Source: a virus (lineage: Duplodnaviria > Heunggongvirae > Uroviricota > Caudoviricetes). From it: DNA of 54,443 nucleotides. This document shows, in pieces, positions 1 through 54,443 of the stretch (position 1 is the first letter of the stretch; every line of letters starts with the position of its first letter). The notes beneath the pieces are model-generated. The model made no database searches. It was not told the origin of the DNA and was given only the letters and a program-made list of their open reading frames with translations. Where the stretch lies: IMG/VR virus record IMGVR_UViG_2579778982_000031; one strand, given 5' to 3'. The position numbers and the translations under genes were made by a program.

Positions 1-198
1 GCAGAAGGAGACAGTCCTTTGCGACAAGTTAACCGCTGGTTCAAAGATCACTACGGAGTGCCCGTCAGAGTCATTCGTTGGGAGCCGGAAACACAACGTG
101 TTATCTACCTCCGCGAAGGCTATGAGCATGAGTGCTTCAGCCCGCTCGAACAGTTTCGTCGTAAATTCAGGGAAATAGAGGTCGGTCATGAGCACTAA
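1..198 (+). CDS. 3' end of an upstream gene, truncated by the window edge
   Basis: Open frame from position 1 to TAA at 196-198; overlaps the ATG of the next gene at 188, suggesting translational coupling. No recognisable motif. Confidence 0.3.
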
Positions 199-1129
199 AT
201 TAACCGGCTATGTATGGGATGGTTGCGCTGCATCAGGCATGAAATTATCCAGCGTGGCAATTATGGCCCGCCTGGCTGATTTCAGTAATGACGAAGGTGT
301 GTGCTGGCCATCAATTGAAACCATTGCCCGCCAGATTGGCGCGGGAATGAGTACCGTCAGAACGGCTATCGCACGGCTGGAAGCAGAAGGCTGGTTAACG
401 CGTAGGGCGCGTCGCCAGGGTAACCGCAATGCGTCGAATGTTTATCAGCTTAACGTTGCGAAGCTTCAGGCAGCGGCATTTTCTCAACTGTCAGATTCTG
501 ACCCGTCAAAATCTGACGCATCAAAATCTGACCCGTCAAAATTTGATGCGTCGAAATCTGGCAAAAAAGCGGGTTTTCACCCGTCAGAATCTGGCGGGGA
601 TCCGTCAGTAAAATCAAAACATGATCCGTCAGATAAAAAACCTTCTCGTCCGGACGCTTCGCAACCGGACACGCAGACGGATGAACAGGATTTTTTAACT
701 CGCCATCCTGATGCGGTTGTATTCAGCCCTAAAAAGCGCCAGTGGGGAACGCAGGATGATTTGACCTGCGCACAGTGGCTCTGGAAAAAAATCATCGCCC
801 TGTACGAGCAAGCCGCCGAATGTGACGGCGAGGTGGTTCGTCCCAAAGAACCGAACTGGACAGCCTGGGCAAACGAAATTCGCCTGATGTGTGTGCAGGA
901 TGGTCGTACTCACAAACAAATCTGCGAGATGTACAGCCGCGTCAGCCGCGATCCGTTCTGGTGCCGTAACGTGCTCAGCCCGTCGAAGTTGCGGGAAAAA
1001 TGGGATGAGCTTTCCCTGCGCTTATCACCGTCCGTTAGCACGTACACCGAAAAACGCGAAGACCCGTACTTCAAATCCAGTTACGACAACGTGGACTACA
1101 GCCAGATCCCGGCAGGATTCAGGGGGTGA
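188..1129 (+). CDS. Phage replication initiation protein (O-like, N-terminal HTH)
   Basis: N-terminal winged-helix/HTH-like segment, central DPSKS-type peptide repeats encoded by DNA iterons, position at the head of an early operon before rusA and Q. Confidence 0.6.
   Translation: MSTKLTGYVWDGCAASGMKLSSVAIMARLADFSNDEGVCWPSIETIARQIGAGMSTVRTAIARLEAEGWLTRRARRQGNRNASNVYQLNVAKLQAAAFSQLSDSDPSKSDASKSDPSKFDASKSGKKAGFHPSESGGDPSVKSKHDPSDKKPSRPDASQPDTQTDEQDFLTRHPDAVVFSPKKRQWGTQDDLTCAQWLWKKIIALYEQAAECDGEVVRPKEPNWTAWANEIRLMCVQDGRTHKQICEMYSRVSRDPFWCRNVLSPSKLREKWDELSLRLSPSVSTYTEKREDPYFKSSYDNVDYSQIPAGFRG
489..640. repeat. Iteron-like 15-bp direct repeats inside the replication gene (candidate ori)
   Basis: Four tandem copies of ~CCGTCAAAATCTGAC at 503, 518, 533 and 548, then degenerate copies near 581, 601 and 625 followed by A-rich sequence; the same layout as ori-lambda inside O. 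Confidence 0.5.
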
Positions 1130-1131
1130 TC

Positions 1132-1620
1132 ATGAGTCTTTTGAATGAAGTTCAGAAATTCATTGAAGCCCATCCGGGATGTACTTCCGGAGACATTGCG
1201 GATGCTTTTGCAGGTTACTCACGGCAGCGCGTTCTGCAGTCAGCAAGCAAGTTACGTCAGAGTGGGCGTGTGGCTCACCGTTGTGAAGGAGATACACGCA
1301 GACATTTCCCGCGCCTGACTGAGAGAGCGCAGGAACCGGAACCACAACCAGTTCGAGAAACCAGACCTGTGCGCAATTTCTATGTCGGCACTAACGATCC
1401 CCAGGTGATTTTGTGCCTGACCCGCCAGGCTGAAGAACTGGAGTCCAGGGGCTTATACCGTCGTGCTGCAACCGTGTGGATGGCGGCATTCCGTGAAAGC
1501 CACTCCCAGCCAGAACGAAACAATTTTCTGGCGCGTCGTGAACGGTGTTTACGGAAAAGCAGTAAGCAGGCTGCATCAGGTGAAGAGTGGTATCTCTCAG
1601 GGAATTACGTGGGGGCTTAA
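1132..1620 (+). CDS. PerC/ANR-family regulator-like protein
   Basis: C-terminal motif AEELESRGLYRRAATVWMAAF typical of the PerC/ANR family; ATG at 1132 preceded by AGGGGG; GTG at 1126 is an alternative start. Confidence 0.55.
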   Translation: MSLLNEVQKFIEAHPGCTSGDIADAFAGYSRQRVLQSASKLRQSGRVAHRCEGDTRRHFPRLTERAQEPEPQPVRETRPVRNFYVGTNDPQVILCLTRQAEELESRGLYRRAATVWMAAFRESHSQPERNNFLARRERCLRKSSKQAASGEEWYLSGNYVGA

Positions 1621-2273
1621 TGAGTAATAAATATTGCCAGGCGCTGGCGGAACTGCGGAACAAACCAGCCCATGAACTGAAGGAAGTGGGCGATCAGTGG
1701 CGCACGCCGGACAACATTTTCTGGGGAATTAACACCCTGTTTGGCCCGTTTGTTCTGGATCTGTTCACTGACGGTGATAACGCCAAATGTGCTGCGTATT
1801 ACACGGCGGAAGACAACGCGCTGGCGCATGACTGGTCAGAACGCCTTGCGGAGCTTAAAGGTGCTGCCTTTGGTAATCCCCCATACAGCCGCGCCAGTCA
1901 GCATGAGGGGCAATACATCACCGGCATGCGTTACATCATGAAGCATGCCAGTGCCATGCGTGATAAAGGCGGGCGCTATGTTTTCCTGATCAAAGCTGCC
2001 ACCAGCGAAGTGTGGTGGCCGGAAGATGCAGATCATATTGCTTTTATTCGCGGGCGTATTGGTTTTGAACTGCCTGCCTGGTTTATCCCGAAGGATGAGA
2101 AGCAGGTGCCGACAGGCGCTTTCTTCGCTGGTGCTATTGCTGTTTTCGACAAGACCTGGAAGGGACCGGCAATCAGCTACATCGGGCGCGATGAACTTGA
2201 GGCATGTGGTGAGGCCTTTCTGGCGCAGGTTCGCCAGCAGGCAGAAAAACTGGTCAGGGAGATGGCGGCATGA
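1620..2273 (+). CDS. Phage N6-adenine DNA methyltransferase (Dam-like)
   Basis: NPPY catalytic motif (FGNPPYS) and WRTPDNIF N-terminal motif; start overlaps the previous stop (TAATG). Confidence 0.65.
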   Translation: MSNKYCQALAELRNKPAHELKEVGDQWRTPDNIFWGINTLFGPFVLDLFTDGDNAKCAAYYTAEDNALAHDWSERLAELKGAAFGNPPYSRASQHEGQYITGMRYIMKHASAMRDKGGRYVFLIKAATSEVWWPEDADHIAFIRGRIGFELPAWFIPKDEKQVPTGAFFAGAIAVFDKTWKGPAISYIGRDELEACGEAFLAQVRQQAEKLVREMAA

Positions 2274-2596
2274 CGACGTTAACTCAATGCCAGCAGCAGG
2301 TGCTGGATATGCTGATTTCTTATCAGAAAGAACGTGGCTTCCCGCCAACCAATCAGGAGGTGGCAACCATGCTGGGATACCGTTCAGTGAATGCAGCGGT
2401 GGAGCATCTTCGCGCACTGGAGAAAAAAGGCGTCATCACGATAAAGCGTGGCGTGGCCCGGGGCATCACGCTTCATACCGCGGTGAAGGACGACGACAGC
2501 GAGGCGGTCGGGATTATCCGCTCACTGCTTGCCGGTGAGGAAAACGCCAGGCTGCGTGCAGCCCACTGGTTACATGAGAGGGGCCTGAAAGTATGA
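2270..2596 (+). CDS. LexA-like DNA-binding domain protein
   Basis: Resembles the LexA N-terminal winged-helix domain (ERGFPPTNQEVA...AAVEHLRALEKKGVI); no peptidase domain; ATGA overlap with the upstream gene. Confidence 0.5.
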   Translation: MTTLTQCQQQVLDMLISYQKERGFPPTNQEVATMLGYRSVNAAVEHLRALEKKGVITIKRGVARGITLHTAVKDDDSEAVGIIRSLLAGEENARLRAAHWLHERGLKV

Positions 2597-2982
2597 AGTT
2601 GATCCTTCCTTTCCCGCCCAGCGTGAACACGTACTGGCGACACCCCAACAAAGGGGCATTTGCTGGTAAGAGCCTGATAAGCGCGGCGGGGCGAAAATTT
2701 CAGAGCGCGGCGTGTGCAGCAATAGTTGAGCAGTTACGTCGTCTGCCAAAACCAACGTCGGCACCTGCTTCAGTGGAGATCGTGTTGTTTCCTCCGGATA
2801 ACCGGATCCGCGATCTGGACAACTATAACAAGGCACTGTTTGACGCCCTGACCCACGCGGGTGTGTGGGAAGACGACAGCCAGGTGAAAAGAATGCTGGT
2901 GGAGTGGGGACCGGTTATCCCGGAAGGGAAGGTCGAGATCACTATCAGTAAGTACGAGAAAACGGCGGGTGCAGCCGCCTGA
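2593..2982 (+). CDS. rusA: Holliday-junction resolvase RusA
   Basis: Classic RusA motifs: PPSVNTYW near the N-terminus and RDLDNYNKALFDAL with the catalytic Asp cluster; ~129 aa. Confidence 0.85.
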   Translation: MKLILPFPPSVNTYWRHPNKGAFAGKSLISAAGRKFQSAACAAIVEQLRRLPKPTSAPASVEIVLFPPDNRIRDLDNYNKALFDALTHAGVWEDDSQVKRMLVEWGPVIPEGKVEITISKYEKTAGAAA

Positions 2983-3001
2983 TCAAGAGGAGAAACGAAG
3001 T

Positions 3002-3799
3002 ATGAATAATCTGATGGTCATTGATGGTATTGAAGTTCGTCGTGATGCTTATGGACGTTACAGCCTGAACGATCTGCACAGGGCTGCCGGTTCTCTGGAT
3101 AAGCATAAGCCTGCATTCTGGCTCCGCAATGAGCAAACTGAACGTTTAATAAGCGAGTTGCAGATTTGCAACTCGGTCAATATAGAGCCAGTTAACGTTA
3201 TTCGTGGCGGAAATAACCAGGGGACGTATGTCTGCAAAGAACTGGTGTATGCCTATGCAATGTGGATCAGCCCGTCATTCCATCTGAAGGTGATCCGTAC
3301 TTTCGACATGGTAACCAGCACACCGGAAAAATTATCCGGACAGGCTGCTGACAAGATGCAGGCTGGTGTGATTCTGCTGGACTTTATGCGCCGGGAATTA
3401 AACCTGTCTAACTCATCAGTGCTTGGTGCCTGTCAGAAACTCCAGGAGGCTGTTGGCTTACCGAATCTGGCACCGCGCTATGCCATTGATGCTCCTGCTG
3501 ACGCGCCTGATGGCTCAAGCCGCCCCACGCTGTCACTGAGTGCACTGCTGAGGCAGTATGGTATCCGCCTGACAGCTAATCAGGCATATCACCAGATGGC
3601 GAAGCTGGGGATCGTTGAACAACGCGAACGATACAGCCGTACCGCGATTAACAACATCAAAAAATTCTGGTCGCTGACGGCGAAAGGCTGCATGTTCGGC
3701 AAGAACATTACCAGTCCTGCAAATCCGCGCGAGACGCAGCCGCATTTCTTCGAATCCCGATTCCCTGAGCTGTTAAAGCTGCTCGATACCGTTCATTGA
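3002..3799 (+). CDS. KilA-N domain protein
   Basis: N-terminal KilA-N-like segment (MVIDGIEVRRDAYGRYSLNDLHRAAG); ATG at 3002 chosen over the upstream in-frame start. Confidence 0.55.
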   Translation: MNNLMVIDGIEVRRDAYGRYSLNDLHRAAGSLDKHKPAFWLRNEQTERLISELQICNSVNIEPVNVIRGGNNQGTYVCKELVYAYAMWISPSFHLKVIRTFDMVTSTPEKLSGQAADKMQAGVILLDFMRRELNLSNSSVLGACQKLQEAVGLPNLAPRYAIDAPADAPDGSSRPTLSLSALLRQYGIRLTANQAYHQMAKLGIVEQRERYSRTAINNIKKFWSLTAKGCMFGKNITSPANPRETQPHFFESRFPELLKLLDTVH

Positions 3800-3800
3800 G

Positions 3801-4796
3801 GTGACCGTGAGAGCACTACTGACCCCTGAAATTGCCCCGCGTATGGGGATCGTATTATTCAGGCCTGGTTCAGAGCTGATGCCCCTGTTTATGCAGGGGC
3901 GTGTCCTGCTGGAGCCTGAGCCGGAACGTTATTCATCTTTTGCCAGTGGTGCCGTTCCGGCGGCATCACAACCACTGGCGGATGATCCTGCCGTTCGGGC
4001 CGTGTTCCGTAATGAGGCAGTGATCCGTCGTGCTGGTGGCGTGGAATGTCTTGAAAGCTGGTTACTTCGTGAAAAAGGCTGTCAGTGGCCTCATTCCGAC
4101 TGGCACAGCGAGAACATGACCACAATGCGACACGCTCCGGGCGCAATCCGTCTGTGCTGGCACTGCGATAACCAGCTGCGCGATCAGTTCACGGAACGGC
4201 TGGAATCAATGGCAACGGATAACTGTGCCCGCTGGGTGTTGTCTGTCGTGCGTCGGGATCTCGGTTTTGATGACAGTCACGTTGTGACAATGCCGGAACT
4301 GTGCTGGTGGCTGGTTCGTAATGACCTGGCGGATGCCTTACCGGAAAGCGCAGCCCGTAAGGCACTGAGATTACCGAAGCCTGTTGTGCCGTCTGTCACC
4401 CGGGAAAGTGACCTTGTGCCTTCGGTTCCTGCCACCAGCATCATCCAGGATAAAGCGAAAAAGGTGCTGGCGCTGAAAGTGGATCCGGAGTCGCCGGAGT
4501 CTTTTATGTTACGTCCCAAACGTCGCCGCTGGGTTAACGAAAAGTACACGCGCTGGGTTAAGACGCAGCCGTGTGCATGTTGTGGAAAGCCTGCAGATGA
4601 TCCCCACCACCTGATAGGCCACGGTCAGGGTGGAATGGGTACAAAAGCGCATGACCTCTTCGTGCTGCCTTTGTGCAGAAAGCATCACGACGAGCTGCAT
4701 GCGGATACCGTGGTATTTGAAGAAAAGTATGGCTCTCAGTTGGAGCTGATATTTCGTTTTATCGATCGTGCGCTGGCAATTGGCGTGCTGGCCTGA
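3801..4796 (+). CDS. DUF968 protein (YdfU-like) with C-terminal Cys/His cluster
   Basis: C-terminal CxCCGKP...HHLIGHG...CRKHHDELH cluster; sits just upstream of Q as ydfU does in Qin-type prophages. GTG start at 3801 is uncertain. Confidence 0.55.
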   Translation: MTVRALLTPEIAPRMGIVLFRPGSELMPLFMQGRVLLEPEPERYSSFASGAVPAASQPLADDPAVRAVFRNEAVIRRAGGVECLESWLLREKGCQWPHSDWHSENMTTMRHAPGAIRLCWHCDNQLRDQFTERLESMATDNCARWVLSVVRRDLGFDDSHVVTMPELCWWLVRNDLADALPESAARKALRLPKPVVPSVTRESDLVPSVPATSIIQDKAKKVLALKVDPESPESFMLRPKRRRWVNEKYTRWVKTQPCACCGKPADDPHHLIGHGQGGMGTKAHDLFVLPLCRKHHDELHADTVVFEEKYGSQLELIFRFIDRALAIGVLA

Positions 4797-4813
4797 TTTT
4801 GTGGAGAAAGTTG

Positions 4814-5191
4814 ATGCGTGATATTCAAATGGTTCTGGATCGTTGGGGAGCATGGGCGGCGAGTGATAGTTCAGGAGTAGACTATTCTCCTATAGCTGCT
4901 GGGTTTAAAGGGCTTCTTCCCTATACAAGCAAAACACGTCAGGCATGTTCAGATAGTGATGCATTAATTATTGAAGGTTGTCTTGCTCGTCTAAGGCAAA
5001 AAAGGCCGGACGAACATTCGCTTCTTGTTGCCCATTACCTATACGGTATCTCTAAAAGAAAGCTCGCCAAGGCTCGTAAAAAGGATGAGAAACTAATACG
5101 CATTGAGATACAGATGGCTGAGGGGTTTATTGATGGCTGCCTATCGATGCTGGAAATTAGTCTAGAGATGGACCCCGAAATTAAAGATTGA
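4814..5191 (+). CDS. Late-gene antiterminator Q
   Basis: N-terminus MRDIQMVLDRWGAWAA typical of Q proteins; last early gene before the lysis region; GGAG RBS before the ATG at 4814. Confidence 0.6.
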   Translation: MRDIQMVLDRWGAWAASDSSGVDYSPIAAGFKGLLPYTSKTRQACSDSDALIIEGCLARLRQKRPDEHSLLVAHYLYGISKRKLAKARKKDEKLIRIEIQMAEGFIDGCLSMLEISLEMDPEIKD

Positions 5192-5197
5192 TTATTG

Positions 5198-5224
5198 AAG
5201 CCCGATTACTCGGGCTTTTGTTCC
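5198..5224 (+). terminator. Rho-independent terminator between convergent genes
   Basis: 7-bp stem AAGCCCG/CGGGCTT with loop ATTACT, followed by TTTGTT; lies between the Q stop and the stop of the reverse-strand gene. Confidence 0.5.
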
Positions 5225-6225
5225 ACATCTCGAACATAGAGAATTACTGCTGACTTAATGTCACCATCGACGTGTTTTGCGTTAATGCTCAAATGTACAG
5301 GCTTTCTTTCCCACTCAGCTCGCTGCAATGCTTCTTTGTTTCCGGATTCATCAAGGAAAACATCCTGAACTACGCAGGTTAGACGTTGGTCGGTATCTAC
5401 GCGTCGGACCTTAACTTTGAAACTCTCTGGGTCAGTATTATTGACTTCTTCAATTCGGTAAATACCATCAATCCTCATTTCTGATGAACGTCTACGAGCA
5501 TTCGTAACCAACTCTTTCGCCATTTCAGAATCAATAGTAACGCCATCAATTTGAGCGTTATCTGAACGCACAAAGGATTTGACCATTTGGGTTTTAGCGT
5601 CATACGACATACGGTCCATGTTATCGAGAAGTGGTTTTTCCGCAATCATTTCTGAAATAACCCGCAGGCGTTTAGTTTCTTGCTCGCTCATGATCTGCAT
5701 AGTCCGGAGATGTTCTTTCTCTCCATCCTTAGCAATTTCTGCAAGGCGAATATCTTTACGGTTGTCCAAGAACCGTTTAAATACTGTTACTCCGCCCCAG
5801 ATGACTGCTGCGCCGAGAACAGTAAACATGATCTCAGTTGCGTTCATTTTACCAACAAGTTCCTGTGTGAGTTTGGTTAAAAAGCCATCAATGTTGATTT
5901 CTACTATTGAAGAACCCTGTTCTACCGTAACTTCTATTTCTAGGGCATCAAGTTCTTCTTTGGTCAGTTTGCGGACGTCAGGGACACCGTACTTGGCAAG
6001 GGCATATGATTTGTTGATTTGAGCTTGCATTTCAACAAATCCCTTCATAACTGAAGGTGTTAGCGATCTGTTGAATTTTTCACCGGTTAATCTGATGGTA
6101 AGGTTTGGCCATCCGTTGAAACTTAAACTGTCAGGTAAACCATAACCATCAAGATAGCTTTCAAGCAAATCGAAGGCTTGCTGCTCAGATTCAATGTCTA
6201 CATGAATCTCATCAAACTTATCCAA
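5206..6225 (-). CDS. Hypothetical single-pass membrane protein (moron)
   Basis: 339-aa ORF opposite to all phage genes; one central hydrophobic helix (IMFTVLGAAVIWGGVTVF); charged coiled-coil-like C-terminal half; no recognisable catalytic motif. Confidence 0.5.
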   Translation of the reverse strand: MDKFDEIHVDIESEQQAFDLLESYLDGYGLPDSLSFNGWPNLTIRLTGEKFNRSLTPSVMKGFVEMQAQINKSYALAKYGVPDVRKLTKEELDALEIEVTVEQGSSIVEINIDGFLTKLTQELVGKMNATEIMFTVLGAAVIWGGVTVFKRFLDNRKDIRLAEIAKDGEKEHLRTMQIMSEQETKRLRVISEMIAEKPLLDNMDRMSYDAKTQMVKSFVRSDNAQIDGVTIDSEMAKELVTNARRRSSEMRIDGIYRIEEVNNTDPESFKVKVRRVDTDQRLTCVVQDVFLDESGNKEALQRAEWERKPVHLSINAKHVDGDIKSAVILYVRDVEQKPE

Positions 6226-6400
6226 AAATATGTCCTCATTCTAAGCCAACTGTCACCGTGAGGTTTGGCAACGCCTGCTTTATTTTTCGTTTTAAGCTGT
6301 GTGGCAAAAAAATAATGGAAAAACAGATAAAAATCACTAACGCGGTCCGCATTTTCTAGATTACTGTGTTAAGAGTGGTTACTTCGCCACACAACTTAAA

Positions 6401-6422
6401 CCCGCCGCTGAGCGGTTTTTTT
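6401..6422 (+). terminator. Putative rho-independent terminator (tR'-like) upstream of the late genes
   Basis: GC stem CCGC-TGA-GCGG followed by T7 (CCCGCCGCTGAGCGGTTTTTTT); sits between Q and the lysis genes where lambdoid phages place tR'. Confidence 0.4.
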
Positions 6423-6520
6423 GTACCTGTAAACTTGGTGCAGCACAGTAAACACGCTGGTGGTCGTGAATACTGACTTTTTATCTTGCTGGCTTTTTAG
6501 ACAAGAGTTATTGGTATGTC

Positions 6521-6748
6521 ATGTTAACCAGAAGGGAAAAAGACATGCTAAAACAGCAAGATATGACAGAAACCGCCGCCGCAGTCCTTCATTTCTTACC
6601 TGCTGACAAGTGGGTAACGCCACGCATGATGACGAGAACTACCGGAGTAAGCGAAGCCCGGTGCCAGTTAATACTGACTCAGTTAGTTCTGGCGGGTCTG
6701 GCGAAGGATAACGGCGGGTACGGGAATAAATTCAGACGCTGCCAGTAA
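6521..6748 (+). CDS. Hypothetical small protein
   Basis: 75-aa ORF between the putative tR' and the methylase; no motif recognised. Confidence 0.35.
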   Translation: MLTRREKDMLKQQDMTETAAAVLHFLPADKWVTPRMMTRTTGVSEARCQLILTQLVLAGLAKDNGGYGNKFRRCQ

Positions 6749-6898
6749 TGGCGGTTTCCTGCTGTGAAAATGGGCGGCTGGTGGGTGTTGGTAGCACCTG
6801 CCAGCCATTCGCTCATGCCTACTGGTCACAAGCGAACCACGGCCCACTGCTTTAGCGCAAAAGCAGAGTGAGCCTACCAGAGTTACGCTTACTGATCC

Positions 6899-7951
6899 AT
6901 GAAAAATACTGTAAAAATAAACAGTGTTGATTTAATCAACGCTGATTGCCTGCATTTTATTCAGTCCCTGCCTGATGATTCCATTGACCTGATTGTTACC
7001 GATCCGCCTTACTTCAAGGTGAAACCCAACGGCTGGGACAATCAGTGGAAAGGGGACGAAGATTACCTTAAGTGGCTGGACCACTGTCTGGCCCAGTTCT
7101 GGCGGGTGTTGAAACCTGCCGGAAGCCTTTACCTGTTCTGTGGGCATCGCCTGGCATCTGATATTGAGATCATGATGCGTGAACGTTTCAACGTGCTTAA
7201 CCATATCATCTGGGCGAAGCCGTCCGGACGTTGGAATGGGTGTAATAAAGAAAGTCTGCGCGCATATTTTCCTGCCACAGAGCGCGTTCTGTTTGCTGAA
7301 CATTACCAGGGGCCATATCGCGGCAAAAGTGACGGCTATGCGGCAAAAGAAAGGGAACTCAAACAGCACATAATGGCACCGCTGATATCGTATTTCAGGG
7401 ATGCTCGTGCCGAACTGGGTATAACGGCAAAACAGATTGCCGAAGCCACTGGTAAGAAAAATATGGTTTCCCACTGGTTTGGTGCCAGTCAGTGGCAGTT
7501 GCCGAATGAGGCTGACTACCGGAAGTTGCAGGCACTGTTTTCCCGTATAGCGGCAGAGAAGTTTCAGGAACAACAACTGGAACAACCACACCACCAGCTG
7601 GTGGCATCTTATGATTCACTGAATCGCAAATATTATGAATTGCTGGATGAGTTTAAAACTCTCCGGCGCTATTTCTCCGTATCAGTTTCCGTGCCTTATA
7701 CCGACGTCTGGACGCATAAACCCGTTCAGTTCTACCCGGGTAAACATCCGTGTGAGAAGCCTGCGGATATGCTCCGGCAAATAATCAGTGCCAGTAGTCG
7801 ACAAGGCGATCTGGTTGCTGATTTCTTTATGGGATCCGGTTCCACAATAAAAGCGGCAATGGCGCTGGGGCGTCGGGCGTTAGGTGTTGAACTTGAGTCA
7901 GAGCGGTTTAATCAGACGGTGAAAGAGGTAAGTGAACTGGTGGGGAAATAA
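6899..7951 (+). CDS. DNA methyltransferase (N4/N6 type)
   Basis: Motif IV DLIVTDPPY near the N-terminus and motif I FFMGSGST near the C-terminus (beta-class order); sits between Q and the lysis genes. Confidence 0.75.
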   Translation: MKNTVKINSVDLINADCLHFIQSLPDDSIDLIVTDPPYFKVKPNGWDNQWKGDEDYLKWLDHCLAQFWRVLKPAGSLYLFCGHRLASDIEIMMRERFNVLNHIIWAKPSGRWNGCNKESLRAYFPATERVLFAEHYQGPYRGKSDGYAAKERELKQHIMAPLISYFRDARAELGITAKQIAEATGKKNMVSHWFGASQWQLPNEADYRKLQALFSRIAAEKFQEQQLEQPHHQLVASYDSLNRKYYELLDEFKTLRRYFSVSVSVPYTDVWTHKPVQFYPGKHPCEKPADMLRQIISASSRQGDLVADFFMGSGSTIKAAMALGRRALGVELESERFNQTVKEVSELVGK

Positions 7952-8027
7952 TTCTGGTGGCCACGTTGCGTGGCCTTTTTATTTCCAACACAGCACCCGC
8001 AAATATCGCGAGGTGAGAGATGACGAA

Positions 8028-8363
8028 ATGCCTCATAACCCAAATACCTGGCCAGACTGGCTGGAGTTGTTTCAGAGCTGGTGGCGTGGAGATACGCCAC
8101 TGGGCGCAGTGATTATGTCGATCGTTATGGCTGGCTTGCGCATTGCCTATTTTGGCAGTGGTGGTGGCTGGAAGCGAAAAACGCTCGAGATCTTGCTCTG
8201 TGGTGCTCTGACGCTGACCTTTGCATCCGCTCTTGAGTATGTCGGATGGCCTAAATCGCTTTCTGTTGCCATTGGTGGCGGCGTTGGGCTGATCGGTGTC
8301 GATGCTATTCGTGGGGCTGCAATGCGAGTAATCGGTAACAAATTTGGTAGTTCTAAGGAGTAA
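8028..8363 (+). CDS. Putative holin (three predicted TM helices)
   Basis: Three hydrophobic segments and a charged C-terminal tail (KFGSSKE); immediately upstream of the endolysin; GAGG RBS before the ATG at 8028. Confidence 0.6.
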   Translation: MPHNPNTWPDWLELFQSWWRGDTPLGAVIMSIVMAGLRIAYFGSGGGWKRKTLEILLCGALTLTFASALEYVGWPKSLSVAIGGGVGLIGVDAIRGAAMRVIGNKFGSSKE

Positions 8364-8366
8364 TTT

Positions 8367-8843
8367 ATGCAGGCACTAAATCCCCAGCGTAAAGCTTTCC
8401 TTGATATGGTGGCATGGTCAGAAGGAACGGATAACGGGCGACAACCGACACGTAACCACGGTTATGATGTTATTGTTGGTGGCGAACTGTTCACTGATTA
8501 CTCCGATCACCCTCGCAAACTTGTCAAGCTAAACTCCAAACTCAAATCAACAGCCGCCGGACGTTACCAGCTTCTTTCCCGTTGGTGGGATGCTTACCGT
8601 AAACAGCTTGGTTTGAAAGACTTCTCCCCCAAAAGCCAGGACGCAGTGGCATTGCAGCAGATTAAAGAGCGTGGCGCTTTACCTATGATTGATAGCGGCG
8701 ATATTCGTCAGGCAATCGACCGTTGCAGCAATATATGGGCTTCATTACCCGGTGCAGGTTACGGTCAGTATGAACATAAAATCGGTGACCTGATTGCCCG
8801 ATTTAAAGAGGCTGGTGGGGTGGTAAATGAAGTTGAGTTATAA
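8367..8843 (+). CDS. R: Endolysin, lambda R-like lytic transglycosylase
   Basis: Near-identical from memory to lambda R over most of its length (NPQRKAFLDMVAWSEGTDNGRQPTRNHGYDVIVGGELFTDYSDHPRK...). Confidence 0.9.
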   Translation: MQALNPQRKAFLDMVAWSEGTDNGRQPTRNHGYDVIVGGELFTDYSDHPRKLVKLNSKLKSTAAGRYQLLSRWWDAYRKQLGLKDFSPKSQDAVALQQIKERGALPMIDSGDIRQAIDRCSNIWASLPGAGYGQYEHKIGDLIARFKEAGGVVNEVEL

Positions 8844-9219
8844 GCTGACTATCTCTGCTTTCTTCTTTAGTGTTATTGGCTCTTTCATCTGGTCAGCGAA
8901 TCACTACTACAGCAAATATCAGCACGAAAAGAAACGTGCTGATGAGGCTGTACAAAATGCCAAATCGGCAACTGCCATTACCAATAACGTCCTGCAATCA
9001 CTGCAAATCGTCAATACAGTACTGGAGGCTAACCAGCATGCAAAACAGCAGATCGCACTGGAGTCACAGAGAACCCAGGAAGATATCAAAATGGCTGTTG
9101 CGGATGATGATTGTGCTTCACGTGCTGTGCCTGCTGCCGCTGCTGACCGGTTGCGGAAGTACGCGGACAGTTTACGTGAGCGTTCCGGTGGCACCACTGC
9201 CACCCAGCCTGACTTCTGA
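8827..9219 (+). CDS. Rz-like i-spanin
   Basis: N-terminal TM anchor (LTISAFFFSVIGSFIWSANHYY) then coiled-coil periplasmic domain; directly after the endolysin. Confidence 0.7.
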   Translation: MKLSYKLTISAFFFSVIGSFIWSANHYYSKYQHEKKRADEAVQNAKSATAITNNVLQSLQIVNTVLEANQHAKQQIALESQRTQEDIKMAVADDDCASRAVPAAAADRLRKYADSLRERSGGTTATQPDF

Positions 9220-9361
9220 TACTCCTGTACCGTTTATACCTAATCCGCTGACGTATGGTGCCAGTCTGGAGCTGAATGTGAGTCTGTTGTCTGCGCTGGC
9301 TAACTGCAATCGGGATAAAGCTGATATTCGTAAAATAGATGCAGAGAGAACTAACCATTAA
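9104..9361 (+). CDS. Rz1-like o-spanin lipoprotein (overlapped frame)
   Basis: Starts inside Rz in another frame; signal peptide with lipobox LLTGC, proline-rich mature part; runs past the Rz stop (overlapped architecture). Confidence 0.7.
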   Translation: MMIVLHVLCLLPLLTGCGSTRTVYVSVPVAPLPPSLTSDTPVPFIPNPLTYGASLELNVSLLSALANCNRDKADIRKIDAERTNH

Positions 9362-9382
9362 GCAATAAAATTGTCAAATTAA

Positions 9383-10009
9383 TCAGTTGTCAAATGAATA
9401 TACGTTAAAGGTATATGTCGACATAATTTCACCAAGTACCTCAATACATACACTTTTTTTATGAAAATTACTGGGAAATGAACTTAGCTCCTCAAGACAT
9501 TGCACATAAGTGCTGATATCACTTGCATCACGTTCAAGGAATTTCACTTGACCAAAAGAAGGAGTTTTAATCTTGGTTCTTTGCTGGAGTATATGGATAA
9601 AGTGTGTAGTTGGTGAAACTATTACTCTTGAAATATCGGAAATGATGTCTTCTTGAACTTGCCGATAAAGTAAATCCTTTGGGTAATGGTGTTTAATCTC
9701 GATGGTTGCAACATTGCCATTATGTTCAGACGTTAATATCGACTGGTTATAAAGTGATATGTCAACAGCGCCGATACCGAGTTTTGGATGCTCACTTAAA
9801 GCAGTTAGTGTGCTGATTTGATTGAGTATAACAACTAACTCATCACGTATTTGTGTTTCATGTTTGCGATTGTAGAAGTAGCCATTCAGTTCATTTAACT
9901 TTTTATGCATCCTATCGTGACTAATTGCTTCGATCAGTAAATCCTGAATCATACTTTTCTCTAGGTAATCCGAACGGTTGTAAGTGACAGTATTGTGCTG
10001 GCATGTCAT
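9383..10009 (-). CDS. Hypothetical protein (moron, gene 2 of a reverse-strand pair)
   Basis: 208-aa ORF in an AT-rich block between Rz1 and the packaging genes; no motif recognised. Confidence 0.45.
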   Translation of the reverse strand: MTCQHNTVTYNRSDYLEKSMIQDLLIEAISHDRMHKKLNELNGYFYNRKHETQIRDELVVILNQISTLTALSEHPKLGIGAVDISLYNQSILTSEHNGNVATIEIKHHYPKDLLYRQVQEDIISDISRVIVSPTTHFIHILQQRTKIKTPSFGQVKFLERDASDISTYVQCLEELSSFPSNFHKKSVCIEVLGEIMSTYTFNVYSFDN

Positions 10010-10052
10010 TAATATGTAAAGGTATTGTGAATGCCAGAAAGATAACGAAGTA

Positions 10053-10406
10053 TCATCGATAGAAAAACTTTACAGCCCACTCGTAAACAGCTTTGTAAAT
10101 CGGTTCATGGTAAATACTATCGATACTATTCAGATGTGCGATCATCGCCTCCACAGTTGTAGTGGTTGTTTCTAATATTTCGATTATTGCAGGGCGGTCA
10201 TCATCTTCATCGAAGTATTCGAACAGCAGTACAGGTTTACCATGCAATTCAGCATCTGAGACTCTAAGGTTACAACTACCGCTCAACTCAAAGTGAATTT
10301 TGTAATTACCTTCTACAGAATGGCCTACGGGGAAAAAGTATAGGGTGTCATCTTTGTTCAAAAGCCATTCCCATTCATAACTATTCATTTGTGAACTCCT
10401 GTTCAT
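10053..10406 (-). CDS. Hypothetical small acidic protein (moron, gene 1 of the pair)
   Basis: 117-aa ORF 43 bp upstream of the 208-aa gene on the same strand; acidic DEDDD patch. Confidence 0.45.
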   Translation of the reverse strand: MNRSSQMNSYEWEWLLNKDDTLYFFPVGHSVEGNYKIHFELSGSCNLRVSDAELHGKPVLLFEYFDEDDDRPAIIEILETTTTTVEAMIAHLNSIDSIYHEPIYKAVYEWAVKFFYR

Positions 10407-10538
10407 TGAGTTTCAACAACTATCAACTACATCCAGCGAAGCATAAAAGATCGTTTATGGCAAAACCGGAATGGAGTGCGATTCGATTCTGAGAAGGGTG
10501 CCACGTATCGTACGCGAACCATCCAAGAGGATTATGCA

Positions 10539-10889
10539 ATGCCCCTACGAACCCCAAAAGCCTGCCGCGTTCGCGGCTGCCGTAATACTACTACAGACCC
10601 GTCAGGCTACTGCGAAAGCCACAAAAACGAAGGCTGGAAACAATACAAGCCGGGGCAATCTCGTCATCAGCGCGGTTATGGTTCGAAGTGGGACAGTATC
10701 CGCGCGCGTGTGCTGAAGCGTGACAAAGGTTTATGTCAATTATGTCTGCATGCTGGTGTGGTGGGTGAGGCGAAAACCGTTGACCACATCATTCCCAAAG
10801 CGCATGGCGGCACCGATGCCGACAGTAACCTGCAGAGTCTGTGCTGGCCGTGTCATAAGGCGAAGACGGCCCGTGAACGGCTGAAGTAA
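10539..10889 (+). CDS. HNH endonuclease (packaging-associated)
   Basis: HNH/zinc-ribbon motifs (CxxC...DHIIPKAHGG...N...CWPCH); directly upstream of terS as in HK97-like cos phages. ATG at 10539 chosen. Confidence 0.75.
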   Translation: MPLRTPKACRVRGCRNTTTDPSGYCESHKNEGWKQYKPGQSRHQRGYGSKWDSIRARVLKRDKGLCQLCLHAGVVGEAKTVDHIIPKAHGGTDADSNLQSLCWPCHKAKTARERLK

Positions 10890-11014
10890 GAACCAGTTCC
10901 CATTGCCAGAGGGGAGGGGCGGGTCAAATCCCTGTGACCTGACGTCTTCCGGACTGCCCGCCCCATCGTTTTTTTATACCCGCGAAAAATGAAATTTAAC
11001 CAGGAGTGCCGCAT

Positions 11015-11509
11015 ATGGCTGGAACGGCGGGGCGTTCCGGGCGTCGCCCCAAGCCAACGGCGCGCAAGGCGCTGGCCGGAAACCCCGGCAAGCGAGCCCT
11101 GAATAAAGATGAACCTGTTTTTACGCCCATCAAAGGTGTTGAGCCACCGGAGTGGTTCGCTGAAGAAGATCTCCCTCTCGCCACGATCATGTGGCAATTG
11201 ACAACTAAAGAACTTTGCGGTCAGGGCCTGCTGTGCGTGACTGACCTCGCGGTGCTTGAGCGGTGGTGTGTGGCCTATGAGTTCTGGCGACGTGCCGTGA
11301 AAAATATTGCCAGACAGGGCAACACCATCACCGGTGCAATGGGCGGTATGGTCAAAAATCCTGAGCTGACCGCCAAAAAAGAACAGGAGTCCGAGATGAG
11401 CAGCACGGGGGCAATGCTCGGACTCGACCCCAGCAGCCGCCAGCGTCTGATTGGCCTGGCGGGGCAGAAGAAAGCTACTAACCCGTTTCTGAAAATCATC
11501 GAATCATGA
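11015..11509 (+). CDS. Terminase small subunit (P27-family-like)
   Basis: Basic N-terminus and position immediately before terL; ATG at 11015 with CAGGAG RBS. Confidence 0.65.
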
Positions 11510-13239
11510 GCCGGAAATCTTACCCCAACGTAAATGCTGCCAATCAGTATGCCCGGGATGTCGTTCGCGGAAAGATTGTGGCCTGCCAGTTTGTGATTCA
11601 GGCCTGCCAGCGCCATCTTGATGACCTGATGGCGGAAAAAAGTAAGTCGTTTCGTTACCGCTTCGACAAGGACCTGGCTGAACGGGCCGCCAAATTTATT
11701 CAGCTGTTGCCGCACACCAAGGGTGAGTGGGCATTCAAGAGGATGCCCATCACGCTGGAGCCGTGGCAGCTATTTGTGGTCTGCTGTGCGTTTGGCTGGG
11801 TCAATAAAGGGTCCCGGCTGCGCCGCTTCCGGGAGGTGTATACCGAAATCCCCCGTAAGAACGGCAAATCGGCAATCTCTGCCGGTGTTGCCCTGTATTG
11901 TTTTGCCTGTGATAACGAGTTTGGCGCGGAAGTGTATTCCGGTGCCACGACAGAGAAACAGGCGTGGGAAGTCTTTCGCCCGGCGCGACTGATGTGTAAA
12001 CGCACGCCCATGCTGACGGAAGCGTTCGGGATTGAGGTTAACGCCTCAAACATGAACCGTCCGGAGGATGGCGCGCGGTTTGAACCGCTGATCGGTAACC
12101 CCGGTGATGGATCATCACCCCACTGTGCGGTGGTGGATGAATATCACGAGCACGCCACCGATGCGCTTTACACCACGATGCTTACCGGGATGGGGGCGCG
12201 ACGTCAGCCACTGATGTGGGCCATTACTACTGCCGGGTACAACATTGAGGGGCCGTGCTACGACAAGCGGCGGGAAGTCATCGAGATGCTCAACGGCTCG
12301 GTGCCCAACGATGAACTGTTCGGGATCATCTATACCGTTGATGAAGGTGACGACTGGACCGACCCGCAGGTGCTGGAAAAAGCCAATCCAAATATTGGCG
12401 TGTCGGTTTATCGCGAATTTTTGTTAAGTCAGCAGCAGCGTGCGAAAAATAACGCCCGTCTGGCAAACGTCTTTAAAACAAAACACCTCAATATCTGGGT
12501 GTCGGCGCGTTCGGCGTATTTCAACCTGGTGAGCTGGCAGAGCTGCGAGGATAAATCACTGACCCTTGAGCAGTTCGAGGGGCAGCCGTGCATTCTGGCC
12601 TTTGACCTGGCGCGTAAGCTGGATATGAACAGCATGGCGCGACTTTATACCCGCGAGATTGACGGTAAAACGCATTACTACAGTGTGGCCCCGCGTTTCT
12701 GGGTACCGTATGACACGGTGTACAGCGTCGAGAAAAATGAAGATCGCCGGACAGCCGAACGCTTTCAGAAATGGGTGGAAATGGGCGTCCTGACCGTTAC
12801 CGATGGTGCAGAGGTGGATTATCGCTACATCCTCGAAGAGGCCAAAGCAGCGAACAAAATCAGCCCGGTCAGCGAGTCACCCATCGACCCCTTCGGGGCG
12901 ACCGGGCTGTCACATGACCTTGCTGATGAAGACCTGAATCCCATCACCATCATTCAGAACTACACCAACATGTCCGACCCGATGAAAGAGCTGGAAGCGG
13001 CAATTGAATCGGGGCGCTTTCATCATGACGGCAATCCCATCATGACCTGGTGTATCGGCAACGTGGTCGGCAAAACCATTCCGGGTAACGATGATGTGGT
13101 GAAGCCCGTCAAAGAGCAGGCGGAAAACAAAATCGATGGTGCAGTTGCGCTGATTATGGCGGTTGGCAGAGCCATGCTGTATGAGAAAGAAGACACGCTG
13201 TCCGACCACATTGAGTCCTACGGGATCCGCTCGCTTTAA
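11506..13239 (+). CDS. Terminase large subunit
   Basis: 577 aa; ATPase Walker-type segment ([11 protein letters not shown]) and C-terminal nuclease-like region; ATGA overlap with terS. Confidence 0.85.
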
Positions 13240-13250
13240 CTGAGGTAATT

Positions 13251-13433
13251 ATGATCATGCTGATTCTCGCGCCTCTGGTGGGCGTGCTGGGGGTGCTTTT
13301 GCTGGCGTATGGTGCCTGGCTGATTTATCCCCCGGCGGGGTTTGTTGTTGCCGGGGCGTTGTGCCTGTTCTGGTCGTGGCTGGTAGCGCGATATCTCGAC
13401 CGTACACAGATGTCTGTTGGTGGAGGTAAATAG
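13251..13433 (+). CDS. Hypothetical small membrane protein
   Basis: 60-aa ORF with two hydrophobic helices between terL and portal. Confidence 0.35.
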
Positions 13434-14674
13434 TGTTCTTTTCGGGATTATTTCAACGAAAAAGTGACGCACCGGTGACCACGCCAGCAGAGCTGGTGGA
13501 TGCTATCGGGCTGTCATACGACACCTATACCGGAAAGCAGATCAGCAGCCAGAGGGCCATGCGACTGACGGCGGTTTTTTCCTGCGTCAGGGTGCTGGCG
13601 GAGTCGGTCGGGATGTTGCCCTGCAACCTGTATCACCTGAACGGCAGCCTGAAGCAGAGAGCCACTGGCGAACGTCTGCATAAGCTGATCTCCACGCATC
13701 CCAATGGCTATATGACGCCGCAGGAGTTCTGGGAGCTGGTGGTCACCTGTCTGTGCCTGCGGGGAAACTTTTACGCCTACAAAGTGAAAGCATTTGGCGA
13801 AGTGGCTGAACTGCTGCCCGTCGATCCCGGCTGTGTGGTACCGAAGCTTAACAGTAGCTGGGAGCCGGTCTATCAGGTCACATTCCCGGATGGCTCCACG
13901 GATGTACTGAGCCAGGAGGATATCTGGCATGTGCGCACGCTGACGCTGGACGGACTGGTGGGGCTGAATCCCATCGCCTATGCCCGCGAGGCAATATCGC
14001 TGGCGGCAGCGACCGAAGAGCACGGGGCCAGACTGTTCAGCAATGGCGCGGTGACGTCGGGTGTGTTGCGTACAGAGCAGACGCTGTCAGATCAGGCTTA
14101 CGAGCGCCTGAAGAAAGATTTTGAGGAGCGTCACACCGGGCTTGGCAATGCTCACCGCCCGATGATCCTTGAGATGGGGCTGGACTGGAAGTCGATGGCG
14201 CTGAACGCCGAGGACAGCCAGTTCCTGGAAACCCGCAAGTTTCAACTTGAAGAAATCTGTCGTCTGTTCCGGGTACCGTTGCACATGGTGCAGAACACCG
14301 ATCGCGCCACCTTCAACAATATCGAAGAACTGGGGCTTGGATTTATCAACTATTCACTGGTGCCGTATCTGACCCGCATCGAACAGCGGATCAACACCGG
14401 ACTGGTACGAAAAAGTAAGCAGGGCGTTTATTACGCCAAATTTAACGCCGGGGCGTTACTGCGCGGGGATATGAAGTCCCGTTTTGAAGCCTACGCCACC
14501 GGGATTAACTGGGGAATTTACTCTCCCAATGACTGCCGCGACCTGGAAGATATGAATCCGCGTCCCGGTGGTGATGTCTATCTCACACCGATGAACATGA
14601 CCACGAAACCCTCCGATGGCAGTAAAGCCGGTAAGCAGAAGGATAACGCCAATGCAGACGAAACAACGTCTTGA
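13433..14674 (+). CDS. Portal protein (HK97 family)
   Basis: ~413 aa, follows terL; GTG start after a GGAGG RBS. Confidence 0.8.
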   Translation: MFFSGLFQRKSDAPVTTPAELVDAIGLSYDTYTGKQISSQRAMRLTAVFSCVRVLAESVGMLPCNLYHLNGSLKQRATGERLHKLISTHPNGYMTPQEFWELVVTCLCLRGNFYAYKVKAFGEVAELLPVDPGCVVPKLNSSWEPVYQVTFPDGSTDVLSQEDIWHVRTLTLDGLVGLNPIAYAREAISLAAATEEHGARLFSNGAVTSGVLRTEQTLSDQAYERLKKDFEERHTGLGNAHRPMILEMGLDWKSMALNAEDSQFLETRKFQLEEICRLFRVPLHMVQNTDRATFNNIEELGLGFINYSLVPYLTRIEQRINTGLVRKSKQGVYYAKFNAGALLRGDMKSRFEAYATGINWGIYSPNDCRDLEDMNPRPGGDVYLTPMNMTTKPSDGSKAGKQKDNANADETTS

Positions 14675-15302
14675 TGTACCGCTGAGTCTGAAATCTGTCA
14701 GTGACTCCGGTGAGTTTGAAGGGTATGGCTCCGTCTTTGGTGTAAAGGACAGCCACGATGATGTGGTGATGTCCGGGGCATTTGCTGCTTCCCTGCGGGC
14801 GTGGAGTGACAGAAAAGCGTTACCTGCGCTGCTCTGGCAGCACCGCATGGATGAACCCATCGGTGTTTACACCGAAATGAAGGAAGACGATGTCGGGCTT
14901 TACGTCAGGGGACGGTTGCTTATTGATGATGATCCCCTCGCAAAACGCGCACATGCACACATGAAGGCCGGTTCGTTAACCGGCCTTTCTATTGGGTACG
15001 TCCTGAAAGACTGGGAATACGACCGGAGCAAAGAAGCCTTTCTGCTGAAAGAAATCGACCTCTGGGAAGTCAGCCTGGTGACGTTCCCGTCTAACGACGA
15101 GGCGCGGATCAGCGACGTCAAGAACGCACTGGCCCGCGGGGAAATCCCCGAACAGAAAAAAATCGAAAGAGTCCTGCGTGATGTCGGACTCTCCCGTACC
15201 CAGGCCAAAGCATTCATGGCCGGGGGCTATGGCGCACTGTCCCTGCGCGACGCTGAGGATGTGGGCTCTGCACTGAATGCACTGAAAAATCTGAACTTCT
15301 AA
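14652..15302 (+). CDS. Prohead protease (HK97 family)
   Basis: Follows portal and precedes capsid; N-terminus resembles HK97-type prohead proteases; ATG at 14652 overlaps the portal end. Confidence 0.75.
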   Translation: MQTKQRLDVPLSLKSVSDSGEFEGYGSVFGVKDSHDDVVMSGAFAASLRAWSDRKALPALLWQHRMDEPIGVYTEMKEDDVGLYVRGRLLIDDDPLAKRAHAHMKAGSLTGLSIGYVLKDWEYDRSKEAFLLKEIDLWEVSLVTFPSNDEARISDVKNALARGEIPEQKKIERVLRDVGLSRTQAKAFMAGGYGALSLRDAEDVGSALNALKNLNF

Positions 15303-15316
15303 TCAGGAGAAATACG

Positions 15317-16522
15317 ATGGCGGTTGATATTAAAGATGTCGAACAGGTCGCGCAGGAGCTGCAGCAGAAGTTTGACGACTTCAAAGCAAAGAACGACAAG
15401 CGCGTGGATGCGATTGAGCAGGAAAAAGGCAAGCTTGCCGGGCAGGTGGAAACCCTGAACGGGAAACTCAGCGAGCTGGAAAACCTCAAAAGCGATCTTG
15501 AAAAAGAGCTGCTTGAGCTGAAACGTCCGGCAGGTGGTGCGCAAAATAAACTGGCCACCGAGCATAAAGAAGCGTTTGTGGGCTTCCTGCGTAAAGGCCG
15601 TGAAGATGGTCTGCGCGATCTGGAGCGCAAGGCATTACAGGTGGGCACCGATGAAGACGGCGGCTATGCCGTGCCGGAAGCACTGGATCGCAACATTCTC
15701 ACCCTGCTGAAAGATGAAGTGGTGATGCGCCAGGAAGCCACGGTGATCACCGTTGGTGGTTCCGACTACAAAAAACTGGTGAATCTGGGCGGCACGGCTT
15801 CCGGATGGGTTGGCGAGACTGACGCGCGCTCCCAGACTGCCACCTCAAAACTGGGCCTGATTGAACCTTTCATGGGGGAAATCTACGGTAACCCGCAGGC
15901 CACCCAGAAAATGCTGGATGATGCCTTTTTCAACGTGGAAGCATGGATCAACAGCGAGCTGGCAACCGAATTTGCCGAACAGGAAGAAATTGCCTTTACC
16001 ACCGGCGATGGTACCAAGAAGCCGAAAGGGTTCCTGGCGTATGAATCCACGGATGAAACCGATAAGGTCCGGGCGTTCGGCAAACTTCAGCATATTGTAT
16101 CCGGCGACGCGACGGCGGTGACCGCAGACGCCATTATCAAACTGATTTACACGCTGCGTAAGGCACACCGCACCGGCGCGAAGTTCATGATGAACAACAA
16201 TAGCCTGTTTGCCATCCGTCTGCTGAAAGACAGCGAGGGTAACTATCTGTGGCGTCCGGGGCTGGAGCTGGGGCAGCCGTCCTCTCTGGCGGGTTACGGT
16301 ATCGCTGAAAACGAACAGATGCCGGATATCGCCGCTGATGCGAAAGCCATTGCATTTGGTAACTTCAAACGGGGTTACACCATCGTTGACCGTATCGGCA
16401 CCCGCATTCTGCGTGACCCGTACACCAATAAACCGTTTGTCGGTTTTTATACCACCAAGCGCACCGGCGGGATGCTGGTCGATTCGCAGGCCATCAAACT
16501 GCTGAAGATTGCAGCGGCGTAA
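15317..16522 (+). CDS. Major capsid protein (HK97 fold, with N-terminal delta/scaffold-like domain)
   Basis: 401 aa; coiled-coil N-terminal ~100 aa then capsid-like body; canonical position after the protease. Confidence 0.85.
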   Translation: MAVDIKDVEQVAQELQQKFDDFKAKNDKRVDAIEQEKGKLAGQVETLNGKLSELENLKSDLEKELLELKRPAGGAQNKLATEHKEAFVGFLRKGREDGLRDLERKALQVGTDEDGGYAVPEALDRNILTLLKDEVVMRQEATVITVGGSDYKKLVNLGGTASGWVGETDARSQTATSKLGLIEPFMGEIYGNPQATQKMLDDAFFNVEAWINSELATEFAEQEEIAFTTGDGTKKPKGFLAYESTDETDKVRAFGKLQHIVSGDATAVTADAIIKLIYTLRKAHRTGAKFMMNNNSLFAIRLLKDSEGNYLWRPGLELGQPSSLAGYGIAENEQMPDIAADAKAIAFGNFKRGYTIVDRIGTRILRDPYTNKPFVGFYTTKRTGGMLVDSQAIKLLKIAAA

Positions 16523-16571
16523 TCACTCAGGGGCGCGGAACCGCGCCCCCTGTTCTGACGGGTGAAGAATC

Positions 16572-16772
16572 ATGATCCTGAAACAAGATCTGAAATGGTC
16601 ACCGGACGGTATGCGTGTTGAGGTCATTCGGGCCGGTGAGTATGACGACGGGGCGCTTCCTGCCCGGGTGCAGGAGATTGCACTTCAGGCCGGGTTAGCA
16701 GAGCGCGGAATCAGTGCAAAAAGCAGTAAAGCGGCAAAAGAGAAAAAAGCCACGACCAGTAAAGAGGGCTGA
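16572..16772 (+). CDS. Hypothetical head-associated small protein
   Basis: 66-aa ORF between capsid and connector genes; Ala/Lys-rich C-terminus. Confidence 0.4.
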   Translation: MILKQDLKWSPDGMRVEVIRAGEYDDGALPARVQEIALQAGLAERGISAKSSKAAKEKKATTSKEG

Positions 16773-16774
16773 GT

Positions 16775-17098
16775 ATGCTTCTGACAATGGAAGAGATTAA
16801 AGCCCAACTCCGGCTGGATGAGGATTTCGATGCTGATGACCGCCATCTGCAACTGCTGGCCTGTGCGGCGCAAAAGCGGACGGAAACGTATCTGAACCGG
16901 AAGCTCTATGCACCGGATGAAACCATTCCGGACAGCGATCCAGACGGGCTGCACCTGCCGGATGATATTCGCCTGGGGATGCTGATGCTTATCAGCCATT
17001 TTTACGAAAACCGCTCGTCGGTTACGGAAGTGGAGAAACTCGACATGCCGCAGAGTTTTGGCTGGCTTGTCGGCCCGTACAGGTACTTTCCGCAATGA
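16775..17098 (+). CDS. Head-tail connector (gp6-like)
   Basis: N-terminus MEEIKAQLRLDEDFDADD typical of gp6-family connector proteins; position after capsid. Confidence 0.7.
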   Translation: MLLTMEEIKAQLRLDEDFDADDRHLQLLACAAQKRTETYLNRKLYAPDETIPDSDPDGLHLPDDIRLGMLMLISHFYENRSSVTEVEKLDMPQSFGWLVGPYRYFPQ

Positions 17099-17505
17099 AA
17101 ATTCGTCAGGCGCAGACCAGCGCAACCTACATTCTGCCGGACCCCGGTGAACTGAATAAACGCGTCCTGATCCGCCAGCGGGTGGATATGCCCGCGGATA
17201 ACTTTGGTGTGGAGTCTCAATACCCGGTTACGTTCCGGACATGGGCGAAGGTTATCCAGACCAGTGCCACCACCTGGCAGGAAACCGCGCAGACCGGGGA
17301 CGCCATCACCCATTACATCACCATTCGCTACCGCCGGGGGATCACTGCTGATTATGAGGTGGTCTGTGATGACAGTGTGTACCGGGTGAAACGTCAGCGC
17401 GATCTGAACGGGGCGCGGCGCTTTCTGCTGCTGGAGTGTACGGAGCTGGGCGAATATAGGCAGAGTCATGGAGGCAACAATGACGACTTCCTTTTTGCAC
17501 GTTGA
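17095..17505 (+). CDS. Head closure / head-tail adaptor protein
   Basis: 136 aa, ATGA-coupled to the connector gene; size and position fit. Confidence 0.55.
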   Translation: MKIRQAQTSATYILPDPGELNKRVLIRQRVDMPADNFGVESQYPVTFRTWAKVIQTSATTWQETAQTGDAITHYITIRYRRGITADYEVVCDDSVYRVKRQRDLNGARRFLLLECTELGEYRQSHGGNNDDFLFAR

Positions 17506-17986
17506 TTTTCAGCAGCCCGCGGAGATGCGCTTTAACCGCGCCCGTGTCCGGCGGGCGTTTGTCACGATTGGTCAGCGTCATATGCGTGATGCCCGTCGGC
17601 TGGTGATGCGCCGTGCGCGGTCGGCACCGGGTGAAAACCCCGGTTATCAGACCGGACGCCTGGCACGTTCGATTGGGTATATGGTACCCAGAGCCAGTAA
17701 ACATCGCCCTGGTTTTATGGCACGTATAGCCCCTAACCAGCGTAATGGAGAGGGAAACCGCCGTATCACCGGTGATTTTTATCCGGCTTTTTTGTTCTAT
17801 GGCGTGAGGCGAGGGGCAAAGCGTCGTCGCAGCCATCATCGTGGTGCATCCGGTGGCAGCGGCTGGCGACTGGCTCCACGTAATAACTTCATGGTGGAAA
17901 CGCTTGAAAAGAACCGCAGCTGGACACGCTATTTTCTGGCGCGGGAATTGCGTAAATCACTGAAGCCGGAGCGACGACACAGATGA
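17468..17986 (+). CDS. HK97 gp10-like neck/tail protein
   Basis: Position and basic composition only. Confidence 0.45.
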   Translation: MEATMTTSFLHVDFQQPAEMRFNRARVRRAFVTIGQRHMRDARRLVMRRARSAPGENPGYQTGRLARSIGYMVPRASKHRPGFMARIAPNQRNGEGNRRITGDFYPAFLFYGVRRGAKRRRSHHRGASGGSGWRLAPRNNFMVETLEKNRSWTRYFLARELRKSLKPERRHR

Positions 17987-18543
17987 AACTGACGCCTGTT
18001 ATTGCTGCACTGCGTGCCCGTTGTCCGTATTTTGAAAACCGGGTTGCAGGCGCGGCCCAGTTCAAAAATCTGCCGGAGGTCGGAAAGCTGAAACTCCCGG
18101 CGGCATATGTTGTACCGGGTGATGATTCTCCGGGAGAAAACAAAAGCCAGACCGACTACTGGCAGGAGCTGAAAGAGGGCTTCTCCGTGGTTGTCATACT
18201 GAGTAACGGGCGTGATGAGCGCGGTCAGTTTGCCTCGTATGATGTGGTGGACGATGTCCGGCAGATGCTCTTTAAGGCCATGCTGGGCTGGAACCCGGAA
18301 GCGTGCGGTAACCCGATTACTTATGACGGCGGCACGCTGCTGGATCTGAATCGTCATGAGCTGATTTATCAGTTCGATTTTTCGGTCATCAGCGAGCTGA
18401 CCGAAGACGATACCCGCCAGCAGGATGACCTGAACAGTCTGGATGAACTGCGAACGCTGGCGATTGATGTTGATTATCTCGATCCCGGTAACGGGCCTGA
18501 CGGCGATATCGAACATCACACCGAAATAACCCTTCCTTCCTGA
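17983..18543 (+). CDS. Tail completion / tail terminator-like protein
   Basis: 186 aa immediately before the sheath cluster; call from position only. Confidence 0.45.
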   Translation: MKLTPVIAALRARCPYFENRVAGAAQFKNLPEVGKLKLPAAYVVPGDDSPGENKSQTDYWQELKEGFSVVVILSNGRDERGQFASYDVVDDVRQMLFKAMLGWNPEACGNPITYDGGTLLDLNRHELIYQFDFSVISELTEDDTRQQDDLNSLDELRTLAIDVDYLDPGNGPDGDIEHHTEITLPS

Positions 18544-18550
18544 GAATCTT

Positions 18551-18706
18551 CATGTTTGTGAAACCTGTTAAAGGGCGGTCAGTTCCTGACCCTGCCCGCG
18601 GCGACCTTTTGCCCGCCGAGGGGCGAAATGTTGATGAGAACAACTACTGGCTGCGCCGTGAAGCAGCGGGTGATATCCGGCGCGTGAATAAAAAGGTGAA
18701 TACCGA
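18551..18706 (+). CDS. Small conserved tail-module protein (DUF2635-like)
   Basis: 51-aa ORF absent from the supplied track (below its length cut-off); MFVKPVKGRSVPDPARGDLLPAEGRNV...YWLRR pattern recalled from Mu-like tail modules; ends at the sheath start. Confidence 0.4.
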
Positions 18707-20202
18707 TGACGATAAGCTTTAACACCATTCCGTCGAATACGCTGGTTCCGATTTTTTATGCGGAAATGGATAACTCGGCGGCGAATACTGCACAGGACAG
18801 CGGAGCATCGCTGCTGATTGGTCATGCCAATAACGGTGCAGAGATTGTTGCCAACAGTCTGGTGCTGATGCCATCGGCAGACTATGCACGCCAGATTTGT
18901 GGTGCGGGAAGTCAGCTGGCGCGTATGGTCGAGGCTTATCGCCAGACCGACCCGTTTGGTGAACTGTATGTAATTGCCGTTCCTGAATCCACGGGCGCGG
19001 CGGCAACGGTTACGCTGACGGTGACCGGGGCGGCAACCGAAACCGGCACGGTGAATGTTTATGTGGGACGTACCCGCGTGCAGGCACCGGTGACCAACGG
19101 CGATAACGTCACGACGATTGCCAGCAGTATCAAAGATGCCATTAATGCCGTTCCGGCCCTGCCGTTTACGGCCTCATCTTCGGCAGGCGTGGTCACGCTG
19201 ACCGCGCGTCATAAGGGGCTTTGCGGGAATGAAATTCCTGTCAGCCTCAATTACTACGGCTTTGGTGGGGGCGAAGTGCTGCCAGCGGGCGTACAGATTG
19301 CTGTGGCGACGGGGAGCGCCGGAACGGGCGCTCCGGTTCTCACCGGCGCGGTGGCTGCAATGGCGGATGAGCCGTTTGATTATATTGGCCTGCCGTTCAA
19401 CGACACGGCCTCCGTTAACACGCTGGTGACAGAGATGAACGATACCAGCGGTCGCTGGAGCTATGCGCGTCAGCTGTATGGTCATGTGTATACGGCAAAG
19501 ATCGGCACGCTGTCAGAACTGGTGAACGCAGGTGACCAGTTTAACCAGCAGCACATTACCCTGGCGGGATACGAAAAAGAGACCCAGACGCCTGCCGACG
19601 AGCTGGCGGCAAGCCGTACCGCCCGCGCAGCGGTGTTTATTCGCAACGATCCGGCACGTCCCACGCAGACCGGTGAGCTGGTGGGTATGCTGCCTGCGCC
19701 GAAGGGGAAACGGTTCACGATGACCGAACAACAGACCCTGCTGTCTCATGGCGTGGCAACGGCGTATGTCGAAAGCGGGGTGCTGCGCATTCAGCGTGAT
19801 GTCACCACGTACAGGAAAAACGCTTACGGTGTTGCGGATAACAGCTACCTCGACAGCGAGACGCTGCATACCAGCGCGTATGTGCTGCGCAAACTGAAAT
19901 CCGTCATTACCAGTAAGTACGGGCGTCACAAGCTTGCCAGCGACGGTACCCGCTTTGGTCCCGGTCAGGCGATTGTCACACCGGCGGTGATCAAAGGGGA
20001 ACTGCTGGCAACCTACCGTCAGCTTGAGCGTGCGGGGATCGTGGAAAACTACGAACTGTTTAAGCAGTACCTGGTTGTGGAGCGTGATGCCAGCGATCCG
20101 AACCGCCTGAACACGCTGTTCCCGCCTGACTATGTTAACCAGTTGCGTGTCTTTGCCGTGGTTAACCAGTTCCGTCTTCAGTATTCAGAGGAGTCTGCAT
20201 AA
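18706..20202 (+). CDS. Contractile tail sheath protein (Mu L-like)
   Basis: 498 aa at the head of the tail module, followed by a tube-sized gene. Confidence 0.8.
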   Translation: MTISFNTIPSNTLVPIFYAEMDNSAANTAQDSGASLLIGHANNGAEIVANSLVLMPSADYARQICGAGSQLARMVEAYRQTDPFGELYVIAVPESTGAAATVTLTVTGAATETGTVNVYVGRTRVQAPVTNGDNVTTIASSIKDAINAVPALPFTASSSAGVVTLTARHKGLCGNEIPVSLNYYGFGGGEVLPAGVQIAVATGSAGTGAPVLTGAVAAMADEPFDYIGLPFNDTASVNTLVTEMNDTSGRWSYARQLYGHVYTAKIGTLSELVNAGDQFNQQHITLAGYEKETQTPADELAASRTARAAVFIRNDPARPTQTGELVGMLPAPKGKRFTMTEQQTLLSHGVATAYVESGVLRIQRDVTTYRKNAYGVADNSYLDSETLHTSAYVLRKLKSVITSKYGRHKLASDGTRFGPGQAIVTPAVIKGELLATYRQLERAGIVENYELFKQYLVVERDASDPNRLNTLFPPDYVNQLRVFAVVNQFRLQYSEESA

Positions 20203-20558
20203 TGGCCCGTATCGGGGGAACCTGTTATTTCAAAATTGACGGTCAGCAGCTATCGCTGACCGGCGGCATTGAGGTGCCCATGAACAGGACGGTCAATGAT
20301 GACATCATCGGCCTGGACGGTTCAGTGGACCGCAAGGAAACTCACCGTGCGCCTTATGTCAAAGGGACCTTCAAGGTGCCGAAGAATTTTCCGGTGAGCA
20401 AAATCACCTCGTCTGATGAGATGACCATCACTGCCGAGCTGGCAAACGGTCAGGTCTATGTACTGTCGTCTGCCTGGCTGCACGGCGAAGCGAACCATAA
20501 TGCCGAAGAAGGCACGGTCGATCTTGAGTTCCACGGTGAAGAAGGGGATTACCAGTAA
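20202..20558 (+). CDS. Tail tube protein (Mu M-like)
   Basis: 118 aa directly after the sheath with ATGA-type coupling. Confidence 0.7.
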   Translation: MARIGGTCYFKIDGQQLSLTGGIEVPMNRTVNDDIIGLDGSVDRKETHRAPYVKGTFKVPKNFPVSKITSSDEMTITAELANGQVYVLSSAWLHGEANHNAEEGTVDLEFHGEEGDYQ

Positions 20559-20827
20559 TGAAAGAGCTTGAGTTAAAGAAACCGATTACCGCTCATGGCG
20601 AGACACTCTCCGTACTGGAGTTTGATGAGCCCACCGGGAAAGATGTCCGCGAGCTGGGATATCCCTACCAGATGAATCAGGATGAGTCCGTCAGACTTCT
20701 GGCGCATGTGGTATCGAAATACATCGTGCGGCTGGCGAAAGTGCCGCAAAGCTCTGTCGACCAGATGTCTCCGGCAGACCTGAATGCAGCGGCGTGGCTT
20801 GTGGCCGGTTTTTTCCTCCAGGCCTGA
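20558..20827 (+). CDS. Tail assembly chaperone (0-frame product)
   Basis: 89-aa ORF between tube and tape measure; ends just after a T TTT TTC slippery heptamer. Confidence 0.6.
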   Translation: MKELELKKPITAHGETLSVLEFDEPTGKDVRELGYPYQMNQDESVRLLAHVVSKYIVRLAKVPQSSVDQMSPADLNAAAWLVAGFFLQA

Positions 20828-20976
20828 CGGCTGAATACCTCACTGATCGCTTCTTTGACTGCGCCAGTTACTGGCGCATTAATCCCTTCGAATTGCTGAA
20901 TATGCCGATCAGTGAAATTCCCTTGCTGGTCAGTCAGGCAAACAGGATAGAGCAGGAGAAACGCACACATGGCTGA
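20794..20976 (+). CDS. Tail assembly chaperone, -1 frameshift extension
   Basis: ORF in the -1 frame overlapping the chaperone 3' end and reaching the tape-measure start; slippery site at 20809-20815. Confidence 0.45.
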   Translation: MACGRFFPPGLTAEYLTDRFFDCASYWRINPFELLNMPISEIPLLVSQANRIEQEKRTHG

Positions 20977-22804
20977 ATTTGAGCTTAAGGCGTTGATCAC
21001 CGGTGTCGACAGGCTTTCTCCCGCGCTGTCGAAAATGCAAAAGAAAATCCGGGGATTTAAACGCCAGGCGGAAGAAGCGTCACAGGGTGGGCTGGCGCTT
21101 GGTGGCGGACTGGCAGCGGGTCTGACGCTTTCCCTGAAATCTTATGCCGATCAGGAAAACGCCGCCACCGGGCTGAAAGTCGCCATGATGGATGCGAACG
21201 GCGAGGTTGGAAAGAGCTTTCAGGACATCAATAAACTGGCTATTGGCCTGGGTAACCAGCTACCCGGTACAACGGCTGATTTCCAGAACATGATGCAGAT
21301 GCTGGTGCGTCAGGGGATCCCGGCAGAAAACATTCTTGGTGGTGTGGGTAAAGCGACAGCTTATCTTGCGGTACAACTGAAAAAAACACCGGAAGCGGCT
21401 GCTGAGTTTGCTGCAAAGATGCAGGATGCTACCGGAACGGCGTCAGAAGACATGATGGGGCTGTTCGACACTATCCAGAAGGCGTTTTATCTGGGCGTTG
21501 ATGATACCAACATGTTGTCCTTCTTCACTAAAACCAGTTCTGTTCTGAAAATGGTGAATAAGGACGGTCTTCAGGCTGCACAGAGTCTTGCCCCCATCAG
21601 TGTCATGATGGATCAGATGGGGATGAACGGGGAGTCGGCAGGTAATGCCCTGCGAAAAGTTATCCAGTCCGGATTAAGCGTTAAGAAAATCAGGGACGTC
21701 AATAAAATCATGGCCCGCCAGAAACTCGGGGTACAGCTCGATTTTACTGATGGCAAAGGGAGTTTTGGCGGTCTTGATAACATGTTCAGGCAACTGGCAA
21801 AGCTGCGAAAACTGACCGACGTTAAGCGAACCGGTGTACTTAAGGCAATATTTGGTGATGATGCCGAAACCCTTCAGGTGGTCAATGCGCTGATCGATAA
21901 AGGAAAGGATGGCTACGATCAGATCCAGCAGAAGATGAATAAACAGGCCAGCCTGAATAAACGTGTTCAGGCTCAGCTTGGTACGCTGTCCAACCTGTGG
22001 GAGGCAATGACGGGGACCGCAACTAACGGCCTTGCGGCTATTGGCGGCGCATTTTCTGGTGACGCTAAAAATATCACGCAATGGCTGGGGGAGTTAGGGG
22101 AAAAATTCACGAAGTTTGCGGATGAAAATCCCCGGGTTATTCGCGGCGTCGTCGGGCTTGCTGCCGGTCTTGCGATTCTGAAACTGGGATTGATGGGCGT
22201 TGGCGGTGCCATCAGTATTGTCAGCAGGATCATGTCGATGACGCCGATTGGCATGATTGCGACGGCGATAGCCCTCGCTGCGGGATTAATTATCACTAAC
22301 TGGGATGTTGTCGGACCTTATTTTAAGAAACTCTGGGAAACCATTGGTCCTTATTTTGAGACTGGCTGGGAACTTCTTAAGAAGGTTTTTGCCTGGTCGC
22401 CGCTGGGGATGGTGATCAATAACTGGGGACCGGTTGTTAAGTGGTTTCAGGATATGTGGGACAAGCTGAAGCCAATTATTGAGTGGTTTACCGACAGTTC
22501 CGGTGACACGGTCGATGCCATTAACTCTGCGCAGTGGGGCGCGGGTGCTTATGATGCTTATGGGACGGGAATACCGGCGCGGGGATACACACCTTATCCG
22601 GCGGTAGATCCGGCTCAGTCAAACAACGCCTCCGGTGCCACAGGCCTGAATCCCTTCATGATTAACAAAGCTTCTGCGCCAAAAGTTGATGGTGAGATCA
22701 AGGTCTCTTTTGTGAATTCGCCTCCGGGTATGCGGGTTATGGAAACGCGATCCAGCGGTTTTGATGTCAGCCATGATGTTGGCTATACGCGCTTTGGCAG
22801 GTAA
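20969..22804 (+). CDS. Tail tape measure protein
   Basis: 611 aa, alpha-helical and Ala/Gly-rich with a hydrophobic central segment; canonical position. Confidence 0.8.
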   Translation: MAEFELKALITGVDRLSPALSKMQKKIRGFKRQAEEASQGGLALGGGLAAGLTLSLKSYADQENAATGLKVAMMDANGEVGKSFQDINKLAIGLGNQLPGTTADFQNMMQMLVRQGIPAENILGGVGKATAYLAVQLKKTPEAAAEFAAKMQDATGTASEDMMGLFDTIQKAFYLGVDDTNMLSFFTKTSSVLKMVNKDGLQAAQSLAPISVMMDQMGMNGESAGNALRKVIQSGLSVKKIRDVNKIMARQKLGVQLDFTDGKGSFGGLDNMFRQLAKLRKLTDVKRTGVLKAIFGDDAETLQVVNALIDKGKDGYDQIQQKMNKQASLNKRVQAQLGTLSNLWEAMTGTATNGLAAIGGAFSGDAKNITQWLGELGEKFTKFADENPRVIRGVVGLAAGLAILKLGLMGVGGAISIVSRIMSMTPIGMIATAIALAAGLIITNWDVVGPYFKKLWETIGPYFETGWELLKKVFAWSPLGMVINNWGPVVKWFQDMWDKLKPIIEWFTDSSGDTVDAINSAQWGAGAYDAYGTGIPARGYTPYPAVDPAQSNNASGATGLNPFMINKASAPKVDGEIKVSFVNSPPGMRVMETRSSGFDVSHDVGYTRFGR

Positions 22805-22864
22805 TGAAAAATTAATCTGTTAATGAGTCCCACTCCGGTGGGATTTTTTATGTACGGAGTTTAT

Positions 22865-24193
22865 ATGACGTGGAAAGACAGACTTCAGGACGCGTCATTT
22901 CGCGGTGTGCCGTTTAAGGTTGAAGAAGAAAGTGCGGGAACCGGTCGTCGTGTGGAAACGCACGAATACCCGAACCGCGACAAACCCTATACCGAAGACC
23001 TGGGGAAAATCACTTTCCGCCCGTCCATCACGGCTTATGTGGTGGGAGATGACTGCTTTGACCAGCGCGATCGCCTGATTGACGCGCTGAATAAACCCGG
23101 TCCCGGCACGCTTGTCCATCCGACTTACGGTGAGCTGAAAGTCTGTGTTGACGGAGAGGTTCGGGTCAGCACATCGAAGAGTGAAGGGCGTATTGTCCGC
23201 TTTGACCTGAAGTTTGTCGAAGCGGGAGAACTCTCTTACCCCACATCAGGTGCGGCGACGGCGCAGACGCTGATGTCATCCTGTTCTGCACTGGATGACT
23301 GCATCAGTGACAGTTTCAGTAGTTTCAGTATCGATGGCGTGGCAGATTTTGTGCAGAACGACGTCGTCGGTAATGCCAGCACAATGCTTGGGTATGTTTC
23401 TGATGCGATGAAAGTGGTGGATTCTGCCGTATCGGATGCCGCCAGGCTGTTGCAGGGGGATATCTCGGTACTTCTGCCGCCGCCATCGTCAGGCAAAAAT
23501 TTCGTTGAGCAGGTGCAGAAAATGTGGCGTACCGGGAAACGCCTTTATGGTAACGCCAGCGACCTGGTCACCATGATCAAAACGCTTTCCGGTGTCAGCC
23601 TCGGCAGCGATCTGCAACCGCGCGGCGTCTGGAAAACGGACAGTAAAACCACCGCCACGGCTACGCAGCAGCGTAACGTGGTTGCCAGCACCCTTCGTAC
23701 GACCGCAATCAGCGAAGCGGCGTATGCCGTCACCCGATTGCCTACGCCAACAACTTCCGCGGTGATGCAGAATGCCGCAGTGGGGCAGGCAACAACACCT
23801 GCGCAGAGCACTGGCTGGCCTTCCGTCACGCATCCGGCACTGAACAATGCACCGGCGGTGAAAAACACAGTTGACCTGCCGACGTGGGAAGAACTGACTG
23901 ACATTCGCGACACACTGAATACGGCAATTGATAAGGAGTTGTCCCGTACAACCAGTGATGCGCTGTTTCTGGCGCTGCGCCGGGTGAAAGCAGATCTGAA
24001 TGCGGATATCAACACGCGCCTTGAACAGTCTGCACGGATCATTCAGCGCACGCCGGATGAGGTTTTACCCGCGCTGGTGCTGGCGGCGACCTGGTTTGAT
24101 AACGCGGCGCGTGACGCGGACATTATCCGGCGTAATGCCATTACGCATCCCGGCTTTGTGCCGGTGATCCCTCTGAAGGTGCCAGTGCAATGA
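22865..24193 (+). CDS. DNA circularisation protein (Mu N-like)
   Basis: N-terminal WKDRLQDASFRGVPF...HEYPNRDKPYTEDLG pattern of Mu gpN-family proteins; ATG at 22865 chosen. Confidence 0.7.
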   Translation: MTWKDRLQDASFRGVPFKVEEESAGTGRRVETHEYPNRDKPYTEDLGKITFRPSITAYVVGDDCFDQRDRLIDALNKPGPGTLVHPTYGELKVCVDGEVRVSTSKSEGRIVRFDLKFVEAGELSYPTSGAATAQTLMSSCSALDDCISDSFSSFSIDGVADFVQNDVVGNASTMLGYVSDAMKVVDSAVSDAARLLQGDISVLLPPPSSGKNFVEQVQKMWRTGKRLYGNASDLVTMIKTLSGVSLGSDLQPRGVWKTDSKTTATATQQRNVVASTLRTTAISEAAYAVTRLPTPTTSAVMQNAAVGQATTPAQSTGWPSVTHPALNNAPAVKNTVDLPTWEELTDIRDTLNTAIDKELSRTTSDALFLALRRVKADLNADINTRLEQSARIIQRTPDEVLPALVLAATWFDNAARDADIIRRNAITHPGFVPVIPLKVPVQ

Positions 24194-25269
24194 ACGATAA
24201 CGTCACGCTACGGGTAAATGGCCGGGAGTGGAATGGCTGGACATCGGTGCGCATCGGTGCCGGTATTGAACGGCTGGCGCGGGATTTCAGTGTGGAGATC
24301 ACCCGCCAGTGGCCGGGAGATGAGGGTATCACCACGCTTCAGCCGCGCATTAAAAACGGTTCAAAAGTGGAAGTGCTGATTGGTGATGAGCTGGTGATCA
24401 CCGGCTGGGTGGAGGCGACGCCCGTTCGGTACGATGCCCGTTCGGTCAGCACCGGTATTGCCGGACGTAGTCTGACGGCTGACCTGATTGACTGTGCAGC
24501 CGAACCGACACAGTTTAACGGACGCTCGCTGGTGCAGATTGCGCAGGCGCTTGCTGCGCCTTTCGGTATTGAGGTGGTGAACAGCGGTGCGCCGTCGGGT
24601 GTTATTCCTGATGTTCAGCCTGATCACGGTGAAACGGTGATTGAGGTAATCAACAAAATACTCGGTCAGCAGCAGGCGCTGGCTTACGACGACCCGCACG
24701 GCAGGCTGGTGATTGGCGGTATTGGCTCAACGCGGGCACATACCGCGCTGGTACTTGGGGAAAACATCCTTTCCTGTGATACGGAGAAGAGTATCCGGGA
24801 GCGGTTTTCTGTTTACCAGGTGGCGGGGCAGCGTGCCGGAAACGACGATGATTTCGGTGAGGCCACCACCACCGCGCTGCGGGCCCGCACAGAGGACGCA
24901 TTTATTGCCCGTTACCGTCCGATGTATATCAGGCAGACAGGGCAGGCTACGGGGGCAGGCTGTATTGCGCGTGCTGACTTTGAAGCCCGGCAACGGGCGG
25001 CGCGGACGGATGAAACCACCTATGTGGTGCAGGGCTGGCGACAGGGTAACGGTACGCTGTGGCAACCCAACCAGCGGGTGATTGTCTTTGATCCGGTCTG
25101 TGGTTTTGACAATACCGAACTGCTTGTTTCGGAAGTCACGTTTACTCAGGACCAGAACGGCACCCTGACGGAAATCCGTGTCGGCCCGCCTGATGCTTAT
25201 CTGCCTGAACCTGAAGCCCCCGGCGCGCGGAAAAAGAAAAAAGCCAGAGTACAGGAGGACCCGTTCTGA
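24190..25269 (+). CDS. Baseplate hub / tail protein (Mu P-like)
   Basis: 359 aa, position after the N-like gene, ATGA overlap. Confidence 0.65.
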   Translation: MNDNVTLRVNGREWNGWTSVRIGAGIERLARDFSVEITRQWPGDEGITTLQPRIKNGSKVEVLIGDELVITGWVEATPVRYDARSVSTGIAGRSLTADLIDCAAEPTQFNGRSLVQIAQALAAPFGIEVVNSGAPSGVIPDVQPDHGETVIEVINKILGQQQALAYDDPHGRLVIGGIGSTRAHTALVLGENILSCDTEKSIRERFSVYQVAGQRAGNDDDFGEATTTALRARTEDAFIARYRPMYIRQTGQATGAGCIARADFEARQRAARTDETTYVVQGWRQGNGTLWQPNQRVIVFDPVCGFDNTELLVSEVTFTQDQNGTLTEIRVGPPDAYLPEPEAPGARKKKKARVQEDPF

Positions 25270-25817
25270 TGAGGACGATTGAAGCCATGCAGCGACAACT
25301 TCTCGGCCTGATTGGGCGGGCAGTGGTGAAAAGCATCAGTGCCGCCACGAAATGTCAGACCGTGGATGTGTCCCTGATTGCCGGTGAACCCAAAGCCGGG
25401 GTTGAACATCTTGAACCCTACGGTTTTACCGCAAGGGCAAACAGCGGTGCGGAAGCGGTGGTGTTGTTTCCGGATGGCGACCGTTCTCATGCGGTGGTTG
25501 TTACGGTGTCGGACCGGCGCTACCGCCTGAAAGGGCTGCAGACGGGTGAGGTGGCTGTCTATGACGATCAGGGGCAGTCTGTGACGCTGACCCGGGAGGG
25601 GATCGTGGTGGACGGTGCAGGTAAAACGATCACGTTTCGCAATGCGCCCAGAGCACGTTTTGAAATGGACCTGGAAGTGACCGGACAGGTGAAAGACCTG
25701 TGCGACTCCGGCGGCACCACCATGTCAGCGATGCGGCTTGCCTATAACGGCCATTGTCACAGAGAGAACGGTCAGGGCAGTAACACCGACAAACCGGATA
25801 AAGCGATGGAGGCATGA
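25269..25817 (+). CDS. Baseplate assembly protein V-like (spike)
   Basis: 182 aa with an OB-fold-like N-terminal region; position. Confidence 0.65.
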   Translation: MRTIEAMQRQLLGLIGRAVVKSISAATKCQTVDVSLIAGEPKAGVEHLEPYGFTARANSGAEAVVLFPDGDRSHAVVVTVSDRRYRLKGLQTGEVAVYDDQGQSVTLTREGIVVDGAGKTITFRNAPRARFEMDLEVTGQVKDLCDSGGTTMSAMRLAYNGHCHRENGQGSNTDKPDKAMEA

Positions 25818-26242
25818 TGGAACTGTGGCTGACGGTGAACGGTAAACGCACCTGCGCCAGCGCACCGCTGGATCCGCTGACCCGCGCCGTGGTGATTTCC
25901 CTGTTTACCTGGCGGCGGGCGGAGCCTGATGACAATGCCGACGTCCCGATGGGATGGTGGGGGGATACCTGGCCTGCGGTACAGAATGACCGTTACGGCT
26001 CCCGGCTGTGGCTGCTTCAGCGCGGCAAACTGACCAATCAGCTGGTGCAGACGGTAAGGGGGTATATCCGCGAATGCCTGCAATGGATGATTGATGACGG
26101 TGTGGTGTCCCGTATTGATCTGGATATCCGCCGCACCGGGATTAATGAACTGGGTAACAGTATCACTCTCTGGCGTCGTGACGGACCGGTAATGATTTCT
26201 TTTGATGATCTGTGGAGTGCGATAACGCATGGCGGACAGTGA
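25814..26242 (+). CDS. Baseplate protein (Mu gp46 / gp25-W-like)
   Basis: 142 aa between the V-like and J-like genes. Confidence 0.6.
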   Translation: MMELWLTVNGKRTCASAPLDPLTRAVVISLFTWRRAEPDDNADVPMGWWGDTWPAVQNDRYGSRLWLLQRGKLTNQLVQTVRGYIRECLQWMIDDGVVSRIDLDIRRTGINELGNSITLWRRDGPVMISFDDLWSAITHGGQ

Positions 26243-27287
26243 ATTTCAGCGCCCGACGCTGGCAGAAAATATCAGTATGCTCCGTAACGATTTATTCGCC
26301 AGGCTGGACGTCAGCGACACGCTCCGGCGCATGGATGAAGACGTGCGGGCAAAGGTGTATGCGGCGGCGCTGCATACGGTTTACGGTTACATCGATTATC
26401 TGGCAATGAACATGCTGCCTGACCTGTGCGATGAGTCCTGGCTGGCGCGACATGCTGCGATGAAACGGTGTCCGCGCAAGGGGGCCACGTCTGCCAGCGG
26501 GTATATGCGCTGGGAAGGTGTCAGCGATGGCCTGAAGGTGACCGCCGGGAGTGTTATTCAGCGCGATGACCTGGTTCAGTACACGGCAACTTCTGATGCA
26601 ACCAGCTCAGGTGGAGTCCTGCGCGTGCCGATCGCCTGCTCAACTGCAGGCGCGGTCGGTAACGCTGACGACGGTACGGCATTAATCCTGGTCACGCCGG
26701 TGAATGGTCTGCCGTCTTCCGGTGTGGCAGATACCCTGACTGGCGGATTCGATACTGAAGATCTGGAAACGTGGCGCGCCCGCGTCATTGAGCGGTATTA
26801 CTGGACGCCGCAGGGCGGGGCTGACGGGGACTATGTCGTCTGGGCTAAAGAAGTGCCCGGCATTACCCGCGCATGGACATACCGTCACTGGATGGGAACG
26901 GGGACTGTCGGTGTGATGATTGCCGGCAGTGACCTGATTAATCCCATTCCGGAAGAATCAACGGAAACGGCGGCAAGACAACATATCGGGCCACTGGCCC
27001 CGGTGGCAGGCTCTGATTTGTATGTGTTCAGGCCGGCGGCGCATACGGTGGATTTTCATATCCGCGTGACGCCGGACACACCAGAAATACGGGCTGCCAT
27101 TACCGCGGAGTTGCGTTCGTTCCTGCTGCGTGATGGTTATCCGCAGGGAGAACTGAAGGTATCGCGTATCAGTGAGGCGATTTCCGGTGCGAACGGGGAA
27201 TACAGCCATCAATTGCTTGCACCGGCGGACAATATCTCCATTGCAAAAAATGAACTGGCGGTTCTGGGGACGATTTCATGGACGTGA
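26229..27287 (+). CDS. Baseplate J-like protein
   Basis: 352 aa; canonical baseplate wedge position and size. Confidence 0.75.
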
Positions 27288-27862
27288 CAAACGATGATTA
27301 CATCCGTCTGTTGTCGGCACTGCTGCCGCCCGGTCCGGCGTGGTCAGCCAGCGATCCGGCGATTGCCGGTACGGCACCGTCATTAACCCGTGTTCATCAG
27401 CGTGCGGATGCCCTGATGCGGGAGCTGGATCCGCGCACCACCACCGAACTGATAAACCGCTGGGAGCGTCTGTGCGGCCTGCCGGATGAATGTATTCCTA
27501 CAGGGACACAGACCCTTCGCCAGCGCCAGCAACGGCTGGATGCGAAGGTTAACCTGTCGGGTGGCATCAACGAGGATTTTTATCTTGCACAGCTTGCTGC
27601 CCTGGGCAGACCAGATGCTACCATCACGCGATACGACAAAAGCACGTTCACCTGCTCATCGGCCTGTACTGACGCGGTGAATGCGCCGGAATGGCGGTAT
27701 TACTGGCAGATCAACATGCCAGCCGCCACCAACACCACCTGGATGACATGTGGCGATCCCTGTGATTCCGCACTGCGTATCTGGGGCGACACCGTTGTCG
27801 AATGTGTGCTTAACAAACTCTGCCCGTCGCATACCTACGTAATTTTTAAATATCCGGAGTAA
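27278..27862 (+). CDS. Tail protein, YmfQ-like (Mu gp48 family)
   Basis: 194 aa directly upstream of the tail fibre gene, as ymfQ is in e14. Confidence 0.65.
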
Positions 27863-27865
27863 TCC

Positions 27866-28504
27866 ATGCATCGTATAGACACGAAAACCGCGCAGAAGGA
27901 TAAGTTCGGCGCGGGTAAGAACGGTTTTACCCGTGGTAACCCCCAGACTGGCACGCCTGCCACCGATCTGGATGATGACTACTTTGATATGTTGCAGGAA
28001 GAACTCTGCAGCGTGGTGGAGGCATCCGGTGCCAGCCTGGAGAAGGCGCGGCACGACCAGTTGCTTACCGCGCTTCGTGCGCTGCTGTTAAGCCGCAAGA
28101 ATCCGTTTGGCGATATCAAATCGGATGGCACGGTGAAAACGGCTCTCGAAAACCTTGGTTTGGGAGAAGCGGCAAAACGGAATGTGGGAACAGGGGAAAA
28201 TCAGATACCAGATATGTCTGCATTTCCATCTGGCAAAAACTGGTTTCAGTTACCAAGTGGTCATATTGTCCAAATGTTTTCGATGAATGTTTATGGGGCG
28301 GACACTAACGGAACTACAGGTAATTTCCCTATTGCATTTCCTTCAGGCGCACTGGCTGTTAGTGCCTTATGGTCAGATGGCACATTAACGGCTGCTCCGA
28401 CCTTTAAACTTATGGGGTACACGACAACAAGGACATCAGTAACCTTAAAAGTATCAGCCGGAAATGGTTTGTATGGAACTATGATTATCGCAATAGGAAG
28501 ATAA
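27866..28504 (+). CDS. Tail fibre protein (constant N-terminus plus variable C-terminus in current orientation)
   Basis: Spans the left crossover repeat at ~28150; the part upstream of the repeat is shared with the alternative C-terminus encoded on the opposite strand. Confidence 0.7.
28150..28168. repeat. Left crossover site of the invertible tail-fibre segment (hix/gix-like)
   Basis: TTGGTTTGGGAGAAG with an AAAACC-TTGGTTT palindromic core inside the fibre gene; inverted copy at 30046-30064. Confidence 0.6.
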
Positions 28505-28505
28505 T

Positions 28506-28949
28506 ATGAATCAATATATTTATTCCCCTTCGGAAAATGCTTTTTATGCTGTTAATTTAAAAAACACTTATGAAGTAAATGGAACATGGCCTGCTGATGC
28601 ATTAGATATTCCTGATGACATTTCTGTAAAATATATGGCGGAACCGCCACAAGGGAAAATCCGAGTTGCAGGGGAAAATGGTTTTCCCACATGGGCTGAA
28701 ATACCTCCACCATCACATGAGGAACTTATTGAACAGGCCGAATCAGAGAGGCAATTATTGATTAACCAGGCCAACGAATACATGAACAGTAAACAATGGC
28801 CCGGTAAAGCCGCTATTGGTCGTCTGAAAGGCGAGGAACTGGCACAATATAATTCGTGGCTGGATTATCTGGACGCACTGGAACTGGTCGATACTTCCGG
28901 GGCGCCAGATATTGAATGGCCTACGCCTCCGGCAGTTCAGGCCAGATGA
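28506..28949 (+). CDS. Tail fibre assembly protein (Tfa)
   Basis: 147 aa after the fibre gene; conserved C-terminal PDIEWPTPP motif. Confidence 0.7.
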   Translation: MNQYIYSPSENAFYAVNLKNTYEVNGTWPADALDIPDDISVKYMAEPPQGKIRVAGENGFPTWAEIPPPSHEELIEQAESERQLLINQANEYMNSKQWPGKAAIGRLKGEELAQYNSWLDYLDALELVDTSGAPDIEWPTPPAVQAR

Positions 28950-29526
28950 CATCCGGCGCGGTGCTGGTATCTGTTGCCGTCACCGCGTCAATGTAATCCA
29001 GCACAGCGTTAAGGCGGGTTGTTTCTGCCTGCGTCAGTTTACGTCCGGCCTGTAATTTCAGCTGAATCAGACTGATGGAGGCCATTGCAGTATCAATCAG
29101 TGACTGGCGCTGTGCTTCTGCCGTGTCTACTGCGACGCTATGCTGTGCCTCAGTATCGGTCACCCATTTCTCACCATCCCATTTATCGTATGGTGTTAAC
29201 GGGGCGATAGTTGTGGTATTTTCAGGGTAATCACCCGGAGCTGTGATTTCTTTTGACTCTCCCGTTTTGGTGCTATAGACGATTTCACCGCGATGGTCTG
29301 GCACATATTCCCATGAGTTAAAATTTGCAGAACGACAGATAGCATAACCCACCTTATATGTGCCAGGAGCATCTAAACAGGAATATGCGGGGATACCGAC
29401 ACCCACAGCAAGATATTCAATTGATGCAGAAATATACTCCCGTGTCTCACTGTCATAGTTATAAACGGTAATCTCTCCTGCCTTTGTGGCAATAAATTTA
29501 TTATTTAAGATGGCGTTATACATCAT
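28921..29526 (-). CDS. Alternative tail fibre assembly protein (inverted copy)
   Basis: 201 aa on the opposite strand inside the invertible segment; ends with the Tfa-type motif PDVIWPELPEA. Confidence 0.7.
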   Translation of the reverse strand: MMYNAILNNKFIATKAGEITVYNYDSETREYISASIEYLAVGVGIPAYSCLDAPGTYKVGYAICRSANFNSWEYVPDHRGEIVYSTKTGESKEITAPGDYPENTTTIAPLTPYDKWDGEKWVTDTEAQHSVAVDTAEAQRQSLIDTAMASISLIQLKLQAGRKLTQAETTRLNAVLDYIDAVTATDTSTAPDVIWPELPEA

Positions 29527-30101
29527 GCAGCCCTCACAATGTAATTAAATGAAATATTACGTGGGCGTGTCTCTGCTGCACCGACAATACTGGTGCTCAA
29601 CCCCGTTGCCGTTCGTTTGTTATTTTTATTTCCTTCAATCAGACAGTTGTAATCATCATTACCAATTAACGAATTGGTGGCATCAATACTGTCCGGGGAC
29701 AAGGCATTAGTAGTGGAACTTAAAGTCAGCATCTCGTCTGAACTTGGAAGATTTTTTAATGGTGTTTCATTGCGTGAAATACCCGCGTAAAAAAAGGACT
29801 CATGCCTGTGAGCTTCAAAAGAGTCATCCTGAAGACTTAGCAAGGCTCGCCCCGCATCCACTCCACGTCCATCATCCCAGCCACGAATAAATTCACCGCG
29901 TAAATCAGGCAATTTATTGGTCGGGTAAGCCTTTGCCAGTTCCGGGTATTCTTCAGCAGAAAAAGCCGCACCATTGCATTTCAGCCAGCCTGTTGGCGGA
30001 GTGGCTGAAGGCCACGGAACAGGCACCCCAACCGGTAATGCAGAGCCTTCTCCCAAACCAACGTTTATGAAAATGCAGAAATAACGAGCAAATGGCATCA
30101 T
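29523..30101 (-). CDS. Alternative tail fibre C-terminal segment (silent in this orientation)
   Basis: Contains GWLKCNGAAFSAEEYPELAKAY...LPDLRGEFIRGWDDGRG, typical of Mu S/P2 H-type receptor-binding C-termini; 5' end crosses the right crossover repeat. Confidence 0.65.
   Translation of the reverse strand: MMPFARYFCIFINVGLGEGSALPVGVPVPWPSATPPTGWLKCNGAAFSAEEYPELAKAYPTNKLPDLRGEFIRGWDDGRGVDAGRALLSLQDDSFEAHRHESFFYAGISRNETPLKNLPSSDEMLTLSSTTNALSPDSIDATNSLIGNDDYNCLIEGNKNNKRTATGLSTSIVGAAETRPRNISFNYIVRAA
30046..30064. repeat. Right crossover site of the invertible tail-fibre segment
   Basis: Reverse complement of the 28150-28168 repeat (≥15 bp identical), just upstream of the invertase gene. Confidence 0.6.
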
Positions 30102-30127
30102 TCCTGCTTTTGTCAGGGAGATCTACC

Positions 30128-30682
30128 ATGCTTATTGGCTATGTACGTGTGTCAACAAATGACCAGAACACAGATCTACAACGTAATGCGCTGAACTGTG
30201 CAGGATGCGAGCTGATTTTTGAAGACAAGGTAAGCGGTACAAAGTCCGAAAGGCCGGGACTGAAAAAACTGCTCAGGACATTATCGGCAGGTGACACTCT
30301 GGTTGTCTGGAAGCTGGATCGGCTGGGACGTAGTATGCGGCATCTGGTCATTCTGGTTGAGGAGTTGCGCGAACGTGGCGTTAATTTTCGCAGCCTGACG
30401 GATGCTATTGATACCAGCACACCGATGGGGCGTTTTTTCTTTCATGTGATGGGTGCCCTGGCTGAAATGGAACGAGAACTGATTGTTGAACGAACAAAAG
30501 CTGGACTGGAAGCTGCTCGCGCACAGGGACGAATTGGTGGACGTCGTCCCAAACTTACACCAGAACAATGGGCGCAGGCCGGGCGATTAATTGCATCAGG
30601 CGTTCCTCGCCAGAAGGTGGCTATTATCTATGATGTTGGTGTGTCAACTTTGTATAAGAGGTTTCCAGCCAGGGTTATATAA
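30128..30682 (+). CDS. pin: Serine DNA invertase (Pin/Gin/Hin family)
   Basis: MLIGYVRVSTNDQNTDLQRNAL...VVWKLDRLGRSM...; catalytic Ser in the VRVST motif and C-terminal HTH; close from memory to e14 Pin. Confidence 0.9.
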   Translation: MLIGYVRVSTNDQNTDLQRNALNCAGCELIFEDKVSGTKSERPGLKKLLRTLSAGDTLVVWKLDRLGRSMRHLVILVEELRERGVNFRSLTDAIDTSTPMGRFFFHVMGALAEMERELIVERTKAGLEAARAQGRIGGRRPKLTPEQWAQAGRLIASGVPRQKVAIIYDVGVSTLYKRFPARVI

Positions 30683-31024
30683 AACCGCAGACATGTCGTA
30701 TGCAGGAGGTGTCGCGGTTGGCTGGTGAACTTTTGATAGTGCGAGTATTGAATGATTTCCAGCCGTTACTGATTTTACGCATTTTTGTATGAGAGGGTTT
30801 GCACCTCCTTCCACCGATTCTCCATGACTTTACGCCACTGTCTCTAGAACTGCTATGTGCCAACAGCAGACATTCATAGCACACAGTTTTGTTAACAACT
30901 AGAAATAAGTTTAGGAATAGTCGCGATATATCTATTAAAGATACAATCATTCAAATAAATGAGACATTTTCGGCATGCTGGGAAAAGTAATTAAAAATGG
31001 TGAAAGCCAATTATTTTTTATTAA

Positions 31025-31531
31025 TCAACTTTTAAACCATAAGTCATCTCGATAGAGTAGACTAATTTTCGTTGCATCTTTTGATGCTAGAGTCGTACAC
31101 TCTCCTTTATCAAACTCATCTAGACTCACAAATGTAAATTCGTCACCATTTTTTTCTTTCGGAAACACCATAAAGACTACTTCGAAAGTACAATCACTAT
31201 ACACATTTTTTAAGAATTGCTGAAGTGCTCTATACTTTCCTATTTCACAATCAGTAAGTGTAAAGGAGGTACACCCATCTGTTGAGTGATACTTCGCATC
31301 TAAAAGAATATAAGAGGATTCGTCAGCGTCAATAATGAAATCGGGGCGTTTCCCCCCATATGATTTCAAGTTTGCAGATAAAGTATTTATTCCTTGCTCA
31401 ACATGTTCAAATTTCCACTTGGATTTTTCCAGCCATCTACTAGCATATTTCTCACCATCTTGACCAGCCGTTATAGAGTATTGTTTTCTTAATGCGCTGC
31501 ACATTTCGTCTAAATTTAACATAAATTCCAT
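31025..31531 (-). CDS. Hypothetical protein with PD-(D/E)xK nuclease-like motif
   Basis: AT-rich ORF; putative motif ...E...RPDFIIDADESSYILLDAKY (PD...D-A-K spacing). ATG chosen at MEFML. Motif assignment is by eye only. Confidence 0.4.
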   Translation of the reverse strand: MEFMLNLDEMCSALRKQYSITAGQDGEKYASRWLEKSKWKFEHVEQGINTLSANLKSYGGKRPDFIIDADESSYILLDAKYHSTDGCTSFTLTDCEIGKYRALQQFLKNVYSDCTFEVVFMVFPKEKNGDEFTFVSLDEFDKGECTTLASKDATKISLLYRDDLWFKS

Positions 31532-31799
31532 GTTCCTTTTTTTTAGTATAATTATTAACATCGGCAGTATTTAATAATTCTTTAAAAATAAATTTTCAGG
31601 CTCATACCAATTATATCTTCAAGCATTATTATCAAGCATATTCGAGACCTCTGCAATTCGCTCACAGCGGATCTCGCCTAGCGAGCAGGTCTGCTCAGTG
31701 CCATAATTAGTCTCATCAGCAGACTATAGTTGTGCTCAATCGGAGACATGTGGCAAACATGAGGAACATTATGTCCGTCAAAGAGTTTTCGTAGCTTAG

Positions 31800-32015
31800 G
31801 CATTTCGATGCTGGCAACGGGTCAGTGTAACGCTTACTATATCGGTCCACTTTAGTCTTAAGGGTTCAATATGGCGTTGCACCTATTGTCCGCTGACCAA
31901 GAATCTTCGGGTGATTCAACTTCTGTTGGGTCATAAGAAACTGGAAAGCACATTCCGTTATCTGGGCATTGAAGTCGATGATGCGTTAGAGATCTCTGAA
32001 TCGATTGAAGTCTAA
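31800..32015 (+). pseudogene. Tyrosine-recombinase (lambda Int-like) C-terminal remnant
   Basis: Frame ending at TAA 32013-32015 encodes ...VIQLLLGHKKLESTFRYLGIEVDD..., matching the LLGHK-x6-RY catalytic-Tyr box of lambda-type integrases; in-frame stop at 31797 and no N-terminal domain. Confidence 0.35.
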
Positions 32016-32121
32016 GGTTGTCAGGGCTGCAACAGCAGCCCTGTGCCAGGAGCAGACGTTAACGACCAAGCATTGGCGGCAATTGAGCTCAGCGCAATTG
32101 CCGTTCAAGTGCAACTCCGTT

Positions 32122-34875
32122 CTATTTGATTGCTGCATTGATTCGTTTATATCTTTGGGTAAAGGCCTCTTTGCCACCTTCCATCACTCGGCATATCTCA
32201 TCGCGTATGGAAGGTTCTTGAAGACCCCCTTGCGCCACAATTCTGGTTTGACCAGACCGAATATCAAGGGCAATGACGTTTTCCGCGTCACCATTCACGA
32301 CGATGTTAGCGTTGTGCGTGACTACTAAAACCTGCCGTTTTTGTTTGATCTCACGCAATTGCGTCACGATAAGATCATAGATTAAGTGGTTATCAAGATC
32401 ATCCTCAGGCTGATCAAGTATAAGAGGCTCATTGCCATATGAAAGGATAAATGCAAGGAGAGCCGCCGTTTTTTGCCCCGGAGATCCTTGCTCTACGGGT
32501 TTGAAACTCTCGCCGTTCTTGAGGCTATATCTGATATCCAGAGAATCGCCTGGAAACCAGCACTGAATTCGATCTATCTGTTCCGGAGTTAGCCCCTGAA
32601 TGAGGGATACAAAACGTCGATCTTTGCAGGATTCCACCGCCATAGTATCGTTTTCATGGATTGCAAGTAGCGATGATTTTATTTTCTCAATTTTATCATC
32701 CATAGTATTGGATTGGTCTTGCGTTAAATAAGCCAGCAAGCCCTCATCCCCGTCAACAACTCCAATGTCGCGGTCAAATCCGCCACCACTGCGGCCGATC
32801 AGGTTACGGAATTCTTCCTCAACCGTAATCTTGTTTCCAAACGGAATGACATTGATCTGTACATATGAATTGCCGACGAGAGTATCCTTGAGAAAGTCCT
32901 CACGAAGTTTGGTTATCAATGCTCGATGCTCATGGAGTTTGACCAAGTATTCTTCCGCGCTCTTCTGATGCTGCGCAAGAGTTTCTCTCTTTTTGTCGAA
33001 TCCCTTGAGCTTATCTTCGAAATCTTGTCGCTGCTTAACCAGAACACCATATGCAGATGGATCACCTGCGTCTGCTGCGCTGAGTTGACCGAGGAGGGCG
33101 TTGTATTCATGGCTCGCCGCTGTAATTCTTTTCGATATTCCCAAGTCTGATCGAGTTTGATTCCATGAGTTCTTCACATCATCAATCCGCTGCGCGATCG
33201 AGTTCATCTCTGTCTGAAGCTTCTCAAACGTCGCACGGATGTCCTTGATGGTATCGAAGAGTTCTTTGTCATCCGCATTCCCAATGTCGAAATATTGTAA
33301 ATCCAATTCTGCTGGCAGTAGGCTTCCAGAAATATCTCGGACCTGTTCGGCGGAATCCTCCCAAGTCGTTACCCAGGAGTCCATAGCCTTACTCTGGTTC
33401 TGTCTGAGTTGGTAAGCCTTAAGGACATCCGCGTGGCCCGCCTTTTCAAAAACATCGAGTTTGCGTTTGACGTCTTCAAGCTGACCTTTGGTTACCGATT
33501 CTTCCTGAAGCCCAGCCTGAACTTCACGCTCTTGGGCGCGAAGCGAGAGATATTTGGAAACCAGTTCATCCCACTTAAGCTGCCAATCACGATGATTGAC
33601 CTCCGGGGCATCATCGACAACCTGCAAGAGTGCTTGGGGATGCTTTGCCAATTCGAATATCTGTTTCTGGCTGTAAATCCTGACAGGAAATCGTTGTGCT
33701 ATGTCTCCCTCGGAATCACACCAGACTCCGGGAGCGGTCTCTTCCTCGATGCTGTATATGTCGTCGGTATTAGACCAGGTGATTCGGAAACGGCCACCGT
33801 CTTTTCGAAAGCCTACAGTTATTTTCGTGGAATCTTTTAACAGCCCTTCATCTTGGCGGTCTTTCGAAGTTTGACTGTATTTGGTAAATTCCTTTTCAAG
33901 GCTCTTGGGGATTTCTCCCTTTCGTTTAAGAGCAATCCGCAGGAATTCCAACGAAGTCGATTTCCCAGTGCCTCGTCCACCAATGATAGTGTTGAGCCAG
34001 GGGTTCAGTTGACAAGTTAAAGATTGCCCTCGTCCTAAGTACTTCGCATCATCAACCACGATACTTTCGATGGCAAGTTGTCCATGGATATTTGGGTCAC
34101 CAGTGAAGTTGTCCGACCGCTTCAGTGAAAGAGCCCCATCAACGAGCGCCAGCCGTAATCCGTCATAAGATGGCTCCGACATTTTTACCCAAGTGAAATG
34201 GCTACCCGGGTAGCGTTGATTTCCGGTACCGGACGGATGATGGGAATCGGTTCCAAGAATCTCTGCCCAATTCAAATTCTTGCCAATATAGAGCTGCGGT
34301 TTTGCTTTAGCAAGGTCCGTTACCTCCATAGCAAAAACACATTTGTTGTCAAGCACCTGCTCTAGTGTGTTGCCCGTACAGACCGTAAAAAGTCCGCTAG
34401 CCTGATCTACATGAGCAGGTATTGCAAGTCCTCCTGACCTAGCAATTTCGTCGATCACCTCAACTGCTGAGCATTCAGAGCAGCCGTCGCTCTTTCCTTT
34501 GGTGCCGCGATACCTGACCGCACCAAGCAGTGAGTCGATATCAGAGGTTGTCTTGTCTTCGCCGAAAATGGCCAGAATATGGATATTCCCCTGAACAGTA
34601 AGCTCAACACCTGGGAATAAGTAGAGTGGTCGATAATCTTCATGACTCTCAGATGCCAGTTCCTTGAGTGCCTGCTTGAGCGGATCAATCCAAGCGCCTG
34701 AATTATGGTCCGTGACAGCGACACAATCGATGCCTTGTCGCATGTAGTTGAGCAGCCAATCTTTATGAGTGATCTGCATATACTGGGCCTGATTAGGGCC
34801 TTTTCCATAATCGTCCGATGCCGGAGTGTGATTATGGAAGTCGAATTTCCACCACCGAGAACCAATCCAGTTCAT
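32122..34875 (-). CDS. PHP-domain phosphoesterase fused to SMC/ABC-like ATPase (Ppl-like candidate anti-phage protein)
   Basis: N-terminal PHP motifs (FDFHNHTPASDDYG, AVTDHNS, IPAHVD); Walker A GGRGTGKSTSLEFL; long coiled-coil region; Walker B/D-loop LILDQPEDDLD and H-loop VVTHNANIV. 917 aa. Confidence 0.6.
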   Translation of the reverse strand: MNWIGSRWWKFDFHNHTPASDDYGKGPNQAQYMQITHKDWLLNYMRQGIDCVAVTDHNSGAWIDPLKQALKELASESHEDYRPLYLFPGVELTVQGNIHILAIFGEDKTTSDIDSLLGAVRYRGTKGKSDGCSECSAVEVIDEIARSGGLAIPAHVDQASGLFTVCTGNTLEQVLDNKCVFAMEVTDLAKAKPQLYIGKNLNWAEILGTDSHHPSGTGNQRYPGSHFTWVKMSEPSYDGLRLALVDGALSLKRSDNFTGDPNIHGQLAIESIVVDDAKYLGRGQSLTCQLNPWLNTIIGGRGTGKSTSLEFLRIALKRKGEIPKSLEKEFTKYSQTSKDRQDEGLLKDSTKITVGFRKDGGRFRITWSNTDDIYSIEEETAPGVWCDSEGDIAQRFPVRIYSQKQIFELAKHPQALLQVVDDAPEVNHRDWQLKWDELVSKYLSLRAQEREVQAGLQEESVTKGQLEDVKRKLDVFEKAGHADVLKAYQLRQNQSKAMDSWVTTWEDSAEQVRDISGSLLPAELDLQYFDIGNADDKELFDTIKDIRATFEKLQTEMNSIAQRIDDVKNSWNQTRSDLGISKRITAASHEYNALLGQLSAADAGDPSAYGVLVKQRQDFEDKLKGFDKKRETLAQHQKSAEEYLVKLHEHRALITKLREDFLKDTLVGNSYVQINVIPFGNKITVEEEFRNLIGRSGGGFDRDIGVVDGDEGLLAYLTQDQSNTMDDKIEKIKSSLLAIHENDTMAVESCKDRRFVSLIQGLTPEQIDRIQCWFPGDSLDIRYSLKNGESFKPVEQGSPGQKTAALLAFILSYGNEPLILDQPEDDLDNHLIYDLIVTQLREIKQKRQVLVVTHNANIVVNGDAENVIALDIRSGQTRIVAQGGLQEPSIRDEICRVMEGGKEAFTQRYKRINAAIK

Positions 34876-35237
34876 TTGTACCGTTCCTATTCTTTTTATT
34901 AGTGCGTCTGCGCGAGGTCGCTAACTTTGCAAACTAGATTACCTTGTAAGGTTGGAAAGTCCAACGTCCGCTGTTCGTCATAGCAGACATTCACTACAGT
35001 TATGGCAGAAAGGTATGCATGTTGAGGTGGGAAAGTCGTGAAAGAAAAGAAAACTGCTGCGCTGTTTGTCGTCACGTTTATCTTCATTGGCTATGCAAGT
35101 CATAATACAAGGTGGGACAAAACTGAGACACATAAGGCCTCACAATGGCTTGCAAGGCTTTACATGTTTTGATGTGGTGGGACGTGTGAGCGCAGTGTTG
35201 ATGGGGTAATGCTTTGAATTAGAAGCGGATTCTTATA

Positions 35238-35283
35238 ATTCGTAATGCGAAGGTCGTAGGTTCGACTCCTATTATCGGCACCA
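35238..35283 (+). tRNA. 3' fragment of tRNA-Thr(CGU) (thrW-like), candidate att site; not an intact tRNA
   Basis: ATTCGTAATGCGAAGGTCGTAGGTTCGACTCCTATTATCGGCACCA matches the anticodon-loop-to-CCA half of enterobacterial tRNA-Thr(CGU) as recalled; the 5' half is absent upstream. Confidence 0.6.
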
Positions 35284-35300
35284 TTCAAACATCTCCCCAA

Positions 35301-35385
35301 GTCTACTAAAGTCTTTCAAAACCCCTTATAATCCGCGTATTAAAGCCCCGTTCGTCTTTTGACGTCTACTAAAGTCCCTCAAAAT
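35301..35385. repeat. Two ~22-bp direct repeats between the att fragment and the integrase gene
   Basis: GTCTACTAAAGTCTTTCAAAAC (35301-35322) and GTCTACTAAAGTCCCTCAAAAT (35364-35385), 20 of 22 identical; candidate integrase arm-type sites or operator repeats. Confidence 0.4.
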
Positions 35386-35448
35386 CTACGGTCAGATGGG
35401 GGTACTTATGGGGGTATTTGCTGTTCGGTTTAGTGGAGGTACCCCCAA

Positions 35449-36663
35449 GTGAAACTCAATGCCCGTCAAATAGACACAGCCAAGCCAAAAGAGAAGGCTT
35501 ACAAGCTGACCGATGGTGGCGGTTTGTATCTCTTGGTAAAACCTAATGGAGGTAAATACTGGCGACTTAAATATCGTGTAGCTGGTAAAGAGAAGCTATT
35601 GGCACTAGGTGTGTATCCTGAGGTTACTCTAGCCGATGCTCGGGCAAAACGTGAAGATGCGAAAAGAGGTATCGCTGGTGGTATCGATCCGATGGAAGCG
35701 AAACGAGAGGAAAAGATTGCCCGGGAAACGCAGTTAAACAACACCTTCAAAGATATTGCCCTTGAGTGGCACAGCAGCAAATTAAAAAAATGGTCTGATG
35801 GTTATGCTTCAGACATCCTCGAAGCCTTCAACAAAGATGTGTTCCCTTACATTGGCAAAAAACCCATCGCCGAAATCAAACCACTTGAACTTCTGAATGT
35901 GCTGCGTCGCATCGAGGGGCGCGGTGCTACAGAAAAAGCCAAAAAAGTGAGGCAACGGTGCGGGGAAGTTTTCCGCTATGCAATAGTCACTGGTCGCGCA
36001 GAGTATAACCCTGCACCAGACCTTACTAGCGCGATGCAAGGCCATGAATCTAATCATTACCCTTTCCTTACAGCCAAAGAATTACCTGATTTTTTCAAGG
36101 CATTGTCCAGTTACTCAGGAAGCGCATTGGTTGTTATGGCGGCTCGTCTACTGATTATCACCGGCTTGCGGACTGGCGAACTACGTGGCGCATTATGGGA
36201 TGAAATTGATTTCAACAAGGCTATCTGGGAGATACCCGCTTCACGTATGAAAATGCGGCGGCCTCATATTGTGCCATTGTCTGAGCAGGCTCTTTCGCTT
36301 ATTGGGAAGATTAGAGAAATAACAGGCAATTACCCTCTTATGTTTCCCGGGCGCAATGATCCAAGGAAAACAATGAGCGAGGCCAGCATAAACCAAGTGT
36401 TTAAGCGCATTGGCTACGCTGGACGTGTAACTGGTCATGGGTTCCGGCACACTATGAGTACGATTTTGCATGAGCAGGGCTATAACACCGCGTGGATAGA
36501 AACGCAGCTCGCTCACGTTGATAAGAACTCAATTCGTGGCACATACAACCATGCGCAATATCTGGATGGAAGGCGGGAGATGCTTCAATGGTATGCCGAC
36601 TATATGGATTCTCTCGAGCATGGCGGAAATGTGGTGCATATGGTGTTTGAAAAACACGCATGA
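35449..36663 (+). CDS. int: Tyrosine integrase, P4-like
   Basis: N-terminal DUF4102-type arm-binding region (LTDGGGLYLLVKPNGGKYWRLKYR); catalytic box GHGFRHT...; next to a tRNA 3' fragment; GTG start after GGAGGT. Confidence 0.85.
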   Translation: MKLNARQIDTAKPKEKAYKLTDGGGLYLLVKPNGGKYWRLKYRVAGKEKLLALGVYPEVTLADARAKREDAKRGIAGGIDPMEAKREEKIARETQLNNTFKDIALEWHSSKLKKWSDGYASDILEAFNKDVFPYIGKKPIAEIKPLELLNVLRRIEGRGATEKAKKVRQRCGEVFRYAIVTGRAEYNPAPDLTSAMQGHESNHYPFLTAKELPDFFKALSSYSGSALVVMAARLLIITGLRTGELRGALWDEIDFNKAIWEIPASRMKMRRPHIVPLSEQALSLIGKIREITGNYPLMFPGRNDPRKTMSEASINQVFKRIGYAGRVTGHGFRHTMSTILHEQGYNTAWIETQLAHVDKNSIRGTYNHAQYLDGRREMLQWYADYMDSLEHGGNVVHMVFEKHA

Positions 36664-37054
36664 AACAACTGGACAAGTATACAGAGGTTTACTAAAGTAT
36701 AGGGGAGTAGATTGATAAAAACTCACAGAGGATTGCTATTTAACAGTTAGCCCTGGAGAAGGGCAATCGCTCTTTTATAAACGAAGGTGTATTGAGCCTT
36801 CTACGTCGCTGACAAAGCGGAATGTTCTTTAAAACTACTGGATGTCACGCCTAATAGCGTGATCCTGCCGAAATGCAGGGTAGCTCTACCCTTGTGGAGC
36901 AAACAAACCAAAACAATCTGACTATCTTTTATAAAAGACCGCAATATGTTTTTCATATTGTGGTCTTTGGCGTATTCGACATTTGACGCAAATAAAACTC
37001 TCGCCATTCGTTGCAGGAGGGGGTTATTGCGTCATTAGTACAGGATATTAATAA

Positions 37055-37258
37055 ATGGCTAATTACAATTCATTAATTCGTCTCTCTGAAGTTCAAAGGC
37101 GAACTGGTTATAGCAAAGCATGGATTTATCGTCTTATTAGTCAGGGGAGGTTCCCTAAACAGGTAAAAATTGGAAGTCGGGCAATTGCTTTTGTTGAGTC
37201 TGAAATAGATGAATGGATTGAGAAGTGTATATTAGAATCTAGAGACGAGGTGGCCTGA
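37055..37258 (+). CDS. alpA: AlpA-family transcriptional regulator / excisionase-like
   Basis: 67 aa; LSEVQRRTGYSKAWIYRLISQGRFPKQVKIGSRAIAFVESEIDEWI is a typical AlpA/Vis HTH. Confidence 0.75.
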   Translation: MANYNSLIRLSEVQRRTGYSKAWIYRLISQGRFPKQVKIGSRAIAFVESEIDEWIEKCILESRDEVA

Positions 37259-37689
37259 TGGAAAAGAAAAACCGCCCATTACAGGCGGCTAATTCAGATA
37301 TTCGTGTATCTGATGTTACGCCCCTTACAAAATCCCTTCAAGCACCAAAGCGTACACCGAAAAAGCATCGTGCCAGAGTCTATATGCTGCGTACTGGTAT
37401 AGAGGGATGGACAGAAAATGACATTCTTCGCTACTGCCGTCTGTCTTCTGGTCGTAACTATGCAACAGAGTTAGAACGCCAGCTTGGAATCACTCTGGAG
37501 CGTATCGACGAAAAGAATCCTGATGGTATCGGAACACACCTTCGCTACCGTTTCTCCTGCCGTGGTGATGTTCTGAAAGTGATCACTCATATTAACCATC
37601 TTGCGAACATAAATGATCACAACGGACTTTCTCAGCAGGAAATTGCCGACATTCTGAAACTCTACCCGGACGCGTTTAACGCCGCCTAA
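37258..37689 (+). CDS. Hypothetical protein
   Basis: 143-aa ORF, ATGA-coupled to alpA. Confidence 0.4.
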   Translation: MEKKNRPLQAANSDIRVSDVTPLTKSLQAPKRTPKKHRARVYMLRTGIEGWTENDILRYCRLSSGRNYATELERQLGITLERIDEKNPDGIGTHLRYRFSCRGDVLKVITHINHLANINDHNGLSQQEIADILKLYPDAFNAA

Positions 37690-37701
37690 CGGAGACTGAA
37701 A

Positions 37702-38535
37702 ATGAACATCGAAAAAAGCAGATTAATTTCTGAGGCTGCCCCTCATCTGAACGCCTCTCTGGGCACAATTAACGGTAATGAATTTGCCGCAATTGTCCCG
37801 GTTATTCCTGGTCATATCGGTGGGCGTGAAACCAATATTGTTAGCGCAAAAGCGTTACACAAAGCGTTGGGCGTGGGAAAAGACTTCTCTACATGGATCA
37901 CTGATCGCATCTCTGAATATGACTTCACCATTGGGCACGATTACTCAGTCCATAAAACAATTTCCCCAAATTTGGGGAAAAGCCCGAATGGCGCGGCTTA
38001 CAGCAAGATTAAGCAGTCTGGCAGACCCGGCAAAGACTATCTGTTAAGTGTCGGAATGGCGAAAGAACTGGCAATGATCGAACGCAATGATCAGGGTCGC
38101 GCTATCCGTCGTTATTTCATCCAGTGCGAGGAAGAATTACAGCGTAGCGTGCCTGAAATCGCCGCCCGCTATCGTCGCCAGCTAAAAGCCCGTATTAGTG
38201 CCGCAAACAACTTTAAGCCAATGTGCGATGCGCTGAATATGGCCCGTGCCGAGCAGGGGAAAACGACGCAGCAACACCACTACACAAACGAGAGCAATAT
38301 GATTTCTCGTATCGTTCTTGGTGGGCTAACTGCTAAGCAGTGGGCGCGGATAAATGGCTATTCTGGCGAACCTCGCGACCATATGAACGCAGAACAGCTT
38401 GAGCACCTCTCATATCTCGAAAGCACCAATATCACGTTAATTGATATGGGCATGGAATATGAGCAGCGCAAAGGAGAACTCACCCGCCTGTCGCAACGCT
38501 GGCTCGCCAAGCGTCTGGAGGCGGTCCATGTTTAA
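37702..38535 (+). CDS. Phage antirepressor-like protein (AntA/KilAC-like)
   Basis: N-terminal region resembles AntA-type antirepressor domains (NGNEFAAIVPVIPGHIGG...VSAKALHKALGV); assignment tentative. Confidence 0.45.
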   Translation: MNIEKSRLISEAAPHLNASLGTINGNEFAAIVPVIPGHIGGRETNIVSAKALHKALGVGKDFSTWITDRISEYDFTIGHDYSVHKTISPNLGKSPNGAAYSKIKQSGRPGKDYLLSVGMAKELAMIERNDQGRAIRRYFIQCEEELQRSVPEIAARYRRQLKARISAANNFKPMCDALNMARAEQGKTTQQHHYTNESNMISRIVLGGLTAKQWARINGYSGEPRDHMNAEQLEHLSYLESTNITLIDMGMEYEQRKGELTRLSQRWLAKRLEAVHV

Positions 38536-38703
38536 GCCGACAGGAACACCACAACCCCAAAAACGCTACAAAGATGCCCACGGAGCACTCGTTACTGTCG
38601 AAAGCGTGTCTCACAACCGAGTGACGTTTTATCGCGACGGGTATCAATCGCCATGCGTACAACTGCTGGCGCGCTTCATGAAGGAGTTCGCGGAGGTTAA
38701 CAA

Positions 38704-39771
38704 ATGCTAACCGTCCAGAAGAAGATATTTTCACTGGCTGGTATGTCGCCAAAATCCAGCAATATGACAGCAAAGTCTGGCATTAATACAGCATATACAA
38801 GCAAAGTTTATCATTTTCTGGTGGTAGGAGCGGATGCCTTAACTATGTCAGAAATTACGGTCGATGGTGTTAGCGTTGAGAAGGTCGGCGGCTGCGCCAG
38901 AGAATTTCTGGTCGTAGATGGCTTTCTCTGCTCGCGTAGTGACTCCACAAAAACCTTCGTCCACACGCGCGACGTTAACGAAATGAGCGCGATGTATTGT
39001 GCATCTGGTGCTTCCAATAGTGAGTTTTCGGAGTCCATAAAAAAGAGCTTGCCGTTATGCGGCAACACGGTTTATGGTTATAAGGCACCTCATAAAACGG
39101 GTGCCGGGATTGGCGTCCTGAAAATTCTGAAGGCGACATATGACGCGCCGAGCGTCTTTTTTTATGTCGTAGGTCTGACTCACCCATTTTTTGGGCGTTG
39201 GTGTATAATCCAGCGCCTTTGTCAATCAATGGTGGCTCAGGCGGGGGCTTCTTCGGAAGCGCCGGTATCCTTCAGAGCCGGTTACGCCAACCCTGTCTGG
39301 GCTACCACCAGCGAAATTGGCGTTTCCGGTGGTAGCGTAACCTGCTATCTGAAGGAGGCTGCCACATGCTGGCTACTACCCCTACCCAAAAACCGCAATT
39401 TATCTGGATTATCGCCGCAGTTCGCCGCGATTGCCCGACAATTACCGCCAAAATTCATCATATTGCTGCCGAGTCTGAACGCGATGCTCGCCGTTCTCTG
39501 GTGCGCGATCACGTCTGCTTTTTTGCTGGTCGTATCCGCATGGAGGTGGCACATGATTAAAACCTACGATGTGCATATGGATCCCCTCGAACGCACAAGC
39601 CAGATCATCACACTGACAGAAGTGATTAACGACATTCTGGTGAGCAACTCTCCCTCACGAGACGAAAGACTGAAGGCGTTACTCGCGATATTGGATCTCG
39701 CCGTTCGTGACGTTCATTTCCTGCTGGAAGGTGGCGAAATGCCAGGAAAAACGGGGGCAACCAATGAATAA
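38704..39771 (+). CDS. Hypothetical protein; gene structure ambiguous
   Basis: 355-aa ORF whose middle looks non-protein-like; a 64-aa ORF (39366-39560, RBS AGGAGG) in another frame and a 72-aa in-frame C-terminal ORF from 39553 (RBS GGAGGT) may be the real genes. Confidence 0.3.
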
Positions 39772-39958
39772 CTCAATTAATGCCCCTCGACTTACGTCCG
39801 CACTTCAATTAATCGAGCAAGCAGCGGCTGTCCTGGTTGCTGTCAGTCTTTCGGCTGAAGAAATGGACGCTGCTGATGTCGTGGATGCGATTAAAGCGTG
39901 CTCATCTTTGGTTAACGATGCCCGTGCAGAGCTGGTAATTCTTGGGGGTGAAAAATGA
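39764..39958 (+). CDS. Hypothetical small protein
   Basis: 64-aa ORF from an internal ATG; part of a run of coupled small genes. Confidence 0.35.
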   Translation: MNNSINAPRLTSALQLIEQAAAVLVAVSLSAEEMDAADVVDAIKACSSLVNDARAELVILGGEK

Positions 39959-40218
39959 ATATCAACTTAATTTATCGTCATCCGTGTGAGCTGGAAATTG
40001 AATCATTGCTGGGGCGTGAAGAGCCATATCCAGACACATTCACTCCCGCAGATTGCGCGACTGAACGGCTTACCAGAGCGCGCACAGGTCTGGTTCATGT
40101 GATGAATGAGATTATTCCCTCGGTGGGAGGGGAACAGGCGACAGTAATCAATAGCTGGCTACAAAAAGTTACCTCCCTGATAGATATCAGTTTAATCGAT
40201 GTGGAGAGTGCGAAATGA
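39955..40218 (+). CDS. Hypothetical small protein
   Basis: 87-aa ORF, ATGA-coupled. Confidence 0.4.
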   Translation: MNINLIYRHPCELEIESLLGREEPYPDTFTPADCATERLTRARTGLVHVMNEIIPSVGGEQATVINSWLQKVTSLIDISLIDVESAK

Positions 40219-40436
40219 CCAACATCCAGCTCATTGAAGCGCAATGTCGCATCGAACAGGTTCAGACTGTTTTAGGGTTCTGGCTTGAAGGGGCCAGCCC
40301 CAGCAACAGAGACAAGTTAATGATTGGCGCGGTTATGTCACTGCTCAATGGCGTACCAGAAGCTATTCAGGAAGCAGACGAATTGTTGGGCAAATATGAG
40401 TTACAGAATCATTCAGGCGAGGCGAAACATGAATAA
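40215..40436 (+). CDS. Hypothetical small protein
   Basis: 73-aa ORF, ATGA-coupled. Confidence 0.4.
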   Translation: MTNIQLIEAQCRIEQVQTVLGFWLEGASPSNRDKLMIGAVMSLLNGVPEAIQEADELLGKYELQNHSGEAKHE

Positions 40437-41031
40437 TTTCTTAACCTTCCATGCAGAAGCAACGCCTGACGGCGTAAACATCATGTACCGCAGCAACGAT
40501 GGCATGACAGAACGCGTTGAGGCCGTTTCATATATTGATGCCGTAAATCGTCTGGATGCCGGGGATTATGACGATAAACCAGATGAAGGTATGTCAATAC
40601 ATCTTGCTATTGCCGATGGCGGCAACCAGGGATATTTCGATTACACATCACAGCATAACGTCATTATGTGGAGATGGCTGATCGCAACAGTATTCATGCT
40701 GGAAATGAGAGAGGAAAACGGCACTGTCAGCATCATTGATGATACTGGCAATCCTTCCGAAGTGGCTGTTTATTCCAACGGCATCGTCGCCATGCCGCTG
40801 TATCCAGTAGCAGAGCGCCTCGCTATGGCAAACAACATTGAGGGCGCGATGATAGAACGTTTTGGCATCGAGTCTGGCACAGAACGCGCCATCATTTTCT
40901 ACAGAGCCATGATGGATGTGGAACAAGGAGCACTGACTCCATTTGGTCGTGAAACGCTTGCTGAACTTCACAACAGCTTTATAGCTGAACTGAATGAAAA
41001 CGGCATGCCAGCGGAACCAGTGACGCACTGA
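40429..41031 (+). CDS. Hypothetical protein
   Basis: 200 aa from the ATG at 40429, overlapping the previous stop. Confidence 0.45.
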   Translation: MNNFLTFHAEATPDGVNIMYRSNDGMTERVEAVSYIDAVNRLDAGDYDDKPDEGMSIHLAIADGGNQGYFDYTSQHNVIMWRWLIATVFMLEMREENGTVSIIDDTGNPSEVAVYSNGIVAMPLYPVAERLAMANNIEGAMIERFGIESGTERAIIFYRAMMDVEQGALTPFGRETLAELHNSFIAELNENGMPAEPVTH

Positions 41032-41041
41032 GGATGGAGCC

Positions 41042-41383
41042 ATGATTACTAAAAATTTCCGACTGAATGCGCTGGCAAATAAGTATGCGTCGGCACTGTA
41101 TAACCACATTACCTCCACCAGCGGCGGGGACTATTTCATGGTTCATGCGGACGACAAGGCCGTACGTGTGGAAATCGTCAATGGAGTAAAAGGCGTTCGC
41201 AGCCTGATCGATAGCTACACACTGGCTGCCATGAAAGTGTTCTACCCGCAGTGGGAAACCGTGGGGATCGAGCTTCTTGATCGTTGCGTCACTAAGGACG
41301 GATTGACTGACGTCGGGCGTGAGATATGGCAAAGCATGGTTAATGACATGGGCGCAACTGTAGCGGGAGGTTCTCATGCGTGA
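41042..41383 (+). CDS. Hypothetical protein
   Basis: 113-aa ORF in the small-gene operon before the primase. Confidence 0.45.
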   Translation: MITKNFRLNALANKYASALYNHITSTSGGDYFMVHADDKAVRVEIVNGVKGVRSLIDSYTLAAMKVFYPQWETVGIELLDRCVTKDGLTDVGREIWQSMVNDMGATVAGGSHA

Positions 41384-41747
41384 AAATGCAGAAATGGCGC
41401 TTAGCTCCGCAATCGGAGAGCAGGTGGCAAAGATTGCTGGTGCTGTGTGGATTCATAACCTTCATTCTACTGGTGAAGAGAAAATGGCAATTCAGACGCC
41501 AGAGGGACGCACCATTACTACATCTCTGAAGCCGTCAGATGTTTGTGATCTGATTTGCGCATTCATGTACCCAGCAATGAGGACTGTCCACGGCGATAAG
41601 TGGAAACTTGCGACAACCGCTGAATTTGATATGTGGCTAAACAATGATGGCATGCTGACTGATTACGGAATAACCAAGTGGCAGATGCTGGTTAGCCATA
41701 TCGCAAACGCTATAGACCACGTGGGGTACGGTGATGCGAAACATTGA
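41376..41747 (+). CDS. Hypothetical protein
   Basis: 123-aa ORF overlapping the primase start. Confidence 0.45.
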   Translation: MRENAEMALSSAIGEQVAKIAGAVWIHNLHSTGEEKMAIQTPEGRTITTSLKPSDVCDLICAFMYPAMRTVHGDKWKLATTAEFDMWLNNDGMLTDYGITKWQMLVSHIANAIDHVGYGDAKH

Positions 41748-44490
41748 TCTTATCCGTCAGGTTATCAGTGCGTCTGAAAACAACTGGCCTCATGTGCTGG
41801 GCTGCCTGAACATAAATGTCCCTGACTCTCCGCGCCGTCATGCTCCCTGCCCTGCATGTGGGGGCAAAGATCGATTCCGGTTCGATGACAACGGGCGCGG
41901 TAGCTTCATCTGTAATCAGTGCGGCGCTGGTGATGGGCTGGATTTAATTAAACGCGTAAATAACTGCGACACAACAGAGGCGGCGCTTCTTGCCGCTGAT
42001 GTTCTGGGTATTGATTACCGGACAACGGAAACACCAGAAGCCACCAGCCAGAAACGGGAACAACTGGAAACCGAGCGCCAGCGACGCGAACAGGAGCGCC
42101 TGAAAAGGGCAGAGAAGGACGAACAACAAAGACGGGATACGTTTTCCCGTCAGTTTGATGACATGCGCAGAAAGGCTGTAAACGGCAAATCTGATTATCT
42201 GGTTGCGAAAGGGGTAGGTGATTTTACATTCCCCGTGTTGCCCGATGGATCTCTGTTGCTGGCGCTGGTGGATAAATCCGGCGCAGTCACAGCAGCACAG
42301 ACTATTACCTCACATGGTGAAAAAAGACTCCTGACAGGTTCAGCAAAGCGGGGGGCATATCACGCCATAAACGCACCAGAAACAACACAGAGCATCTTAA
42401 TCGCAGAAGGGCTGGCAACGGCATTATCTGCCCATTTAATTCGTCCAGAGGCGCTGACAGTGGCGGCGATTGATGCCGGGAACCTGTTATATGTCGCCCA
42501 GGTACTGCGGGATAAATATCCATCAGCACAAATCATCATTGCTGCGGATAACGACCACAGCGAAGGAAGACAAAACACGGGGAGAATAGCAGCAGAAAAA
42601 GCAGCTTTATCTGTTTCTGGATGGGTGGCATTACCCCCGACAGATCACAAAGCAGACTGGAATGATTACCACCAAAAACACGGCATTAAATGCGCCACAG
42701 AAGCGTTCAATAAGTCAATGTACCAACCACAGGGTAATGGCGTGAAACAGGAGCCACAGACCATTGAGGGAAGCGATTTTAAGGTTATGGATACCGACCC
42801 ACTGAAACCAAGAATAGAAAGCCGCGAGGATGGTATTTATTGGGTATCTCCGAGAGCTGACAGCCAGAGTGGAGAAATCATCAATAACGAAAGCTGGTTA
42901 TGTTCTCCGTTAAGCGTTATCGGTACTGGCAGAGACGATAAAGACCAGTATCTCATTCTTCGCTGGCTGTCGTTTGGTTCTGAAACGCCGACAACCGCTG
43001 CCATTCCACTGGCTGATATTGGTGAACGTGAAGGATGGCGCACACTTAAAGCTGGTGGGGTAAATGTCACGACCAAAAGCAGCCTCAGAGCAATACTGGC
43101 AGACTGGCTACAACGCAGTGGCTCTCGTGAATTGTGGCGTGTTGCTCATGCCACTGGCTGGCAATGCGGAGCGTACATCATGCCTGATGGGGAAATCATC
43201 GGAACACCTGAAAATCCTGTGCTGTTCAGCGGGAGAAGCTCAGCCGCAGCCGGATATACCGTCTCAGGGAGCGCGAAAAGCTGGCGTGATAACGTGGCGC
43301 GTCTGGCCTTTGGTAACTATTCAATGATGACCGGGATCGGCGCAGCACTGGCAGCGCCATTGATTGGGCTGGTGGGCGCTGACGGGTTCGGCATTCATTT
43401 CTATGAGCAGTCGAGCGCAGGTAAGACCACCACGGCAAACGTGGCGAGCAGCTTATACGGCAACCCTGATTTACTGCGGCTGACGTGGTACGGAACCGCG
43501 CTGGGGCTGGCAAATGAAGCCGCCGCCCACAATGACGGACTAATGCCGCTTGATGAAGTTGGTCAGGGCGCTGATCCTGTCAGTGTTTCACAGTCTGCCT
43601 ATGCGTTATTTAACGGTGTAGGGAAACTGCAAGGCGCTAAAGATGGTGGAAACCGGGATCTAAAACGCTGGCGTACAGTGGCAATCAGCACTGGAGAAAT
43701 GGATTTAGAAACATTTATCGCTACTTCCGGGCGAAAAACCAAAGCCGGGCAACTGGTGCGACTGCTGAATATTCCGTTGAGTAAAGCAGTACGCTTTCAC
43801 GATTACCAGAACGGAAAACAGCACGCAGACGCACTGAAAGACGCTTACCAGCATCACCACGGCGCAGCCGGGCGTGAGTGGATTAAATGGCTGGCAGACC
43901 ACCAGCAACAGGCAATTAAAACTGTTCGTGACTGCGAAAGCAGATGGAGAAGTCTGATCCCATCCGATTATGGTGAGCAGGTTCACCGTGTAGCCGCGCG
44001 ATTTGCCATTCTGGAGGCCGCATTGCTGTTAGGCGAGGTTGTAACAGGCTGGGATGCTCAGACATGCCGTGATGCGATACAGCACAGCTATAACGCATGG
44101 TTGCGCGAGTTCGGCACAGGTAACAAAGAACATCAGCAGATTATTGAACAAACGGAGGCATTTCTTAATGCCTATGGGCTTAGCCGTTTTGCACCATTTC
44201 CATACAGCCCGGCAGATTTGCCCATCAAAGATTTGGCCGGATACCGTCAGCGTGGAGAACATGACGAAAGCCCAATGATTTTCTACACATTCCCGGCCAC
44301 ATTTGAAAAGGAGATCGCATGTGGTTTCAACGCAAAACAGTTTGCTGAAGTGTTGAAAAAAGCCGGGATGCTAACCCCACCAAACAGCGGTCGTGGATAC
44401 CAAAGAAAATCACCACGTATTCAGGGACGACAAATAAACGTTTATGTACTCAATTACCAGCCAGGAGATTATAACTCATCTGAAGAATGA
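41734..44490 (+). CDS. Primase-helicase (P4 alpha-like; zinc ribbon + TOPRIM + P-loop NTPase)
   Basis: Zinc ribbon CPACGG...CNQCG; TOPRIM-like ILIAEGLATA and AADNDH; Walker A GIHFYEQSSAGKTTTAN; followed directly by an iteron array. Confidence 0.8.
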   Translation: MRNIDLIRQVISASENNWPHVLGCLNINVPDSPRRHAPCPACGGKDRFRFDDNGRGSFICNQCGAGDGLDLIKRVNNCDTTEAALLAADVLGIDYRTTETPEATSQKREQLETERQRREQERLKRAEKDEQQRRDTFSRQFDDMRRKAVNGKSDYLVAKGVGDFTFPVLPDGSLLLALVDKSGAVTAAQTITSHGEKRLLTGSAKRGAYHAINAPETTQSILIAEGLATALSAHLIRPEALTVAAIDAGNLLYVAQVLRDKYPSAQIIIAADNDHSEGRQNTGRIAAEKAALSVSGWVALPPTDHKADWNDYHQKHGIKCATEAFNKSMYQPQGNGVKQEPQTIEGSDFKVMDTDPLKPRIESREDGIYWVSPRADSQSGEIINNESWLCSPLSVIGTGRDDKDQYLILRWLSFGSETPTTAAIPLADIGEREGWRTLKAGGVNVTTKSSLRAILADWLQRSGSRELWRVAHATGWQCGAYIMPDGEIIGTPENPVLFSGRSSAAAGYTVSGSAKSWRDNVARLAFGNYSMMTGIGAALAAPLIGLVGADGFGIHFYEQSSAGKTTTANVASSLYGNPDLLRLTWYGTALGLANEAAAHNDGLMPLDEVGQGADPVSVSQSAYALFNGVGKLQGAKDGGNRDLKRWRTVAISTGEMDLETFIATSGRKTKAGQLVRLLNIPLSKAVRFHDYQNGKQHADALKDAYQHHHGAAGREWIKWLADHQQQAIKTVRDCESRWRSLIPSDYGEQVHRVAARFAILEAALLLGEVVTGWDAQTCRDAIQHSYNAWLREFGTGNKEHQQIIEQTEAFLNAYGLSRFAPFPYSPADLPIKDLAGYRQRGEHDESPMIFYTFPATFEKEIACGFNAKQFAEVLKKAGMLTPPNSGRGYQRKSPRIQGRQINVYVLNYQPGDYNSSEE

Positions 44491-44513
44491 GCTTCTTCAT
44501 GTGCGTAGAAAAG

Positions 44514-44640
44514 GTGTTGGTTCAGTTGGTTCAGTTGGTTCAGTTGGTTCAATTTGTAAAGAGTATTGTTTTATAAGGATTTTATTCTTTTTATTGAACC
44601 AACACTGAACCAACAACACGGTATTTTGAACCAACACAAT
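44514..44640. repeat. Iteron array, candidate replication origin of the satellite-like element
   Basis: Four tandem GTTGGTTCA, an AT-rich spacer, then three inverted TGAACCAAC copies; immediately downstream of the primase-helicase. Confidence 0.6.
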
Positions 44641-44955
44641 GTGACTGAATTGATGCGCACAACACCTGGCTGGCATCAGAGAGTGTTTTACGAGACTTTC
44701 GTAAAATCCTGTGTACAAGGGCGTGACGTTTTTGAAAGTGAGCACTACGAAATTTTCGTAGTTCAAAAAACAGCCTCTGAGAAGTTGTTATGCCTGTTCA
44801 GCAAACCATCCGCATAGCTGATCGCGAATCAAATTACCAATGGAGCCAGAAGCAAGGGCAGAACTGAAAAGTGCCTGCCGTGAAGAGTAATGCGACACCA
44901 TAAATATAGTTTTTAGAGTCCATAAAAAACCAGTCAAAACCTGACACACAGAACG

Positions 44956-44988
44956 ATGCCACCAGCTACTGAGCGGTGGCATTTTTTT
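44956..44988 (+). terminator. Rho-independent terminator
   Basis: 8-bp stem ATGCCACC/GGTGGCAT with ~10-nt loop followed by TTTTTTT. Confidence 0.5.
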
Positions 44989-45083
44989 GTGCTATTTGTT
45001 TCATATTTTGCAATTACGATGATGAATATTGCGATTTATGAAACTATAATAACTGTTGTTTTATACAGTTCTAAGGGGGCGTT

Positions 45084-45245
45084 ATGGCTATTTCAGTAAA
45101 GCCGGTATTGATAAGTGAGAAGCAAATGGAAGCGATAAAGAAAATTCAGGAAGAGCAGCGTAAAAAATCAGGAATTGGAGTAGCGCCAACTCTGCATGAA
45201 ATTGCTCGAGGGTTAATAGATAAGGCGCTGGCAGGCTGTATGTGA
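45084..45245 (+). CDS. Small putative DNA-binding protein
   Basis: 53-aa ORF not in the supplied track; AAGGGGG RBS 5 nt before the ATG; lysine-rich helical composition. Speculative. Confidence 0.3.
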   Translation: MAISVKPVLISEKQMEAIKKIQEEQRKKSGIGVAPTLHEIARGLIDKALAGCM

Positions 45246-45261
45246 AAATGGATGGCATCGC

Positions 45262-45723
45262 ATGGAACTAAAATTTATTGATAACCCTGTGCGATTACAG
45301 GCCTTTCTTAACGATCCTGGCAATACCGAAAATATTGTTGAGCCGGGGCACACGTACTACATCAAGCCTGATGCGGTATATCTCGGCATCTACGAAGGAT
45401 TGGTGCTGGCTGGCGTTCATGAAGTGCGTAACTTCTGGCATAGCGTTGTTGAATGCCATGCGGTGTATGACCCCGGATTCCGTGGTGAATATGCACTGCA
45501 AGGGCATCGACTATTCTGCAAATGGCTTCTCGAAAACTCACCATTCCTTAACAGCATCACTATGGTTCCTGACACCACGAAATACGGACGGGCAATTATC
45601 CGTTTGCTTGGCGCTACCCGTGTTGGTCACCTTGATGATGCTTATATCAGATGTGGTAAACCCGTCGGCGTAACGCTTTATCAGTTAACTCGGCAACAAT
45701 ATAAGGAATTCAGCGAATGTTAA
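45262..45723 (+). CDS. Hypothetical protein (first gene of cargo cassette)
   Basis: 153 aa, start overlapped by the next gene; no motif recognised. Confidence 0.45.
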   Translation: MELKFIDNPVRLQAFLNDPGNTENIVEPGHTYYIKPDAVYLGIYEGLVLAGVHEVRNFWHSVVECHAVYDPGFRGEYALQGHRLFCKWLLENSPFLNSITMVPDTTKYGRAIIRLLGATRVGHLDDAYIRCGKPVGVTLYQLTRQQYKEFSEC

Positions 45724-46394
45724 TTACCCATATAGCTCATAAACATCTCAATCGTGCCGTATACGAAAAAGGCGGTGATGGTGGTGCCTCTAAAGCTCAG
45801 GCGAAGGCCCAGCAGCAGGCAATTGATTTGCAGCGCGAGCAGTGGAATACGGTGATGAATAATCTCAAGCCGTATGCAGAAGTCGGATTGCCTGCTTTAC
45901 AACAACTACAAGGACTGATGACTCTGGAAGGGCAGAATAAAGCCGCGAATGATTTCTTTGGTTCTGGTTTATATAAAACACAGGCAGATCAGGCCCGTTA
46001 TCAGAACCTTGTCTCAGCAGAAGCTACCGGGGGGCTTGGCTCAACAGCTACCAGTAACCAGTTATCTTCCATTGCGCCCATGCTTTATAACAATTGGCTT
46101 AGTGGGCAAATGCAAAATTATGGAAACCTGCTAAATGTCGGGATGAATGCGGCATCAGGGCAGGCAACGGCAGGGCAAAACTACGCCAATAATACCGGAC
46201 AACTCTTGCAGGGGCTTGGCGCTATTCGTGCAGGTCAGGCGCAGCAGCCATCCAGTCTTGCGCGTGGTATTGGTGGGGCAGCATCAGGCGCTTTAGCGGG
46301 TGCGCAACTTGGTTCCGTTGTTCCTGGAATAGGTACTGCGGCAGGCGCTATTGGTGGTGGGCTTATTGGTCTTGTTGGGGGGCTTGGATTCTAA
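45717..46394 (+). CDS. Hypothetical Gly/Ala/Gln-rich protein with hydrophobic glycine-zipper C-terminus
   Basis: 225 aa; C-terminal GIGTAAGAIGGGLIGLVGGLGF; coupled to flanking genes. Confidence 0.45.
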   Translation: MLITHIAHKHLNRAVYEKGGDGGASKAQAKAQQQAIDLQREQWNTVMNNLKPYAEVGLPALQQLQGLMTLEGQNKAANDFFGSGLYKTQADQARYQNLVSAEATGGLGSTATSNQLSSIAPMLYNNWLSGQMQNYGNLLNVGMNAASGQATAGQNYANNTGQLLQGLGAIRAGQAQQPSSLARGIGGAASGALAGAQLGSVVPGIGTAAGAIGGGLIGLVGGLGF

Positions 46395-47713
46395 TGGCGA
46401 CATGGCAACTTGGCGGGCTGCCTAGCATGGCACCGCAAAATGATAATGCTCCTCGTTCTTCCGTTCCTCAGCCTGTGCAGTATCAGCAGCAGCCAAACGT
46501 AGGTTTAATGGCGCTACAGGGGCTAAGAGGCGTTGCTGAGATTAATCAGCAGGCGCAAATTTCCCAGCAGCTAAAAGAATATCAGGCACAGTTGGGTAGT
46601 GCGGTAGCTAATAATGATCGTGTTGGCGTGCAGAAGTTAATGGCCCAGTATCCCCAGTTTATGGCTGATTCTCAAAAACAGATGGGATTCATTGATGCTG
46701 AGCAAAATCGGCAGACCGCTGACGCTGCCATGAATCTGCGTCTTGCGTCACAAACTGGAGATCCACTGACCATGCAGAAGGCCATTCAGCAGGCAAATCC
46801 AGTATTACAGCGATTTGGTCTTCCTGCTGAAGAGGTTTATCAGTCTTGGCAGAATGACCCACAGGAATTCAACAGAATCACTGACCTCATCCACCTCCAT
46901 GCTGATCCAAATAGTTACTTTAGTGTTCAAGAGAAGCAGCAAGGGCAGAGTATTGCACAGCAGAACGCAGATACATCTGCATATAATGCTCAGGTTAATG
47001 CGGAACAGGGTAATCGGCGTCTCGATATGGAGCAGTTCAAAGTCCTATCCGATAACCAGCTACGCACGAGAGAAATGGTTCTGAAAGCACGACTTGGACG
47101 TGCTCAAAATGACATCGAGAGAGACAAGCTCAATGCTGAACTGAGCAAGGTACAGCAGGCGAAAGTGGAGAAGATGAACGATAAAATTAATACTGTTGCA
47201 GGTAACATCGACTCCTTGAACTCTGCGCTTGAAGTGGGTCATGAACTGGCGGGAATTGTAGGGAAACATCCTTCGGCCGTTACCCGTTCGCAGAACTATA
47301 ACCCCCTGACGCTGGGGTTTGGATTCCTTCCTGATGTAGCAGAAGACACACGAAGCCTACGCGCCAAAGCTGATGAATACAACCTAAAGGTTATTCTGCC
47401 TAGCCTCAAAGGGACTTTTGGCTCTAACCCAACCGAAGGGGAAAGGGCTGCCCTTATGCAATCTCAAAATGGCATTAAGTCAGCAACCAGCAATGAGGCA
47501 TTTTTGCGAGAGTTGAATAAAGCGCAGGACGTAATTATTCGAATGCAGAAACGACAGATTGCCGGGCTCGGTATTCCTGTAACCAAATCTAAGGACGAAG
47601 AAACTGATACTAAAATGCTGTTGCAGGATCCTTCTCTGGTTAAGGATTATGTGACCGCACATGGCTATCTGCCGGAAAGTTACTATCAGGCAAAACTTAA
47701 GGGATGGCAATGA
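46394..47713 (+). CDS. Hypothetical Gln-rich coiled-coil protein
   Basis: 439 aa, strongly helical and Gln/Ala-rich; ATG overlaps the previous stop. Confidence 0.45.
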   Translation: MATWQLGGLPSMAPQNDNAPRSSVPQPVQYQQQPNVGLMALQGLRGVAEINQQAQISQQLKEYQAQLGSAVANNDRVGVQKLMAQYPQFMADSQKQMGFIDAEQNRQTADAAMNLRLASQTGDPLTMQKAIQQANPVLQRFGLPAEEVYQSWQNDPQEFNRITDLIHLHADPNSYFSVQEKQQGQSIAQQNADTSAYNAQVNAEQGNRRLDMEQFKVLSDNQLRTREMVLKARLGRAQNDIERDKLNAELSKVQQAKVEKMNDKINTVAGNIDSLNSALEVGHELAGIVGKHPSAVTRSQNYNPLTLGFGFLPDVAEDTRSLRAKADEYNLKVILPSLKGTFGSNPTEGERAALMQSQNGIKSATSNEAFLRELNKAQDVIIRMQKRQIAGLGIPVTKSKDEETDTKMLLQDPSLVKDYVTAHGYLPESYYQAKLKGWQ

Positions 47714-50430
47714 TGGCACAACTGACAGAAAAACAGAAAGCCTATTCCCGTCATCTCGATGAAAAATATGGTTTCCCATCAGGGACGATGGAAACATTAG
47801 TTGGCAATGAATCTAGTGGTAACGGAAGTGCCGAGTCACCGAAAGGAGCTAGAGGATTTGCTCAACTGATGCCCTCAGTAATGAGTGATGCTGGTTATCG
47901 TGGAACAGATCCGCGCTCACTGCCATTTGAAAAGCAAATGGATATCGCAGCAAACCATCTCAATAAAGGAATGAAGCGATTTGGTGATATAGGTATGGCA
48001 TTGGCTGGGTATAATTCTGGCTATGCTCGTATTAATGCCGTAAGAAACGGTAAATCTACACTGCCAGATGAAACGGCTAATTACGTAAGTAAATTTGCAG
48101 ATGCCGGAATAATCCCTGATGACAGTGAAATCTTGCAGTTTGCACAAACCAGTCAACATCGCAATCTTCAGCAGCCTGACTACTCAGAGCTTGATAAAGA
48201 AATCTCTCAGGTGGGAGATATTTCTGCATGGGAAGCAAAACGTCAGCAATTTAAGAACATAGAAGCAGGACTACCAACAGCCAGTTCATGGGAGCAGAAA
48301 AGAGCTCATTTTCTCGCCGATGAAAATGCCGGGGAACCGCAGCAGCAAGTAGCCAAGTCTAACCTTAATCCTGAGATGGAATATCTTTCGCCAGGACTGA
48401 AAGCTGCGCCAGAGCAGATGGCCAGAGGGATTGCTAATATACCGTTTGATGTAATGGACGCAGGCGTGGGGGTAGTCAATGCGGCGCAATCAGCCGGAGC
48501 ATGGGCAGCTCAGAAGCTTGGTGTGGGTGATGGTACATACACGCCCATATCACCTGTCTTTCGCCCAGTAGACCAACCTACAGATCCATACGCGCAGGCT
48601 GGTGAGCAGCTAGCACCTTACCTTATTACAGGATTAGGTGCAGGAAAGGCAGCTACCGCAGCTTCTTCAGTTGCCAACGCTCCACGTGCTGAACGTGCGG
48701 CCACAAAGGTGGCTAGTATGTTGGCAGAAAACCTGCCAGGTACATTGGTGAACGCCCAAAAGAACGGGCAGATCAGCCCAGAAGACCTAGCAAAAGAGAC
48801 AGGTATTGGCCTAGCAGGATCGCTAGGAGCACGCGCTTTAATAAAGAGCGGACAGACAGCCAGTGACGTAATGCGAGATGTATTGCGGAGTAATACAAAT
48901 CAATCAAGCTATGTGTTAGGGGCAGCAAATACTCTGGAAACCGCCAATGATGTATCGAAAGCAGCGCGTTCTGCCGTAGGCCGAGAGCATATCGCATCGC
49001 AGGCATCAAACGTCAGAGATGATGTCGCTAAGGCGGCGAAAATCACTGGTATTAATATCAACACCCTGACGCCTGGAATGCGCTCAGGTAGTCGTGGAAT
49101 TGCCCAAGCAGAAGGTGTTCTGGCATCAACTCCTGGGAATGTTCAGGATGCTCACCTTACGGCCTTCAATGAAATATCCTCAAAGTTGAATAAGCAGTTG
49201 TCTGATTTCGGTGCTGAGTCTGGAAGCGCATCAGAAAAAAGCGCAGCAATTAAAGAGCGCATTATCGCGAGCCTCAGTGATATGAAAACAGCAGAGAATA
49301 TGGCATGGGCAGAACTGCGAAGCACGATGCCACGCGAAAGGATGAAAATGAGTAATGGGATGGCTGTCGTCCAAGCAGAAAAAGCAGCCAATGTTCCACT
49401 CAGCCCGGAGATGAAACAGTTTCAGGCTGCCAATAACCAAGGTGGCGGCATAACCTTCGACGGGATGAAGGCATGGCGTGCTAAGTTTGCTGATGCTGAA
49501 CAAGCAAACACCCGGGCAGGTAAGGCCAATGCCGCCCGGGTTGCCGGAGAAATGCGCAGAGCTATCACTGATGACATGCGCATCATGGCTGAAAAAGGAA
49601 ACTTCCTCACAGAATGGCAGAAAGCTAACGATCTCTCTAAAAGTTACATTATCGCCAAACAAAATGCCGAATCTGTTTTTGGTCGAGATCTCGCATCAGA
49701 CGCTATGGTAAGAAAAGGTGCCGATACGCTTAAGGCATCCGCAAACACTGGAACGGGAGCTTTTCACCGTCTTATCTCCGCGCTGCCGGAAGCAGAACGC
49801 CAACCAGCAATAGCATCTATTCTTCAGCATGCTGTGGCGCAGGGAGAGAAGGGAGGAATCGGTGAAGAGTCTGGTATCCAGTATTTTGCCAAGCTCATGA
49901 CCCAGCAGAATGTAAACGCCATCAGTCGTCATGCGCCAGATCTCGGTAGAATGATGAAAGAGTTCGGTGTACTCGCTAAAGCCAGCACCAGACCGCAGCG
50001 ATACGTAGAGCGCACGGGAAGAACAACTGAGGCTCTCAAAACGCTCGATTCAGGCCTTCCAAAGATCGTCGGCGTGATTATGAACGGAGTTCAACAGTCA
50101 GGTGCGATCGCTGGAGGCTTTGGCGGTGGTGTAATTGGTTCGATTAGTGGTTTGGTTGCTGGTGGCGCGCTGAGAAATACTGTGGCTAAGATTGGGGCGA
50201 CAAGAAGTGGTCGATATGCGATAGAGAAAGCCGTTCAGGAAGCTACAAAAGCAGTGCGCGCAGGGGCATCACCAGCAGCGATCGCCGCAGCAGAGAAACG
50301 ATTTTCGGCCAATAAAATTGCCATGAAAGCAATTCGTGATGCCGTTGGGGCTGAAGAATTCGTGAAACTGACAAGGGCCGGGATTGTAGCTACCCTCAGT
50401 GGCATGAAAGATGTTAGCGAATGGGAATAG
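47704..50430 (+). CDS. Large protein with N-terminal soluble lytic transglycosylase (SLT) domain
   Basis: SLT motifs ESSGNGSAESPKGARGFAQLMP and AGYNSGYARIN in the first ~130 aa; the remaining ~780 aa are Ala-rich helical with a Gly-rich hydrophobic patch near the C-terminus. Confidence 0.6.
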   Translation: MAMMAQLTEKQKAYSRHLDEKYGFPSGTMETLVGNESSGNGSAESPKGARGFAQLMPSVMSDAGYRGTDPRSLPFEKQMDIAANHLNKGMKRFGDIGMALAGYNSGYARINAVRNGKSTLPDETANYVSKFADAGIIPDDSEILQFAQTSQHRNLQQPDYSELDKEISQVGDISAWEAKRQQFKNIEAGLPTASSWEQKRAHFLADENAGEPQQQVAKSNLNPEMEYLSPGLKAAPEQMARGIANIPFDVMDAGVGVVNAAQSAGAWAAQKLGVGDGTYTPISPVFRPVDQPTDPYAQAGEQLAPYLITGLGAGKAATAASSVANAPRAERAATKVASMLAENLPGTLVNAQKNGQISPEDLAKETGIGLAGSLGARALIKSGQTASDVMRDVLRSNTNQSSYVLGAANTLETANDVSKAARSAVGREHIASQASNVRDDVAKAAKITGININTLTPGMRSGSRGIAQAEGVLASTPGNVQDAHLTAFNEISSKLNKQLSDFGAESGSASEKSAAIKERIIASLSDMKTAENMAWAELRSTMPRERMKMSNGMAVVQAEKAANVPLSPEMKQFQAANNQGGGITFDGMKAWRAKFADAEQANTRAGKANAARVAGEMRRAITDDMRIMAEKGNFLTEWQKANDLSKSYIIAKQNAESVFGRDLASDAMVRKGADTLKASANTGTGAFHRLISALPEAERQPAIASILQHAVAQGEKGGIGEESGIQYFAKLMTQQNVNAISRHAPDLGRMMKEFGVLAKASTRPQRYVERTGRTTEALKTLDSGLPKIVGVIMNGVQQSGAIAGGFGGGVIGSISGLVAGGALRNTVAKIGATRSGRYAIEKAVQEATKAVRAGASPAAIAAAEKRFSANKIAMKAIRDAVGAEEFVKLTRAGIVATLSGMKDVSEWE

Positions 50431-50580
50431 ACGCTCTAACTAACAAAACCATAATAGCCAAGGACGGCATACTGATATTGAGCCAACTATCAAAATTCCA
50501 TATCACATTACGAGCCTGTGGCTTACATTCGCTTACAGTGATGATAATTTATAACCACGCAATTCTTAGGTGAGATTATC

Positions 50581-51279
50581 ATGATTAAAAATCTTCTTTT
50601 AATATTATCCCTGTCATTATTGGCTGGATGCGTACAAAAACCGTTAGTAACGGTCAATGCTTTATCTTCCGGGCAATCTGTCGGTAAGAAGTTCTTGATC
50701 ATCCCCGCAAGCCAAGAACTTTGGAACACCAAACAGATTGAATACACTCAAATAGCTACGGTAGTAGCCGCCAGTTTATCAAGCCAAGGATATACACAAG
50801 TTAAAGATGAAAAATTGGCTGACCAGGTAATTCTCTTGAACTTTTTGAGAAGCGGGGCCATTTCAAATACTCGTAATGTAACCATCCCAATATACGGGCA
50901 AACTGGTGTGAGCTCAGCAACAACGTACGGAAACTCGAACACCACGTTCAATAGTTATGGTGGTGGCTACGGTACAGCTAATACCACTGGAACGGCAACA
51001 ACAGTTTATACGCCTACTTATGGAATTACTGGCGCGTATAACACAACTGTGACGGACACGTTCTACGGCGCAGGGGTGATACTCCAGTCGTTTGATGCCA
51101 AGGCCTATCTCAATAATAGGCAGATTAATATGTTATGGAAAGTTGGTAGCTCAGTCGTCTCGCAACAGTCTGATGGAATTGCTGATTACAAGGGGTTGGC
51201 GAGAATAGCCGCTAGCTATGCCGGGAAAAATACAGAAGGTGATATAACTTTTAATGTTGACCCTAAAGCACCAAATTAA
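50581..51279 (+). CDS. Lipoprotein, Thr/Gly/Tyr-rich
   Basis: Signal peptide with lipobox LLAGC; low GC; central Thr/Gly/Tyr-rich repeats. Confidence 0.6.
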   Translation: MIKNLLLILSLSLLAGCVQKPLVTVNALSSGQSVGKKFLIIPASQELWNTKQIEYTQIATVVAASLSSQGYTQVKDEKLADQVILLNFLRSGAISNTRNVTIPIYGQTGVSSATTYGNSNTTFNSYGGGYGTANTTGTATTVYTPTYGITGAYNTTVTDTFYGAGVILQSFDAKAYLNNRQINMLWKVGSSVVSQQSDGIADYKGLARIAASYAGKNTEGDITFNVDPKAPN

Positions 51280-52138
51280 CTAATAAGCCCGGTACGCCGG
51301 GCATTTTGCCCCCTATTATTCATGAATCGCTTTTTCTAGAAGGTATGCGACAAACGTTAAGTGACATTGCCTACACATTCGGGGCGGGATTTCAAATCCG
51401 CTCCCAGTTGATGGGGCCGTTACAGTACGCGCATATCCGCTTTATGTGAAACAGGAAGATTTTTCTGATATCACTGCCACAGCAAAACACCAATTTCGAG
51501 ACAAGTACGCGCGCGAGGGGTATCAGTTGCAAAAAATTTTGCAACTACGTCCGACCAATACACACACGATGGCGGGGGATACCATAAAACTGTTCTCTAC
51601 ATGAGACAGAGTGGTGGTGATGTGTTGATTATCGGCCTATATGCGCACAGGACGCGCTATGACAATGTTTTATGCGGGTACACCAATCACATGTATCTGG
51701 TGTGATAAATCGCGTTACATGACCTCTCATGTTGTGCTGGTGGTTATCACGACGTTCTGAATCTGGCTTTTGTCTGATATTTTGCGACAAGTACGCGCGC
51801 GTAACATCGAAATTATCGGATGGCGTATGTTGCTGGCAAGATAAAGTCGGCGTAATACAAAGGCGTTACTTGATAGCAGCAAGATTACAACAATGGTTGT
51901 TGAATTTGAGCGATGTAAGGAATTGATTTAGGGAGGCGCTGATGGCTAAAAAGTTCCACTACCAGCGGATGAATGCGCCAGCGATGGCCGTTTGGTAGTA
52001 AAAGAGGAGCCATTCCTCAATCAGTTGAATACATTATGCCAACTAAATGGGTGGGGGCACTGTGTGGGTATTCAGCGGTGACGGTATTTTTTAAGCCAAG
52101 GACTATCCGTAGCAGGGGGACTCATTTTGAAATATTTA

Positions 52139-52576
52139 TCATATGTAACTTATTATTTTAGATAAAGATTTCCAGTTAAAGAAAAAAGTTATCATTGATA
52201 TAATCAAATATGCCCCTGCGAGTAGCAGGGCATAATAATCCAGAGGCAGATTGCTGACAACAGGGGCAAACATCGAGATCATTGCTAATAGGCAGGCTGT
52301 GATCAGCGTAGTTCCTGTATCAAAAAGCCCCTCAATAATGCCTTTTAGTACTCCGTTACTTTTTAGAGCGCCTACAATTCCCTTTGAACTATCAAAGCTA
52401 CTTAGCATGGTGACTGATGCCAAAACAAAACCAAAGAGAACTCCAGAAATAGTTGAAAGAGCACCAGCAGCCGAAATGACAGCATTGTGATCTAGGTCGT
52501 GTAAAAAATGGGCACCAGCAATAGCCATAGCTAGAGCAAACAATGACTTGGCAGCAAACAATTTCCGAGAACTCAT
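52139..52576 (-). CDS. Small four-TM membrane protein (RexB-like architecture)
   Basis: 145 aa with four hydrophobic helices; 12 bp downstream of the 361-aa gene on the same strand. Confidence 0.5.
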   Translation of the reverse strand: MSSRKLFAAKSLFALAMAIAGAHFLHDLDHNAVISAAGALSTISGVLFGFVLASVTMLSSFDSSKGIVGALKSNGVLKGIIEGLFDTGTTLITACLLAMISMFAPVVSNLPLDYYALLLAGAYLIISMITFFFNWKSLSKIISYI

Positions 52577-52588
52577 AATGTATTCCTG

Positions 52589-53674
52589 TTACGTTTGACT
52601 AACCAAATAGTACTGGGTTAGATACCTAAGGTTGTCATTCTTTGCTTGTAGCATAGCATTTTTAACGTCAGTATCGGTCGGGTACCCATCTGCTTGGATA
52701 GGCACCATCTTCTTTACCGTAAGAACTTCGTCTACAAGACTTTTCTTCTTTTTATCGCCCTGAGCAACAACATTTGCTTTCTCAAAAGTTAAACGACCAT
52801 CACCACCAGGGAACTTTTCTAGCATCTCCTTAAGGCTTTTTTTAACGTCATCCTCAAGCCATCCCTTTGCTTTTCTTTTTAATGGAGCATGTCCGCGTAA
52901 CGAAATAGTCAGGTGGCTTGAACTGGTGCCTCTGATCATCTCAATCATCTGATTCGCGAACATTCCATCGAGTTGATACTGTGCGGCATTGAAGTTTCTT
53001 GGGATGGCCACAGAAATCTCGCAGCTTCTTAGATTGGATCCAGTTTCGAGTAGTTCTTTGATGCTTTCTTCTTTCCAAATGGCTTCAAAAGAAACAGGGA
53101 CTCCGCGATCACTGGAGTTGAAAAGAAGGAAGGCTAAGTCACTATGGCGTGGACCTAAATGATTTAAAGACAATACTAGAATGTCTGTCTGAGGATAATA
53201 AATAAAGTATGTACGTTCTGAAAGAGTCTTTGCCCCGGCTAGAGGGATTTTCTCTTCCACCCACTCTTTATCTGTAATATATGCCAGTGTTGCGCTTTTT
53301 CTTCTTCGAGACATGAATCCGAAGTAGGAGCCATCCTCGGGTGAGATGTCTAGAAAATGAATTTTAAGTTCTCTTTCACCAAAGTCTGCATAGTGGGTCA
53401 TCTTGAAGTCTTTAGAACACCGATCATAGAGATTTTTAAAGGCCTCTGCGGTTAACCCCTTGTTACTAGTGCGAATATTCTCAGAGCTTGTGTAAAAGCC
53501 CACCCTTACAGATTTCAAACTTTGATCTTTTGGTGCCACAGTCATTTGAGCTCCATTGTACTCTGCGATAGTTTTTGCACACCTTGAAATCAAAATCTCC
53601 ATGTCAGTCACGAGAAAATAACTATGGATGAAACCCATCAAAGGCATTGAATACAGGTGGCTTTTGAGAATCAT
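52589..53674 (-). CDS. Hypothetical cytoplasmic protein (RexA-like position)
   Basis: 361 aa, AT-rich codon usage, no TM segment, no motif recognised; first gene of a two-gene reverse-strand operon. Confidence 0.5.
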   Translation of the reverse strand: MILKSHLYSMPLMGFIHSYFLVTDMEILISRCAKTIAEYNGAQMTVAPKDQSLKSVRVGFYTSSENIRTSNKGLTAEAFKNLYDRCSKDFKMTHYADFGERELKIHFLDISPEDGSYFGFMSRRRKSATLAYITDKEWVEEKIPLAGAKTLSERTYFIYYPQTDILVLSLNHLGPRHSDLAFLLFNSSDRGVPVSFEAIWKEESIKELLETGSNLRSCEISVAIPRNFNAAQYQLDGMFANQMIEMIRGTSSSHLTISLRGHAPLKRKAKGWLEDDVKKSLKEMLEKFPGGDGRLTFEKANVVAQGDKKKKSLVDEVLTVKKMVPIQADGYPTDTDVKNAMLQAKNDNLRYLTQYYLVSQT

Positions 53675-54019
53675 CCTAACCTGGTGACGGTGGTTCGCAT
53701 ATCCTGATGGATGATCAGTGATTAATCAATGCGCCAAGCAGATGTGTCTATGTGTTTGTTAATCATTGCATGACAGTAGATCGACATGGGAGATCACGTT
53801 ATATAGTTGAATTGTTAGGATATCCATGCACCGATCAACTGACTAGGCTGATGTGCTTTTTAGCAGGTGCCATATAGTAGTTAGGCGGTTCTGTGAAATG
53901 ATTACTGTTCCAGCATAACTGCGGCATAAAGCGGTGCTATATAAGCTATTTGCTGGCGGATTTAGTCTTCACCGTTCATATATGTAGTGACTATTTGACA
54001 GAGTGTTAGTTCACGGACA

Positions 54020-54130
54020 CTTTTTGTTGGTTCAAAATGAGTTGATGTTGGTTCAATATTTTAGAAAAAACACAATAAAAACAACGCTCTTTACAAATTG
54101 AACCAACTGAACCAACTGAACCAACACCTT
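54020..54130. repeat. Inverted second copy of the iteron/ori module
   Basis: Reverse complement of the 44514-44640 module with one fewer repeat per arm; shared flanks GCAAAAAGGTGTTGG and CAATTTGTAAAGAG. Confidence 0.55.
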
Positions 54131-54161
54131 TTTGCTTATCTATATAATCTGAGAGGCAGAA

Positions 54162-54443
54162 ATGATAAGGGACAGGAAAGCTGAAGAGCTGGAGTCAAAA
54201 GGGCTATACCGGAGAGCTGCCGCACGATGGATGGAAGTCATGCTGTTATGCAGCGAGGACGATGATCGGGAATGGATAAAGCGCCGCCGTGAAACGTGTC
54301 TGGAGAACGTGAAGCGCCCGCCCGTGAAGGTTGAGGAATTTGGCGACCTGCATAAAGCTGTTACCGAAACGCAACACCGCATGGGGATAGCGCAACCGAA
54401 CGGTAACGCCTTCCGGTTAAATGGCGGCAAGAGGCAAAGGTAG
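54162..54443 (+). CDS. PerC/ANR-family regulator-like protein
   Basis: AEELESKGLYRRAAARWMEVM motif, paralogous to the gene at 1132-1620; ends in TAG at the window edge. Confidence 0.55.
   Translation: MIRDRKAEELESKGLYRRAAARWMEVMLLCSEDDDREWIKRRRETCLENVKRPPVKVEEFGDLHKAVTETQHRMGIAQPNGNAFRLNGGKRQR

What the first reader, a model, noticed from the sequence alone, without database searches (positions are those of the whole stretch)
31800..32015. Lambda-type integrase C-terminal remnant between the two candidate defence genes
A ~70-codon frame ending at 32015 encodes the LLGHK...RY catalytic-tyrosine box of a lambda-Int-like recombinase but nothing upstream of it. It is a relic of an earlier integration or deletion event and marks this locus as a recombination hotspot.
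Basis: seen in the sequence. Interest (0 to 1): 0.45.

Follow-up and report, generated by a model that had tools for sequence, protein, structure and literature searches.

The report
Dead small integrase between swappable modules
The fragment is the dead tail end of a small recombinase gene lying at the joint between two swappable cargo modules at the end of an E. coli prophage, and its intact relatives point to a possible site-specific mechanism by which phages trade defence genes.

Summary
Only window 31896-32015 (39 codons plus the stop codon) derives from an integrase: 38 of 39 residues match, and the DNA is 97.6% identical over 164 bp, including 44 nt beyond the stop. The first 32 codons of the open frame are unrelated.

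The parent gene is not lambda-type. It is a 200-aa tyrosine recombinase with a catalytic domain only, present in 872 of 5426 complete E. coli genomes as a discrete module of about 700 bp.

That module is bounded by two 24-bp palindrome-like sites, which I call A and B. The same sites, singly or as A-B pairs, separate cargo modules in prophages, islands and plasmids. They coincide with breakpoints of sequence similarity between loci.

The window reads: B (30848), 178-aa gene, A-B pair (31649-31712), 183 nt, integrase remnant with its B site (32034-32057), the known defence gene Ppl/TrlF, then A (34966-34988).

Related strains carry Avs2, SMODS+SLATT or GIY-YIG+AraC at the same position. The Ppl module recurs on a plasmid, with its ends inside the B and A sites.

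The remnant itself is an inactive relic of a deletion. The wider cassette-exchange reading is inferred and was not tested experimentally.

The parts
30848..30871 (+). B-like site AACTGCTAT-GTGCCA-ACAGCAGAC; left boundary of the variable cargo region downstream of pinE
   Evidence: Pattern scan (0.1 expected per shuffled window). Similarity to related prophages ends inside it: L094 at 30858, L093 at 30870.
31025..31561 (-). Cargo gene 1: 178-aa ORF (RefSeq aa), function unknown. It has a D...LLDAKY motif that resembles a PD-(D/E)xK nuclease motif; that reading is my own and was not tested.
   Evidence: ORF list. Pfam gives only a weak RmuC hit (E=0.01). No PADLOC or NCBIfam hit. The stretch occurs in only 13 complete E. 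coli genomes, plus relatives at about 75% identity.
31649..31712 (+). A-B pair. The A-like site is CTCTGCAAT-TCGCTC-ACAGCGGAT (31649-31672). Sixteen nt further on lies a degenerate B-like site GTCTGCTCA-GTGCCA-TAATTAGTC (31689-31712).
   Evidence: Pattern scan and direct reading. Spacing and order match the A-B pairs seen in 21 related loci.
31713..31895 (.). 183 nt of unknown origin. It is probably the stump of a lost module and marks the left side of the deletion that removed the 5' 80% of the integrase gene.
   Evidence: No similarity to the integrase in any frame. Found only in the 13 genomes that share this locus.
31896..32015 (+). 3' remnant of the small tyrosine recombinase gene: residues 162-200 of 200 plus the stop codon. 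It keeps LLGH and RY but lacks Arg-I, Lys and His-II/Arg-II. RefSeq calls a 34-aa GTG-started ORF here (31911-32015).
   Evidence: annotation.
32016..32059 (+). The gene's own 3' flank. It holds a 9-bp hairpin CAGGGCTGC-aaca-GCAGCCCTG (32022-32043) that overlaps the module's right-end site B' AGCAGCCCT-GTGCCA-GGAGCAGAC (32034-32057). Similarity to all intact loci stops at 32059-32063.
32122..34875 (-). Cargo gene 2: Ppl/TrlF, a PHP-domain plus ABC/SMC-like ATPase, a known single-gene anti-phage system.
   Evidence: NCBIfam TrlF_fam_ATP 651 bits (cut-off 350). PADLOC Ppl E=2.3e-157. The module 32042-34977 recurs at 91.7% on plasmid pPE131_1.
34966..34988 (+). A-like site GTCCGCTGT-TCGTC-ATAGCAGAC, with a spacer one nt short; right boundary of the variable cargo region.
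   Evidence: Direct reading. Three independent similarity breakpoints fall inside it: pPE131_1 ends at 34977, L094 starts at 34972, L166 starts at 34975.
35238..35290 (+). Context: 3' fragment of tRNA-Thr, which is the attR of the resident prophage. It shows that the remnant lies about 3.2 kb inside the prophage end.

Best explanation
Window 31896-32015 is the last 39 codons of a 200-aa tyrosine recombinase gene that has a catalytic domain only. It is still joined to that gene's native 3' flank (32016-32059), which carries the right-end repeat B'. A deletion with its left end in unrelated DNA at 31895/31896 removed the promoter, the left-end repeat A' and the first 161 codons. Those codons held four of the six catalytic residues, so the gene is dead and the 34-aa ORF called here is an annotation by-product.

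In intact relatives the gene sits between an A site and a B site. Each site has 9-bp inverted arms around a 6-nt spacer, TCGCTC in A and GTGCCA in B. The A-int-B element, or its int-less form of about 66 bp (an A-B pair), separates cargo modules. All elements face the same way, giving arrays of the form B | module | A-(int)-B | module | A.

The window holds such an array at the cargo end of a prophage integrated at thrW: B, the 178-aa gene, an A-B pair, a stump, the integrase remnant with B', Ppl, then A.

Shown here: the homology, the site grammar, and the match between sites and similarity breakpoints. Inferred: the small integrase recombines like-with-like sites (A with A, B with B). A module flanked by two incompatible sites could then be swapped between phages, islands and plasmids without excising or inverting, much as in recombinase-mediated cassette exchange. 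In this locus the enzyme is lost, so the array is a fossil that could be remodelled only by an enzyme supplied in trans or by homologous recombination.
For: Remnant: (38/39 aa; 97.6% over 164 bp; sharp ends at 31896 and 32059).

Parent gene: 200 aa, PF00589 E=7e-18 over residues 35-184 only. It occurs in 872 of 5426 E. coli genomes, with similarity ending at the same two points in most listed hits, and its flanks are unrelated between loci.

Sites: both module ends carry the shared motif GTCCGCT...AGCGGAC, and 24-bp terminal inverted repeats are conserved in Pseudomonas relatives. The scan gave 161 A/B hits in 21 enterobacterial loci against 0.2 in shuffles. After dropping the weaker opposite-strand echo that each palindromic site produces, nearly all share the integrase's orientation. 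In 68 non-enterobacterial loci there were 25 near-exact hits against 1.0 expected.

Breakpoints at sites: the lambdoid hotspot is bounded by B on the left in L002 and L007 and by A on the right in L002, L004 and L007; the L009/L010 shared block runs from B to B'; one module is 99.2% identical from B to A in an island (L005) and a prophage (L007); the Ppl module of the window equals plasmid pPE131_1 from the B spacer to the A spacer.

Hotspot: Avs2, SMODS+SLATT or GIY-YIG+AraC occupy the same position in other strains, with breaks at 30858/30870 and at 34972/34975.

Decay is common: a second 3' relic in L002, an internally deleted copy in L093, internal stops in L004 and L005, and many partial copies in viral contigs.

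In ACN002, which has the identical locus, the remnant is the best match to the gene in the chromosome record (H156).
Against: No experiment and no read-level data show that this integrase acts on A or B sites. No excised circles or exchange intermediates were looked for.

BLAST breakpoints are fuzzy by about 10 nt because the sites resemble each other. Some breaks are not at a site: L166's left break is at 30704, and L093's right side has no A site.

The window's own sites are degenerate (5-7 mismatches, one with a 5-nt spacer). They would not be convincing without the comparative breakpoints.

Module genes lie on either strand, unlike integron cassettes.

The inner arms of A' and B' in the integrase module are poorly conserved.

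The origin of 31713-31895 is unknown, so a single deletion is the simplest reading but is not proven.
Confidence: 0.8

Rival explanations
1. The A-int-B unit is a selfish mini-element and the roughly 66-bp A-B pairs are its non-autonomous (MITE-like) derivatives. The 'modules' are then simply whatever DNA lies between successive insertions, and cargo shuffling is a by-product of ordinary homologous recombination between these dispersed repeats. The remnant would be a decayed copy of such an element.
For: Terminal inverted repeats flank a single recombinase gene. Int-less pairs keep both ends. Remnants of either end are scattered through hotspots. Repeats of 24-66 bp could support Red-type or RecA recombination.
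Against: Copy number is not IS-like: the median is 1 per genome and the maximum 3, and copies in different contexts differ by 3-10%. Identical modules in different contexts end inside the sites on both sides, which is what site-specific exchange predicts. Nearly all elements in an array share one orientation. No empty target site was found or searched for.
Confidence: 0.2
2. One reading: the fragment is what is left of a lambda-type phage integrase from an earlier prophage or island that integrated or excised here.
For: The LLGHK...RY motif is shared with many phage integrases. The locus is at a prophage end, near a tRNA-Thr att site with tandem elements.
Against: The closest relatives (97.6% DNA identity) are 200-aa proteins without arm-binding or core-binding domains. 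They sit inside hotspots, not at element ends next to att sites. The prophage's own integrase and the satellite's 404-aa integrase are both intact elsewhere. Similarity includes the small gene's specific 3' flank.
Confidence: 0.04
3. The intact A-int-B unit is an invertible switch, like the Hin segment or fimS, that turns flanking cargo genes on and off. The remnant would be a broken switch.
For: Inverted repeats flank the recombinase gene. In several E. coli loci the flanking genes point away from it. The protein's size and weak NCBIfam hits resemble FimB/E-type invertases.
Against: A query built as the inverted junction found no record with at least 80% cover, although 316 records matched at 99% identity or more, most of them presumably this same context. 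In contrast, the Pin tail-fibre segment of this same prophage appears in different arrangements among 8 genomes. The A and B spacers differ at 2 of 6 positions. In wider sampling cargo genes lie on either strand.
Confidence: 0.03

Closest known systems
Uncharacterised 200-aa 'site-specific integrase' family (e.g. RefSeq WP_024178309.1, WP_001305361.1)
   Same: The remnant is 38/39 identical to residues 162-200, and its 3' flank is the same DNA.
   Different: The window copy lacks residues 1-161 and the 5' site. No function is recorded for the family in the sources searched: names are generic and no solved structure has detectable sequence similarity.
Integrons (IntI with attI/attC cassette arrays) and integrase-less attC clusters (CALINs)
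   Same: A tyrosine recombinase is associated with an oriented array of short palindromic sites separating small accessory and defence cargo. Arrays that have lost the enzyme are common. Cargo mixes defence genes with GNAT, NUDIX and similar genes.
   Different: The enzyme is 200 aa and scores far below the only NCBIfam model whose description includes integron integrase (54 bits against 220). The sites are 9-6-9 duplex-type palindromes, not attC with RYYYAAC/GTTRRRY. The integrase gene lies inside a junction element, not at one end. Modules carry their own orientation and often two or three genes.
pdif modules of Acinetobacter plasmids (modules flanked by oppositely oriented XerC/D sites) - from my own knowledge and the review PMC9771954 listed, which I did not read
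   Same: Discrete modules are bounded by pairs of short recombinase sites in opposite orientation and are found in many contexts.
   Different: Here a dedicated small recombinase gene is embedded in the junction. The sites are unrelated to dif. The protein scores 47 bits against a cut-off of 335 for XerC.
Inverted repeats flanking fun(Z) in P2-like phages (Nilsson, Karlsson and Haggard-Ljungquist, Mol Biol Evol 2004, as summarised in PMC8987985)
   Same: This is probably the same sites. P2 has an A-like site to the right of fun(Z). A P2-like phage has B, cargo, then A' plus the first codons of the integrase between gpG and gpFI. That paper proposed site-specific exchange with enterobacterial genomes.
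   Different: I could not read the 2004 paper. I therefore cannot say whether it identified the small integrase, the A/B distinction or the arrays outside P2.
Lambda Int and other arm-type phage integrases
   Same: Same superfamily (PF00589) and the same C-terminal His/Tyr motifs.
   Different: There is no arm-binding or core-binding domain, the size is about half, and the gene is not located next to att.

Membership tests
Tyrosine recombinase superfamily (Pfam PF00589) | Significant match to the catalytic-domain profile | tested here: met
   Parent protein: E=7.4e-18, 65 bits against a cut-off of 27. Remnant alone: E=0.12, not significant, but it is 38/39 identical to the parent.
Tyrosine recombinase superfamily (Pfam PF00589) | Complete catalytic set Arg-Lys-His-Arg-His/Trp-Tyr in the window copy | tested here: not met
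   The window retains only LLGH and RY. KLRGCDL, QQKTG and HSMRRT of the parent lie in the deleted part. The assignment of these motifs to catalytic roles is by inspection.
Lambda-type (arm-binding) phage integrases | N-terminal arm-type DNA-binding domain plus core-binding domain; about 350-400 aa | tested here: not met
   The parent is 200 aa and its only Pfam hit is the catalytic domain, residues 35-184. No arm-type integrase model appears among the NCBIfam hits.
Lambda-type (arm-binding) phage integrases | Gene placed at the end of the element next to its att site | tested here: not met
   Intact copies sit inside hotspots, between replication genes and hok, or inside islands. The prophage's own integrase is next to tRNA-Thr.
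Integron integrase (IntI) | Reaches a family-specific model; about 320 aa with the IntI-specific insertion | tested here: not met
   The best related NCBIfam model (XerA / integron integrase) scores 53.9 bits against a cut-off of 220. The length is 200 aa.
Integron integrase (IntI) | attC-type sites (inverse core RYYYAAC and core GTTRRRY) at cassette ends | tested here: not met
   The sites found are GTCCGCTyy-N6-rrAGCGGAC. No attC-specific search was run.
FimB/FimE-type or Hin-like invertible switch | Both orientations of the segment occur in populations or genomes | tested here: not met
   The inverted-junction query found no record with at least 80% cover among 316 records matching at 99% or more. 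The Pin segment serves as a positive control for the approach.
FimB/FimE-type or Hin-like invertible switch | Reaches the FimB/FimE family model | tested here: not met
   24.4 and 16.7 bits against cut-offs of 222 and 221.
XerC/XerD | Reaches the Xer equivalog models | tested here: not met
   XerC 47.5 bits against 335; XerD 29 bits against 330.
Proposed A/B-site module array (small integrase system) | Module bounded by a B-type site on one side and an A-type site on the other, in the array's orientation | tested here: met
   Window: B 30848, A 31649, b 31689, B' 32034, A 34966, all on the + strand. The same grammar holds in 21 loci.
Proposed A/B-site module array (small integrase system) | Integrase-dependent recombination at A/B sites | not testable with these tools
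   This needs in vivo or in vitro recombination assays.
Ppl/TrlF anti-phage protein (neighbouring cargo) | Reaches the family model over its full length | tested here: met
   NF045780 651 bits against a cut-off of 350, residues 5-912. The NCBIfam Ppl_antiphage equivalog scores 631 bits, below its cut-off of 1000. PADLOC Ppl E=2.3e-157.

The most novel reading that the evidence does not exclude
The remnant is a fossil of a widespread, essentially uncharacterised cassette-exchange system. A 200-aa tyrosine recombinase is embedded between two heterospecific, oppositely oriented 24-bp sites (A and B). The same site pair flanks cargo modules in P2-like and lambdoid prophages, genomic islands and plasmids across Gamma- and Betaproteobacteria. 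It would act as a natural recombinase-mediated cassette exchange that lets phages swap defence genes at fixed hotspots without disturbing the backbone.
Probability: 0.4. Interest if true: 0.8.

Novelty: new variant of a known kind. Interest (0 to 1): 0.5.

Why it matters
How defence genes move between the fixed hotspots of temperate phages, satellites and islands is an open question. Rousset et al. 2022 could only speculate about cos-end and homologous recombination. Later work on swapping documents the pattern, and my term searches in it found no mention of a small recombinase or of flanking repeats.

This relic led to a candidate enzyme and candidate sites that are precise enough to test directly. 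It also offers a sequence signature (A/B sites) for delimiting cargo modules, including ones with unknown genes such as the 178-aa gene here.

For the window itself the consequence is modest. The 34-aa 'hypothetical protein' or 'integrase' call is a pseudogene fragment, and the two flanking genes are separate modules rather than one two-gene system.

Tried and rejected
- Upstream integrase traces: searching all frames of 31400-32200 with the intact protein found nothing beyond residues 162-200.
- Invertible-switch idea: rejected with the inverted-junction query, which found no record with at least 80% cover.
- Ancestral locus with an intact integrase joined to Ppl: an exact-pattern scan of one genome per species for the B'-Ppl junction found nothing. 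All 8 contexts shown for the exact Ppl protein have the same truncated arrangement. The only other context, plasmid pPE131_1, has an int-less A-B pair instead.
- Origin of 31562-31895: a distant blastn search found it only in the 13 genomes that share the locus.
- Solved structures: no sequence relative in the PDB.
- Nilsson et al. 2004: not held in the library.
- Literature searches for a description of a small tyrosine recombinase with defence cassettes: nothing relevant. This is absence in the searched library only.
- RNAalifold on the 5' leaders of 18 diverse integrase genes: no consensus structure. I therefore do not claim a conserved Shine-Dalgarno-sequestering hairpin across the family.
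- Mapping of the window onto APEC O78: this holds only up to about 35.4 kb. Beyond that the window carries a P4-like satellite that O78 lacks.

Full report
**1. The observation**

It is open from 31800, just after a TAG at 31797-31799, to the TAA at 32013-32015, and it ends ...TKNLRVIQLLLGHKKLESTFRYLGIEVDDALEISESIEV.

A megablast of 31560-32125 against 5426 complete E. coli genomes gave two classes of hit. Thirteen genomes hold the whole stretch. About 760 others match only 31896-32059/63, at 90-97.6% identity, always under a gene annotated 'site-specific integrase'.

The best intact relative (L002:7518-8120) encodes 200 aa. With that protein, tblastn matches the window only at residues 162-200. 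The match is 38/39 identities, E=2e-22 locally and 1e-18 against the whole window.

A pairwise DNA alignment shows both ends of the similarity to be abrupt. It starts at ACCAAGAATC (31896) and ends after GGAGCAGACGT (32059), 44 nt past the stop codon.

So the relic is real and far beyond chance. However, only 39 of the roughly 70 codons are integrase, and the Pfam profile alone would not have shown it (E=0.12).

**2. What the parent gene is**

- The parent protein has a single Pfam hit, the catalytic domain, over residues 35-184 (E=7e-18).
- Its NCBIfam hits are Xer-type and FimB/E-type models, all far below their cut-offs. No arm-type phage integrase model is among them.
- It is therefore a small recombinase with a catalytic domain only, not a lambda-type integrase.
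- The family is very large and strongly conserved. At least 8000 90%-identity clusters scored E<1e-10, with 78-97% identity across Escherichia, Proteus, Providencia, Pantoea and Idiomarina. Copies of 60-66% identity occur in Pseudomonas and many Betaproteobacteria, and more than 547 species genomes hold one. It occurs in at least 68 viral contigs, many as fragments.
- No solved structure has detectable sequence similarity.

**3. The gene is a discrete module with variable flanks**

In E. coli the gene is present in 872 of 5426 genomes, with a median of one copy. In most listed hits the similarity stops at the same two points: about 60 nt upstream of the ATG and 44-45 nt after the stop.

Outside those points the DNA is unrelated from locus to locus. 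Neighbouring genes include:
- an SDR with a regulator, and two unknown genes (L002);
- a 756-aa unknown and a LA2681-type HEPN protein (L004);
- an Mrr-like nuclease (L005);
- dynamin-family proteins, a CBS protein and an ETEC_3214 protein (L008-L010).

Several loci are in lambdoid prophages, between the replication genes and hok. Others are in islands.

P2-like phages carry an 80-bp 5' relic of the module in the known hotspot between gpG and gpFI. L002 has a second, degenerate 3' relic between two cargo genes.

**4. The sites**

Reading the module ends showed terminal inverted repeats. These are conserved through the family. Pseudomonas copies have GTCCGCTTCTGGCCGGTTAGCGAC on the left and its reverse complement on the right.

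In enterobacteria the ends resolve into two 24-bp sites with 9-bp inverted arms and a 6-nt spacer:
- A = GTCCGCTyy-TCGCTC-AnAGCGGAC
- B = GTCCGCTyy-GTGCCA-rrAGCGGAC

B is essentially an inverted A with two spacer differences.

Further copies lie in the flanks, either singly or as A-B pairs of about 66 bp without a gene. A scan of 21 enterobacterial loci found 161 hits against 0.2 in shuffles. Each palindromic site also gives a weaker hit on the opposite strand; once those echoes are set aside, nearly all sites face the same way as the integrase. They form arrays of the type (A-B) | module | (A-int-B) | module | (A-B).

In 68 non-enterobacterial loci a 13-mer from the site gave 25 near-exact hits against 1.0 expected.

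Modules are 0.6-5 kb, with one to several genes on either strand. Their content is mixed:
- defence-related: SIR2-HerA, PD-T7-1, PD-T7-5, AriA-like proteins, HEC-08, a Lit-like U49 peptidase and Ppl;
- other: GNAT, SDR, NUDIX, MFS, LysR and ArsB.

**5. Sites coincide with exchange points**

All-against-all comparison of the loci shows similarity blocks starting or ending within 0-8 nt of a site.
- The lambdoid hotspot is bounded by B on the left in L002 and L007 and by A on the right in L002, L004 and L007.
- L009 and L010 share exactly B...int...B' and then diverge.
- One module is 99.2% identical from B to A in an island (L005) and a prophage (L007).
- The Ppl module of the window (32042-34977) equals plasmid pPE131_1 at 91.7%. 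It runs from the last base of B's left arm into the A spacer, and the plasmid copy is preceded by an A-B pair rather than by an integrase.

**6. The window**

The prophage is integrated at thrW. Its own 372-aa integrase lies next to the intact tRNA-Thr, outside the window. The attR tRNA fragment is at 35238-35290, and ARAGORN finds no full tRNA in the window.

Between pinE (30092-30682) and attR the window reads:
- a B-like site at 30848-30871;
- the 178-aa gene at 31025-31561 on the minus strand;
- an A-B pair at 31649-31712;
- 183 nt of unknown origin;
- the integrase remnant at 31896-32015;
- B' at 32034-32057;
- Ppl/TrlF at 32122-34875 on the minus strand;
- an A-like site at 34966-34988.

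The window's sites are degenerate. What gives them weight is that independently defined breakpoints fall in them:
- A related prophage with Avs2 (L094) matches the window up to 30858 and again from 34972.
- One with SMODS+SLATT (L093) matches up to 30870. It also carries another decayed copy of the integrase, this one internally deleted.
- Strain E8 (L166, GIY-YIG+AraC) resumes at 34975 with 99.8% identity over 7 kb.

No complete genome in the collection covers more than 64% of window 30000-42000. The missing third is the cargo region.

The hotspot reading is therefore well supported. The two 'candidate defence genes' are two separate modules, not a pair.

**7. How the relic arose and what it does**

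The right end of the similarity is the native module end. The left end is arbitrary: it falls inside codon 162's neighbourhood, with unrelated DNA beyond it. The simplest history is a deletion running from inside a former module, across A', into the integrase gene.

The copy lacks Arg-I, Lys and His-II/Arg-II, so it cannot be catalytic. RefSeq nevertheless calls a 34-aa protein here, and in one genome calls it 'integrase'.

In ACN002, which has the identical locus, the relic is the best match to the gene in the chromosome record. Such arrays are therefore orphaned, as integrase-less attC clusters are.

**8. Mechanism proposed for the intact system (inferred)**

Two sites with palindromic arms but different spacers, in opposite orientation, flank each module. 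That geometry disfavours deletion and inversion between A and B. It still allows A x A and B x B exchange with another DNA molecule carrying the same pair, which is cassette exchange.

The data fit this. Backbones keep the outer arm, and modules bring the inner arm and spacer-proximal sequence.

I tested and rejected an invertible-switch model. A query built as the inverted junction found no record with at least 80% cover, although 316 records matched at 99% identity or more, most of them presumably this same context. In contrast, the Pin segment next door is polymorphic among eight genomes.

A selfish mini-element with MITE-like derivatives, acting through homologous recombination, remains a live rival.

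**9. What is known**

A 2022 review states that fun(Z) of P2 is flanked by inverted repeats enabling site-specific exchange with bacterial genomes, citing Nilsson et al. 2004. P2 indeed has an A-like site to the right of fun(Z). I could not read that paper.

Recent work on P2/P4 hotspots and on recombinases as defence markers does not mention this small integrase or these sites in the passages I searched. Four further literature searches found nothing relevant.

The relic itself is ordinary. The system it belongs to is at most partly described.

**10. Verdict**

- Interest is moderate for the relic itself and high for the lead it gives.

Noticed in passing
window 35449-36663 (+) and downstream to at least 42000: An intact 404-aa P4-type integrase lies directly after the tRNA-Thr attR fragment. 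By similarity to strain E8 it is followed by P4-like satellite genes (ash, antA, TOPRIM/DUF927 primase). A satellite therefore sits in tandem with the prophage at thrW. APEC O78, otherwise identical around the finding, lacks it.
   Followed up: partly
window about 28900-30700 (tail-fibre and assembly genes plus pinE 30092-30682): The Pin-invertible tail-fibre segment appears in different arrangements in otherwise identical loci from eight genomes (order and strand of the Collar, Caudo_TAP and Gp53-like genes differ). Inversion here is therefore active or recently active.
   Followed up: partly
window 31025-31561 (-); L012:5992-6489: The 178-aa cargo protein has no family assignment apart from a weak RmuC hit. 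Its D...LLDAKY motif resembles a PD-(D/E)xK nuclease motif. A relative at about 75% DNA identity sits beside an AAA ATPase plus an HNH endonuclease next to intE near icd, and is itself flanked by A-like sites.
   Followed up: partly
L002:9426-9715; L093:10163-10437; L006:5001-5080: Other relics of the same small integrase occur elsewhere: a 3' relic between two cargo genes in a Qin-like prophage, an internally deleted copy at the same thrW-prophage hotspot in strain EC2, and an 80-bp 5' relic in the gpG-gpFI hotspot of P2-like phages.
   Followed up: yes
L013:5956-6006 and equivalent 5' leaders of intact copies (not in the window): In enterobacterial copies a perfect 15-bp inverted repeat (CATACTCAAATCTCC-N9-GGAGATTTGAGTATG) covers the Shine-Dalgarno sequence and the start codon. 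Pseudomonas copies have GTCCTCC-N7-GGAGGAC. RNAalifold on 18 diverse leaders gave no consensus structure, so conservation across the family is not established.
   Followed up: partly
window 34963-35293: The stretch from the A-like site to the tRNA-Thr fragment is present at 93-95% identity in thousands of E. coli genomes, often twice per genome, and is unannotated. The A site marks its left edge.
   Followed up: no
window 31911-32015: RefSeq annotates the GTG-started 34-aa ORF inside the relic as 'hypothetical protein' (WP_015364432.1), and in one genome as 'integrase'. It should be treated as a pseudogene fragment.
   Followed up: yes
L014:9794-10504; L022:3899-4580: Some arrays in other Enterobacterales hold two copies of the small integrase module a few kb apart.
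   Followed up: no

Follow-up and report, generated by a model that had tools for sequence, protein, structure and literature searches.

A thrW 3' fragment as the probable shared attachment site of a prophage and a phage satellite in tandem

The 46-nt piece of a tRNA-Thr gene that lies in front of a P4-like integrase gene in this viral DNA is very probably the attachment scar shared by two mobile elements placed in tandem at thrW, namely an SfI/SfV-type prophage on the left and a phage satellite of the EcCIMP1 type on the right. The window, by which we mean the whole stretch of 54,443 nt that was analysed, is the first part of contig JICA01000001.1 of the draft assembly GCA_000691105.1, and positions 22122-44875 of this contig agree base for base with the same positions of the window. 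Every component of the arrangement has already been described: the 46-bp core, the tandem occupancy of thrW, EcCIMP1 with its core and the arm-repeat architecture of P4. The tandem arrangement at thrW is also well documented in E. coli and Shigella. The value of the analysis is mainly for annotation, and no new mechanism is implied. The features on which the argument is based are collected in the table.

Table. Features of the two elements and of the junction between them (positions in the window unless the contig is named)
Feature	Position	Strand	Basis
Body of the left element, SfI/SfII/SfV-family lambdoid myovirus prophage	1..31561	+	Colinear with the S163-2 prophage
Ppl (PHP + AAA ATPase), single-gene anti-phage defence cargo	32122..34875	-	PADLOC Ppl; AAA_21/AAA_23
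Putative attR arm of the prophage (phage-derived attP arm beside the core)	34958..35237	+	Conserved across cargoes; likeness to SfIV
thrW 3' fragment / att core of the SfI/SfV/P22 type	35238..35283	+	Exact match to the thrW 3' end; published SfI core
17-nt core common to the outer att copy of the satellite	35267..35283	+	TCCTATTATCGGCACCA at contig 56143-56159
Direct repeat 1, 21 nt, GTCTACTAAAGTCTTTCAAAA	35301..35321	+	Near-arm repeat pair
Direct repeat 2, 21 nt, GTCTACTAAAGTCCCTCAAAA	35364..35384	+	3' half weakly like the inverted arm repeat
Two tandem 12-nt P4-type arm repeats, ATGGGGGTACTT and ATGGGGGTATTT	35396..35419	+	P4 motif and position
Inverted arm repeat TTGGGGGTACCT, abutting the int start codon	35437..35448	-	Homologous P4 repeat 3915-3926
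P4-family tyrosine integrase, 404 aa	35449..36663	+	Arm-DNA-bind_3, Phage_int_M, Phage_integrase
AlpA-family regulator, 67 aa	37055..37258	+	Pfam Phage_AlpA, E 7e-20; same gene order in MP1
Rest of the EcCIMP1-type PICI	37258..54443	+	Colinear with MP1 EcCIMP1; runs on to contig 56159

The fragment (ATTCGTAATGCGAAGGTCGTAGGTTCGACTCCTATTATCGGCACCA) equals exactly the last 46 nt of K-12 thrW, the 76-nt gene for tRNA-Thr(CGU), with 46 of 46 positions identical over the 3' end. The original prediction had described a 3' piece of this tRNA that ends in CCA and is without its 5' half. This is borne out by the exact match and by the 30 nt upstream of the fragment, which agree with the 5' half of thrW at 8 of 30 positions, the level expected by chance. 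A second look for an intact tRNA, on which that prediction had made its reading depend, was negative: neither ARAGORN nor Rfam found a tRNA anywhere in the window. The 46-mer is single-copy in the window even when three mismatches are allowed (none expected in shuffles), and scans of the window with the 46-mer, a 25-mer and a 14-mer, mismatches allowed, gave no further copy of the core, the outer copies being outside the window. Letter for letter, the fragment is the published core of SfI attP, attL and attR, and these 46 bases are stated to be identical in SfII, SfV, SfX and P22 (PMC3636060). As predicted, the P4-like int lies just downstream, with a GTG start codon 165 nt past the CCA.

A shorter core of 17 nt is nested at the end of the 46-mer. 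The direct repeat TCCTATTATC published for EcCIMP1 lies inside this shorter core, and it is found at both ends of the island at tRNA-Thr, at window 35267-35276 and at contig 56143-56152. Since the 17-nt core is contained in the 46-nt core, one 46-nt stretch appears to act for both elements, and it would be the prophage attR while also supplying the tRNA side of the satellite attL. The boundary between the two mobile elements is in this way fixed at 35267-35283.

The contig starts inside the left element. Its body covers the genes from replication and late regulation through the tail fibres to the Pin invertase, the int-proximal part being off the contig; the prophage int and the intact thrW of the source genome are on another contig. 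Window positions 1-35293 are colinear with the thrW prophage of E. coli S163-2 at 99.0-99.8% identity, with the exception of a 1.2-kb replacement at about 9.3-10.5 kb of the window, and the homology stops at 35293, which is 10 nt past the CCA. The complete genome of S163-2 holds exactly two copies of the 46-mer. Reading from proA, one meets the intact thrW, a 372-aa integrase, early and late genes of the lambdoid kind, a module for a contractile tail and the Pin invertase, after which come a 'TrlF family AAA-like ATPase', the 46-mer, a yagP' fragment and paoD. The structural genes of the prophage are about 97% identical to those of the Shigella phages SfII, SfI, SfIV and SfV. The arm beside the core is kept in the genomes with a tandem junction whatever the upstream cargo, with matches that begin at 34958-34978, and window 35113-35289 is 98.3% identical to the att region of phage SfIV.

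The gene next to this arm had been described as a defence islet, and this part of the original prediction was not upheld. The ORF, of 917 aa, gave a full-length PADLOC match to Ppl (E 2.3e-157), has the Pfam domains AAA_21/AAA_23 and corresponds to the gene that carries the NCBI name 'TrlF family AAA-like ATPase'. In SfI-type phages, the gtrABC cargo genes lie immediately before attP (PMC3636060, PMC3851460). Ppl occupies this position, the prophage and Ppl occur together in S163-2, and other strains have the retron Ec67 with a DUF262 protein, or other genes, in the same place. This argues that the 'defence islet' is the cargo locus at the attR-proximal end of the left prophage, and that the 46-mer is the attR of that prophage. 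Ppl is accordingly reassigned from a separate island to prophage cargo. The att core is base-identical to that of SfI, SfII, SfV, SfX and P22 and likewise lies at the prophage end opposite int, right after the cargo locus. The present case differs from the SfI-type phages in two respects: the cargo beside attR is Ppl instead of the gtrABC genes for O-antigen modification, and the right-hand neighbour is another element instead of the chromosome. The ORFs at 52139-53674, 31025-31561, 5206-6225 and 9383-10406 had no PADLOC match, and the first three, which were also scanned with Pfam, had no match there.

Judged by its sequence, the right element appears to be an EcCIMP1-type PICI of which only the integration module is P4-like. 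Its integrase shares 42% identity with P4 Int along the entire protein (E 6e-116) and carries the Pfam domains PF13356, PF22022 and PF00589, the N-terminal arm-binding domain included. None of the ORFs scanned, a set that falls short of every small ORF, had a Pfam match to P4 core genes of the psu, sid, delta or epsilon type, by which P4-like satellites hijack a P2-like helper, which limits the likeness to P4 to the integration module. The gene content comprises an AntA antirepressor, Ash, C4/IsrK RNAs, a TOPRIM-DUF927 primase, DUF2824 and PerC, together with P22-type ejection proteins like gp7, gp20 and gp16, and a variable cargo region is found at 51.85-54.0 kb. Window 35238-51846 (16.6 kb) is colinear with EcCIMP1 of E. 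coli MP1 at 98.3-98.9% identity, the value for the part from 36805 to 51846, likewise colinear, being 98.3%. In strain 2273-PO3 the same island stands alone after an intact thrW, and over 35238-35760 it agrees with the window at every position (100% identity).

EcCIMP1 was reported from E. coli MP1 as a 19,963-bp PICI in tRNA-Thr between proA and yagU, flanked by the same short direct repeat (PMC11773190). To excise and circularise, it depends on its own int and alpA genes and on the induction of a helper phage, the P22-like Kapi1 (PMC11773190), by which it is also transferred (PMC11773190; Pick, Stadel & Raivio 2025). It is without capsid-remodelling genes and is classed as a PICI (PMC11773190). 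The island described here has the same gene order from int to a 232-aa ORF, the same insertion site and the same core, with 98-99% identity, and the right-hand element is in this sense a copy of an experimentally characterised satellite. The two copies differ in the variable region, which has two unnamed ORFs here and alpA_1 in MP1; in the left neighbour, which is the prophage here and an intact thrW in MP1; and behind the island, where MP1 has the Vat island and the present genome has chromosome.

The stretch between the tRNA end and int carries repeats of the P4 type. Three copies of TGGGGGTA are found within 35396-35448, of which two are tandem and direct and one is inverted. They make up three of the four exact copies in the 54 kb, and they are the only sites in the 54 kb that match the 12-mer consensus with at most one mismatch. 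Two more tandem copies of TGGGGGTA lie about 60-85 nt inside the right end of the island, in the source contig as well as in PK8276, 2273-PO3 and MP1. The P4 record NC_001609 annotates 12-nt features named 'attP arm sequence repeat' with the motif GGGGGCA. They are laid out as two on the far arm, the core, about 113 nt, and then two direct repeats and an inverted one (3915-3926) that overlaps the int ATG. The arm layout of the island is that of P4 on both arms. The P4 attP/int module (Pierson & Kahn 1987, as cited in PMC7286903) further resembles that of the island in its core, which ends in TCGGCACCA, and in the same arrangement of the GGGGG(C/T)A 12-mers; it differs in its target tRNA, which is leuX for P4 and thrW here, and in its motif, which is TGGGGGCA for P4 and TGGGGGTA here.

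In the diverged thrW islands of CRE78, PO06021 and AH21, all three near-arm copies read GGGGGCA, and in CRE78, the one of the three for which the far arm was examined, both far-arm copies read the same. Within each relative the T/C variant of the motif is uniform across the copies and both arms. This joint change supports the TGGGGGTA repeats as the putative sites of the N-terminal arm-binding domain of Int, and the likely integrase arm sites are thereby moved to 35396-35448.

By analogy, the same repeats probably also repress int. In KplE1, sites in attL allow Int and the directionality factor to repress int (PMC2951348). The same applies to P4. The int promoter of KplE1 overlaps the recombination region (Panis et al. 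2010, PMC2951348). The attL of KplE1, which is served by IntS and TorI, has the same order as the junction described here, namely a tRNA end, a short arm with sites for recombination proteins, and int in the same orientation (PMC2951348), and this order predicts negative autoregulation of int. KplE1 differs in the branch of the integrase family and in its target, argW. A consensus scan of 34850-35550 gave no sigma-70-type promoter, and autoregulation of int through its promoter is therefore put forward by analogy.

Two direct repeats between the fragment and int had been predicted to be 22 bp long and to serve as arm-type sites. The repeats are present, but their length is 21 nt, and the two copies, spaced 63 nt apart, are identical at 19 of 21 positions (two matches found, none expected). 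Their proposed role fared less well, in that they occur on the near arm only and are unlike the P4 arm repeats, which are matched instead by the TGGGGGTA copies. The candidate partner of the 21-nt repeats may be AlpA, a host factor or a weak extra site of Int. A plausible but tentative reading is that they are bound by an accessory protein, which would be either the AlpA-family regulator/excisionase of the island or a DNA-bending protein of the host, and whose action would be confined to the int-proximal arm and to int expression. The restriction of the repeats to a single arm, in the interval from the core to the start of int, fits this reading, as does the attL of KplE1, where sites for the directionality factor and arm sites for Int lie between the tRNA end and int and control int (PMC2951348). 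However, a spacing of 63 nt is unlike the one-turn spacing described as typical of directionality-factor sites in PMC7498355, and the island arm (35284-35460) has no IHF consensus site at up to one mismatch.

That the 21-nt repeats are arm-type Int sites after all is unlikely. They are real, and in close relatives GTC is changed to GTA in both copies together; moreover, the 3' half of repeat 2 agrees with the inverted arm motif at 9 of 12 positions here and at 11 of 12 in strain 2024CK-00475. Against this, none of the strains examined has the repeats on the other arm, they do not match the annotated arm repeats of P4, and no comparable repeat pair was detected in P4. In distant relatives they differ in both sequence and register, whereas the GGGGG(T/C)A sites are conserved.

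The search for outer copies of the core, which the original prediction had expected at the far boundaries of the elements, succeeded on the right-hand side. With the contig read to 60,430, TCCTATTATCGGCACCA was found at 56143-56159, 1.7 kb beyond the end of the window; next come the native flank TTAAAATCAAAGAGTTACCCC, yagP' and paoD, in this order. From its sequence and position this 17-nt copy is taken as the outer att copy of the island, which would then be about 20.9 kb long. An analogous complete genome, PK8276, has three att copies in one chromosome: an intact thrW beside the phage int, the internal 46-mer and a short right-hand remnant. This remnant lacks one G and was revealed by alignment, not by an ungapped search. 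The same G-less remnant, seen in four strains, led us to consider a crossover in CACCATT rather than in TCCTATTATC; this was rejected, as the source contig has the intact GG version, and the missing G is a polymorphism only.

Each of the two elements is also found alone at thrW with the same ends, the prophage in S163-2 and the island in 2273-PO3 and MP1, and the claim that the fragment is an internal att junction of two tandem elements is well supported by these boundaries. Among 5426 complete E. coli genomes, the junction of core, arm and int of the island was found in 1025, mostly with an annotated intact tRNA-Thr, and the tandem junction, counted only where the phage arm, the core and the island arm occur together, in 138. 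The prophage end with Ppl and the 46-mer is present in 13 of the 5426. The combination of Ppl with this island was found in none of the complete E. coli genomes, and a gapped exact-pattern scan of a collection of species-representative genomes gave no match to the junction of the window itself. The same prophage end adjoins chromosome, the Vat island or other islands, depending on the strain, and the island is followed by chromosome, CP4-6 or the Vat island in different strains. thrW is, then, a heavily shared site, at which SfV-type prophages, EcCIMP1-type islands, the Vat island and CP4-6 occur in varied tandem combinations. Tandem occupancy was shown experimentally for SfX followed by SfI, the incoming phage being inserted at the attL of the one already in place (Sun et al. 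2011, PMC3306764), and for O157:H7 clade 8 there is a report of prophages in tandem at thrW (PMC9997748). Like the present array, the SfI + SfX lysogen and the O157:H7 arrays have two elements head to tail within a single tRNA-Thr gene, separated by an att copy. The present array differs from both in that its partners are a prophage and a phage satellite, whose integrases are unrelated and whose cores measure 46 and 17 nt.

These occurrences also bear on the proposal that prophage and island travel together as a single composite element, the internal 46-mer being a relic rather than a working junction. The 138 genomes with the tandem junction lend it some support, and some arrays were probably inherited or moved as blocks by homologous recombination. 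The proposal is nevertheless very unlikely, given that each element, at 98-100% identity and with unchanged boundaries, also occupies thrW singly, that the same prophage attR meets at least four right-hand contexts while the island meets several on its left and right, that EcCIMP1 excises by itself (PMC11773190), and that the outer right copy, at 17 nt, is too short for the 46-bp phage core. It is more improbable still that thrW was truncated by an unrelated insertion or deletion, or that the assembler made a mis-join at a repeat, for although the assembly is a draft and position 1 of the window is a contig end, the fragment breaks off precisely where the published 46-base core does (PMC3636060), identical junctions are present in 138 complete genomes, and the 46-nt repeat is shorter than the sequencing reads.

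The reading that we prefer, a shared scar of two elements in tandem, can be accounted for if the two elements integrated site-specifically, and independently of each other, at the 3' end of thrW, which would leave a composite attachment site. Both attP sites would carry a copy of the tRNA end that restores thrW. The prophage integrase, acting on the 46-bp core, would leave an intact thrW beside the phage int and a 46-nt duplicate at the far end, past Ppl. The P4-family Int of the island would recombine within the last 17 nt of the tRNA, and this would place its int directly after the tRNA end and leave a 17-nt duplicate at the far end of the island. With the 17-nt core nested in the 46-nt core, a single stretch would then serve as the attR of the prophage and the attL core of the island. 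The island may have arrived first, with the phage then entering the rebuilt thrW, or the phage may have been the earlier arrival, with the island entering its attR; both orders yield the same structure, and the order is not readable from the sequence. The 165 nt from the CCA to int would be the island arm, in which, by homology to P4, the TGGGGGTA repeats would bind Int, help to build the intasome and probably repress int.

Each element keeps a full pair of sites, so that independent excision should restore the states with a single occupant. Each element of the array should still excise alone, the competence of the present copy being something that we infer. It is conceivable, though very improbable, that the shared junction couples the two tenants, with, for instance, the AlpA or the Int of the island acting on the attR of the prophage, or the reverse. 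Such coupling would be excisionase cross-talk like that shown for alpA_1 of EcCIMP1 and Kapi1; an SfV-type myovirus might also be a helper that has gone unrecognised. If the coupling were true, inducing one element would alter the stability or mobilisation of the other. As a separate observation on the helper, the genes for P22-type ejection proteins in the island argue against a myovirus in that role.

Several types of element occupy thrW across the strains compared. CP4-6 lies directly after the EcCIMP1-type island in strain 2273-PO3, and in K-12 it terminates in a thrW 3' fragment adjoining intF. The island of strain MP1 is followed by a Vat/MarR island, which carries a truncated, related P4-family int (arm 87% identical). 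In other strains, the Ppl prophage is followed by the same Vat island or by other islands.

The outer att remnant was found to be polymorphic among the islands compared. The window's own contig has an intact TCCTATTATCGGCACCA (18434-18450 of its retrieved region, L046). The remnant is TCCTATTATCG-CACCA, with one G fewer, in PK8276 (~11476-11492 of region L004), 2273-PO3 (~4433 of L007) and MP1 (~8703 of L013). This G-less form also ends the unrelated 49-kb island of CRE78 (~324 of L014), and it is seen in these genomes regardless of the downstream neighbour. The missing G may mark the position of the crossover, or else a recurrent or inherited deletion.

Contig JICA01000001.1 (GCA_000691105.1) contains the window exactly, as its positions 1-54443. 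Because the assembly is interrupted within the prophage, the phage int, xis, immunity region and thrW are out of view. A part of the prophage att arm (34966-35172) is 88% identical to a segment that phage 21 and lambda-like hybrid phages have near att/int (M61865.1 and other records), which suggests that att-arm modules are traded among lambdoid phages with differing integration sites.

Features of the prophage and the island (window coordinates)
Feature	Position	Strand	Remarks
ORF, 339 aa	5206-6225	minus	GC dip to 43%; antiterminator Q region on one side, DNA methyltransferase gene on the other
ORF	9383-10009	minus	in segment 9295-10538
ORF	10053-10406	minus	in segment 9295-10538
Pin-type serine invertase	30092-30682		adjoins oppositely oriented tail-fibre and tail-fibre-assembly ORFs (28506-30682)
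IsrK	39085-39162		Rfam; within Ash-family ORF (38704-39771)
C4 antisense RNA	39225-39312		Rfam; within Ash-family ORF (38704-39771)
DUF2824 and homologues of P22-type gp7 (PF25688), gp20 (PF16928) and gp16-like SLT	45262-50430		satellite
Variable cargo region of the island	51850-54000		GC ~41%
Cargo ORF, 145 aa	52139-52576	minus	
Cargo ORF	52589-53674	minus	318 aa in annotation elsewhere

The island contains what looks like an immunity module of the P1/P7 c4-icd-ant type. The resemblance lies in the IsrK and C4 RNAs, the AntA antirepressor and an Icd-like gene that is annotated in the MP1 copy. The DUF2824, gp7, gp20 and gp16-like genes were labelled 'DNA transfer' in the EcCIMP1 paper and taken there as packaging candidates (PMC11773190). 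The homologues of P22 ejection proteins among them are compatible with a P22-like podovirus as helper, and they hint that the island may supply its own injection proteins.

In the variable cargo region, EcCIMP1 of MP1 has alpA_1, whereas the window island has two minus-strand ORFs in its place. Neither matched Pfam or PADLOC; the 145-aa protein is very common, being indexed in 5223 blocks of the collection. The two are a possible defence or accessory pair, as yet uncharacterised.

The segment around the Pin-type invertase is predicted to be an invertible host-range segment, as in Mu, P1, e14 and P2-like phages. Its orientation and gene set vary among the strains compared. A 1.2-kb segment (9295-10538, GC ~41%) close to the lysis genes is swapped for a counterpart in the otherwise 99% identical prophage of strain S163-2. 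Its two ORFs had no PADLOC match, and the segment would be a second site, a small one, for cargo or moron genes. The 339-aa ORF, which matched neither Pfam nor PADLOC, is a further moron candidate; it is conserved in S163-2, where it is annotated as hypothetical.

Follow-up and report, generated by a model that had tools for sequence, protein, structure and literature searches.

In Enterobacterales, PICI and P4-like satellites abound and carry genes for virulence, defence and helper interference, and the organisation and exchange of their accessory regions is an active question. In P4, crr lies directly 3′ of the α gene and ori is located 4.7 kb away. From work attributed to Flensburg and Calendar (1987) and to Ziegelin and Lanka (1995), both cited in PMC6092414, crr is reportedly required in cis and tolerates changes of distance and orientation. 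In SaPI origins, an AT-rich region is flanked on either side by two or more iterons, which run in opposite directions and are read by the C-terminal winged-helix domain of Rep (PMC9371898). For EcCIMP1, the PICI of E. coli MP1 that is served by the helper phage vB_EcoP_Kapi1 (Pick et al. 2025, PMC11773190), excision and transfer with Kapi1 were shown experimentally, while the description makes no mention of an origin, iterons or an inverted pair (PMC11773190).

The locus studied here carries two inverted iteron blocks, termed A and B, in a window that is the whole stretch of 54,443 bp analysed. Judged from its sequence, the element holding both blocks is a thrW-integrated PICI of the EcCIMP1 type, with 98.8% nucleotide identity to EcCIMP1 over 10.9 kb (primase, unit A and ejection cassette) and 95% identity in unit B and PerC. 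It has the PICI layout, i.e. integrase, HTH (AlpA-type) regulator, TOPRIM-DUF927 primase and iteron unit A just downstream, with the integrase at one end of an att-bounded, site-specifically integrated island. The att core has one exact match in the window and is the same as that given for EcCIMP1 (PMC11773190); left of it (35267) lies a separate SfII-like prophage, and the CB209 thrW locus matches the window from 35238 onward only. The identical island in CB209 is bounded by attL and attR cores, and in locus L002, where these cores stand at 6268 and 27144, both blocks lie inside that one island, as they do in the experimentally determined excising unit of EcCIMP1 (PMC11773190). EcCIMP1 shares the thrW site, the att core and both origin units with the window element (5017-5129 and 13557-13669 of the MP1 locus, L087), and differs in the slot beside B, which is occupied by a small HTH gene in MP1 and by two paired genes in the window. 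The features of the window element are as follows.

35267..35276, plus strand: attL core TCCTATTATC, within the partial 3′ end of a tRNA-Thr; bounds the PICI on the left
35449-36663: tyrosine recombinase (integrase), adjoining the attL core in the tRNA-Thr remnant
41734..44490, plus strand: primase-helicase (TOPRIM + DUF927), putative initiator recognising the iterons
44404..44421, plus strand: RKSPRI codons (residues 891-896), C-terminal motif co-varying with the iteron sequence
44509..44643, plus strand: predicted origin unit A, four tandem GTTGGTTCA, A+T spacer, three opposed TGAACCAAC
44516-44551: tandem iterons of unit A, 4x GTTGGTTCA
44552-44594: spacer of unit A, 43 bp, 84% A+T
44595, 44606 and 44627: opposed iterons of unit A, 3x TGAACCAAC
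45084..50430, plus strand: cargo part 1, P22-type ejection proteins preceded by a small conserved ORF (45084-45245)
within 45084..50430, plus strand: ejection cassette, gp14-like (DUF2824), gp7-like, gp20-like and gp16-like
50581..51279, plus strand: cargo part 2, predicted lipoprotein (signal peptide, then Cys in the translation)
51381..51846, no strand: non-coding but conserved stretch containing GACAAGTACGCGCGCG repeats; bounds the variable slot on its left
52139..53674, minus strand: variable-slot gene pair, a soluble protein of 318-361 aa, then a 145-aa multi-pass membrane protein
53998..54132, minus strand: predicted origin unit B, mirror image of unit A
54005 (one mismatch), 54026 and 54047: spaced iterons of unit B, 3x GTTGGTTCA
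54056-54098: spacer of unit B, 43 bp, 79% A+T
54099-54125: tandem iterons of unit B, 3x TGAACCAAC
54126..54148, plus strand: conserved T-rich tract and TATATAAT box, just outside the B tandem iterons and upstream of the next rightward gene
54162..54443, plus strand: PerC-family gene directly after unit B (Pfam PerC, E 1.2e-30)

Twelve exact copies of the 9-mer GTTGGTTCA/TGAACCAAC were found on the two strands of the window, where 0.47 are expected by chance and none of 100 shuffled windows reached 12. All of them are confined to 44516-44635 and 54026-54125, i.e. to blocks A and B of ~135 bp each, and a 13th copy with one mismatch, GTTAGTTCA at 54005-54013, completes block B. An inverted pair of iteron modules adjoining the primase-helicase and bracketing cargo, as claimed in an earlier note made from this DNA alone, was thus confirmed, as was its 9.4-kb spacing (9.37 kb from 44635 to 54005). 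Unit A begins 19 nt past the primase-helicase stop codon and has one tandem iteron more than B; in both blocks the tandem iterons stand in 9-bp phase and the opposed ones 11-21 bp apart. As in SaPI/PICI origins, iterons of opposite direction, four forward and three reverse in A and three of each in B, surround an A+T-rich spacer, in a window of 50% G+C. The inverted arms 44525-44572 and 54078-54125 are 96% complementary over 48 nt, those at 44601-44643 and 54018-54060 are 79% complementary over 43 nt, and aligning A (44509-44643) globally with the reverse-complemented B (53998-54132) gave 105 identical columns in 147 (71%). The "matching flanks" shrank to 7 nt outside the tandem arrays (AAAAGGT/ACCTTTT), much shorter than implied, and the next 100 nt on either side of the blocks were of chance-level identity (28/100 and 22/100).

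The primase-helicase contains the Pfam domains Zn_Ribbon_Prim, Toprim_3 and DUF927. Over residues 8-362 it shares 33% identity with the P4 α primase domain (E 9e-42), with no similarity to P4 α past residue ~362, and residues 403-814 match the SaPI Rep chain 8TCH (E 1e-11); it combines a P4-α-type primase with a SaPI-Rep-type self-loading helicase. The 9-mer varies by lineage (GTTGGTTCA, TGTTGTCTC, GTTGTACCA, AGTGTGTCA, GTTGTCTCA, AAAGTGGGT and others), and both units of an element always share one 9-mer, whatever the lineage, co-varying with the primase C-terminus. Between the primases of GTTGGTTCA and TGTTGTCTC origins, which are ~80% identical, all eight fixed differences lie at residues 823-910, within the final 100 residues, five of them at 891-896 (GYQRKSPRI with GTTGGTTCA versus GYQGRV-RE with TGTTGTCTC). 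The iterons are putative binding sites of the primase-helicase C-terminal domain, which would be a winged helix by analogy only, AlphaFold models of it being unusable (pLDDT 48 and 36).

At least 24 of 45 homologous loci from Enterobacterales carry the units next to each other, immediately past the 3′ end of the primase-helicase gene, an arrangement read directly in L030 and L028; such contiguous units are 45-100 bp apart and together make up a ~300-bp dyad-symmetric predicted origin. Because the units are adjacent in most relatives, we read the inverted pair not as a special duplication of this locus but as the normal double origin of EcCIMP1-type satellites pulled apart. Split units with 1.8-9.9 kb of cargo between them occur in the window and six other E. 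coli elements, and also in Lonsdalea, Cedecea, Chimaeribacter, Pantoea and Leclercia; with accessory genes in the linker between the units, the predicted origin is bipartite in this lineage. Across seven genera, column conservation of iterons versus other positions was 0.90 versus 0.54 in A and 0.93 versus 0.56 in B, and the B iterons are conserved in genera with primases 56-78% identical to the one in the window, with the inter-iteron sequence diverged. All cross-genus split examples have a single iteron type, so that co-variation in the split state comes from one case alone, L084, in which an unrelated DUF5906 primase is accompanied by inverted iteron clusters of its own type bracketing two genes. 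The same locus has an intact orphan B beside PerC, alongside that different primase, and hence B can persist without a replication role, at least in the short term. B with the start of PerC was found in 514 E. coli genomes versus only 364 with the cognate primase end and A; L026 and L027 have unit A alone within 10 kb; and in L003, one common contiguous form, the second unit is without its AT-rich spacer, which suggests that one unit may be enough. The orphan B copies are nearly identical to cognate B and look like recent recombinants. Another relative, L089, looks composite, with two PerC genes and no att core between its halves.

The cargo was also compared with its earlier description. The "SLT cassette" does contain an SLT domain, at the N-terminus of the gp16-like protein, and is really a cassette of ejection proteins of the P22 gp14/gp7/gp20/gp16 type (Pfam DUF2824, P22_gp7, Inj_translocase and SLT; PHROGs 651, 598, 917 and 770), annotated alike in CB209 and MP1. 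The predicted lipoprotein had no family match in Pfam, PHROGs or PADLOC. The non-coding stretch, without an Rfam match, reaches 95-96% identity in L087, L088 and L090, against 89.5% in L084. "RexAB-like" is a marginal name for the variable-slot pair, which fell into PHROGs 7651 and 8552, both without assigned function, and had no Pfam or PADLOC match; its larger protein resembles λ RexA weakly, at 27% over 127 aa (E 0.005, a single comparison). The slot of relatives holds instead an Abi, ImmA/IrrE, HTH or ribbon-helix-helix-type gene. The B-PerC junction is kept in L001, L084 and L087-L090, everything left of B varies, and the sequence becomes homologous to six E. coli relatives again at 54003 or 54025, which is the B inner edge. 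Of the proposed variation of cargo between fixed iteron boundaries, the varying cargo and the constant modules stood, the boundary being fixed on the B side only. The PerC-like gene after the second copy was borne out, as were, on the left side of the window, the O-like gene with internal iterons and the PerC-domain ORF that follows it. The cargo has the orientation of the primase in all relatives examined.

The explanation that we favour, and consider rather probable, is that A and B are mirror-image origin units of an EcCIMP1-type PICI, forming a bipartite origin analogous to P4 crr/ori; among the three readings of the earlier note (junction, recombination-prone segment, second origin), the last came closest and the other two were not supported. 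Upon induction of the island by a helper phage, the primase-helicase would bind and occupy both iteron arrays, each unit would melt its own A+T spacer and load helicase hexamers, B would fire as well, and the two units would cooperate, probably communicating by protein-mediated looping. As for the role of B in replication, the orphan copies and the A-only relatives argue that B may be dispensable. It is quite unlikely, in our judgement, that the origin centre further serves as a privileged cargo slot, with virion and candidate defence genes placed between two helicase-loading units. Cooperation of the units through primase-mediated looping would then span up to ~10 kb, like that of P4 ori and crr, the cargo carried inside the origin would be helper-matched virion-protein genes and candidate defence genes, and the B inner edge would be a fixed crossover point for cassette exchange between satellites. 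If so, the turnover of cargo, and perhaps also its early or additional replication, would be coupled to the initiation machinery.

The bipartite origin has to be weighed against a B that is a left-over origin copy hitch-hiking with PerC, having no present replication role and being at most an operator, where the primase, sitting on the tandem iterons by the TATATAAT box, would tune PerC and the leftward gene that often abuts B. The B-PerC block exceeds the cognate primase and A by ~150 E. coli genomes, one orphan B shares its element with a DUF5906 primase, A stands alone within 10 kb in some relatives, and the B-PerC junction is constant with everything to its left variable, all of which this alternative would explain; so it would the conservation, despite different iterons, of the T-rich tract and a TTATATA box outside B (in lineages whose iterons differ, comparable boxes lie 12-20 nt past the last one), with a rightward gene next. 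However, B has kept the full anatomy of an origin unit, including the 43-bp A+T spacer, its iterons are as conserved as those of A among diverged primases while the sequence between them has changed, it is contiguous with A as one origin in most relatives, and the near-identical orphan copies look recent. A sigma-70 consensus scan gave no promoter at B, the T-rich tract and TATATAAT box (54126-54148) failing it. On balance, we take a left-over B to be possible but improbable.

Two further alternatives treat the inverted copies as ends of a mobile or invertible segment, and both seem very remote to us. A 48-nt arm at 96% identity is long enough for occasional RecA-dependent exchange, and the 9.4-kb segment might accordingly be a recombination-prone cassette whose cargo flips. 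Yet a synthetic inversion-junction query matched none of 5,426 complete E. coli genomes at ≥80% coverage (527 of them carry the parts), the cargo is co-oriented with the primase throughout the relatives examined, and no invertase or recombinase domain was detected among the cargo proteins by Pfam or PHROGs; an invertible segment of the Hin/Gin/shufflon type was rejected on the missing inverted junction and cargo recombinase domain. Inverted repeats around a gene set that differs between strains would equally fit transposon-like termini, and the composite look of L089 with its two PerC genes a seam between two tandem islands. Neither Pfam nor PHROGs revealed a transposase, the chance-level flanks contain no target-site duplication, and "empty" relatives keep both blocks side by side, the opposite of an insertion that brings its own ends; a transposon with terminal inverted repeats was rejected on these grounds. 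Against a seam, or the junction with another element suggested before, both blocks fall within one pair of att cores and one experimentally excising unit, and L089 has no att core between its halves.

These results provide an explicit origin map for the EcCIMP1 family, absent from its only description: the predicted origin is normally a mirror-image double unit, and iteron specificity is tracked by a short motif in the primase C-terminus. The accessory genes of the E. coli elements examined, and of several further genera, lie between the origin units, and their boundary at B is sharp and conserved. Should both units be active, this would be a second, independent case of the P4 ori/crr principle with a different helicase, and iteron class plus primase C-terminus would offer a simple handle for engineering or typing satellites; if B is inactive, it would still be a useful marker for the reshuffling of replication modules and cargo among satellites.

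Several known replicons resemble the bipartite origin proposed here. In R6K, the γ origin and the α/β origins are separated iteron sites joined by initiator-mediated looping, and the origins of SV40 and papillomavirus are dyad-symmetric, the mirror sites loading two hexamers of a viral SF3 helicase in opposite orientations. They share with the EcCIMP1-type family one initiator acting on separated repeated sites, or on mirror-symmetric ones; their proteins are unrelated, and looping or double hexamers would apply to this family by analogy only. Closer are the Rep-ori replicons of PICIs and SaPIs (EcCICFT073 pri-rep-ori, SaPI1, SaPI5 and SaPIbov1). As in these, the predicted origin of the window element lies directly 3′ of the putative initiator gene, short opposed iterons surround an A+T-rich region, a self-loading helicase, homologous in its helicase part to that of SaPIs (8TCH), would serve as initiator and read the iterons with its C-terminal domain, and the genes follow the PICI order of int, alpA-type regulator, primase, ori and accessory genes. 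Unlike the published PICI/SaPI descriptions found, which have one unit, the EcCIMP1-type family normally has two mirror-image units; in the window element these are 9.4 kb apart with genes between them, and the iterons are 9-mers instead of the SaPI penta- or hexanucleotides. With P4, the window element shares a homologous primase domain, an iteron unit directly 3′ of the primase-helicase gene, A taking the position of crr, and another iteron cluster on the same replicon at a distance of kilobases. The P4 crr unit, in which two tandem iterons in 9-bp phase are followed by a T-rich spacer and then by opposed iterons, has the same anatomy as A and B. P4 differs in that crr consists of two direct 120-bp repeats and ori has another layout, compared with two single mirror-oriented units here, and in that core genes (α, cI and others) lie between its sites in place of accessory genes. 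Its helicase is not of the DUF927 type, unlike the DUF927/SaPI-Rep-like one of the window element; membership of the P4 family was rejected on the lack of similarity to the α helicase past residue ~362 and of any annotated sid, delta or psu in the island. The window element would thus work like P4 while standing outside the P4 family.

From 35238 to its end the window is 100% identical to the thrW (tRNA-Thr) island of E. coli CB209 (L002 among the loci compared), which is the window's own element, and it shares 98.8% identity across 10.9 kb with EcCIMP1, the corresponding element of E. coli MP1. EcCIMP1 is a phage-inducible chromosomal island (PICI) of 19,963 bp, which was excised and transduced only if Kapi1, a P22-like helper phage, was present, and it has TCCTATTATC as its att core (PMC11773190); this core was found at 35267-35276 of the window. 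The EcCIMP1 paper makes no mention of an origin or of iterons (PMC11773190). The window's element is an EcCIMP1-type PICI with SaPI/PICI-type origin units, i.e. two inverted iteron blocks:

44509-44643, block A: four tandem iterons in 9-bp phase, a 43-bp spacer (84% A+T) and three other-strand iterons at 11- and 21-bp spacing
53998-54132, block B: mirror image of A, with three tandem iterons and a 43-bp spacer (79% A+T)

The iteron, the 9-mer GTTGGTTCA, has 12 exact copies in the window (both strands; overall G+C 50%), all within 44516-44635 and 54026-54125, and a one-mismatch copy at 54005 completes block B. The chance expectation is 0.47 copies and 12 were reached in none of 100 shuffles, ruling out a chance origin of the clustering. 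The inverted-repeat arms of A and B comprise a first pair of 48 nt (96% complementary) and a second of 43 nt (79%), and 105 of 147 alignment columns are identical between the blocks. The inverted iteron pair described in an earlier note is thus real, and a PerC-family gene does come after block B as that note had said, but its 'matching flanks' were overstated, since similarity beyond the blocks extends for 7 nt only and the next 100 nt on either side are at chance level.

The gene ahead of block A encodes a primase-helicase of 918 aa that contains Zn-ribbon, Toprim and DUF927 domains. In its N-terminal third this protein shares 33% identity with the P4 alpha primase domain (E 9e-42), and over residues 403-814 it matches the SaPI Rep helicase of solved structure 8TCH (E 1e-11). 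[quoted passage not shown] Judged by sequence, A and B each qualify independently as an origin so defined. The 9-mer varies by lineage (GTTGGTTCA, TGTTGTCTC, GTTGTACCA, AGTGTGTCA, GTTGTCTCA, GTCGGTTTT, AAAGTGGGT and others), and whatever the lineage it is identical in both units. Two primase groups, each ~80% identical to the window's primase, use GTTGGTTCA and TGTTGTCTC iterons, respectively, and all eight fixed amino-acid differences between them fall at residues 823-910, with five at residues 891-896 (GYQRKSPRI in the GTTGGTTCA group versus GYQGRV-RE in the TGTTGTCTC group). This places the predicted iteron-specificity determinant in the C-terminal ~100 residues of the primase, as in SaPI Rep and P4 alpha, and such co-variation of primase C-terminus and iteron would tie both units to the adjacent protein. 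AlphaFold2 models of primase residues 800-919 (single sequence, pLDDT 48) and of the full-length protein (9-sequence alignment, pLDDT 36) were unusable as evidence for a winged-helix origin-binding domain.

A family survey by primase alignment, with one genome per species, yielded 80 loci (protein identity 27-100%), and iterons were mapped downstream of each surveyed primase gene. At no fewer than 24 of the 45 informative loci (at least 24), an A-like unit is followed within 45-100 bp by mirror-image iterons, an arrangement predicted to form a dyad-symmetric origin of ~300 bp. Direct reading of the sequence showed complete adjacent A+B pairs in Morganella (L030) and in a contig with a Pseudomonas lundensis label (L028). 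In a common variant (L003), A is accompanied by a second unit that is shortened and has lost the A+T richness of its spacer. Contiguous and split states were called from 9-mer matches with at most one mismatch, which left L023, L031, L035 and L046 unclassified. Three loci, L006, L047 (Chryseobacterium sp. 18061 label) and L028, carry islands of enterobacterial type, with primases 61-79% identical to the E. coli one and enterobacterial-type origins; these assemblies are possibly contaminated or mislabelled, and no conclusion rests solely on them. The split state recurs in E. coli and other genera.

Loci with split units and the gap between the units
This window: 9.4 kb
E. coli NZ_CP148430, a 12-kb circular record (L001): 1.8 kb
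E. coli (L090): 5.4 kb
E. coli (L088): 8.3 kb
E. coli MP1, EcCIMP1 (L087): 8.4 kb
E. coli (L089): 9.9 kb
Lonsdalea (L014): 5.8 kb
Cedecea (L039): 6.7 kb
Leclercia (L037): 8.3 kb
Chimaeribacter (L020): 8.7 kb
Pantoea (L024): 8.9 kb

Both units lie inside the att cores at every locus where such cores were identified (both cores in L002, L014 and L037; attR in L088 and L089). Phage and plasmid collections returned only short matches to P22-like ejection genes and the related island NZ_CP148430. Across the split-unit genera plus Morganella, mean pairwise identity in B is 0.93 for iteron columns versus 0.56 for other columns, and the same comparison in A gives 0.90 versus 0.54, which points to B's iterons being constrained like those of A while the sequence between iterons drifts.

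Three other readings of the inverted pair were rejected. The earlier note had considered a recombination-prone segment, and an inversion switch is contradicted by a synthetic inverted-junction query that matched none of 5,426 complete E. coli genomes at ≥80% coverage, 527 of which carry the parts of that junction; also, no recombinase domain occurs among the cargo proteins. Transposon ends are disfavoured since there is no transposase, the flanks are at chance level and cargo-free relatives keep both blocks side by side. A junction with another element, i.e. a seam between two islands, fails because a single att pair encloses A and B, as does the excising unit defined by experiment; likewise, L089 does not represent two tandem islands, as no att core separates its halves.

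The cargo between A and B comprises, in order, a small conserved ORF, an ejection cassette, a predicted lipoprotein without a PADLOC or Pfam match to a known defence system, a conserved non-coding stretch and a leftward gene pair. The cassette (45262-50430) is of P22 type (gp14/gp7/gp20/gp16), and its gp16-like protein has acquired an N-terminal SLT lytic transglycosylase domain. Such a cassette is also found in Leclercia and Buttiauxella relatives (L027, 15752-20899; L046, 14059-17778), and tape-measure-like or SLT proteins occupy its position in other genera, which suggests a slot for proteins matched to the helper's virion. Cargo varies from genus to genus; among the genera other than E. 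coli one finds proteins that are tape-measure-like or contain SLT, lipoproteins and a conserved leftward gene whose product has an N-terminus resembling ribbon-helix-helix. The non-coding stretch (51381-51846), with two or three copies of GACAAGTACGCGCGCG, recurs at 89-96% conservation in four more E. coli islands, which differ in the neighbouring genes; no RNA gene was matched in Rfam at E ≤ 1 across the repeat-rich region of 51.3-52.1 kb. Next to it lies the gene pair:

52139-53674, minus strand: a soluble protein of 318-361 aa, then a multi-pass membrane protein of 145 aa (PHROGs 7651 and 8552)

Its designation as RexAB-like gained marginal support: for the larger protein, pairwise comparison with lambda RexA gave a weak, colinear alignment (27% over 127 aa; E 0.005), but the membrane protein, though equal in size to RexB, has no sequence match to it. 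PADLOC and Pfam gave no match of the pair to a known defence system. It sits just left of B in the island's most variable slot, where relatives have Abi, ImmA/IrrE or a small HTH gene, and is a candidate two-gene abortive-infection system. In E. coli relatives, homology to the window always restarts at 54003 or 54025, B's inner edge; on the left it crosses A into the cargo and ends at 45232, 45649, 46554 or 51846. Cargo thus does vary between the iteron blocks, as had been proposed for comparison, but its boundary is fixed on the B side only.

Whether B now acts as the second origin envisaged in the earlier note is the point on which readings divide. The E. coli island L084 has an unrelated DUF5906 primase with its own inverted GGTACAG-type iteron clusters (6378-6485 and 7487-7601) bracketing two small genes; its homology to the window restarts at 44682, ~40 nt past the end of block A, and at its far right (14466-14586) it retains an intact orphan GTTGGTTCA unit B before PerC. 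B with the PerC start is present in 514 E. coli genomes and the cognate primase end with A in 364 (both at ≥80% coverage). These observations argue that the replication module (primase plus proximal origin) is exchanged as a cassette, with B remaining with PerC. Orphan B copies have almost the same sequence as cognate ones and seem recent in origin, and they show that an intact B does not prove that it functions at present. A T-rich tract with a TTATATA box (TATATAAT, 54126-54148) lies 12-20 nt past the last of B's tandem iterons; it is kept just outside B in lineages with different iterons (L028, L030, L033 and L039) and always precedes a rightward gene, which encodes PerC, a membrane protein of small size or a protein of 161 aa. 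Thus B might additionally, or alternatively, be an operator, though the box is not consensus sigma-70 and a sigma-70 consensus scan found no promoter at unit B. The main rival, that B is a relic or an operator travelling with PerC, draws on these orphan copies and this box, and we consider it rather unlikely; given that B by itself has the layout of a SaPI origin, A and B probably constitute a bipartite origin.

The left two-thirds of the window (1-35237) is a separate Shigella SfII/SfI/SfIV-type prophage, its first 24 kb having 97% identity over 83% to phage vB_EcoM-689R6, and it stands in tandem with the PICI at one tRNA-Thr site; this prophage is contractile-tailed, unlike EcCIMP1's P22-like helper. 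Its O-like replication gene (HTH_36 domain, 188-1620 region) contains iterons at 476-598 with a 15-bp period, and the ORF of 164 aa that comes after it encodes a PerC domain (E 4.5e-9). This confirms the O-gene iterons and PerC-like gene reported at the window's left, so that prophage and satellite alike have a PerC-family gene directly after an iteron origin. Rfam matches at 39085-39312 to C4 antisense RNA (79.9 bits, E 1.4e-14) and isrK RNA (67.8 bits) lie inside an 'ash family protein' ORF (38704-39771) downstream of an antA/antB gene; P1/P7 and P4 have this layout in their c4-icd-ant immunity region, and the call of a long 'ash' ORF may therefore be spurious in part. At the prophage's right end, beside the att site, a typical position for prophage defence genes, a 917-aa protein with AAA_21/AAA_23/SMC_N-type ATPase matches is encoded (32122-34875, minus strand).

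What is new here is that the origin of the EcCIMP1-type family is a double mirror-image unit inside which accessory genes can sit, an arrangement of which we found no description in the literature searched. It offers clear, cheap experiments and a specificity motif, and overturns nothing established. The nearest comparison is with satellite phage P4, whose crr, directly 3' of alpha, is a direct repeat of two 120-bp units. Each crr unit contains a pair of tandem iterons (9-bp phase), a spacer rich in T and iterons of opposed orientation; P4 ori bears crr's iterons 4.7 kb from crr. Unlike P4, the window's element draws the helicase part of its initiator from a different family, has single, mirror-oriented units and lacks sid, delta and psu in its annotation, and is therefore not a P4-family member. 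Like P4, it has one unit adjoining the initiator gene and another at a distance of kilobases, and on paper it would work as P4 does.

Follow-up and report, generated by a model that had tools for sequence, protein, structure and literature searches.

A PICI-type satellite closely related to EcCIMP1 carries a P22-type set of DNA-ejection genes

The satellite in the right part of our window (54,443 nucleotides of a Caudoviricetes record, IMGVR_UViG_2579778982_000031) appears to carry its own DNA-injection machinery, as it contains a P22-type ejection set, lacks capsid and tail genes and would ride in the particles of a P22-like helper. By homology, the four genes at 45262-50430 form a complete and intact DNA-ejection set, being direct homologues of P22 genes 14, 7, 20 and 16 in the same order. 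A first-pass annotation, made from the sequence alone, had proposed that a podovirus ejection cassette lies here in a satellite lacking virion genes and might remodel the virion of a helper, and the Pfam and PHROG matches agree with this proposal. The same annotation regarded the cassette as unexpected in such an element. This view was not upheld, as Kapi1, the helper of the related satellite EcCIMP1, is P22-like, and the cassette thus fits the virion type of the helper rather than being out of place. While the element itself is already known, the ejection-protein strategy was previously unrecognised.

The satellite element and its surroundings

The features of the element are summarized in Table 1. 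The satellite spans position 35238 to the window end, with the thrW att repeat as its left end, and from 35238 onward the window is identical, in alignment, to the intact thrW locus of NZ_CP069438. No whole tRNA is present in the window, which stops just after the PerC-family gene, short of the right end of the satellite. Judged from its sequence, the element is a PICI-type satellite and a close variant of EcCIMP1 of E. coli MP1 (Pick, Stadel & Raivio, ISME J 2025; PMC11773190), with which it shares the thrW site, the gene order and the cassette; the published EcCIMP1 att core, TCCTATTATC, falls within the left-end repeat. From 35238 to 51846, nucleotide identity to EcCIMP1 is 98.3-98.9%; for the cassette proteins, identity is 98.7-99.3%. 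Of the earlier designation as P4/PICI-like, the PICI part stands (98% identity to EcCIMP1), while the P4 part does not. The accession of the AlpA-type regulator is also found in EcCIMP1, where alpA was shown experimentally to be the master regulator (PMC11773190).

The two elements differ at 51.85-54.0 kb, where the window copy carries another accessory module, with two minus-strand genes replacing the EcCIMP1 alpA_1 region (blastn break at 51846-54003). The same pair occurs in locus L015 and in one Klebsiella satellite, and PADLOC gave no match for it. Unlike EcCIMP1, the window copy also sits behind a tandem myovirus prophage. This contractile-tailed prophage at 1-35237 is complete, with TerL, portal, HK97 capsid, sheath and tape measure recognized by Pfam, and is an unrelated, separate insertion at thrW rather than part of the satellite. 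This should be considered when referring to the earlier statement that capsid and tail genes are missing: it holds for the satellite element, in which we found no capsid, scaffold, terminase or redirecting gene and no tail or T4SS genes, but not for the window as a whole.

EcCIMP1 is excised and transferred only with the P22-like helper Kapi1, under demonstrated AlpA control (PMC11773190). This helper dependence, together with the content of the element, excludes a cryptic phage, which had been offered as an alternative. In the EcCIMP1 study, 'no phage-like structural genes' were reported, and the cassette appeared as 'DNA transfer/DUF2824 hypothetical proteins' with a suggested function in packaging (PMC11773190); the full 14-7-20-16 set, the SLT domain and the allelic variants were missed.

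As had been noted, the cassette follows an origin: the iterons comprise four direct copies of GTTGGTTCA at 44516-44551, an AT-rich spacer and inverted copies of TGAACCAAC at 44595-44640. A terminator-like stem-loop would divide the replication unit from the cassette operon, for which a consensus scan identified no promoter.

Table 1 Features of the satellite element in the window (nucleotide positions).
Feature	Position	Strand	Evidence and remarks
att core repeat, 3' half of tRNA-Thr (thrW)	35238-35283	+	Satellite left end, junction with upstream tandem prophage
Tyrosine integrase	35449-36663	+	Pfam Arm-DNA-bind_3, Phage_int_M, Phage_integrase; position as EcCIMP1 intS_1
AlpA-type HTH regulator	37055-37258	+	RefSeq CDS WP_000035054.1 in collinear locus L001, constant offset 25261
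AntA/AntB-family antirepressor	37702-38535	+	Pfam AntA E 1e-21
Ash-family protein	38704-39771	+	Pfam Phage_ASH E 5e-34
Primase/replication protein (Zn-ribbon, Toprim, DUF927)	41731-44490	+	Pfam; phrog_1139 E 6e-179
Origin-like iterons	44516-44640		TRF and sequence reading
Putative terminator-like stem-loop with T-run	44959-44988	+	Consensus scan only
orf53, small conserved protein opening the cassette operon	45084-45245	+	Strong RBS, AAGGGGG
P22 gene 14 homologue (DUF2824; 'head morphogenesis')	45262-45723	+	153 aa; PF11039 E 5e-62; phrog_651 E 6e-67
P22 gp7 homologue (ejection protein)	45717-46394	+	225 aa; PF25688 (P22_gp7) E 7e-73; phrog_598
P22 gp20 homologue (ejection protein), allele 'A'	46394-47713	+	439 aa; PF16928 (Inj_translocase) E 4e-22; phrog_917, phrog_2534
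P22 gp16 homologue (ejection protein) with N-terminal SLT	47704-50430	+	908 aa; PF01464 E 1e-12; phrog_770 E 2e-120 (aa 182-864)
Lipoprotein, 3' of gp16 gene	50581-51279	+	Sequence; lipobox LLAGC
Two-gene accessory module (145 aa membrane-like and 318-361 aa proteins)	52139-53674	-	phrog_8552, phrog_7651
PerC-family regulator	54162-54443	+	RefSeq annotation of collinear loci; EcCIMP1 similarity restarts at 54003

The cassette genes and their products

The coordinates and lengths of the four coupled genes given in the first-pass annotation were confirmed. All junctions overlap (by 7 nt, 1 nt, and 10 or 4 nt), which is consistent with translational coupling; RefSeq places the start of the gp16 homologue 6 nt later (906 aa). 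Pfam E-values of 1e-12 to 7e-73, combined with dN/dS values of 0.02-0.2, indicate that these ORFs are not due to chance. The preceding orf53 lies directly 5' of the cassette in every satellite examined (dN/dS 0.02-0.03). Its AF2 model (pLDDT 87.5) presents an extended N-terminus and two helices, with no significant fold or family match found, and the protein is possibly a regulator or adaptor.

The gp14 homologue is 84% identical to gp14 of the helper Kapi1 and 23% identical to that of P22, while the gp7 homologue presents 56-58% identity to gp7 of both phages. The latter contains 16% Gly and 15% Ala, and its glycine-zipper hydrophobic C-terminus, as described before, holds seven GxxxG motifs within the final 60 residues. 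Likewise, the gp20 homologue is indeed Gln-rich (11.8%, mostly in the first 200 aa).

The gp16 homologue, to which PF26808 (Phage_P22_gp16) is assigned in the cluster annotation, carries its SLT domain at aa 17-119 (nt ~47752-48060), where an N-terminal transglycosylase had been predicted. The AlphaFold model shows a confident SLT fold for aa ~10-150 and a nearly all-helical C-terminal part of ~500 residues; the earlier description of the entire remainder as helical is thus supported for this part only, as aa 150-410 are of low confidence. Foldseek with the SLT model returned T7 gp16-N as the top match, along with Slt and Mlt enzymes. The predicted catalytic motif is intact, with Glu36-Ser37 kept in 29/29 SLT-bearing homologues.

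The lipoprotein gene that follows is probably co-transcribed with the gp16 gene, and terminator-like hairpins lie 3' of it, at 51287-51311. This accessory gene is restricted to E. coli satellites of version A, being absent from those of Citrobacter and Leclercia, and its matches to DUF4136 and TraT are sub-threshold only.

Comparison with P22-like phages, T7 and other satellites

P22-like phages (P22, Sf6, HK620, CUS-3, Kapi1 and Dewey) encode homologous proteins in the same order from overlapping genes, and the gene order of the cassette is also that of HS1 and of one intact E. coli prophage. In these phages, as in the satellites, gp7 is the best conserved protein, while gp20 and gp16 are hypervariable and mosaic. 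P22 has sieA after gene 16, as do some satellites. Unlike in the phages, however, the cassette has no needle gene before it and no tailspike gene after it, and instead lies 3' of the satellite primase, the origin and a satellite-specific small ORF. Identity of the cassette alleles to those of P22 and Kapi1 is 23-58%, except for gp14 versus Kapi1, and the N-terminal SLT is absent from gp16 of P22, Kapi1, HK620 and CUS-3. The same SLT and Phage_P22_gp16 architecture is found in the P22-like Escherichia phages Dewey (46.5% full-length identity) and Huey and in a Serratia marcescens prophage (54%, also full-length), although there these genes belong to complete phage genomes and lie between the needle and tailspike genes.

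The first-pass annotation had likened the cassette to T7 gp13-gp16. Direct homology is instead to P22 gp14, gp7, gp20 and gp16, with P22 families matched by all four genes, and only the SLT fold resembles T7 gp16-N. P22 gp7, gp20 and gp16 are functional and syntenic counterparts of T7 gp14, gp15 and gp16 (PMC8954989, PMC10461980), and the T7 proteins follow the same outer-membrane, periplasmic-tunnel and inner-membrane logic (PDB 7K5C; PMC8954989). The N-terminal transglycosylase of T7 gp16 also has the same size and position as that of the satellite protein (T7 residues 1-156, E37; satellite ~10-150, E36). However, outside the SLT fold the T7 ejectosome has no detectable sequence homology to the cassette, the satellite gp20 and gp16 homologues (439 and 908 aa) are far smaller than their T7 counterparts (747 and 1318 aa), and T7 gp13 is not a DUF2824 protein.

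Proteins of other satellites are known to join or reshape the helper-built particle, as with capsid-forming PICIs, P4 Sid/Psu and SaPI CpmAB (PMC6893505). While those act on capsid size, the shell or packaging specificity, the element studied here supplies internal DNA-delivery proteins.

Conservation and exchange of cassette alleles

The cassette was found in 72 E. coli genomes, with the primase and cassette as one block in 67/72. Copies 83-85% identical occur in Citrobacter and Leclercia, and there is a Serratia-type copy; all of these lie 3' of a DUF927 primase in int/AlpA/AntA/Ash elements. The survey that had been suggested earlier thus shows the cassette travelling with the int-primase module, and establishes it, newly here, as a conserved core of a satellite family in Escherichia, Citrobacter, Leclercia and Serratia. 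The dN/dS values (0.08-0.20 versus EcCIMP1, 0.13 between versions B and C, and 0.02-0.08 over hundreds of substitutions versus Citrobacter and Leclercia) indicate strong purifying selection, and saturated dS (>1) between genera excludes a recent single-clone spread. At 83-89% amino acid identity, the cassette exceeds the primase (68%) in conservation.

Versions A and B have identical gp7 (100%), while gp20 matches only in its first 187 aa (48% identity) and the gp16 proteins are not related; the breakpoint lies ~160 nt into the gp20 gene. Variants C and D and the Serratia type carry gp20 and gp16 alone, without gp14-gp7. These alignments show, as a further new result, that gp20 and gp16 are never absent and are exchanged between alleles as one unit, with gp14-gp7 being optional. 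In version B satellites, a sieA homologue adjoins the gp16 gene, placed as sieA is in P22. Its product matches P22 SieA with E 8e-8, is 34% identical to the validated SieA of HS1 and carries the RYPGEA motif. The nearest phages are 46-52% identical for version A and 67% for version B, and the cassette alleles so far appear satellite-specific, none being close to any sequenced phage. The satellite gp16 allele forms its own clade, with 78-99% identity in Escherichia, Citrobacter and Leclercia.

Possible roles of the cassette

We favor, with a probability of roughly 0.6, the reading that the cassette is a functional P22-type ejection-protein operon, orf53-14-7-20-16, whose products are taken up into helper capsids and make up the conduit through which the satellite DNA is transferred. 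Upon induction of a P22-like helper, AlpA-driven satellite expression would produce the cassette proteins, which would enter helper procapsids beside or instead of the helper ejection proteins. On adsorption, they would be ejected to build a trans-envelope conduit, with gp7 at the outer membrane, gp16 at the inner membrane and gp20 forming the periplasmic tube; the SLT domain would cut peptidoglycan, as T7 gp16-N does, and the satellite DNA would pass into the cell through this satellite-built conduit. Foreign, very divergent ejection proteins are known to assemble into P22 virions and function, with gp7 being interchangeable and gp16 and gp20 having to be a matched pair. SieA exclusion targets gp20 and gp16 in their C-terminal parts and stops transducing particles as well. 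The swapping of gp20-gp16 matches both this matched-pair rule and the SieA target.

The most likely benefit is speculative. A matched gp20-gp16 pair of its own could free satellite delivery from the allele of the helper (Kapi1 gp20 and gp16 are only 26% and 24% identical to those of the satellite), and particles might also enter recipients that exclude the helper allele, for example by SieA-type inner-membrane exclusion in P22-like lysogens, the cells where the satellite gains most from landing. Evasion of such exclusion is a plausible benefit. One should consider, however, that the SieA proteins of P22 and HS1 exclude phages bearing any of several widely differing ejection-protein sets, with only the HK620 set partly escaping, so that allele divergence alone does not predict escape; Kapi1 itself has no recognisable sieA. 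As ejection proteins enter procapsids before DNA, both kinds of particle, satellite and helper, would contain mixed sets, and a mechanism for sorting them between the two is not apparent. Mixed, mismatched gp20 and gp16 might poison conduits, yet Kapi1 titres from induced lysogens are unaltered by EcCIMP1. Transduction of EcCIMP1 by Kapi1 is low, and a Kapi1-like prophage is present in only 2/21 EcCIMP1 strains.

The unaltered Kapi1 titre speaks against a possible but rather unlikely role in defence of the resident cell, by which the satellite ejection proteins, with the lipoprotein or the SieA homologue, would harm P22-like phages, either through mismatched co-assembly in progeny virions that cuts infectivity or through an envelope-seated block of incoming conduits. 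EcCIMP1 as an element does add superinfection immunity against Kapi1 in lysogens, where certain EcCIMP1 genes, unnamed, are up-regulated; gp16/gp20 mismatch is known to yield non-infectious particles, and sieA adjoins gp16 in version B. Nonetheless, a pure decoy needs neither an intact catalytic SLT, nor the full gp14-gp7-gp20-gp16 set, nor such strong selection over the whole length of every protein.

It is doubtful that satellite gp16, with gp20, acts mainly after entry, protecting or joining the ends of a headful-packaged concatemer for circularisation and integration, as modelled on end protection by 80alpha gp44, which binds genome ends (PMC7290940), and on the P22 tdx-1 (gp16) effect on transduced DNA. 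P22 gp16 is implicated in the fate of such DNA by the tdx-1 work, as cited in PMC10461980, and with EcCIMP1 (19,963 bp) being about half the size of Kapi1 (39,436 bp), headful particles would hold a linear dimer or so, needing resolution. However, no sequence feature points specifically to DNA-end binding, the ejection proteins of the helper should be able to fulfil this function as well, and both the constant company of gp20 with gp16 and the retention of the SLT are left unexplained.

Exchange with phages does occur, as the DNA of gene 14 and of the terminal parts of gene 7 is 78-81% identical to that of Kapi1, and short stretches reach up to 97.6% identity with resident P22-like prophages. 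One could thus take the cassette for prophage debris of P22-like origin that entered the island by recombination, is decaying and is passively carried, but this is very improbable and effectively refuted by ORFs that are all intact and overlapping, by the low dN/dS across genera, by conservation above that of the primase, and by an unchanged position in four genera; genuine remnants differ, as in the O157:H7 argW remnant, with its truncated needle gene and missing gene 16. Finally, although some tape measures and type IV secretion proteins are likewise long, helical, Ala/Gly-rich and equipped with an SLT domain, and weak secondary PHROG matches to 'lytic tail' proteins arise through the SLT domain only, an origin from a fragmented tape measure with its tail genes, or from a VirB1-like conjugative or secretion transglycosylase with its partners, has next to no probability and is refuted, as the best matches of all four genes are specific P22 families, the element holds neither kind of neighbor and the one tape measure that the window contains (20969-22804) is part of the separate myovirus prophage.

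P22-type ejection proteins in a phage satellite

The DNA analyzed here is a variant of a published and experimentally validated satellite, the PICI EcCIMP1 of E. coli MP1, and each of its proteins comes from a known family. What is new is the identification, in this satellite family, of a complete P22-type ejectosome operon, together with the findings that the operon is conserved between genera under strong selection, that gp20-gp16 alleles are swapped in a modular fashion, that a sieA homologue is occasionally present, and that a T7-like fusion of a lytic transglycosylase (SLT) domain to gp16 exists in the P22 lineage. In this PICI, an ejectosome makes up the "morphogenesis" module.

The first-pass annotation had reported four coupled genes and likened them to the T7 internal core proteins gp13-gp16. 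The four open reading frames were found where it had placed them, on one strand and overlapping at every junction, with the RefSeq start of the last gene being an ATG 6 nt further downstream (906 aa instead of 908). The described composition was also recovered, as the second protein is of the Gly-zipper kind (16% Gly, 15% Ala, seven GxxxG motifs within the last 60 residues) and the third is Gln-rich (11.8% Gln, mostly in the first 200 residues). The likeness to T7, in contrast, did not extend to homology: gp7, gp20 and gp16 gave no PDB sequence match at E <= 0.01, a search that also offered no solved P22 ejection protein (E-protein) for use. Each protein instead fits a specific P22 family, and the order 14-7-20-16 is common to P22, the P22-like phage Kapi1 (the EcCIMP1 helper), phage Dewey, prophage HS1 and an intact E. 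coli prophage. On these sequence grounds, the cassette proteins are direct homologues of the P22 E-proteins, with the companion gene 14, rather than T7-like analogues. P22 gp7, gp20 and gp16 themselves correspond to T7 gp14, gp15 and gp16 in synteny and function, while their sequences share little or no similarity (PMC8954989; PMC10461980). While the P22 genes lie in the virion-assembly cluster, from tail needle to tailspike, the satellite cassette follows a primase and an origin, and no needle or tailspike gene is found in the element.

Two other origins that had been raised at the outset, a fragmented tape-measure gene and a conjugation or secretion system, were examined and neither holds, as matches to P22 families were obtained throughout. 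None of the four proteins matches a tape-measure family, and the sole tape-measure gene of the window lies in a separate prophage; a VirB1-like transglycosylase is likewise rejected, as neither the element nor its complete collinear counterparts hold T4SS or relaxase genes.

Features of the window and of compared loci
Feature	Position	Strand	Description
Upstream prophage	1-35237		Complete contractile-tailed myovirus, unrelated, in tandem at thrW
Prophage TerL	11506-13239
Prophage portal	13433-14674
Prophage HK97-type capsid	15317-16522
Prophage sheath	18706-20202
Prophage tape measure	20969-22804
Prophage baseplate and invertible fibre genes	to ~30100
pinE invertase	30092-30682
Gene beside Ppl	31025-31561	-	178 aa, without family match
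Ppl defence protein	32122-34875	-	917 aa, PHP/AAA; PADLOC PDLC02208, E 2e-157; RefSeq "TrlF family AAA-like ATPase"
att repeat	35238-35283		3' half of tRNA-Thr (thrW)
"Ash family" ORF	38704-39771	+	355 aa; Ash domain aa 124-232
Direct iterons	44516-44551		Four copies of GTTGGTTCA
Inverted iteron copies	44595-44640
Terminator-like hairpin	44959-44988
orf53	45084-45245	+	53 aa, strong RBS, opens cassette operon
Gene 14	45262-45723		153 aa; DUF2824 (PF11039), E 5e-62; phrog_651
Gene 7	45717-46394		225 aa; PF25688 P22_gp7, E 7e-73
Gene 20	46394-47713		439 aa; PF16928 Inj_translocase, E 4e-22
Gene 16	47704-50430		908 aa; phrog_770 "DNA transfer protein", E 2e-120 over residues 182-864; PF26808 Phage_P22_gp16
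Lipoprotein	50581-51279	+	232 aa, directly after gp16; lipobox LLAGC; Thr/Gly/Tyr-rich middle
Accessory pair	52139-53674	-	145-aa hydrophobic protein and 318/361-aa protein; phrog_8552, phrog_7651
sieA homologue, satellite L006	17209-17823	-	204-aa membrane protein after gene 16
sieA homologue, satellite L008	17948-18562	-	204-aa membrane protein after gene 16
SLT-gp16, phage Dewey (L004)	11962-14589		Annotated "DNA transfer protein"
SLT-gp16, Serratia marcescens P22-like prophage (L014)	10001-12592		Annotated "DNA transfer protein"
P22-like remnant, E. coli O157:H7 (L009)	11372-14188		At argW
orf53 homologue and 605-aa protein, Klebsiella michiganensis satellite (L016)	10001-12649

The carrier element and its neighbor

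The window is E. coli chromosome, and the satellite begins at the thrW repeat, from which point the sequence is collinear with loci that have an intact thrW before the same integrase. It presents the features of a PICI, namely an integrase at the tRNA att end, AlpA, a primase-replication gene with an origin, and a unidirectional layout. No capsid, tail, terminase or lysis genes were found between 35238 and the window end, beyond which the right end of the satellite lies, and the collinear complete loci gave none either. Of the P4-like core genes (psu, delta, sid, epsilon and alpha), none appears in the RefSeq annotation of these loci, and the primase is of the DUF927 type. The tail genes upstream were considered as part of the satellite and rejected, since they belong to a complete myovirus prophage beyond the att repeat; a contractile-tailed virion has no use for P22 E-proteins. 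The exact prophage-satellite junction is absent from the complete E. coli genomes in the collection, the best of which covers 77% of 30000-37500.

From 35238 to 51846, the window is 98.3-98.9% identical to EcCIMP1, followed by a different two-gene accessory module before similarity returns at 54003 (PerC). The Ash family ORF of the window is unusually long; in EcCIMP1 it is a truncated pseudogene, adjoined by an Icd-like gene that is missing from the window copy. EcCIMP1 (19,963 bp), published as a type C PICI, excises and circularises only when the temperate phage Kapi1 is present, requires its own integrase and AlpA for mobilisation, and is transferred by Kapi1 lysates (PMC11773190). By analogy with this 98% identical relative, the window copy probably depends on a helper as well. 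The same paper reports no phage structural genes, colors the cassette as "DNA transfer" and suggests EcCIMP1_017-019 for packaging (PMC11773190). The cassette is, therefore, already in the literature, yet unrecognised as a complete E-protein set, and besides these passing remarks our literature search returned no description of satellite-encoded ejection, injection or pilot proteins. Cassette expression was also sought in the MP1 transcriptome paper, the text of which does not name EcCIMP1 genes.

An SLT domain at the N-terminus of gp16

As first proposed, the last protein begins with an SLT domain (residues 17-119; PF01464, E 1e-12) and continues into a long helical stretch. The catalytic pair Glu36-Ser37 is invariant in all 29 SLT-bearing homologues, and the GLMQ-like and AYNxG-like motifs are present as GFAQLMP and AGYNSG. 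An AlphaFold2 model, built from an alignment of 39 homologues, predicts a confident SLT fold at residues ~10-150 (pLDDT 80-92), a low-confidence linker at 150-410, helices at 410-770 and 823-900 (pLDDT 65-88) and, between them, a Gly-rich hydrophobic segment at 771-822. In profile, predicted fold and motifs, this domain is a Family 1 lytic transglycosylase, with a predicted peptidoglycan-cleaving activity. Foldseek placed a chain of the T7 ejectosome tunnel first (7k5c_B), followed by Slt, MltD and MltE, all with E >= 0.03; the T7 matches (7k5c_B and 9jyy_I, E 0.03-0.17) run through the SLT domain only, and the E-values are modest because only ~150 of the 908 residues align. Nothing informative was returned for the helical C-terminal 500 residues or the 150-410 linker. 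The T7 domain, gp16-N, spans residues 1-156 with the catalytic E37 (PMC8954989), close to the layout seen here, and the N-terminal transglycosylase is the sole T7-like feature of the cassette.

The same fusion is found in the P22-like phages Dewey and Huey (46.5% identity across 97% of the protein) and in a Serratia marcescens P22-like prophage, where, as in Dewey, the gene is annotated merely as a DNA transfer protein. As these possess the fusion, the statement in a review that P22-like phages have no gp16 transglycosylase is, judging by sequence, too broad.

Linkage, cassette versions and selection

In the survey of 5,426 complete E. coli genomes, in which a cassette was counted at >= 80% coverage, 72 carried the cassette and 67 had primase and cassette as one block, so the cassette does travel with the primase module, as had been asked of a survey; one of the five remaining cassettes has IS insertions. 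This cassette, found in the window and EcCIMP1, is version A (gp14, gp7, 439-aa gp20, 908-aa SLT-gp16). Version B (E. coli CFSAN027343, L006, and L008) has gp14 and gp7 as in A, with gp7 100% identical, a 473-aa gp20 that is 48% identical over its first 187 residues only, and an unrelated 701-aa gp16; the A/B breakpoint lies ~160 nt into gene 20. Version C (L007) consists of gp20 and gp16 only, and version D (L015) of a 449-aa gp20 and the version B gp16 only. Versions B and C occur in at least 298 of the 5,426 genomes. In L008, the integrase, the insertion site and the replication protein that accompany the cassette all differ. A Serratia type (L017) has orf53, gp20 and a 943-aa SLT-gp16, and Citrobacter and Leclercia satellites have copies 83-85% identical to version A, after DUF927 primase, SSB, ProQ and PerC. 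The core of the family is, hence, the gp20-gp16 pair, swapped as a unit from within gene 20, with gp7 and gp14 constant or dispensable.

Neither satellite allele is present in a sequenced phage; the closest phages reach 46-52% identity for version A and 67% for version B. Between Kapi1 and the satellite, identity is 84% for gp14, 58% for gp7, 26% for gp20 and 24% for gp16, and the only DNA that they have in common, pac-like or other, is gene 14 and the ends of gene 7. Where E. coli loci match only weakly and in part, they are genuine P22-like prophages or remnants of these, with gene 14 after the needle gene. One decayed remnant, in E. coli O157:H7 (L009), retains a truncated needle gene, genes 14, 7 and 20, and intS, with no gene 16. 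As gene 14 of this remnant and of the satellite reach 97.6% identity over 287 nt, sequence comparison indicates that satellites and resident P22-like prophages recombine at gene 14.

Between the window and EcCIMP1, dN/dS is 0.08-0.20 for the four genes (33 synonymous to 14 non-synonymous substitutions), and between gp16 of versions B and C it is 0.13 (97:48). Against Citrobacter and Leclercia, values of 0.02-0.08 were obtained for the four genes and orf53, where dS exceeds 1 and substitutions number in the hundreds. The cassette proteins are 83-89% identical between genera, as compared to 68% for the satellite primases. Given the low dN/dS and this greater conservation, sequence comparison marks the cassette as a core function that selection maintains in the satellite lineage, rather than debris; the purifying selection refutes the reading of an inert remnant.

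Possible roles of the cassette

Known phage satellites exploit a helper when it is induced, when its capsids assemble or when DNA is packaged. The satellite family described here mirrors the published exchange rules of P22 E-proteins. E-proteins of Sf6, L, HK620 and CUS-3 assemble into P22 virions and yield infectious phage, even though most of those gp16 and gp20 pairs are only 21-26% identical; gp16 and gp20 need a common source, while gp7 is exchangeable alone; and mutations that escape SieA, the P22-type superinfection-exclusion protein, lie in the C-terminal portions of both gp20 and gp16, with the HK620 set escaping in part (PMC10461980).

The delivery mechanism that we propose follows from this match. 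Upon helper induction, by analogy with P22, the satellite E-proteins would be expressed and would enter helper procapsids, and on infection they would build a conduit delivering satellite DNA, to which the gp16 SLT domain may add peptidoglycan cutting, as in T7. The satellite would bring its own ejectosome: helper P22-like particles would be loaded with the satellite's gp20-gp16 pair, with or without gp14-gp7 and the SLT domain, and alleles would be shuffled such that entry is decoupled from the helper, past SieA-type blocks or other envelope barriers that stop it, with some members turning their own SieA homologue on incoming P22-like phages. To this combined reading we assign a tentative probability of about 0.35. 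It would involve neither capsid reshaping nor packaging redirection by EcCIMP1-type satellites. The benefit might, speculatively, be delivery independent of the helper allele and possible escape from exclusion aimed at it. Against such escape, SieA tolerates wide E-protein diversity, no recognisable sieA is present in Kapi1, and E-proteins enter capsids ahead of DNA, so that helper particles would receive the same proteins as satellite particles. Harm may also come from mismatched mixtures, yet the Kapi1 titre is not lowered by EcCIMP1.

A role in defence or interference is suggested by the EcCIMP1-dependent superinfection immunity of Kapi1 lysogens and by the divergent sieA homologue that version B satellites encode right behind gene 16, on the other strand. 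A defensive role leaves the intact catalytic SLT domain and the full-length purifying selection unexplained. A post-entry role, in end protection or circularisation, is conceivable, as EcCIMP1 is about half the helper genome size and headful particles would hold it as linear multimers, although no sequence feature speaks to it.

If self-supplied delivery is true, satellite-encoded internal DNA-delivery proteins would add the entry step to helper piracy, and it would be an island's own genes, not those of the helper, that can govern its transfer between strains. Satellite host range matters for gene flow in the Enterobacteriaceae, since the family is common and brings along virulence regulators (PerC) as well as accessory or defence genes that can be swapped. 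With the MP1/Kapi1/EcCIMP1::kan strains, a system is at hand for studying what determines SieA sensitivity and the incorporation of E-proteins, and both are questions in P22 biology too.

Flanking genes

The 204-aa protein of version B satellites (phrog_7745, E 4e-4 in L006) is 29% identical to P22 SieA (E 8e-8) and 34% identical to the experimentally validated HS1 SieA (E 2e-9), and has the motif NRYPGEARRARK, with an RYPGEA core, where the SieA consensus is FnRYPnEAnnFNK. By sequence, it is a divergent SieA homologue with a predicted exclusion role. As the SieA paper reports sieA only in P22-like prophages, a satellite is a new context for this gene. In version A, the corresponding slot holds the lipoprotein, which is 100% conserved in EcCIMP1 and missing from the Citrobacter and Leclercia satellites. 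Its DUF4136 and TraT matches are all sub-threshold (E 0.06-0.09), and PADLOC and PHROG returned no match; given these weak matches and its absence from those satellites, it was treated as an accessory gene and not as a TraT-like exclusion factor. Since the slot is that of sieA in P22 and in version B satellites, the lipoprotein is a candidate determinant of the superinfection immunity published for EcCIMP1. The accessory pair further downstream replaces the alpA_1 region of EcCIMP1, recurs in L015 (100% and 99.7% identity) and, at a different position, in a Klebsiella michiganensis satellite (89-91%), and gave no PADLOC match. The pair has the look of mobile cargo and may be a defence system that is as yet unclassified.

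Operon start

The cassette follows an origin-like region, as the first-pass annotation had it, in which four direct iterons and their inverted copies are separated by an AT-rich spacer, with a terminator-like hairpin thereafter. Upstream of orf53, no sigma-70-like promoter was conspicuous, and the region has no more promoter-like sites than the shuffled expectation. Throughout the satellites examined, which come from Escherichia, Citrobacter, Leclercia, Serratia and Klebsiella, the operon is opened by orf53, with a dN/dS of 0.02-0.03. No Pfam or PHROG match was found for orf53 and its best Foldseek E was 4; the model confidently predicts an extended N-terminus and two helices, a topology compatible with a ribbon-helix-helix regulator, such that orf53 is possibly a regulator or an adaptor.

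In the Klebsiella michiganensis satellite L016, the orf53 homologue (59 aa) is followed not by P22 E-proteins but by a 605-aa phrog_7694 protein, the C-terminus of which resembles tape-measure and "tail injection transglycosylase" proteins, and then by a 168-aa small-terminase-like protein. This suggests that, for other phage types, the cassette slot is filled with virion or injection proteins matched to the helper.

Follow-up and report, generated by a model that had tools for sequence, protein, structure and literature searches.

This locus raises the question of what a lipoprotein gene contributes to a mobile island of Escherichia coli in which it follows a set of P22-type ejection-protein genes. 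The window, i.e. the whole stretch of 54,443 nucleotides that was analysed, is E. coli DNA and carries the gene at 50581..51279 on the plus strand. A first-pass annotation of this DNA had suggested that the lipoprotein excludes superinfecting phages by blocking their receptors in the manner of Cor and Llp. The reading that we favour, with a probability of roughly 40%, retains exclusion but changes its mode: the lipoprotein would be an outer-membrane ring that hinders the entry of superinfecting P22-like phage.

The gene starts with ATG and encodes 232 amino acids including the signal peptide, identical to WP_000594596.1. A Shine-Dalgarno sequence, AGGTGAG, can be read 6 nt 5' of the ATG (50568..50574, plus strand), and a (G/A)GTGAGAT block is kept upstream of the orthologues in two other loci, L010 and L005. 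Eight nucleotides past the stop codon, a scan reported the stem of a hairpin, GCCCGG-TACG-CCGGGC, followed by ATTTTG (51287..51308, plus strand); as its T-run is short, we call this element terminator-like only. The GC content of the gene is 42.6% compared to 47.3% for the island (49.4%, 47.7% and 50.4% for the upstream gp16-like, gp20-like and gp7-like genes), and the low GC content remarked on earlier is therefore true but modest. Identical (100%) or near-identical copies were found in 76 of 5,426 complete E. coli genomes. Both commensal and pathogenic strains are among the carriers, with humans, cattle and poultry as their sources. Measured against an 88%-identical orthologue, dN/dS is about 0.035, with a dN below that of the adjacent ejection genes. 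This is a real gene under purifying selection.

Regarding localisation, the type II (lipoprotein) signal peptide (50581..50631, plus strand) ends in the lipobox L-A-G-C17 and is followed by Val at position +2. The N-terminus reads MIKNLLLILSLSLLAG up to the cleavage point and CVQK from there on. It shows the Lys-bearing n-region, the Leu-rich h-region and the [LVI][ASTVI][GAS]C pattern, here LLAG before C17, that make the lipobox as clean as the first-pass annotation had described it. Among 121 aligned family members, 117 have the lipobox Cys, with LSGC and LAGC as the commonest lipoboxes, and the +2 residue of these 117 relatives is A in 88 cases, V in 11, S in 6, G in 6 and never D. In E. 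coli, the Lol-sorting rule is that lipoproteins with a +2 residue other than Asp are released to the outer membrane, and by this rule the Val-bearing lipoprotein is predicted to be sorted there. The AF2 model of the lipoprotein has no transmembrane helix after the signal peptide.

The gene belongs to an island of roughly 20 kb that is inserted at tRNA-Thr (thrW) adjoining proBA and stands in tandem behind a myovirus-type prophage. At its left junction in the window, 46 nt from the 3' end of tRNA-Thr (35238-35283) stand before int. The island genes run from integrase, HTH, AntA/B, Ash and a TOPRIM-DUF927 primase to gp14 (DUF2824), gp7, gp20 and SLT-gp16, and then to the lipoprotein, a variable segment and PerC. 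As annotated with Pfam and PHROGs, the P22-type ejection module upstream of the lipoprotein gene (45262..50430, plus strand) comprises a DUF2824/gp14-like gene (45262-45723), a gp7-like gene (45717-46394), a gp20-like gene (46394-47713) and a gp16-like gene of 908 aa with an N-terminal SLT domain (47704-50430), all on the plus strand. A spacer of 150 bp separates this last gene from the lipoprotein gene. The island is devoid of coat, portal, terminase or tail genes; a complete P22-like prophage was considered as the context and rejected, as these structural genes are absent and the element is the PICI EcCIMP1. The published EcCIMP1 has a length of 19,963 bp and lies in tRNA-Thr between proA and yagU (Pick, Stadel and Raivio 2025, PMC11773190). 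The window island is a copy of it: the tRNA-Thr site and the gene content are shared, and EcCIMP1 in E. coli MP1 encodes the same lipoprotein, WP_000594596.1, as annotated in a second island copy (L001) whose protein is 100% identical to that of the window.

The comparison with L001 also bears on the status of the gene within the island. From the integrase up to 51810, with the lipoprotein included, window and L001 show 99.5% identity. It breaks at that point and resumes at 54025; the stretch in between (51810..54025) is a variable cargo hotspot. The lipoprotein had been regarded as cargo itself, but the identity continues for about 530 bp past the gene and the hotspot starts only at 51810. 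As the divergence is confined to 51810-54025, the lipoprotein is part of the conserved backbone of the island and not of its variable cargo. In the window, the hotspot contains two genes on the minus strand, for a hydrophobic protein of 145 aa (52139-52576) and a protein of 361 aa (52589-53674), which match the function-unknown PHROGs phrog_8552 and phrog_7651; in the EcCIMP1 of MP1, only a 53-aa HTH gene lies between lipoprotein and PerC. The position assigned to the lipoprotein, between an SLT-bearing gp16-type gene and a reverse-strand pair, is thus confirmed, but the RexAB label of this pair is not borne out by any PADLOC, Pfam or NCBIfam match. Neither the lipoprotein nor the pair has a PADLOC match at E <= 1.

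To which family does the protein belong? Pfam returned sub-threshold matches only, with 14.2 bits for DUF4136 (PF13590; cut-off 32.8, E 0.062) and 12.9 bits for TraT (PF05818; threshold 31, E 0.09). Neither PHROGs (0 families at E <= 0.01) nor NCBIfam gave a match, and when solved structures were searched by sequence, the protein alone and the profile of its family both led to chance-level matches only, such as transthyretin. A different picture was obtained via intermediates. Close relatives, with 38-90% identity, are found in Enterobacterales, and relatives at 25-35% identity in many diderm phyla, many of them tagged as PF13590/DUF4136. An exhaustive profile search yielded 4,108 cluster representatives at E <= 1e-3, of which 860 remain at the stricter E <= 1e-30, and DUF4136 is matched at E <= 0.01 by 96 of the 121 aligned members. 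Together with the shared fold, these intermediates connect the lipoprotein to DUF4136, and by its sequence relationships we assign it to a large, old, mostly chromosomal and uncharacterised DUF4136-related family. No functional study was found in the literature on DUF4136 and WP_000594596.

Distant members of the family are ordinary chromosomal genes, typically single and without an SLT partner. As most members are chromosomal, in ordinary neighbourhoods and spread over many phyla, the fold has a native function unrelated to phage. One could argue that the island carries a hitch-hiking housekeeping envelope lipoprotein with a native DUF4136-type function, e.g. anionic-glycan binding or ring formation, and with no role specific to the element. 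The 4,108 cluster representatives from many diderm phyla speak for this, as does the fact that the core fold is common to proteins that bind anionic oligosaccharides (PMC12658005). Against it, the dN/dS of 0.035 was obtained within the mobile lineage, the gene position is kept in at least two phage lineages plus the satellite, and the hairpin described below is 9 residues longer in the phage-borne clade than the family median (49 compared to 40 aa). Strong purifying selection, a kept position and a longer hairpin indicate retention for a function, and we regard mere hitch-hiking as quite improbable.

The most conspicuous part of the protein is its centre, which had been pointed out before as rich in Thr, Gly and Tyr. 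Indeed, these three residues make up 57% of residues 99-159 (50875..51057, plus strand) and 16% of the rest of the protein, and a run of 60 residues, after R98 and up to D159, is free of charge. According to AF2 and composition, this segment is the projecting part of a long beta-hairpin. The alignment of 121 sequences shows two motifs at the hairpin base: P103-x-x-G-Q-T-G-V-S-S-x-x-T-x-G117 on the ascending strand (50887..50931, plus strand) and T-T-x-Y-x-P-T-Y-G-I-T-G151 on the descending strand (50998..51033, plus strand). Residues P103, G106, T108, G109, T115, T141, P145, Y147, G148 and G151 are invariant in these sequences, and Q107, V110, S111, S112, G117, G127, Y143, T146, I149 and T150 are conserved in at least 90% of them. 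From P103 to G151, 80 of the 121 members have no charged residue at all (median 0), compared to 17.7% charged residues overall, and in distant pairs the dN of the hairpin is 3-4 times lower than that of the rest of the lipoprotein. A low-complexity or disordered linker was considered for this region and rejected, as it is the most conserved and a confidently structured part of the protein. What could have passed for a mere compositional curiosity is, in alignment and models alike, a conserved structured element.

At the level of the fold, AF2 on the 121-sequence alignment gave an alpha/beta domain with a projecting two-stranded hairpin (pLDDT 87.3, pTM 0.70), the strands being residues 82-124 and 132-172. 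The same architecture was predicted for a chromosomal member from Maridesulfovibrio with 30% identity (pLDDT 90.2). Where family members differ in length near the turn, an insertion or deletion in one strand (positions 122-125) is matched by one in the other (129-133). Such matched indels, and the difference in length between the phage-borne clade and the family, are as expected of a true hairpin. With a turn at G128-G129 and a register of i+j=257, G106 would be placed opposite G151 and G109 opposite G148. Altogether, the predicted protein consists of an alpha/beta core of the LptE/PelC/TraT type and a charge-free hairpin of roughly 25 residues per strand.

The best Foldseek match is BT2437 of Bacteroides thetaiotaomicron (PDB 4F54; E 5e-4), a DUF4136 lipoprotein; TraT was matched with a probability of 0.94. 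BT2437 differs from the window protein in having only 173-184 residues, so that the long hairpin with its conserved GQTGVSS...PTYGITG motifs is an addition peculiar to the subfamily of the window lipoprotein. The match of the family also spans about 33 residues more than the PF13590 profile. Foldseek also returned stems of pores (aerolysin, anthrax PA, CDTb and lysenin), with TM values of 0.09-0.14 and a coverage limited to the hairpin. Beta-barrel pore-forming toxins have nothing in common with the overall fold beyond this long hairpin, and a pore-forming toxin was rejected, as the hairpin alone matches and TM does not exceed 0.14.

Important insight can be gained from the comparison with TraT, the surface-exclusion and serum-resistance lipoprotein of F-like plasmids, for which cryo-EM structures are available (9E2V, 9FS5, 9FSM). 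TraT has an LptE-like core, a membrane insertion of two helices and, further on, a beta-hairpin through which ten subunits are joined in an outer-membrane ring (PMC12658005, PMC11733297). The window lipoprotein shares the LptE-like alpha/beta core, and hhalign against the TraT alignment gave 89% probability (E 2e-6), restricted to the N-terminal 79 columns with the signal peptide included. The differences lie in the membrane-facing parts. The amphipathic, Gly/Ala-rich transmembrane helices of TraT are absent from the model of the lipoprotein, which has the beta-hairpin (82-124, 132-172) instead; this hairpin appears to take the place of the TraT membrane helices, behind the third strand of the core. 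The hairpin that TraT does possess (residues 180-205) is shorter and comes later in the chain. Furthermore, TraT is a surface decamer, whereas the window lipoprotein was modelled as a monomer.

Proteins with this type of core act in LPS transport (LptE), polysaccharide export (PelC) and curli secretion (CsgG). As it serves many functions, the fold alone is no indication of exclusion. PelC, CsgG and LptE are ring- or plug-forming lipoproteins of the outer membrane, and compared to them the hairpin of the window lipoprotein is much longer and rich in Thr, Gly and Tyr. Partner genes of the pel, csg or lpt kind are absent from the neighbourhood of the lipoprotein gene.

In the case of Cor (phi80, N15, HK022) and Llp (T5), the resemblance is that these are phage-encoded lipoproteins near host-recognition genes. 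A plug of this type for an outer-membrane phage receptor such as FhuA fits a mobile-element lipoprotein that lies near host-recognition or entry genes, but the sequence and the fold point elsewhere. The absence of a PHROG match at E <= 0.01 means that no Cor, Llp or other exclusion family in PHROGs is matched, the Pfam matches to DUF4136 and TraT are sub-threshold, and in the viral fold library BFVD there was no match at E <= 0.001, with a best TM of 0.13-0.22. Moreover, the phages associated with the window lipoprotein are O-antigen-binding podoviruses and not FhuA-dependent siphoviruses, and its mature form (216 aa) is several times larger than Cor or Llp. We therefore consider a Cor/Llp-type plug highly improbable. 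The proposal of an exclusion role for this mobile-element lipoprotein is supported by its genomic slot, its TraT-like core and its identity to the protein of EcCIMP1, and it is the analogy to Cor and Llp that lacks support.

The slot itself can be described from the homologues in other elements. In P22-like prophages, the homologue stands directly between SLT-gp16 and the gene of the Head_binding tailspike (L002, L005, L006). L002 is a complete P22-like prophage of Serratia ureilytica, with 64% identity, and L005 and L006 are metagenome contigs; L002 and L005, both complete P22-like prophages, show the ejection gene order followed by the lipoprotein as in the window. In a second podovirus-like type, represented by Serratia nevei (L003, L004) and by IMG/VR loci L013-15 and L017, the homologue comes after three large internal-virion-type proteins and before the tailspike, and in L003 there is no gap before it, the stop codon of the preceding 921-aa gene overlapping with the start of the homologue. 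It is also found as a moron in the tail cluster of a myovirus (L011), and alone at the proA/thrW locus in Kosakonia (L022). One branch of the family has been captured by temperate podoviruses and travels with ejection-protein genes. A spanin was considered and rejected on account of the wrong size, a position that is not within the lysis cassette and, in L003, the presence of holin and lysozyme in a cluster of their own.

In P22, the slot between gp16 and tailspike holds sieA, with its own promoter, and then immI. In Epsilon34 it contains hkcB-like genes plus immI, and in Kapi1 two small signal-peptide proteins plus immI. SieA blocks DNA delivery by interference with the gp20/gp16 conduit and is carried by only 22 of 66 P22-like phages (PMC10883804). 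The conduit that SieA targets is made by the type of machinery that is encoded beside the lipoprotein gene. Like sieA, the lipoprotein gene occupies the slot directly 3' of gene 16 and 5' of the tailspike region. SieA differs in being an inner-membrane protein, whereas the window lipoprotein is predicted to reside in the outer membrane and is encoded on the same strand as the ejection genes. No homology to SieA was detected with PHROG or Pfam; the two have in common the genomic slot only.

The company of ejection genes allows yet another explanation, namely that the lipoprotein is a lytic-cycle accessory made together with the ejection proteins. It could be an Llp-like shield for the progeny, which would prevent ejection on debris or on cells infected before, or else a partner or inhibitor in the periplasm that restrains the SLT domain of the gp16-type proteins. 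Its orientation is that of the late/ejection genes, to which it is tightly linked, up to the overlap of start and stop codons in L003, and in L002, L005 and the E. coli islands the gp16 found with it is of the SLT-bearing type. Sister E. coli islands with a shorter gp16 type of 701 aa lack the lipoprotein and carry other genes, such as Abi. In addition, no promoter above chance was detected: a scan for a sigma-70 promoter of its own found no more sites upstream than in shuffled sequence, and by manual inspection the upstream region conserved between window and L010 contains no convincing -35/-10 pair. Given the co-orientation with late/ejection genes and the lack of a promoter above chance, expression from the resting element is hypothetical. 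On the other hand, the SLT-gp16 fusion also exists in the phages Dewey and Huey, where no homologue accompanies it and the tailspike gene comes directly next; in Dewey the slot is empty despite SLT-gp16. The lipoprotein is consequently not required for an SLT-gp16 ejection protein, which weakens the idea of an obligate partner or inhibitor of the SLT domain. A lytic-cycle role also fits poorly with the absence of homologues among 50,697 sequenced phages (megablast and tblastn), with the moron in the myovirus tail cluster, with the lone gene in Kosakonia and with chromosomal relatives that have no SLT partner. Overall, we hold such a role to be unlikely, though with enough in its favour to be kept in mind.

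The lone survival of the homologue at thrW in Kosakonia suggests a host benefit independent of the element, and this leads to the possibility of a lysogenic-conversion or host-fitness factor. Such a factor would change the envelope, conferring resistance to serum, complement or phagocytosis or a more robust outer membrane, as reported for TraT and for lambda Bor/Iss. The TraT-like core fold and the carriage by commensal and pathogenic strains of humans, cattle and poultry are in line with it. Conversely, deletion of EcCIMP1 leaves growth unaltered in laboratory media as well as in media that mimic the gut, and the island benefits fitness in connection with Kapi1 lysogeny (PMC11773190). That the gene recurs beside ejection and tailspike genes in two lineages of podoviruses also fits an entry-related role better. 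We rate a host-fitness factor as a doubtful explanation that nevertheless deserves attention.

A published phenotype of the island bears on an entry-related role. EcCIMP1 depends on the P22-like helper Kapi1 for its excision and transfer, and it confers superinfection immunity against this helper by a mechanism that is unexplained; its authors found no known defence system with PADLOC or DefenseFinder (PMC11773190). Full protection is conferred by neither EcCIMP1 nor Kapi1 on its own, and EcCIMP1 alone leaves Kapi1 infection of non-lysogens unchanged (PMC11773190). This lack of protection of non-lysogens speaks against a simple receptor blocker under constitutive expression. The phenotype has been mapped to the whole 20-kb island only, which contains many other hypothetical genes.

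We return to exclusion at the level of the envelope, our preferred reading, and describe how it might work. The lipoprotein would assemble as an outer-membrane ring, like PelC, CsgG and TraT, in which the hairpins would either join the subunits or be embedded in the membrane. At or just below the outer membrane, the ring would act as an exclusion factor against superinfecting P22-like phage, in the manner of TraT-type surface exclusion and not of receptor plugging as by Cor or Llp. Oligomerisation, the placement of the hairpins and the exclusion function are steps that we infer, the first two from a monomer model. In this scheme, the lipoprotein is a candidate for the superinfection immunity of EcCIMP1, and perhaps a helper-phage factor is needed for its expression or action. 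In favour of this reading, we count the predicted outer-membrane lipoprotein, the gp16-tailspike slot that is the sieA slot in P22, the TraT-like core fold and the identical protein in EcCIMP1. Against it, we count that EcCIMP1 alone has no effect on non-lysogens, which is unlike what a constitutive Kapi1 blocker should show, that the family is largely chromosomal and its core fold put to many uses, that no promoter above chance could be identified for expression from the resting element, and that the sister islands and the SLT-gp16 phages Dewey and Huey are without the lipoprotein. A more specific version, which we put forward as speculative and on balance unlikely, is that the lipoprotein founds, as its phage-borne member, a beta-hairpin counterpart of TraT: a lipid-anchored ring in the outer membrane, with the conserved, charge-free hairpins as its membrane or periplasmic element, encoded by P22-like phages and EcCIMP1 in the sieA slot, that would stop the gp7/gp20/gp16 conduit of a superinfecting podovirus at its outer-membrane side.

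The island itself is already published, and in the literature searched we found no description of the lipoprotein, its family, its fold or its possible role. If the gene were irrelevant to exclusion, it would be an ordinary conserved moron. As an exclusion factor, it would represent a new structural variant among the envelope lipoproteins by which mobile elements block entry, in concept closest to TraT. In that case, the story of TraT, a chromosomal envelope lipoprotein recruited for exclusion, would be extended from plasmids to phages and satellites, with the phage or satellite version differing from TraT in its membrane-facing element. A candidate gene can be offered for the published and mechanistically unexplained immunity of EcCIMP1 against its P22-like helper, and a large, phylogenetically broad lipoprotein subfamily with an unusually conserved long beta-hairpin is brought to attention. 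Should a hairpin ring indeed stop the ejection conduit, it would be the first block of podovirus ejection proteins at the level of the outer membrane; it would provide the cause of EcCIMP1 superinfection immunity and, at the same time, a functional handle on about 4,000 uncharacterised clusters of DUF4136-type lipoproteins.

The stretch from 35238 to 54443 of the window is the published phage-inducible chromosomal island (PICI) EcCIMP1, integrated at the tRNA-Thr site between proA and yagU, as is likewise the case for L001, a second copy of the island, and for the locus L072. The ejection genes of the island form a complete P22-type set (gp14/DUF2824, gp7, gp20 and the SLT-bearing gp16; 45262-50430, forward strand), and capsid, portal, terminase and tail genes are absent from the island. 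Therefore, EcCIMP1 is a satellite that supplies its own ejection proteins. In the helper phage Kapi1, no match to the EcCIMP1 gp16 was found by tblastn (E <= 1e-10), and only four CDS have been described as similar between EcCIMP1 and Kapi1 (PMC11773190).

The island lies in tandem with a myovirus-type prophage (1-35237), in which genes for a DNA methylase (at 6899), TerL (11506), portal (13433), capsid (15317), sheath (18706), tape measure (20969), baseplate J (26229) and, on the reverse strand, a tail collar (29523) could be identified. The window contains no complete tRNA. Because its only tRNA sequence is the 3' 46 nt of a tRNA-Thr (35238-35283), thrW appears to be the site used by both prophage and island. 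At the right end of the prophage, directly ahead of this att repeat, a reverse-strand gene (32122-34875) encodes a possible defence ATPase. This protein has 917 aa and shows ATPase signatures of the AAA_21/AAA_23/SMC_N type.

The same locus carries a copy of the lipoprotein gene in L022 (9806-10702; Kosakonia pseudosacchari) and also in L023. This copy, 63-65% identical, immediately follows frsA-crl-phoE-proB-proA at thrW, and neither ejection genes nor an island surround it. The solitary gene looks as if it had been retained when the rest of its element was lost.

A block ahead of the lipoprotein gene (50581-51279, forward strand) is conserved between the window (50470-50560) and L010 (9860-9940), a locus with an orthologue. 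In the window this block includes GCTTACA-TTC-GCTTACA, a short direct repeat, and in L010 it includes TTACA-type repeats; no convincing sigma-70 promoter is present. The block may be a regulator-binding site.

The variable cargo hotspot of the island (51810-54025) encodes, on the reverse strand, a 145-aa, largely hydrophobic protein (52139-52576; phrog_8552, function unknown), by eye an apparent multi-pass membrane protein, and a 361-aa protein (52589-53674; phrog_7651, function unknown). Neither had a match in PADLOC, Pfam or NCBIfam. The pair resembles RexB/RexA in architecture, but homology was not found. Other island copies differ in the content of the hotspot, which can be a pair of small ORFs, a gene of the Abi family, an HTH gene or ImmA/IrrE.

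Two arrays of the 9-mer GTTGGTTCA, each with at least four copies (44509-44643 and, inverted relative to it, 53998-54132), bracket the region that comprises the ejection genes, the lipoprotein gene and the cargo. Their inverted arms, at most 48 nt long, are 96% complementary. These arrays may represent a P4-style ori/crr iteron pair beside the primase gene; alternatively, they may be common regulatory sites for divergent transcription.

Additionally, small reverse-strand genes recur directly after gp16, the position where P22 keeps sieA. In Kapi1 (L073), this slot holds two annotated signal-peptide proteins (32628-33170), and in two sister islands it holds hypothetical proteins of 204 aa (L069, 6241-6855) and 146 aa (L070, 6284-6724). 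These small proteins may be additional, uncharacterised factors of the sieA slot that act in the envelope or in exclusion.
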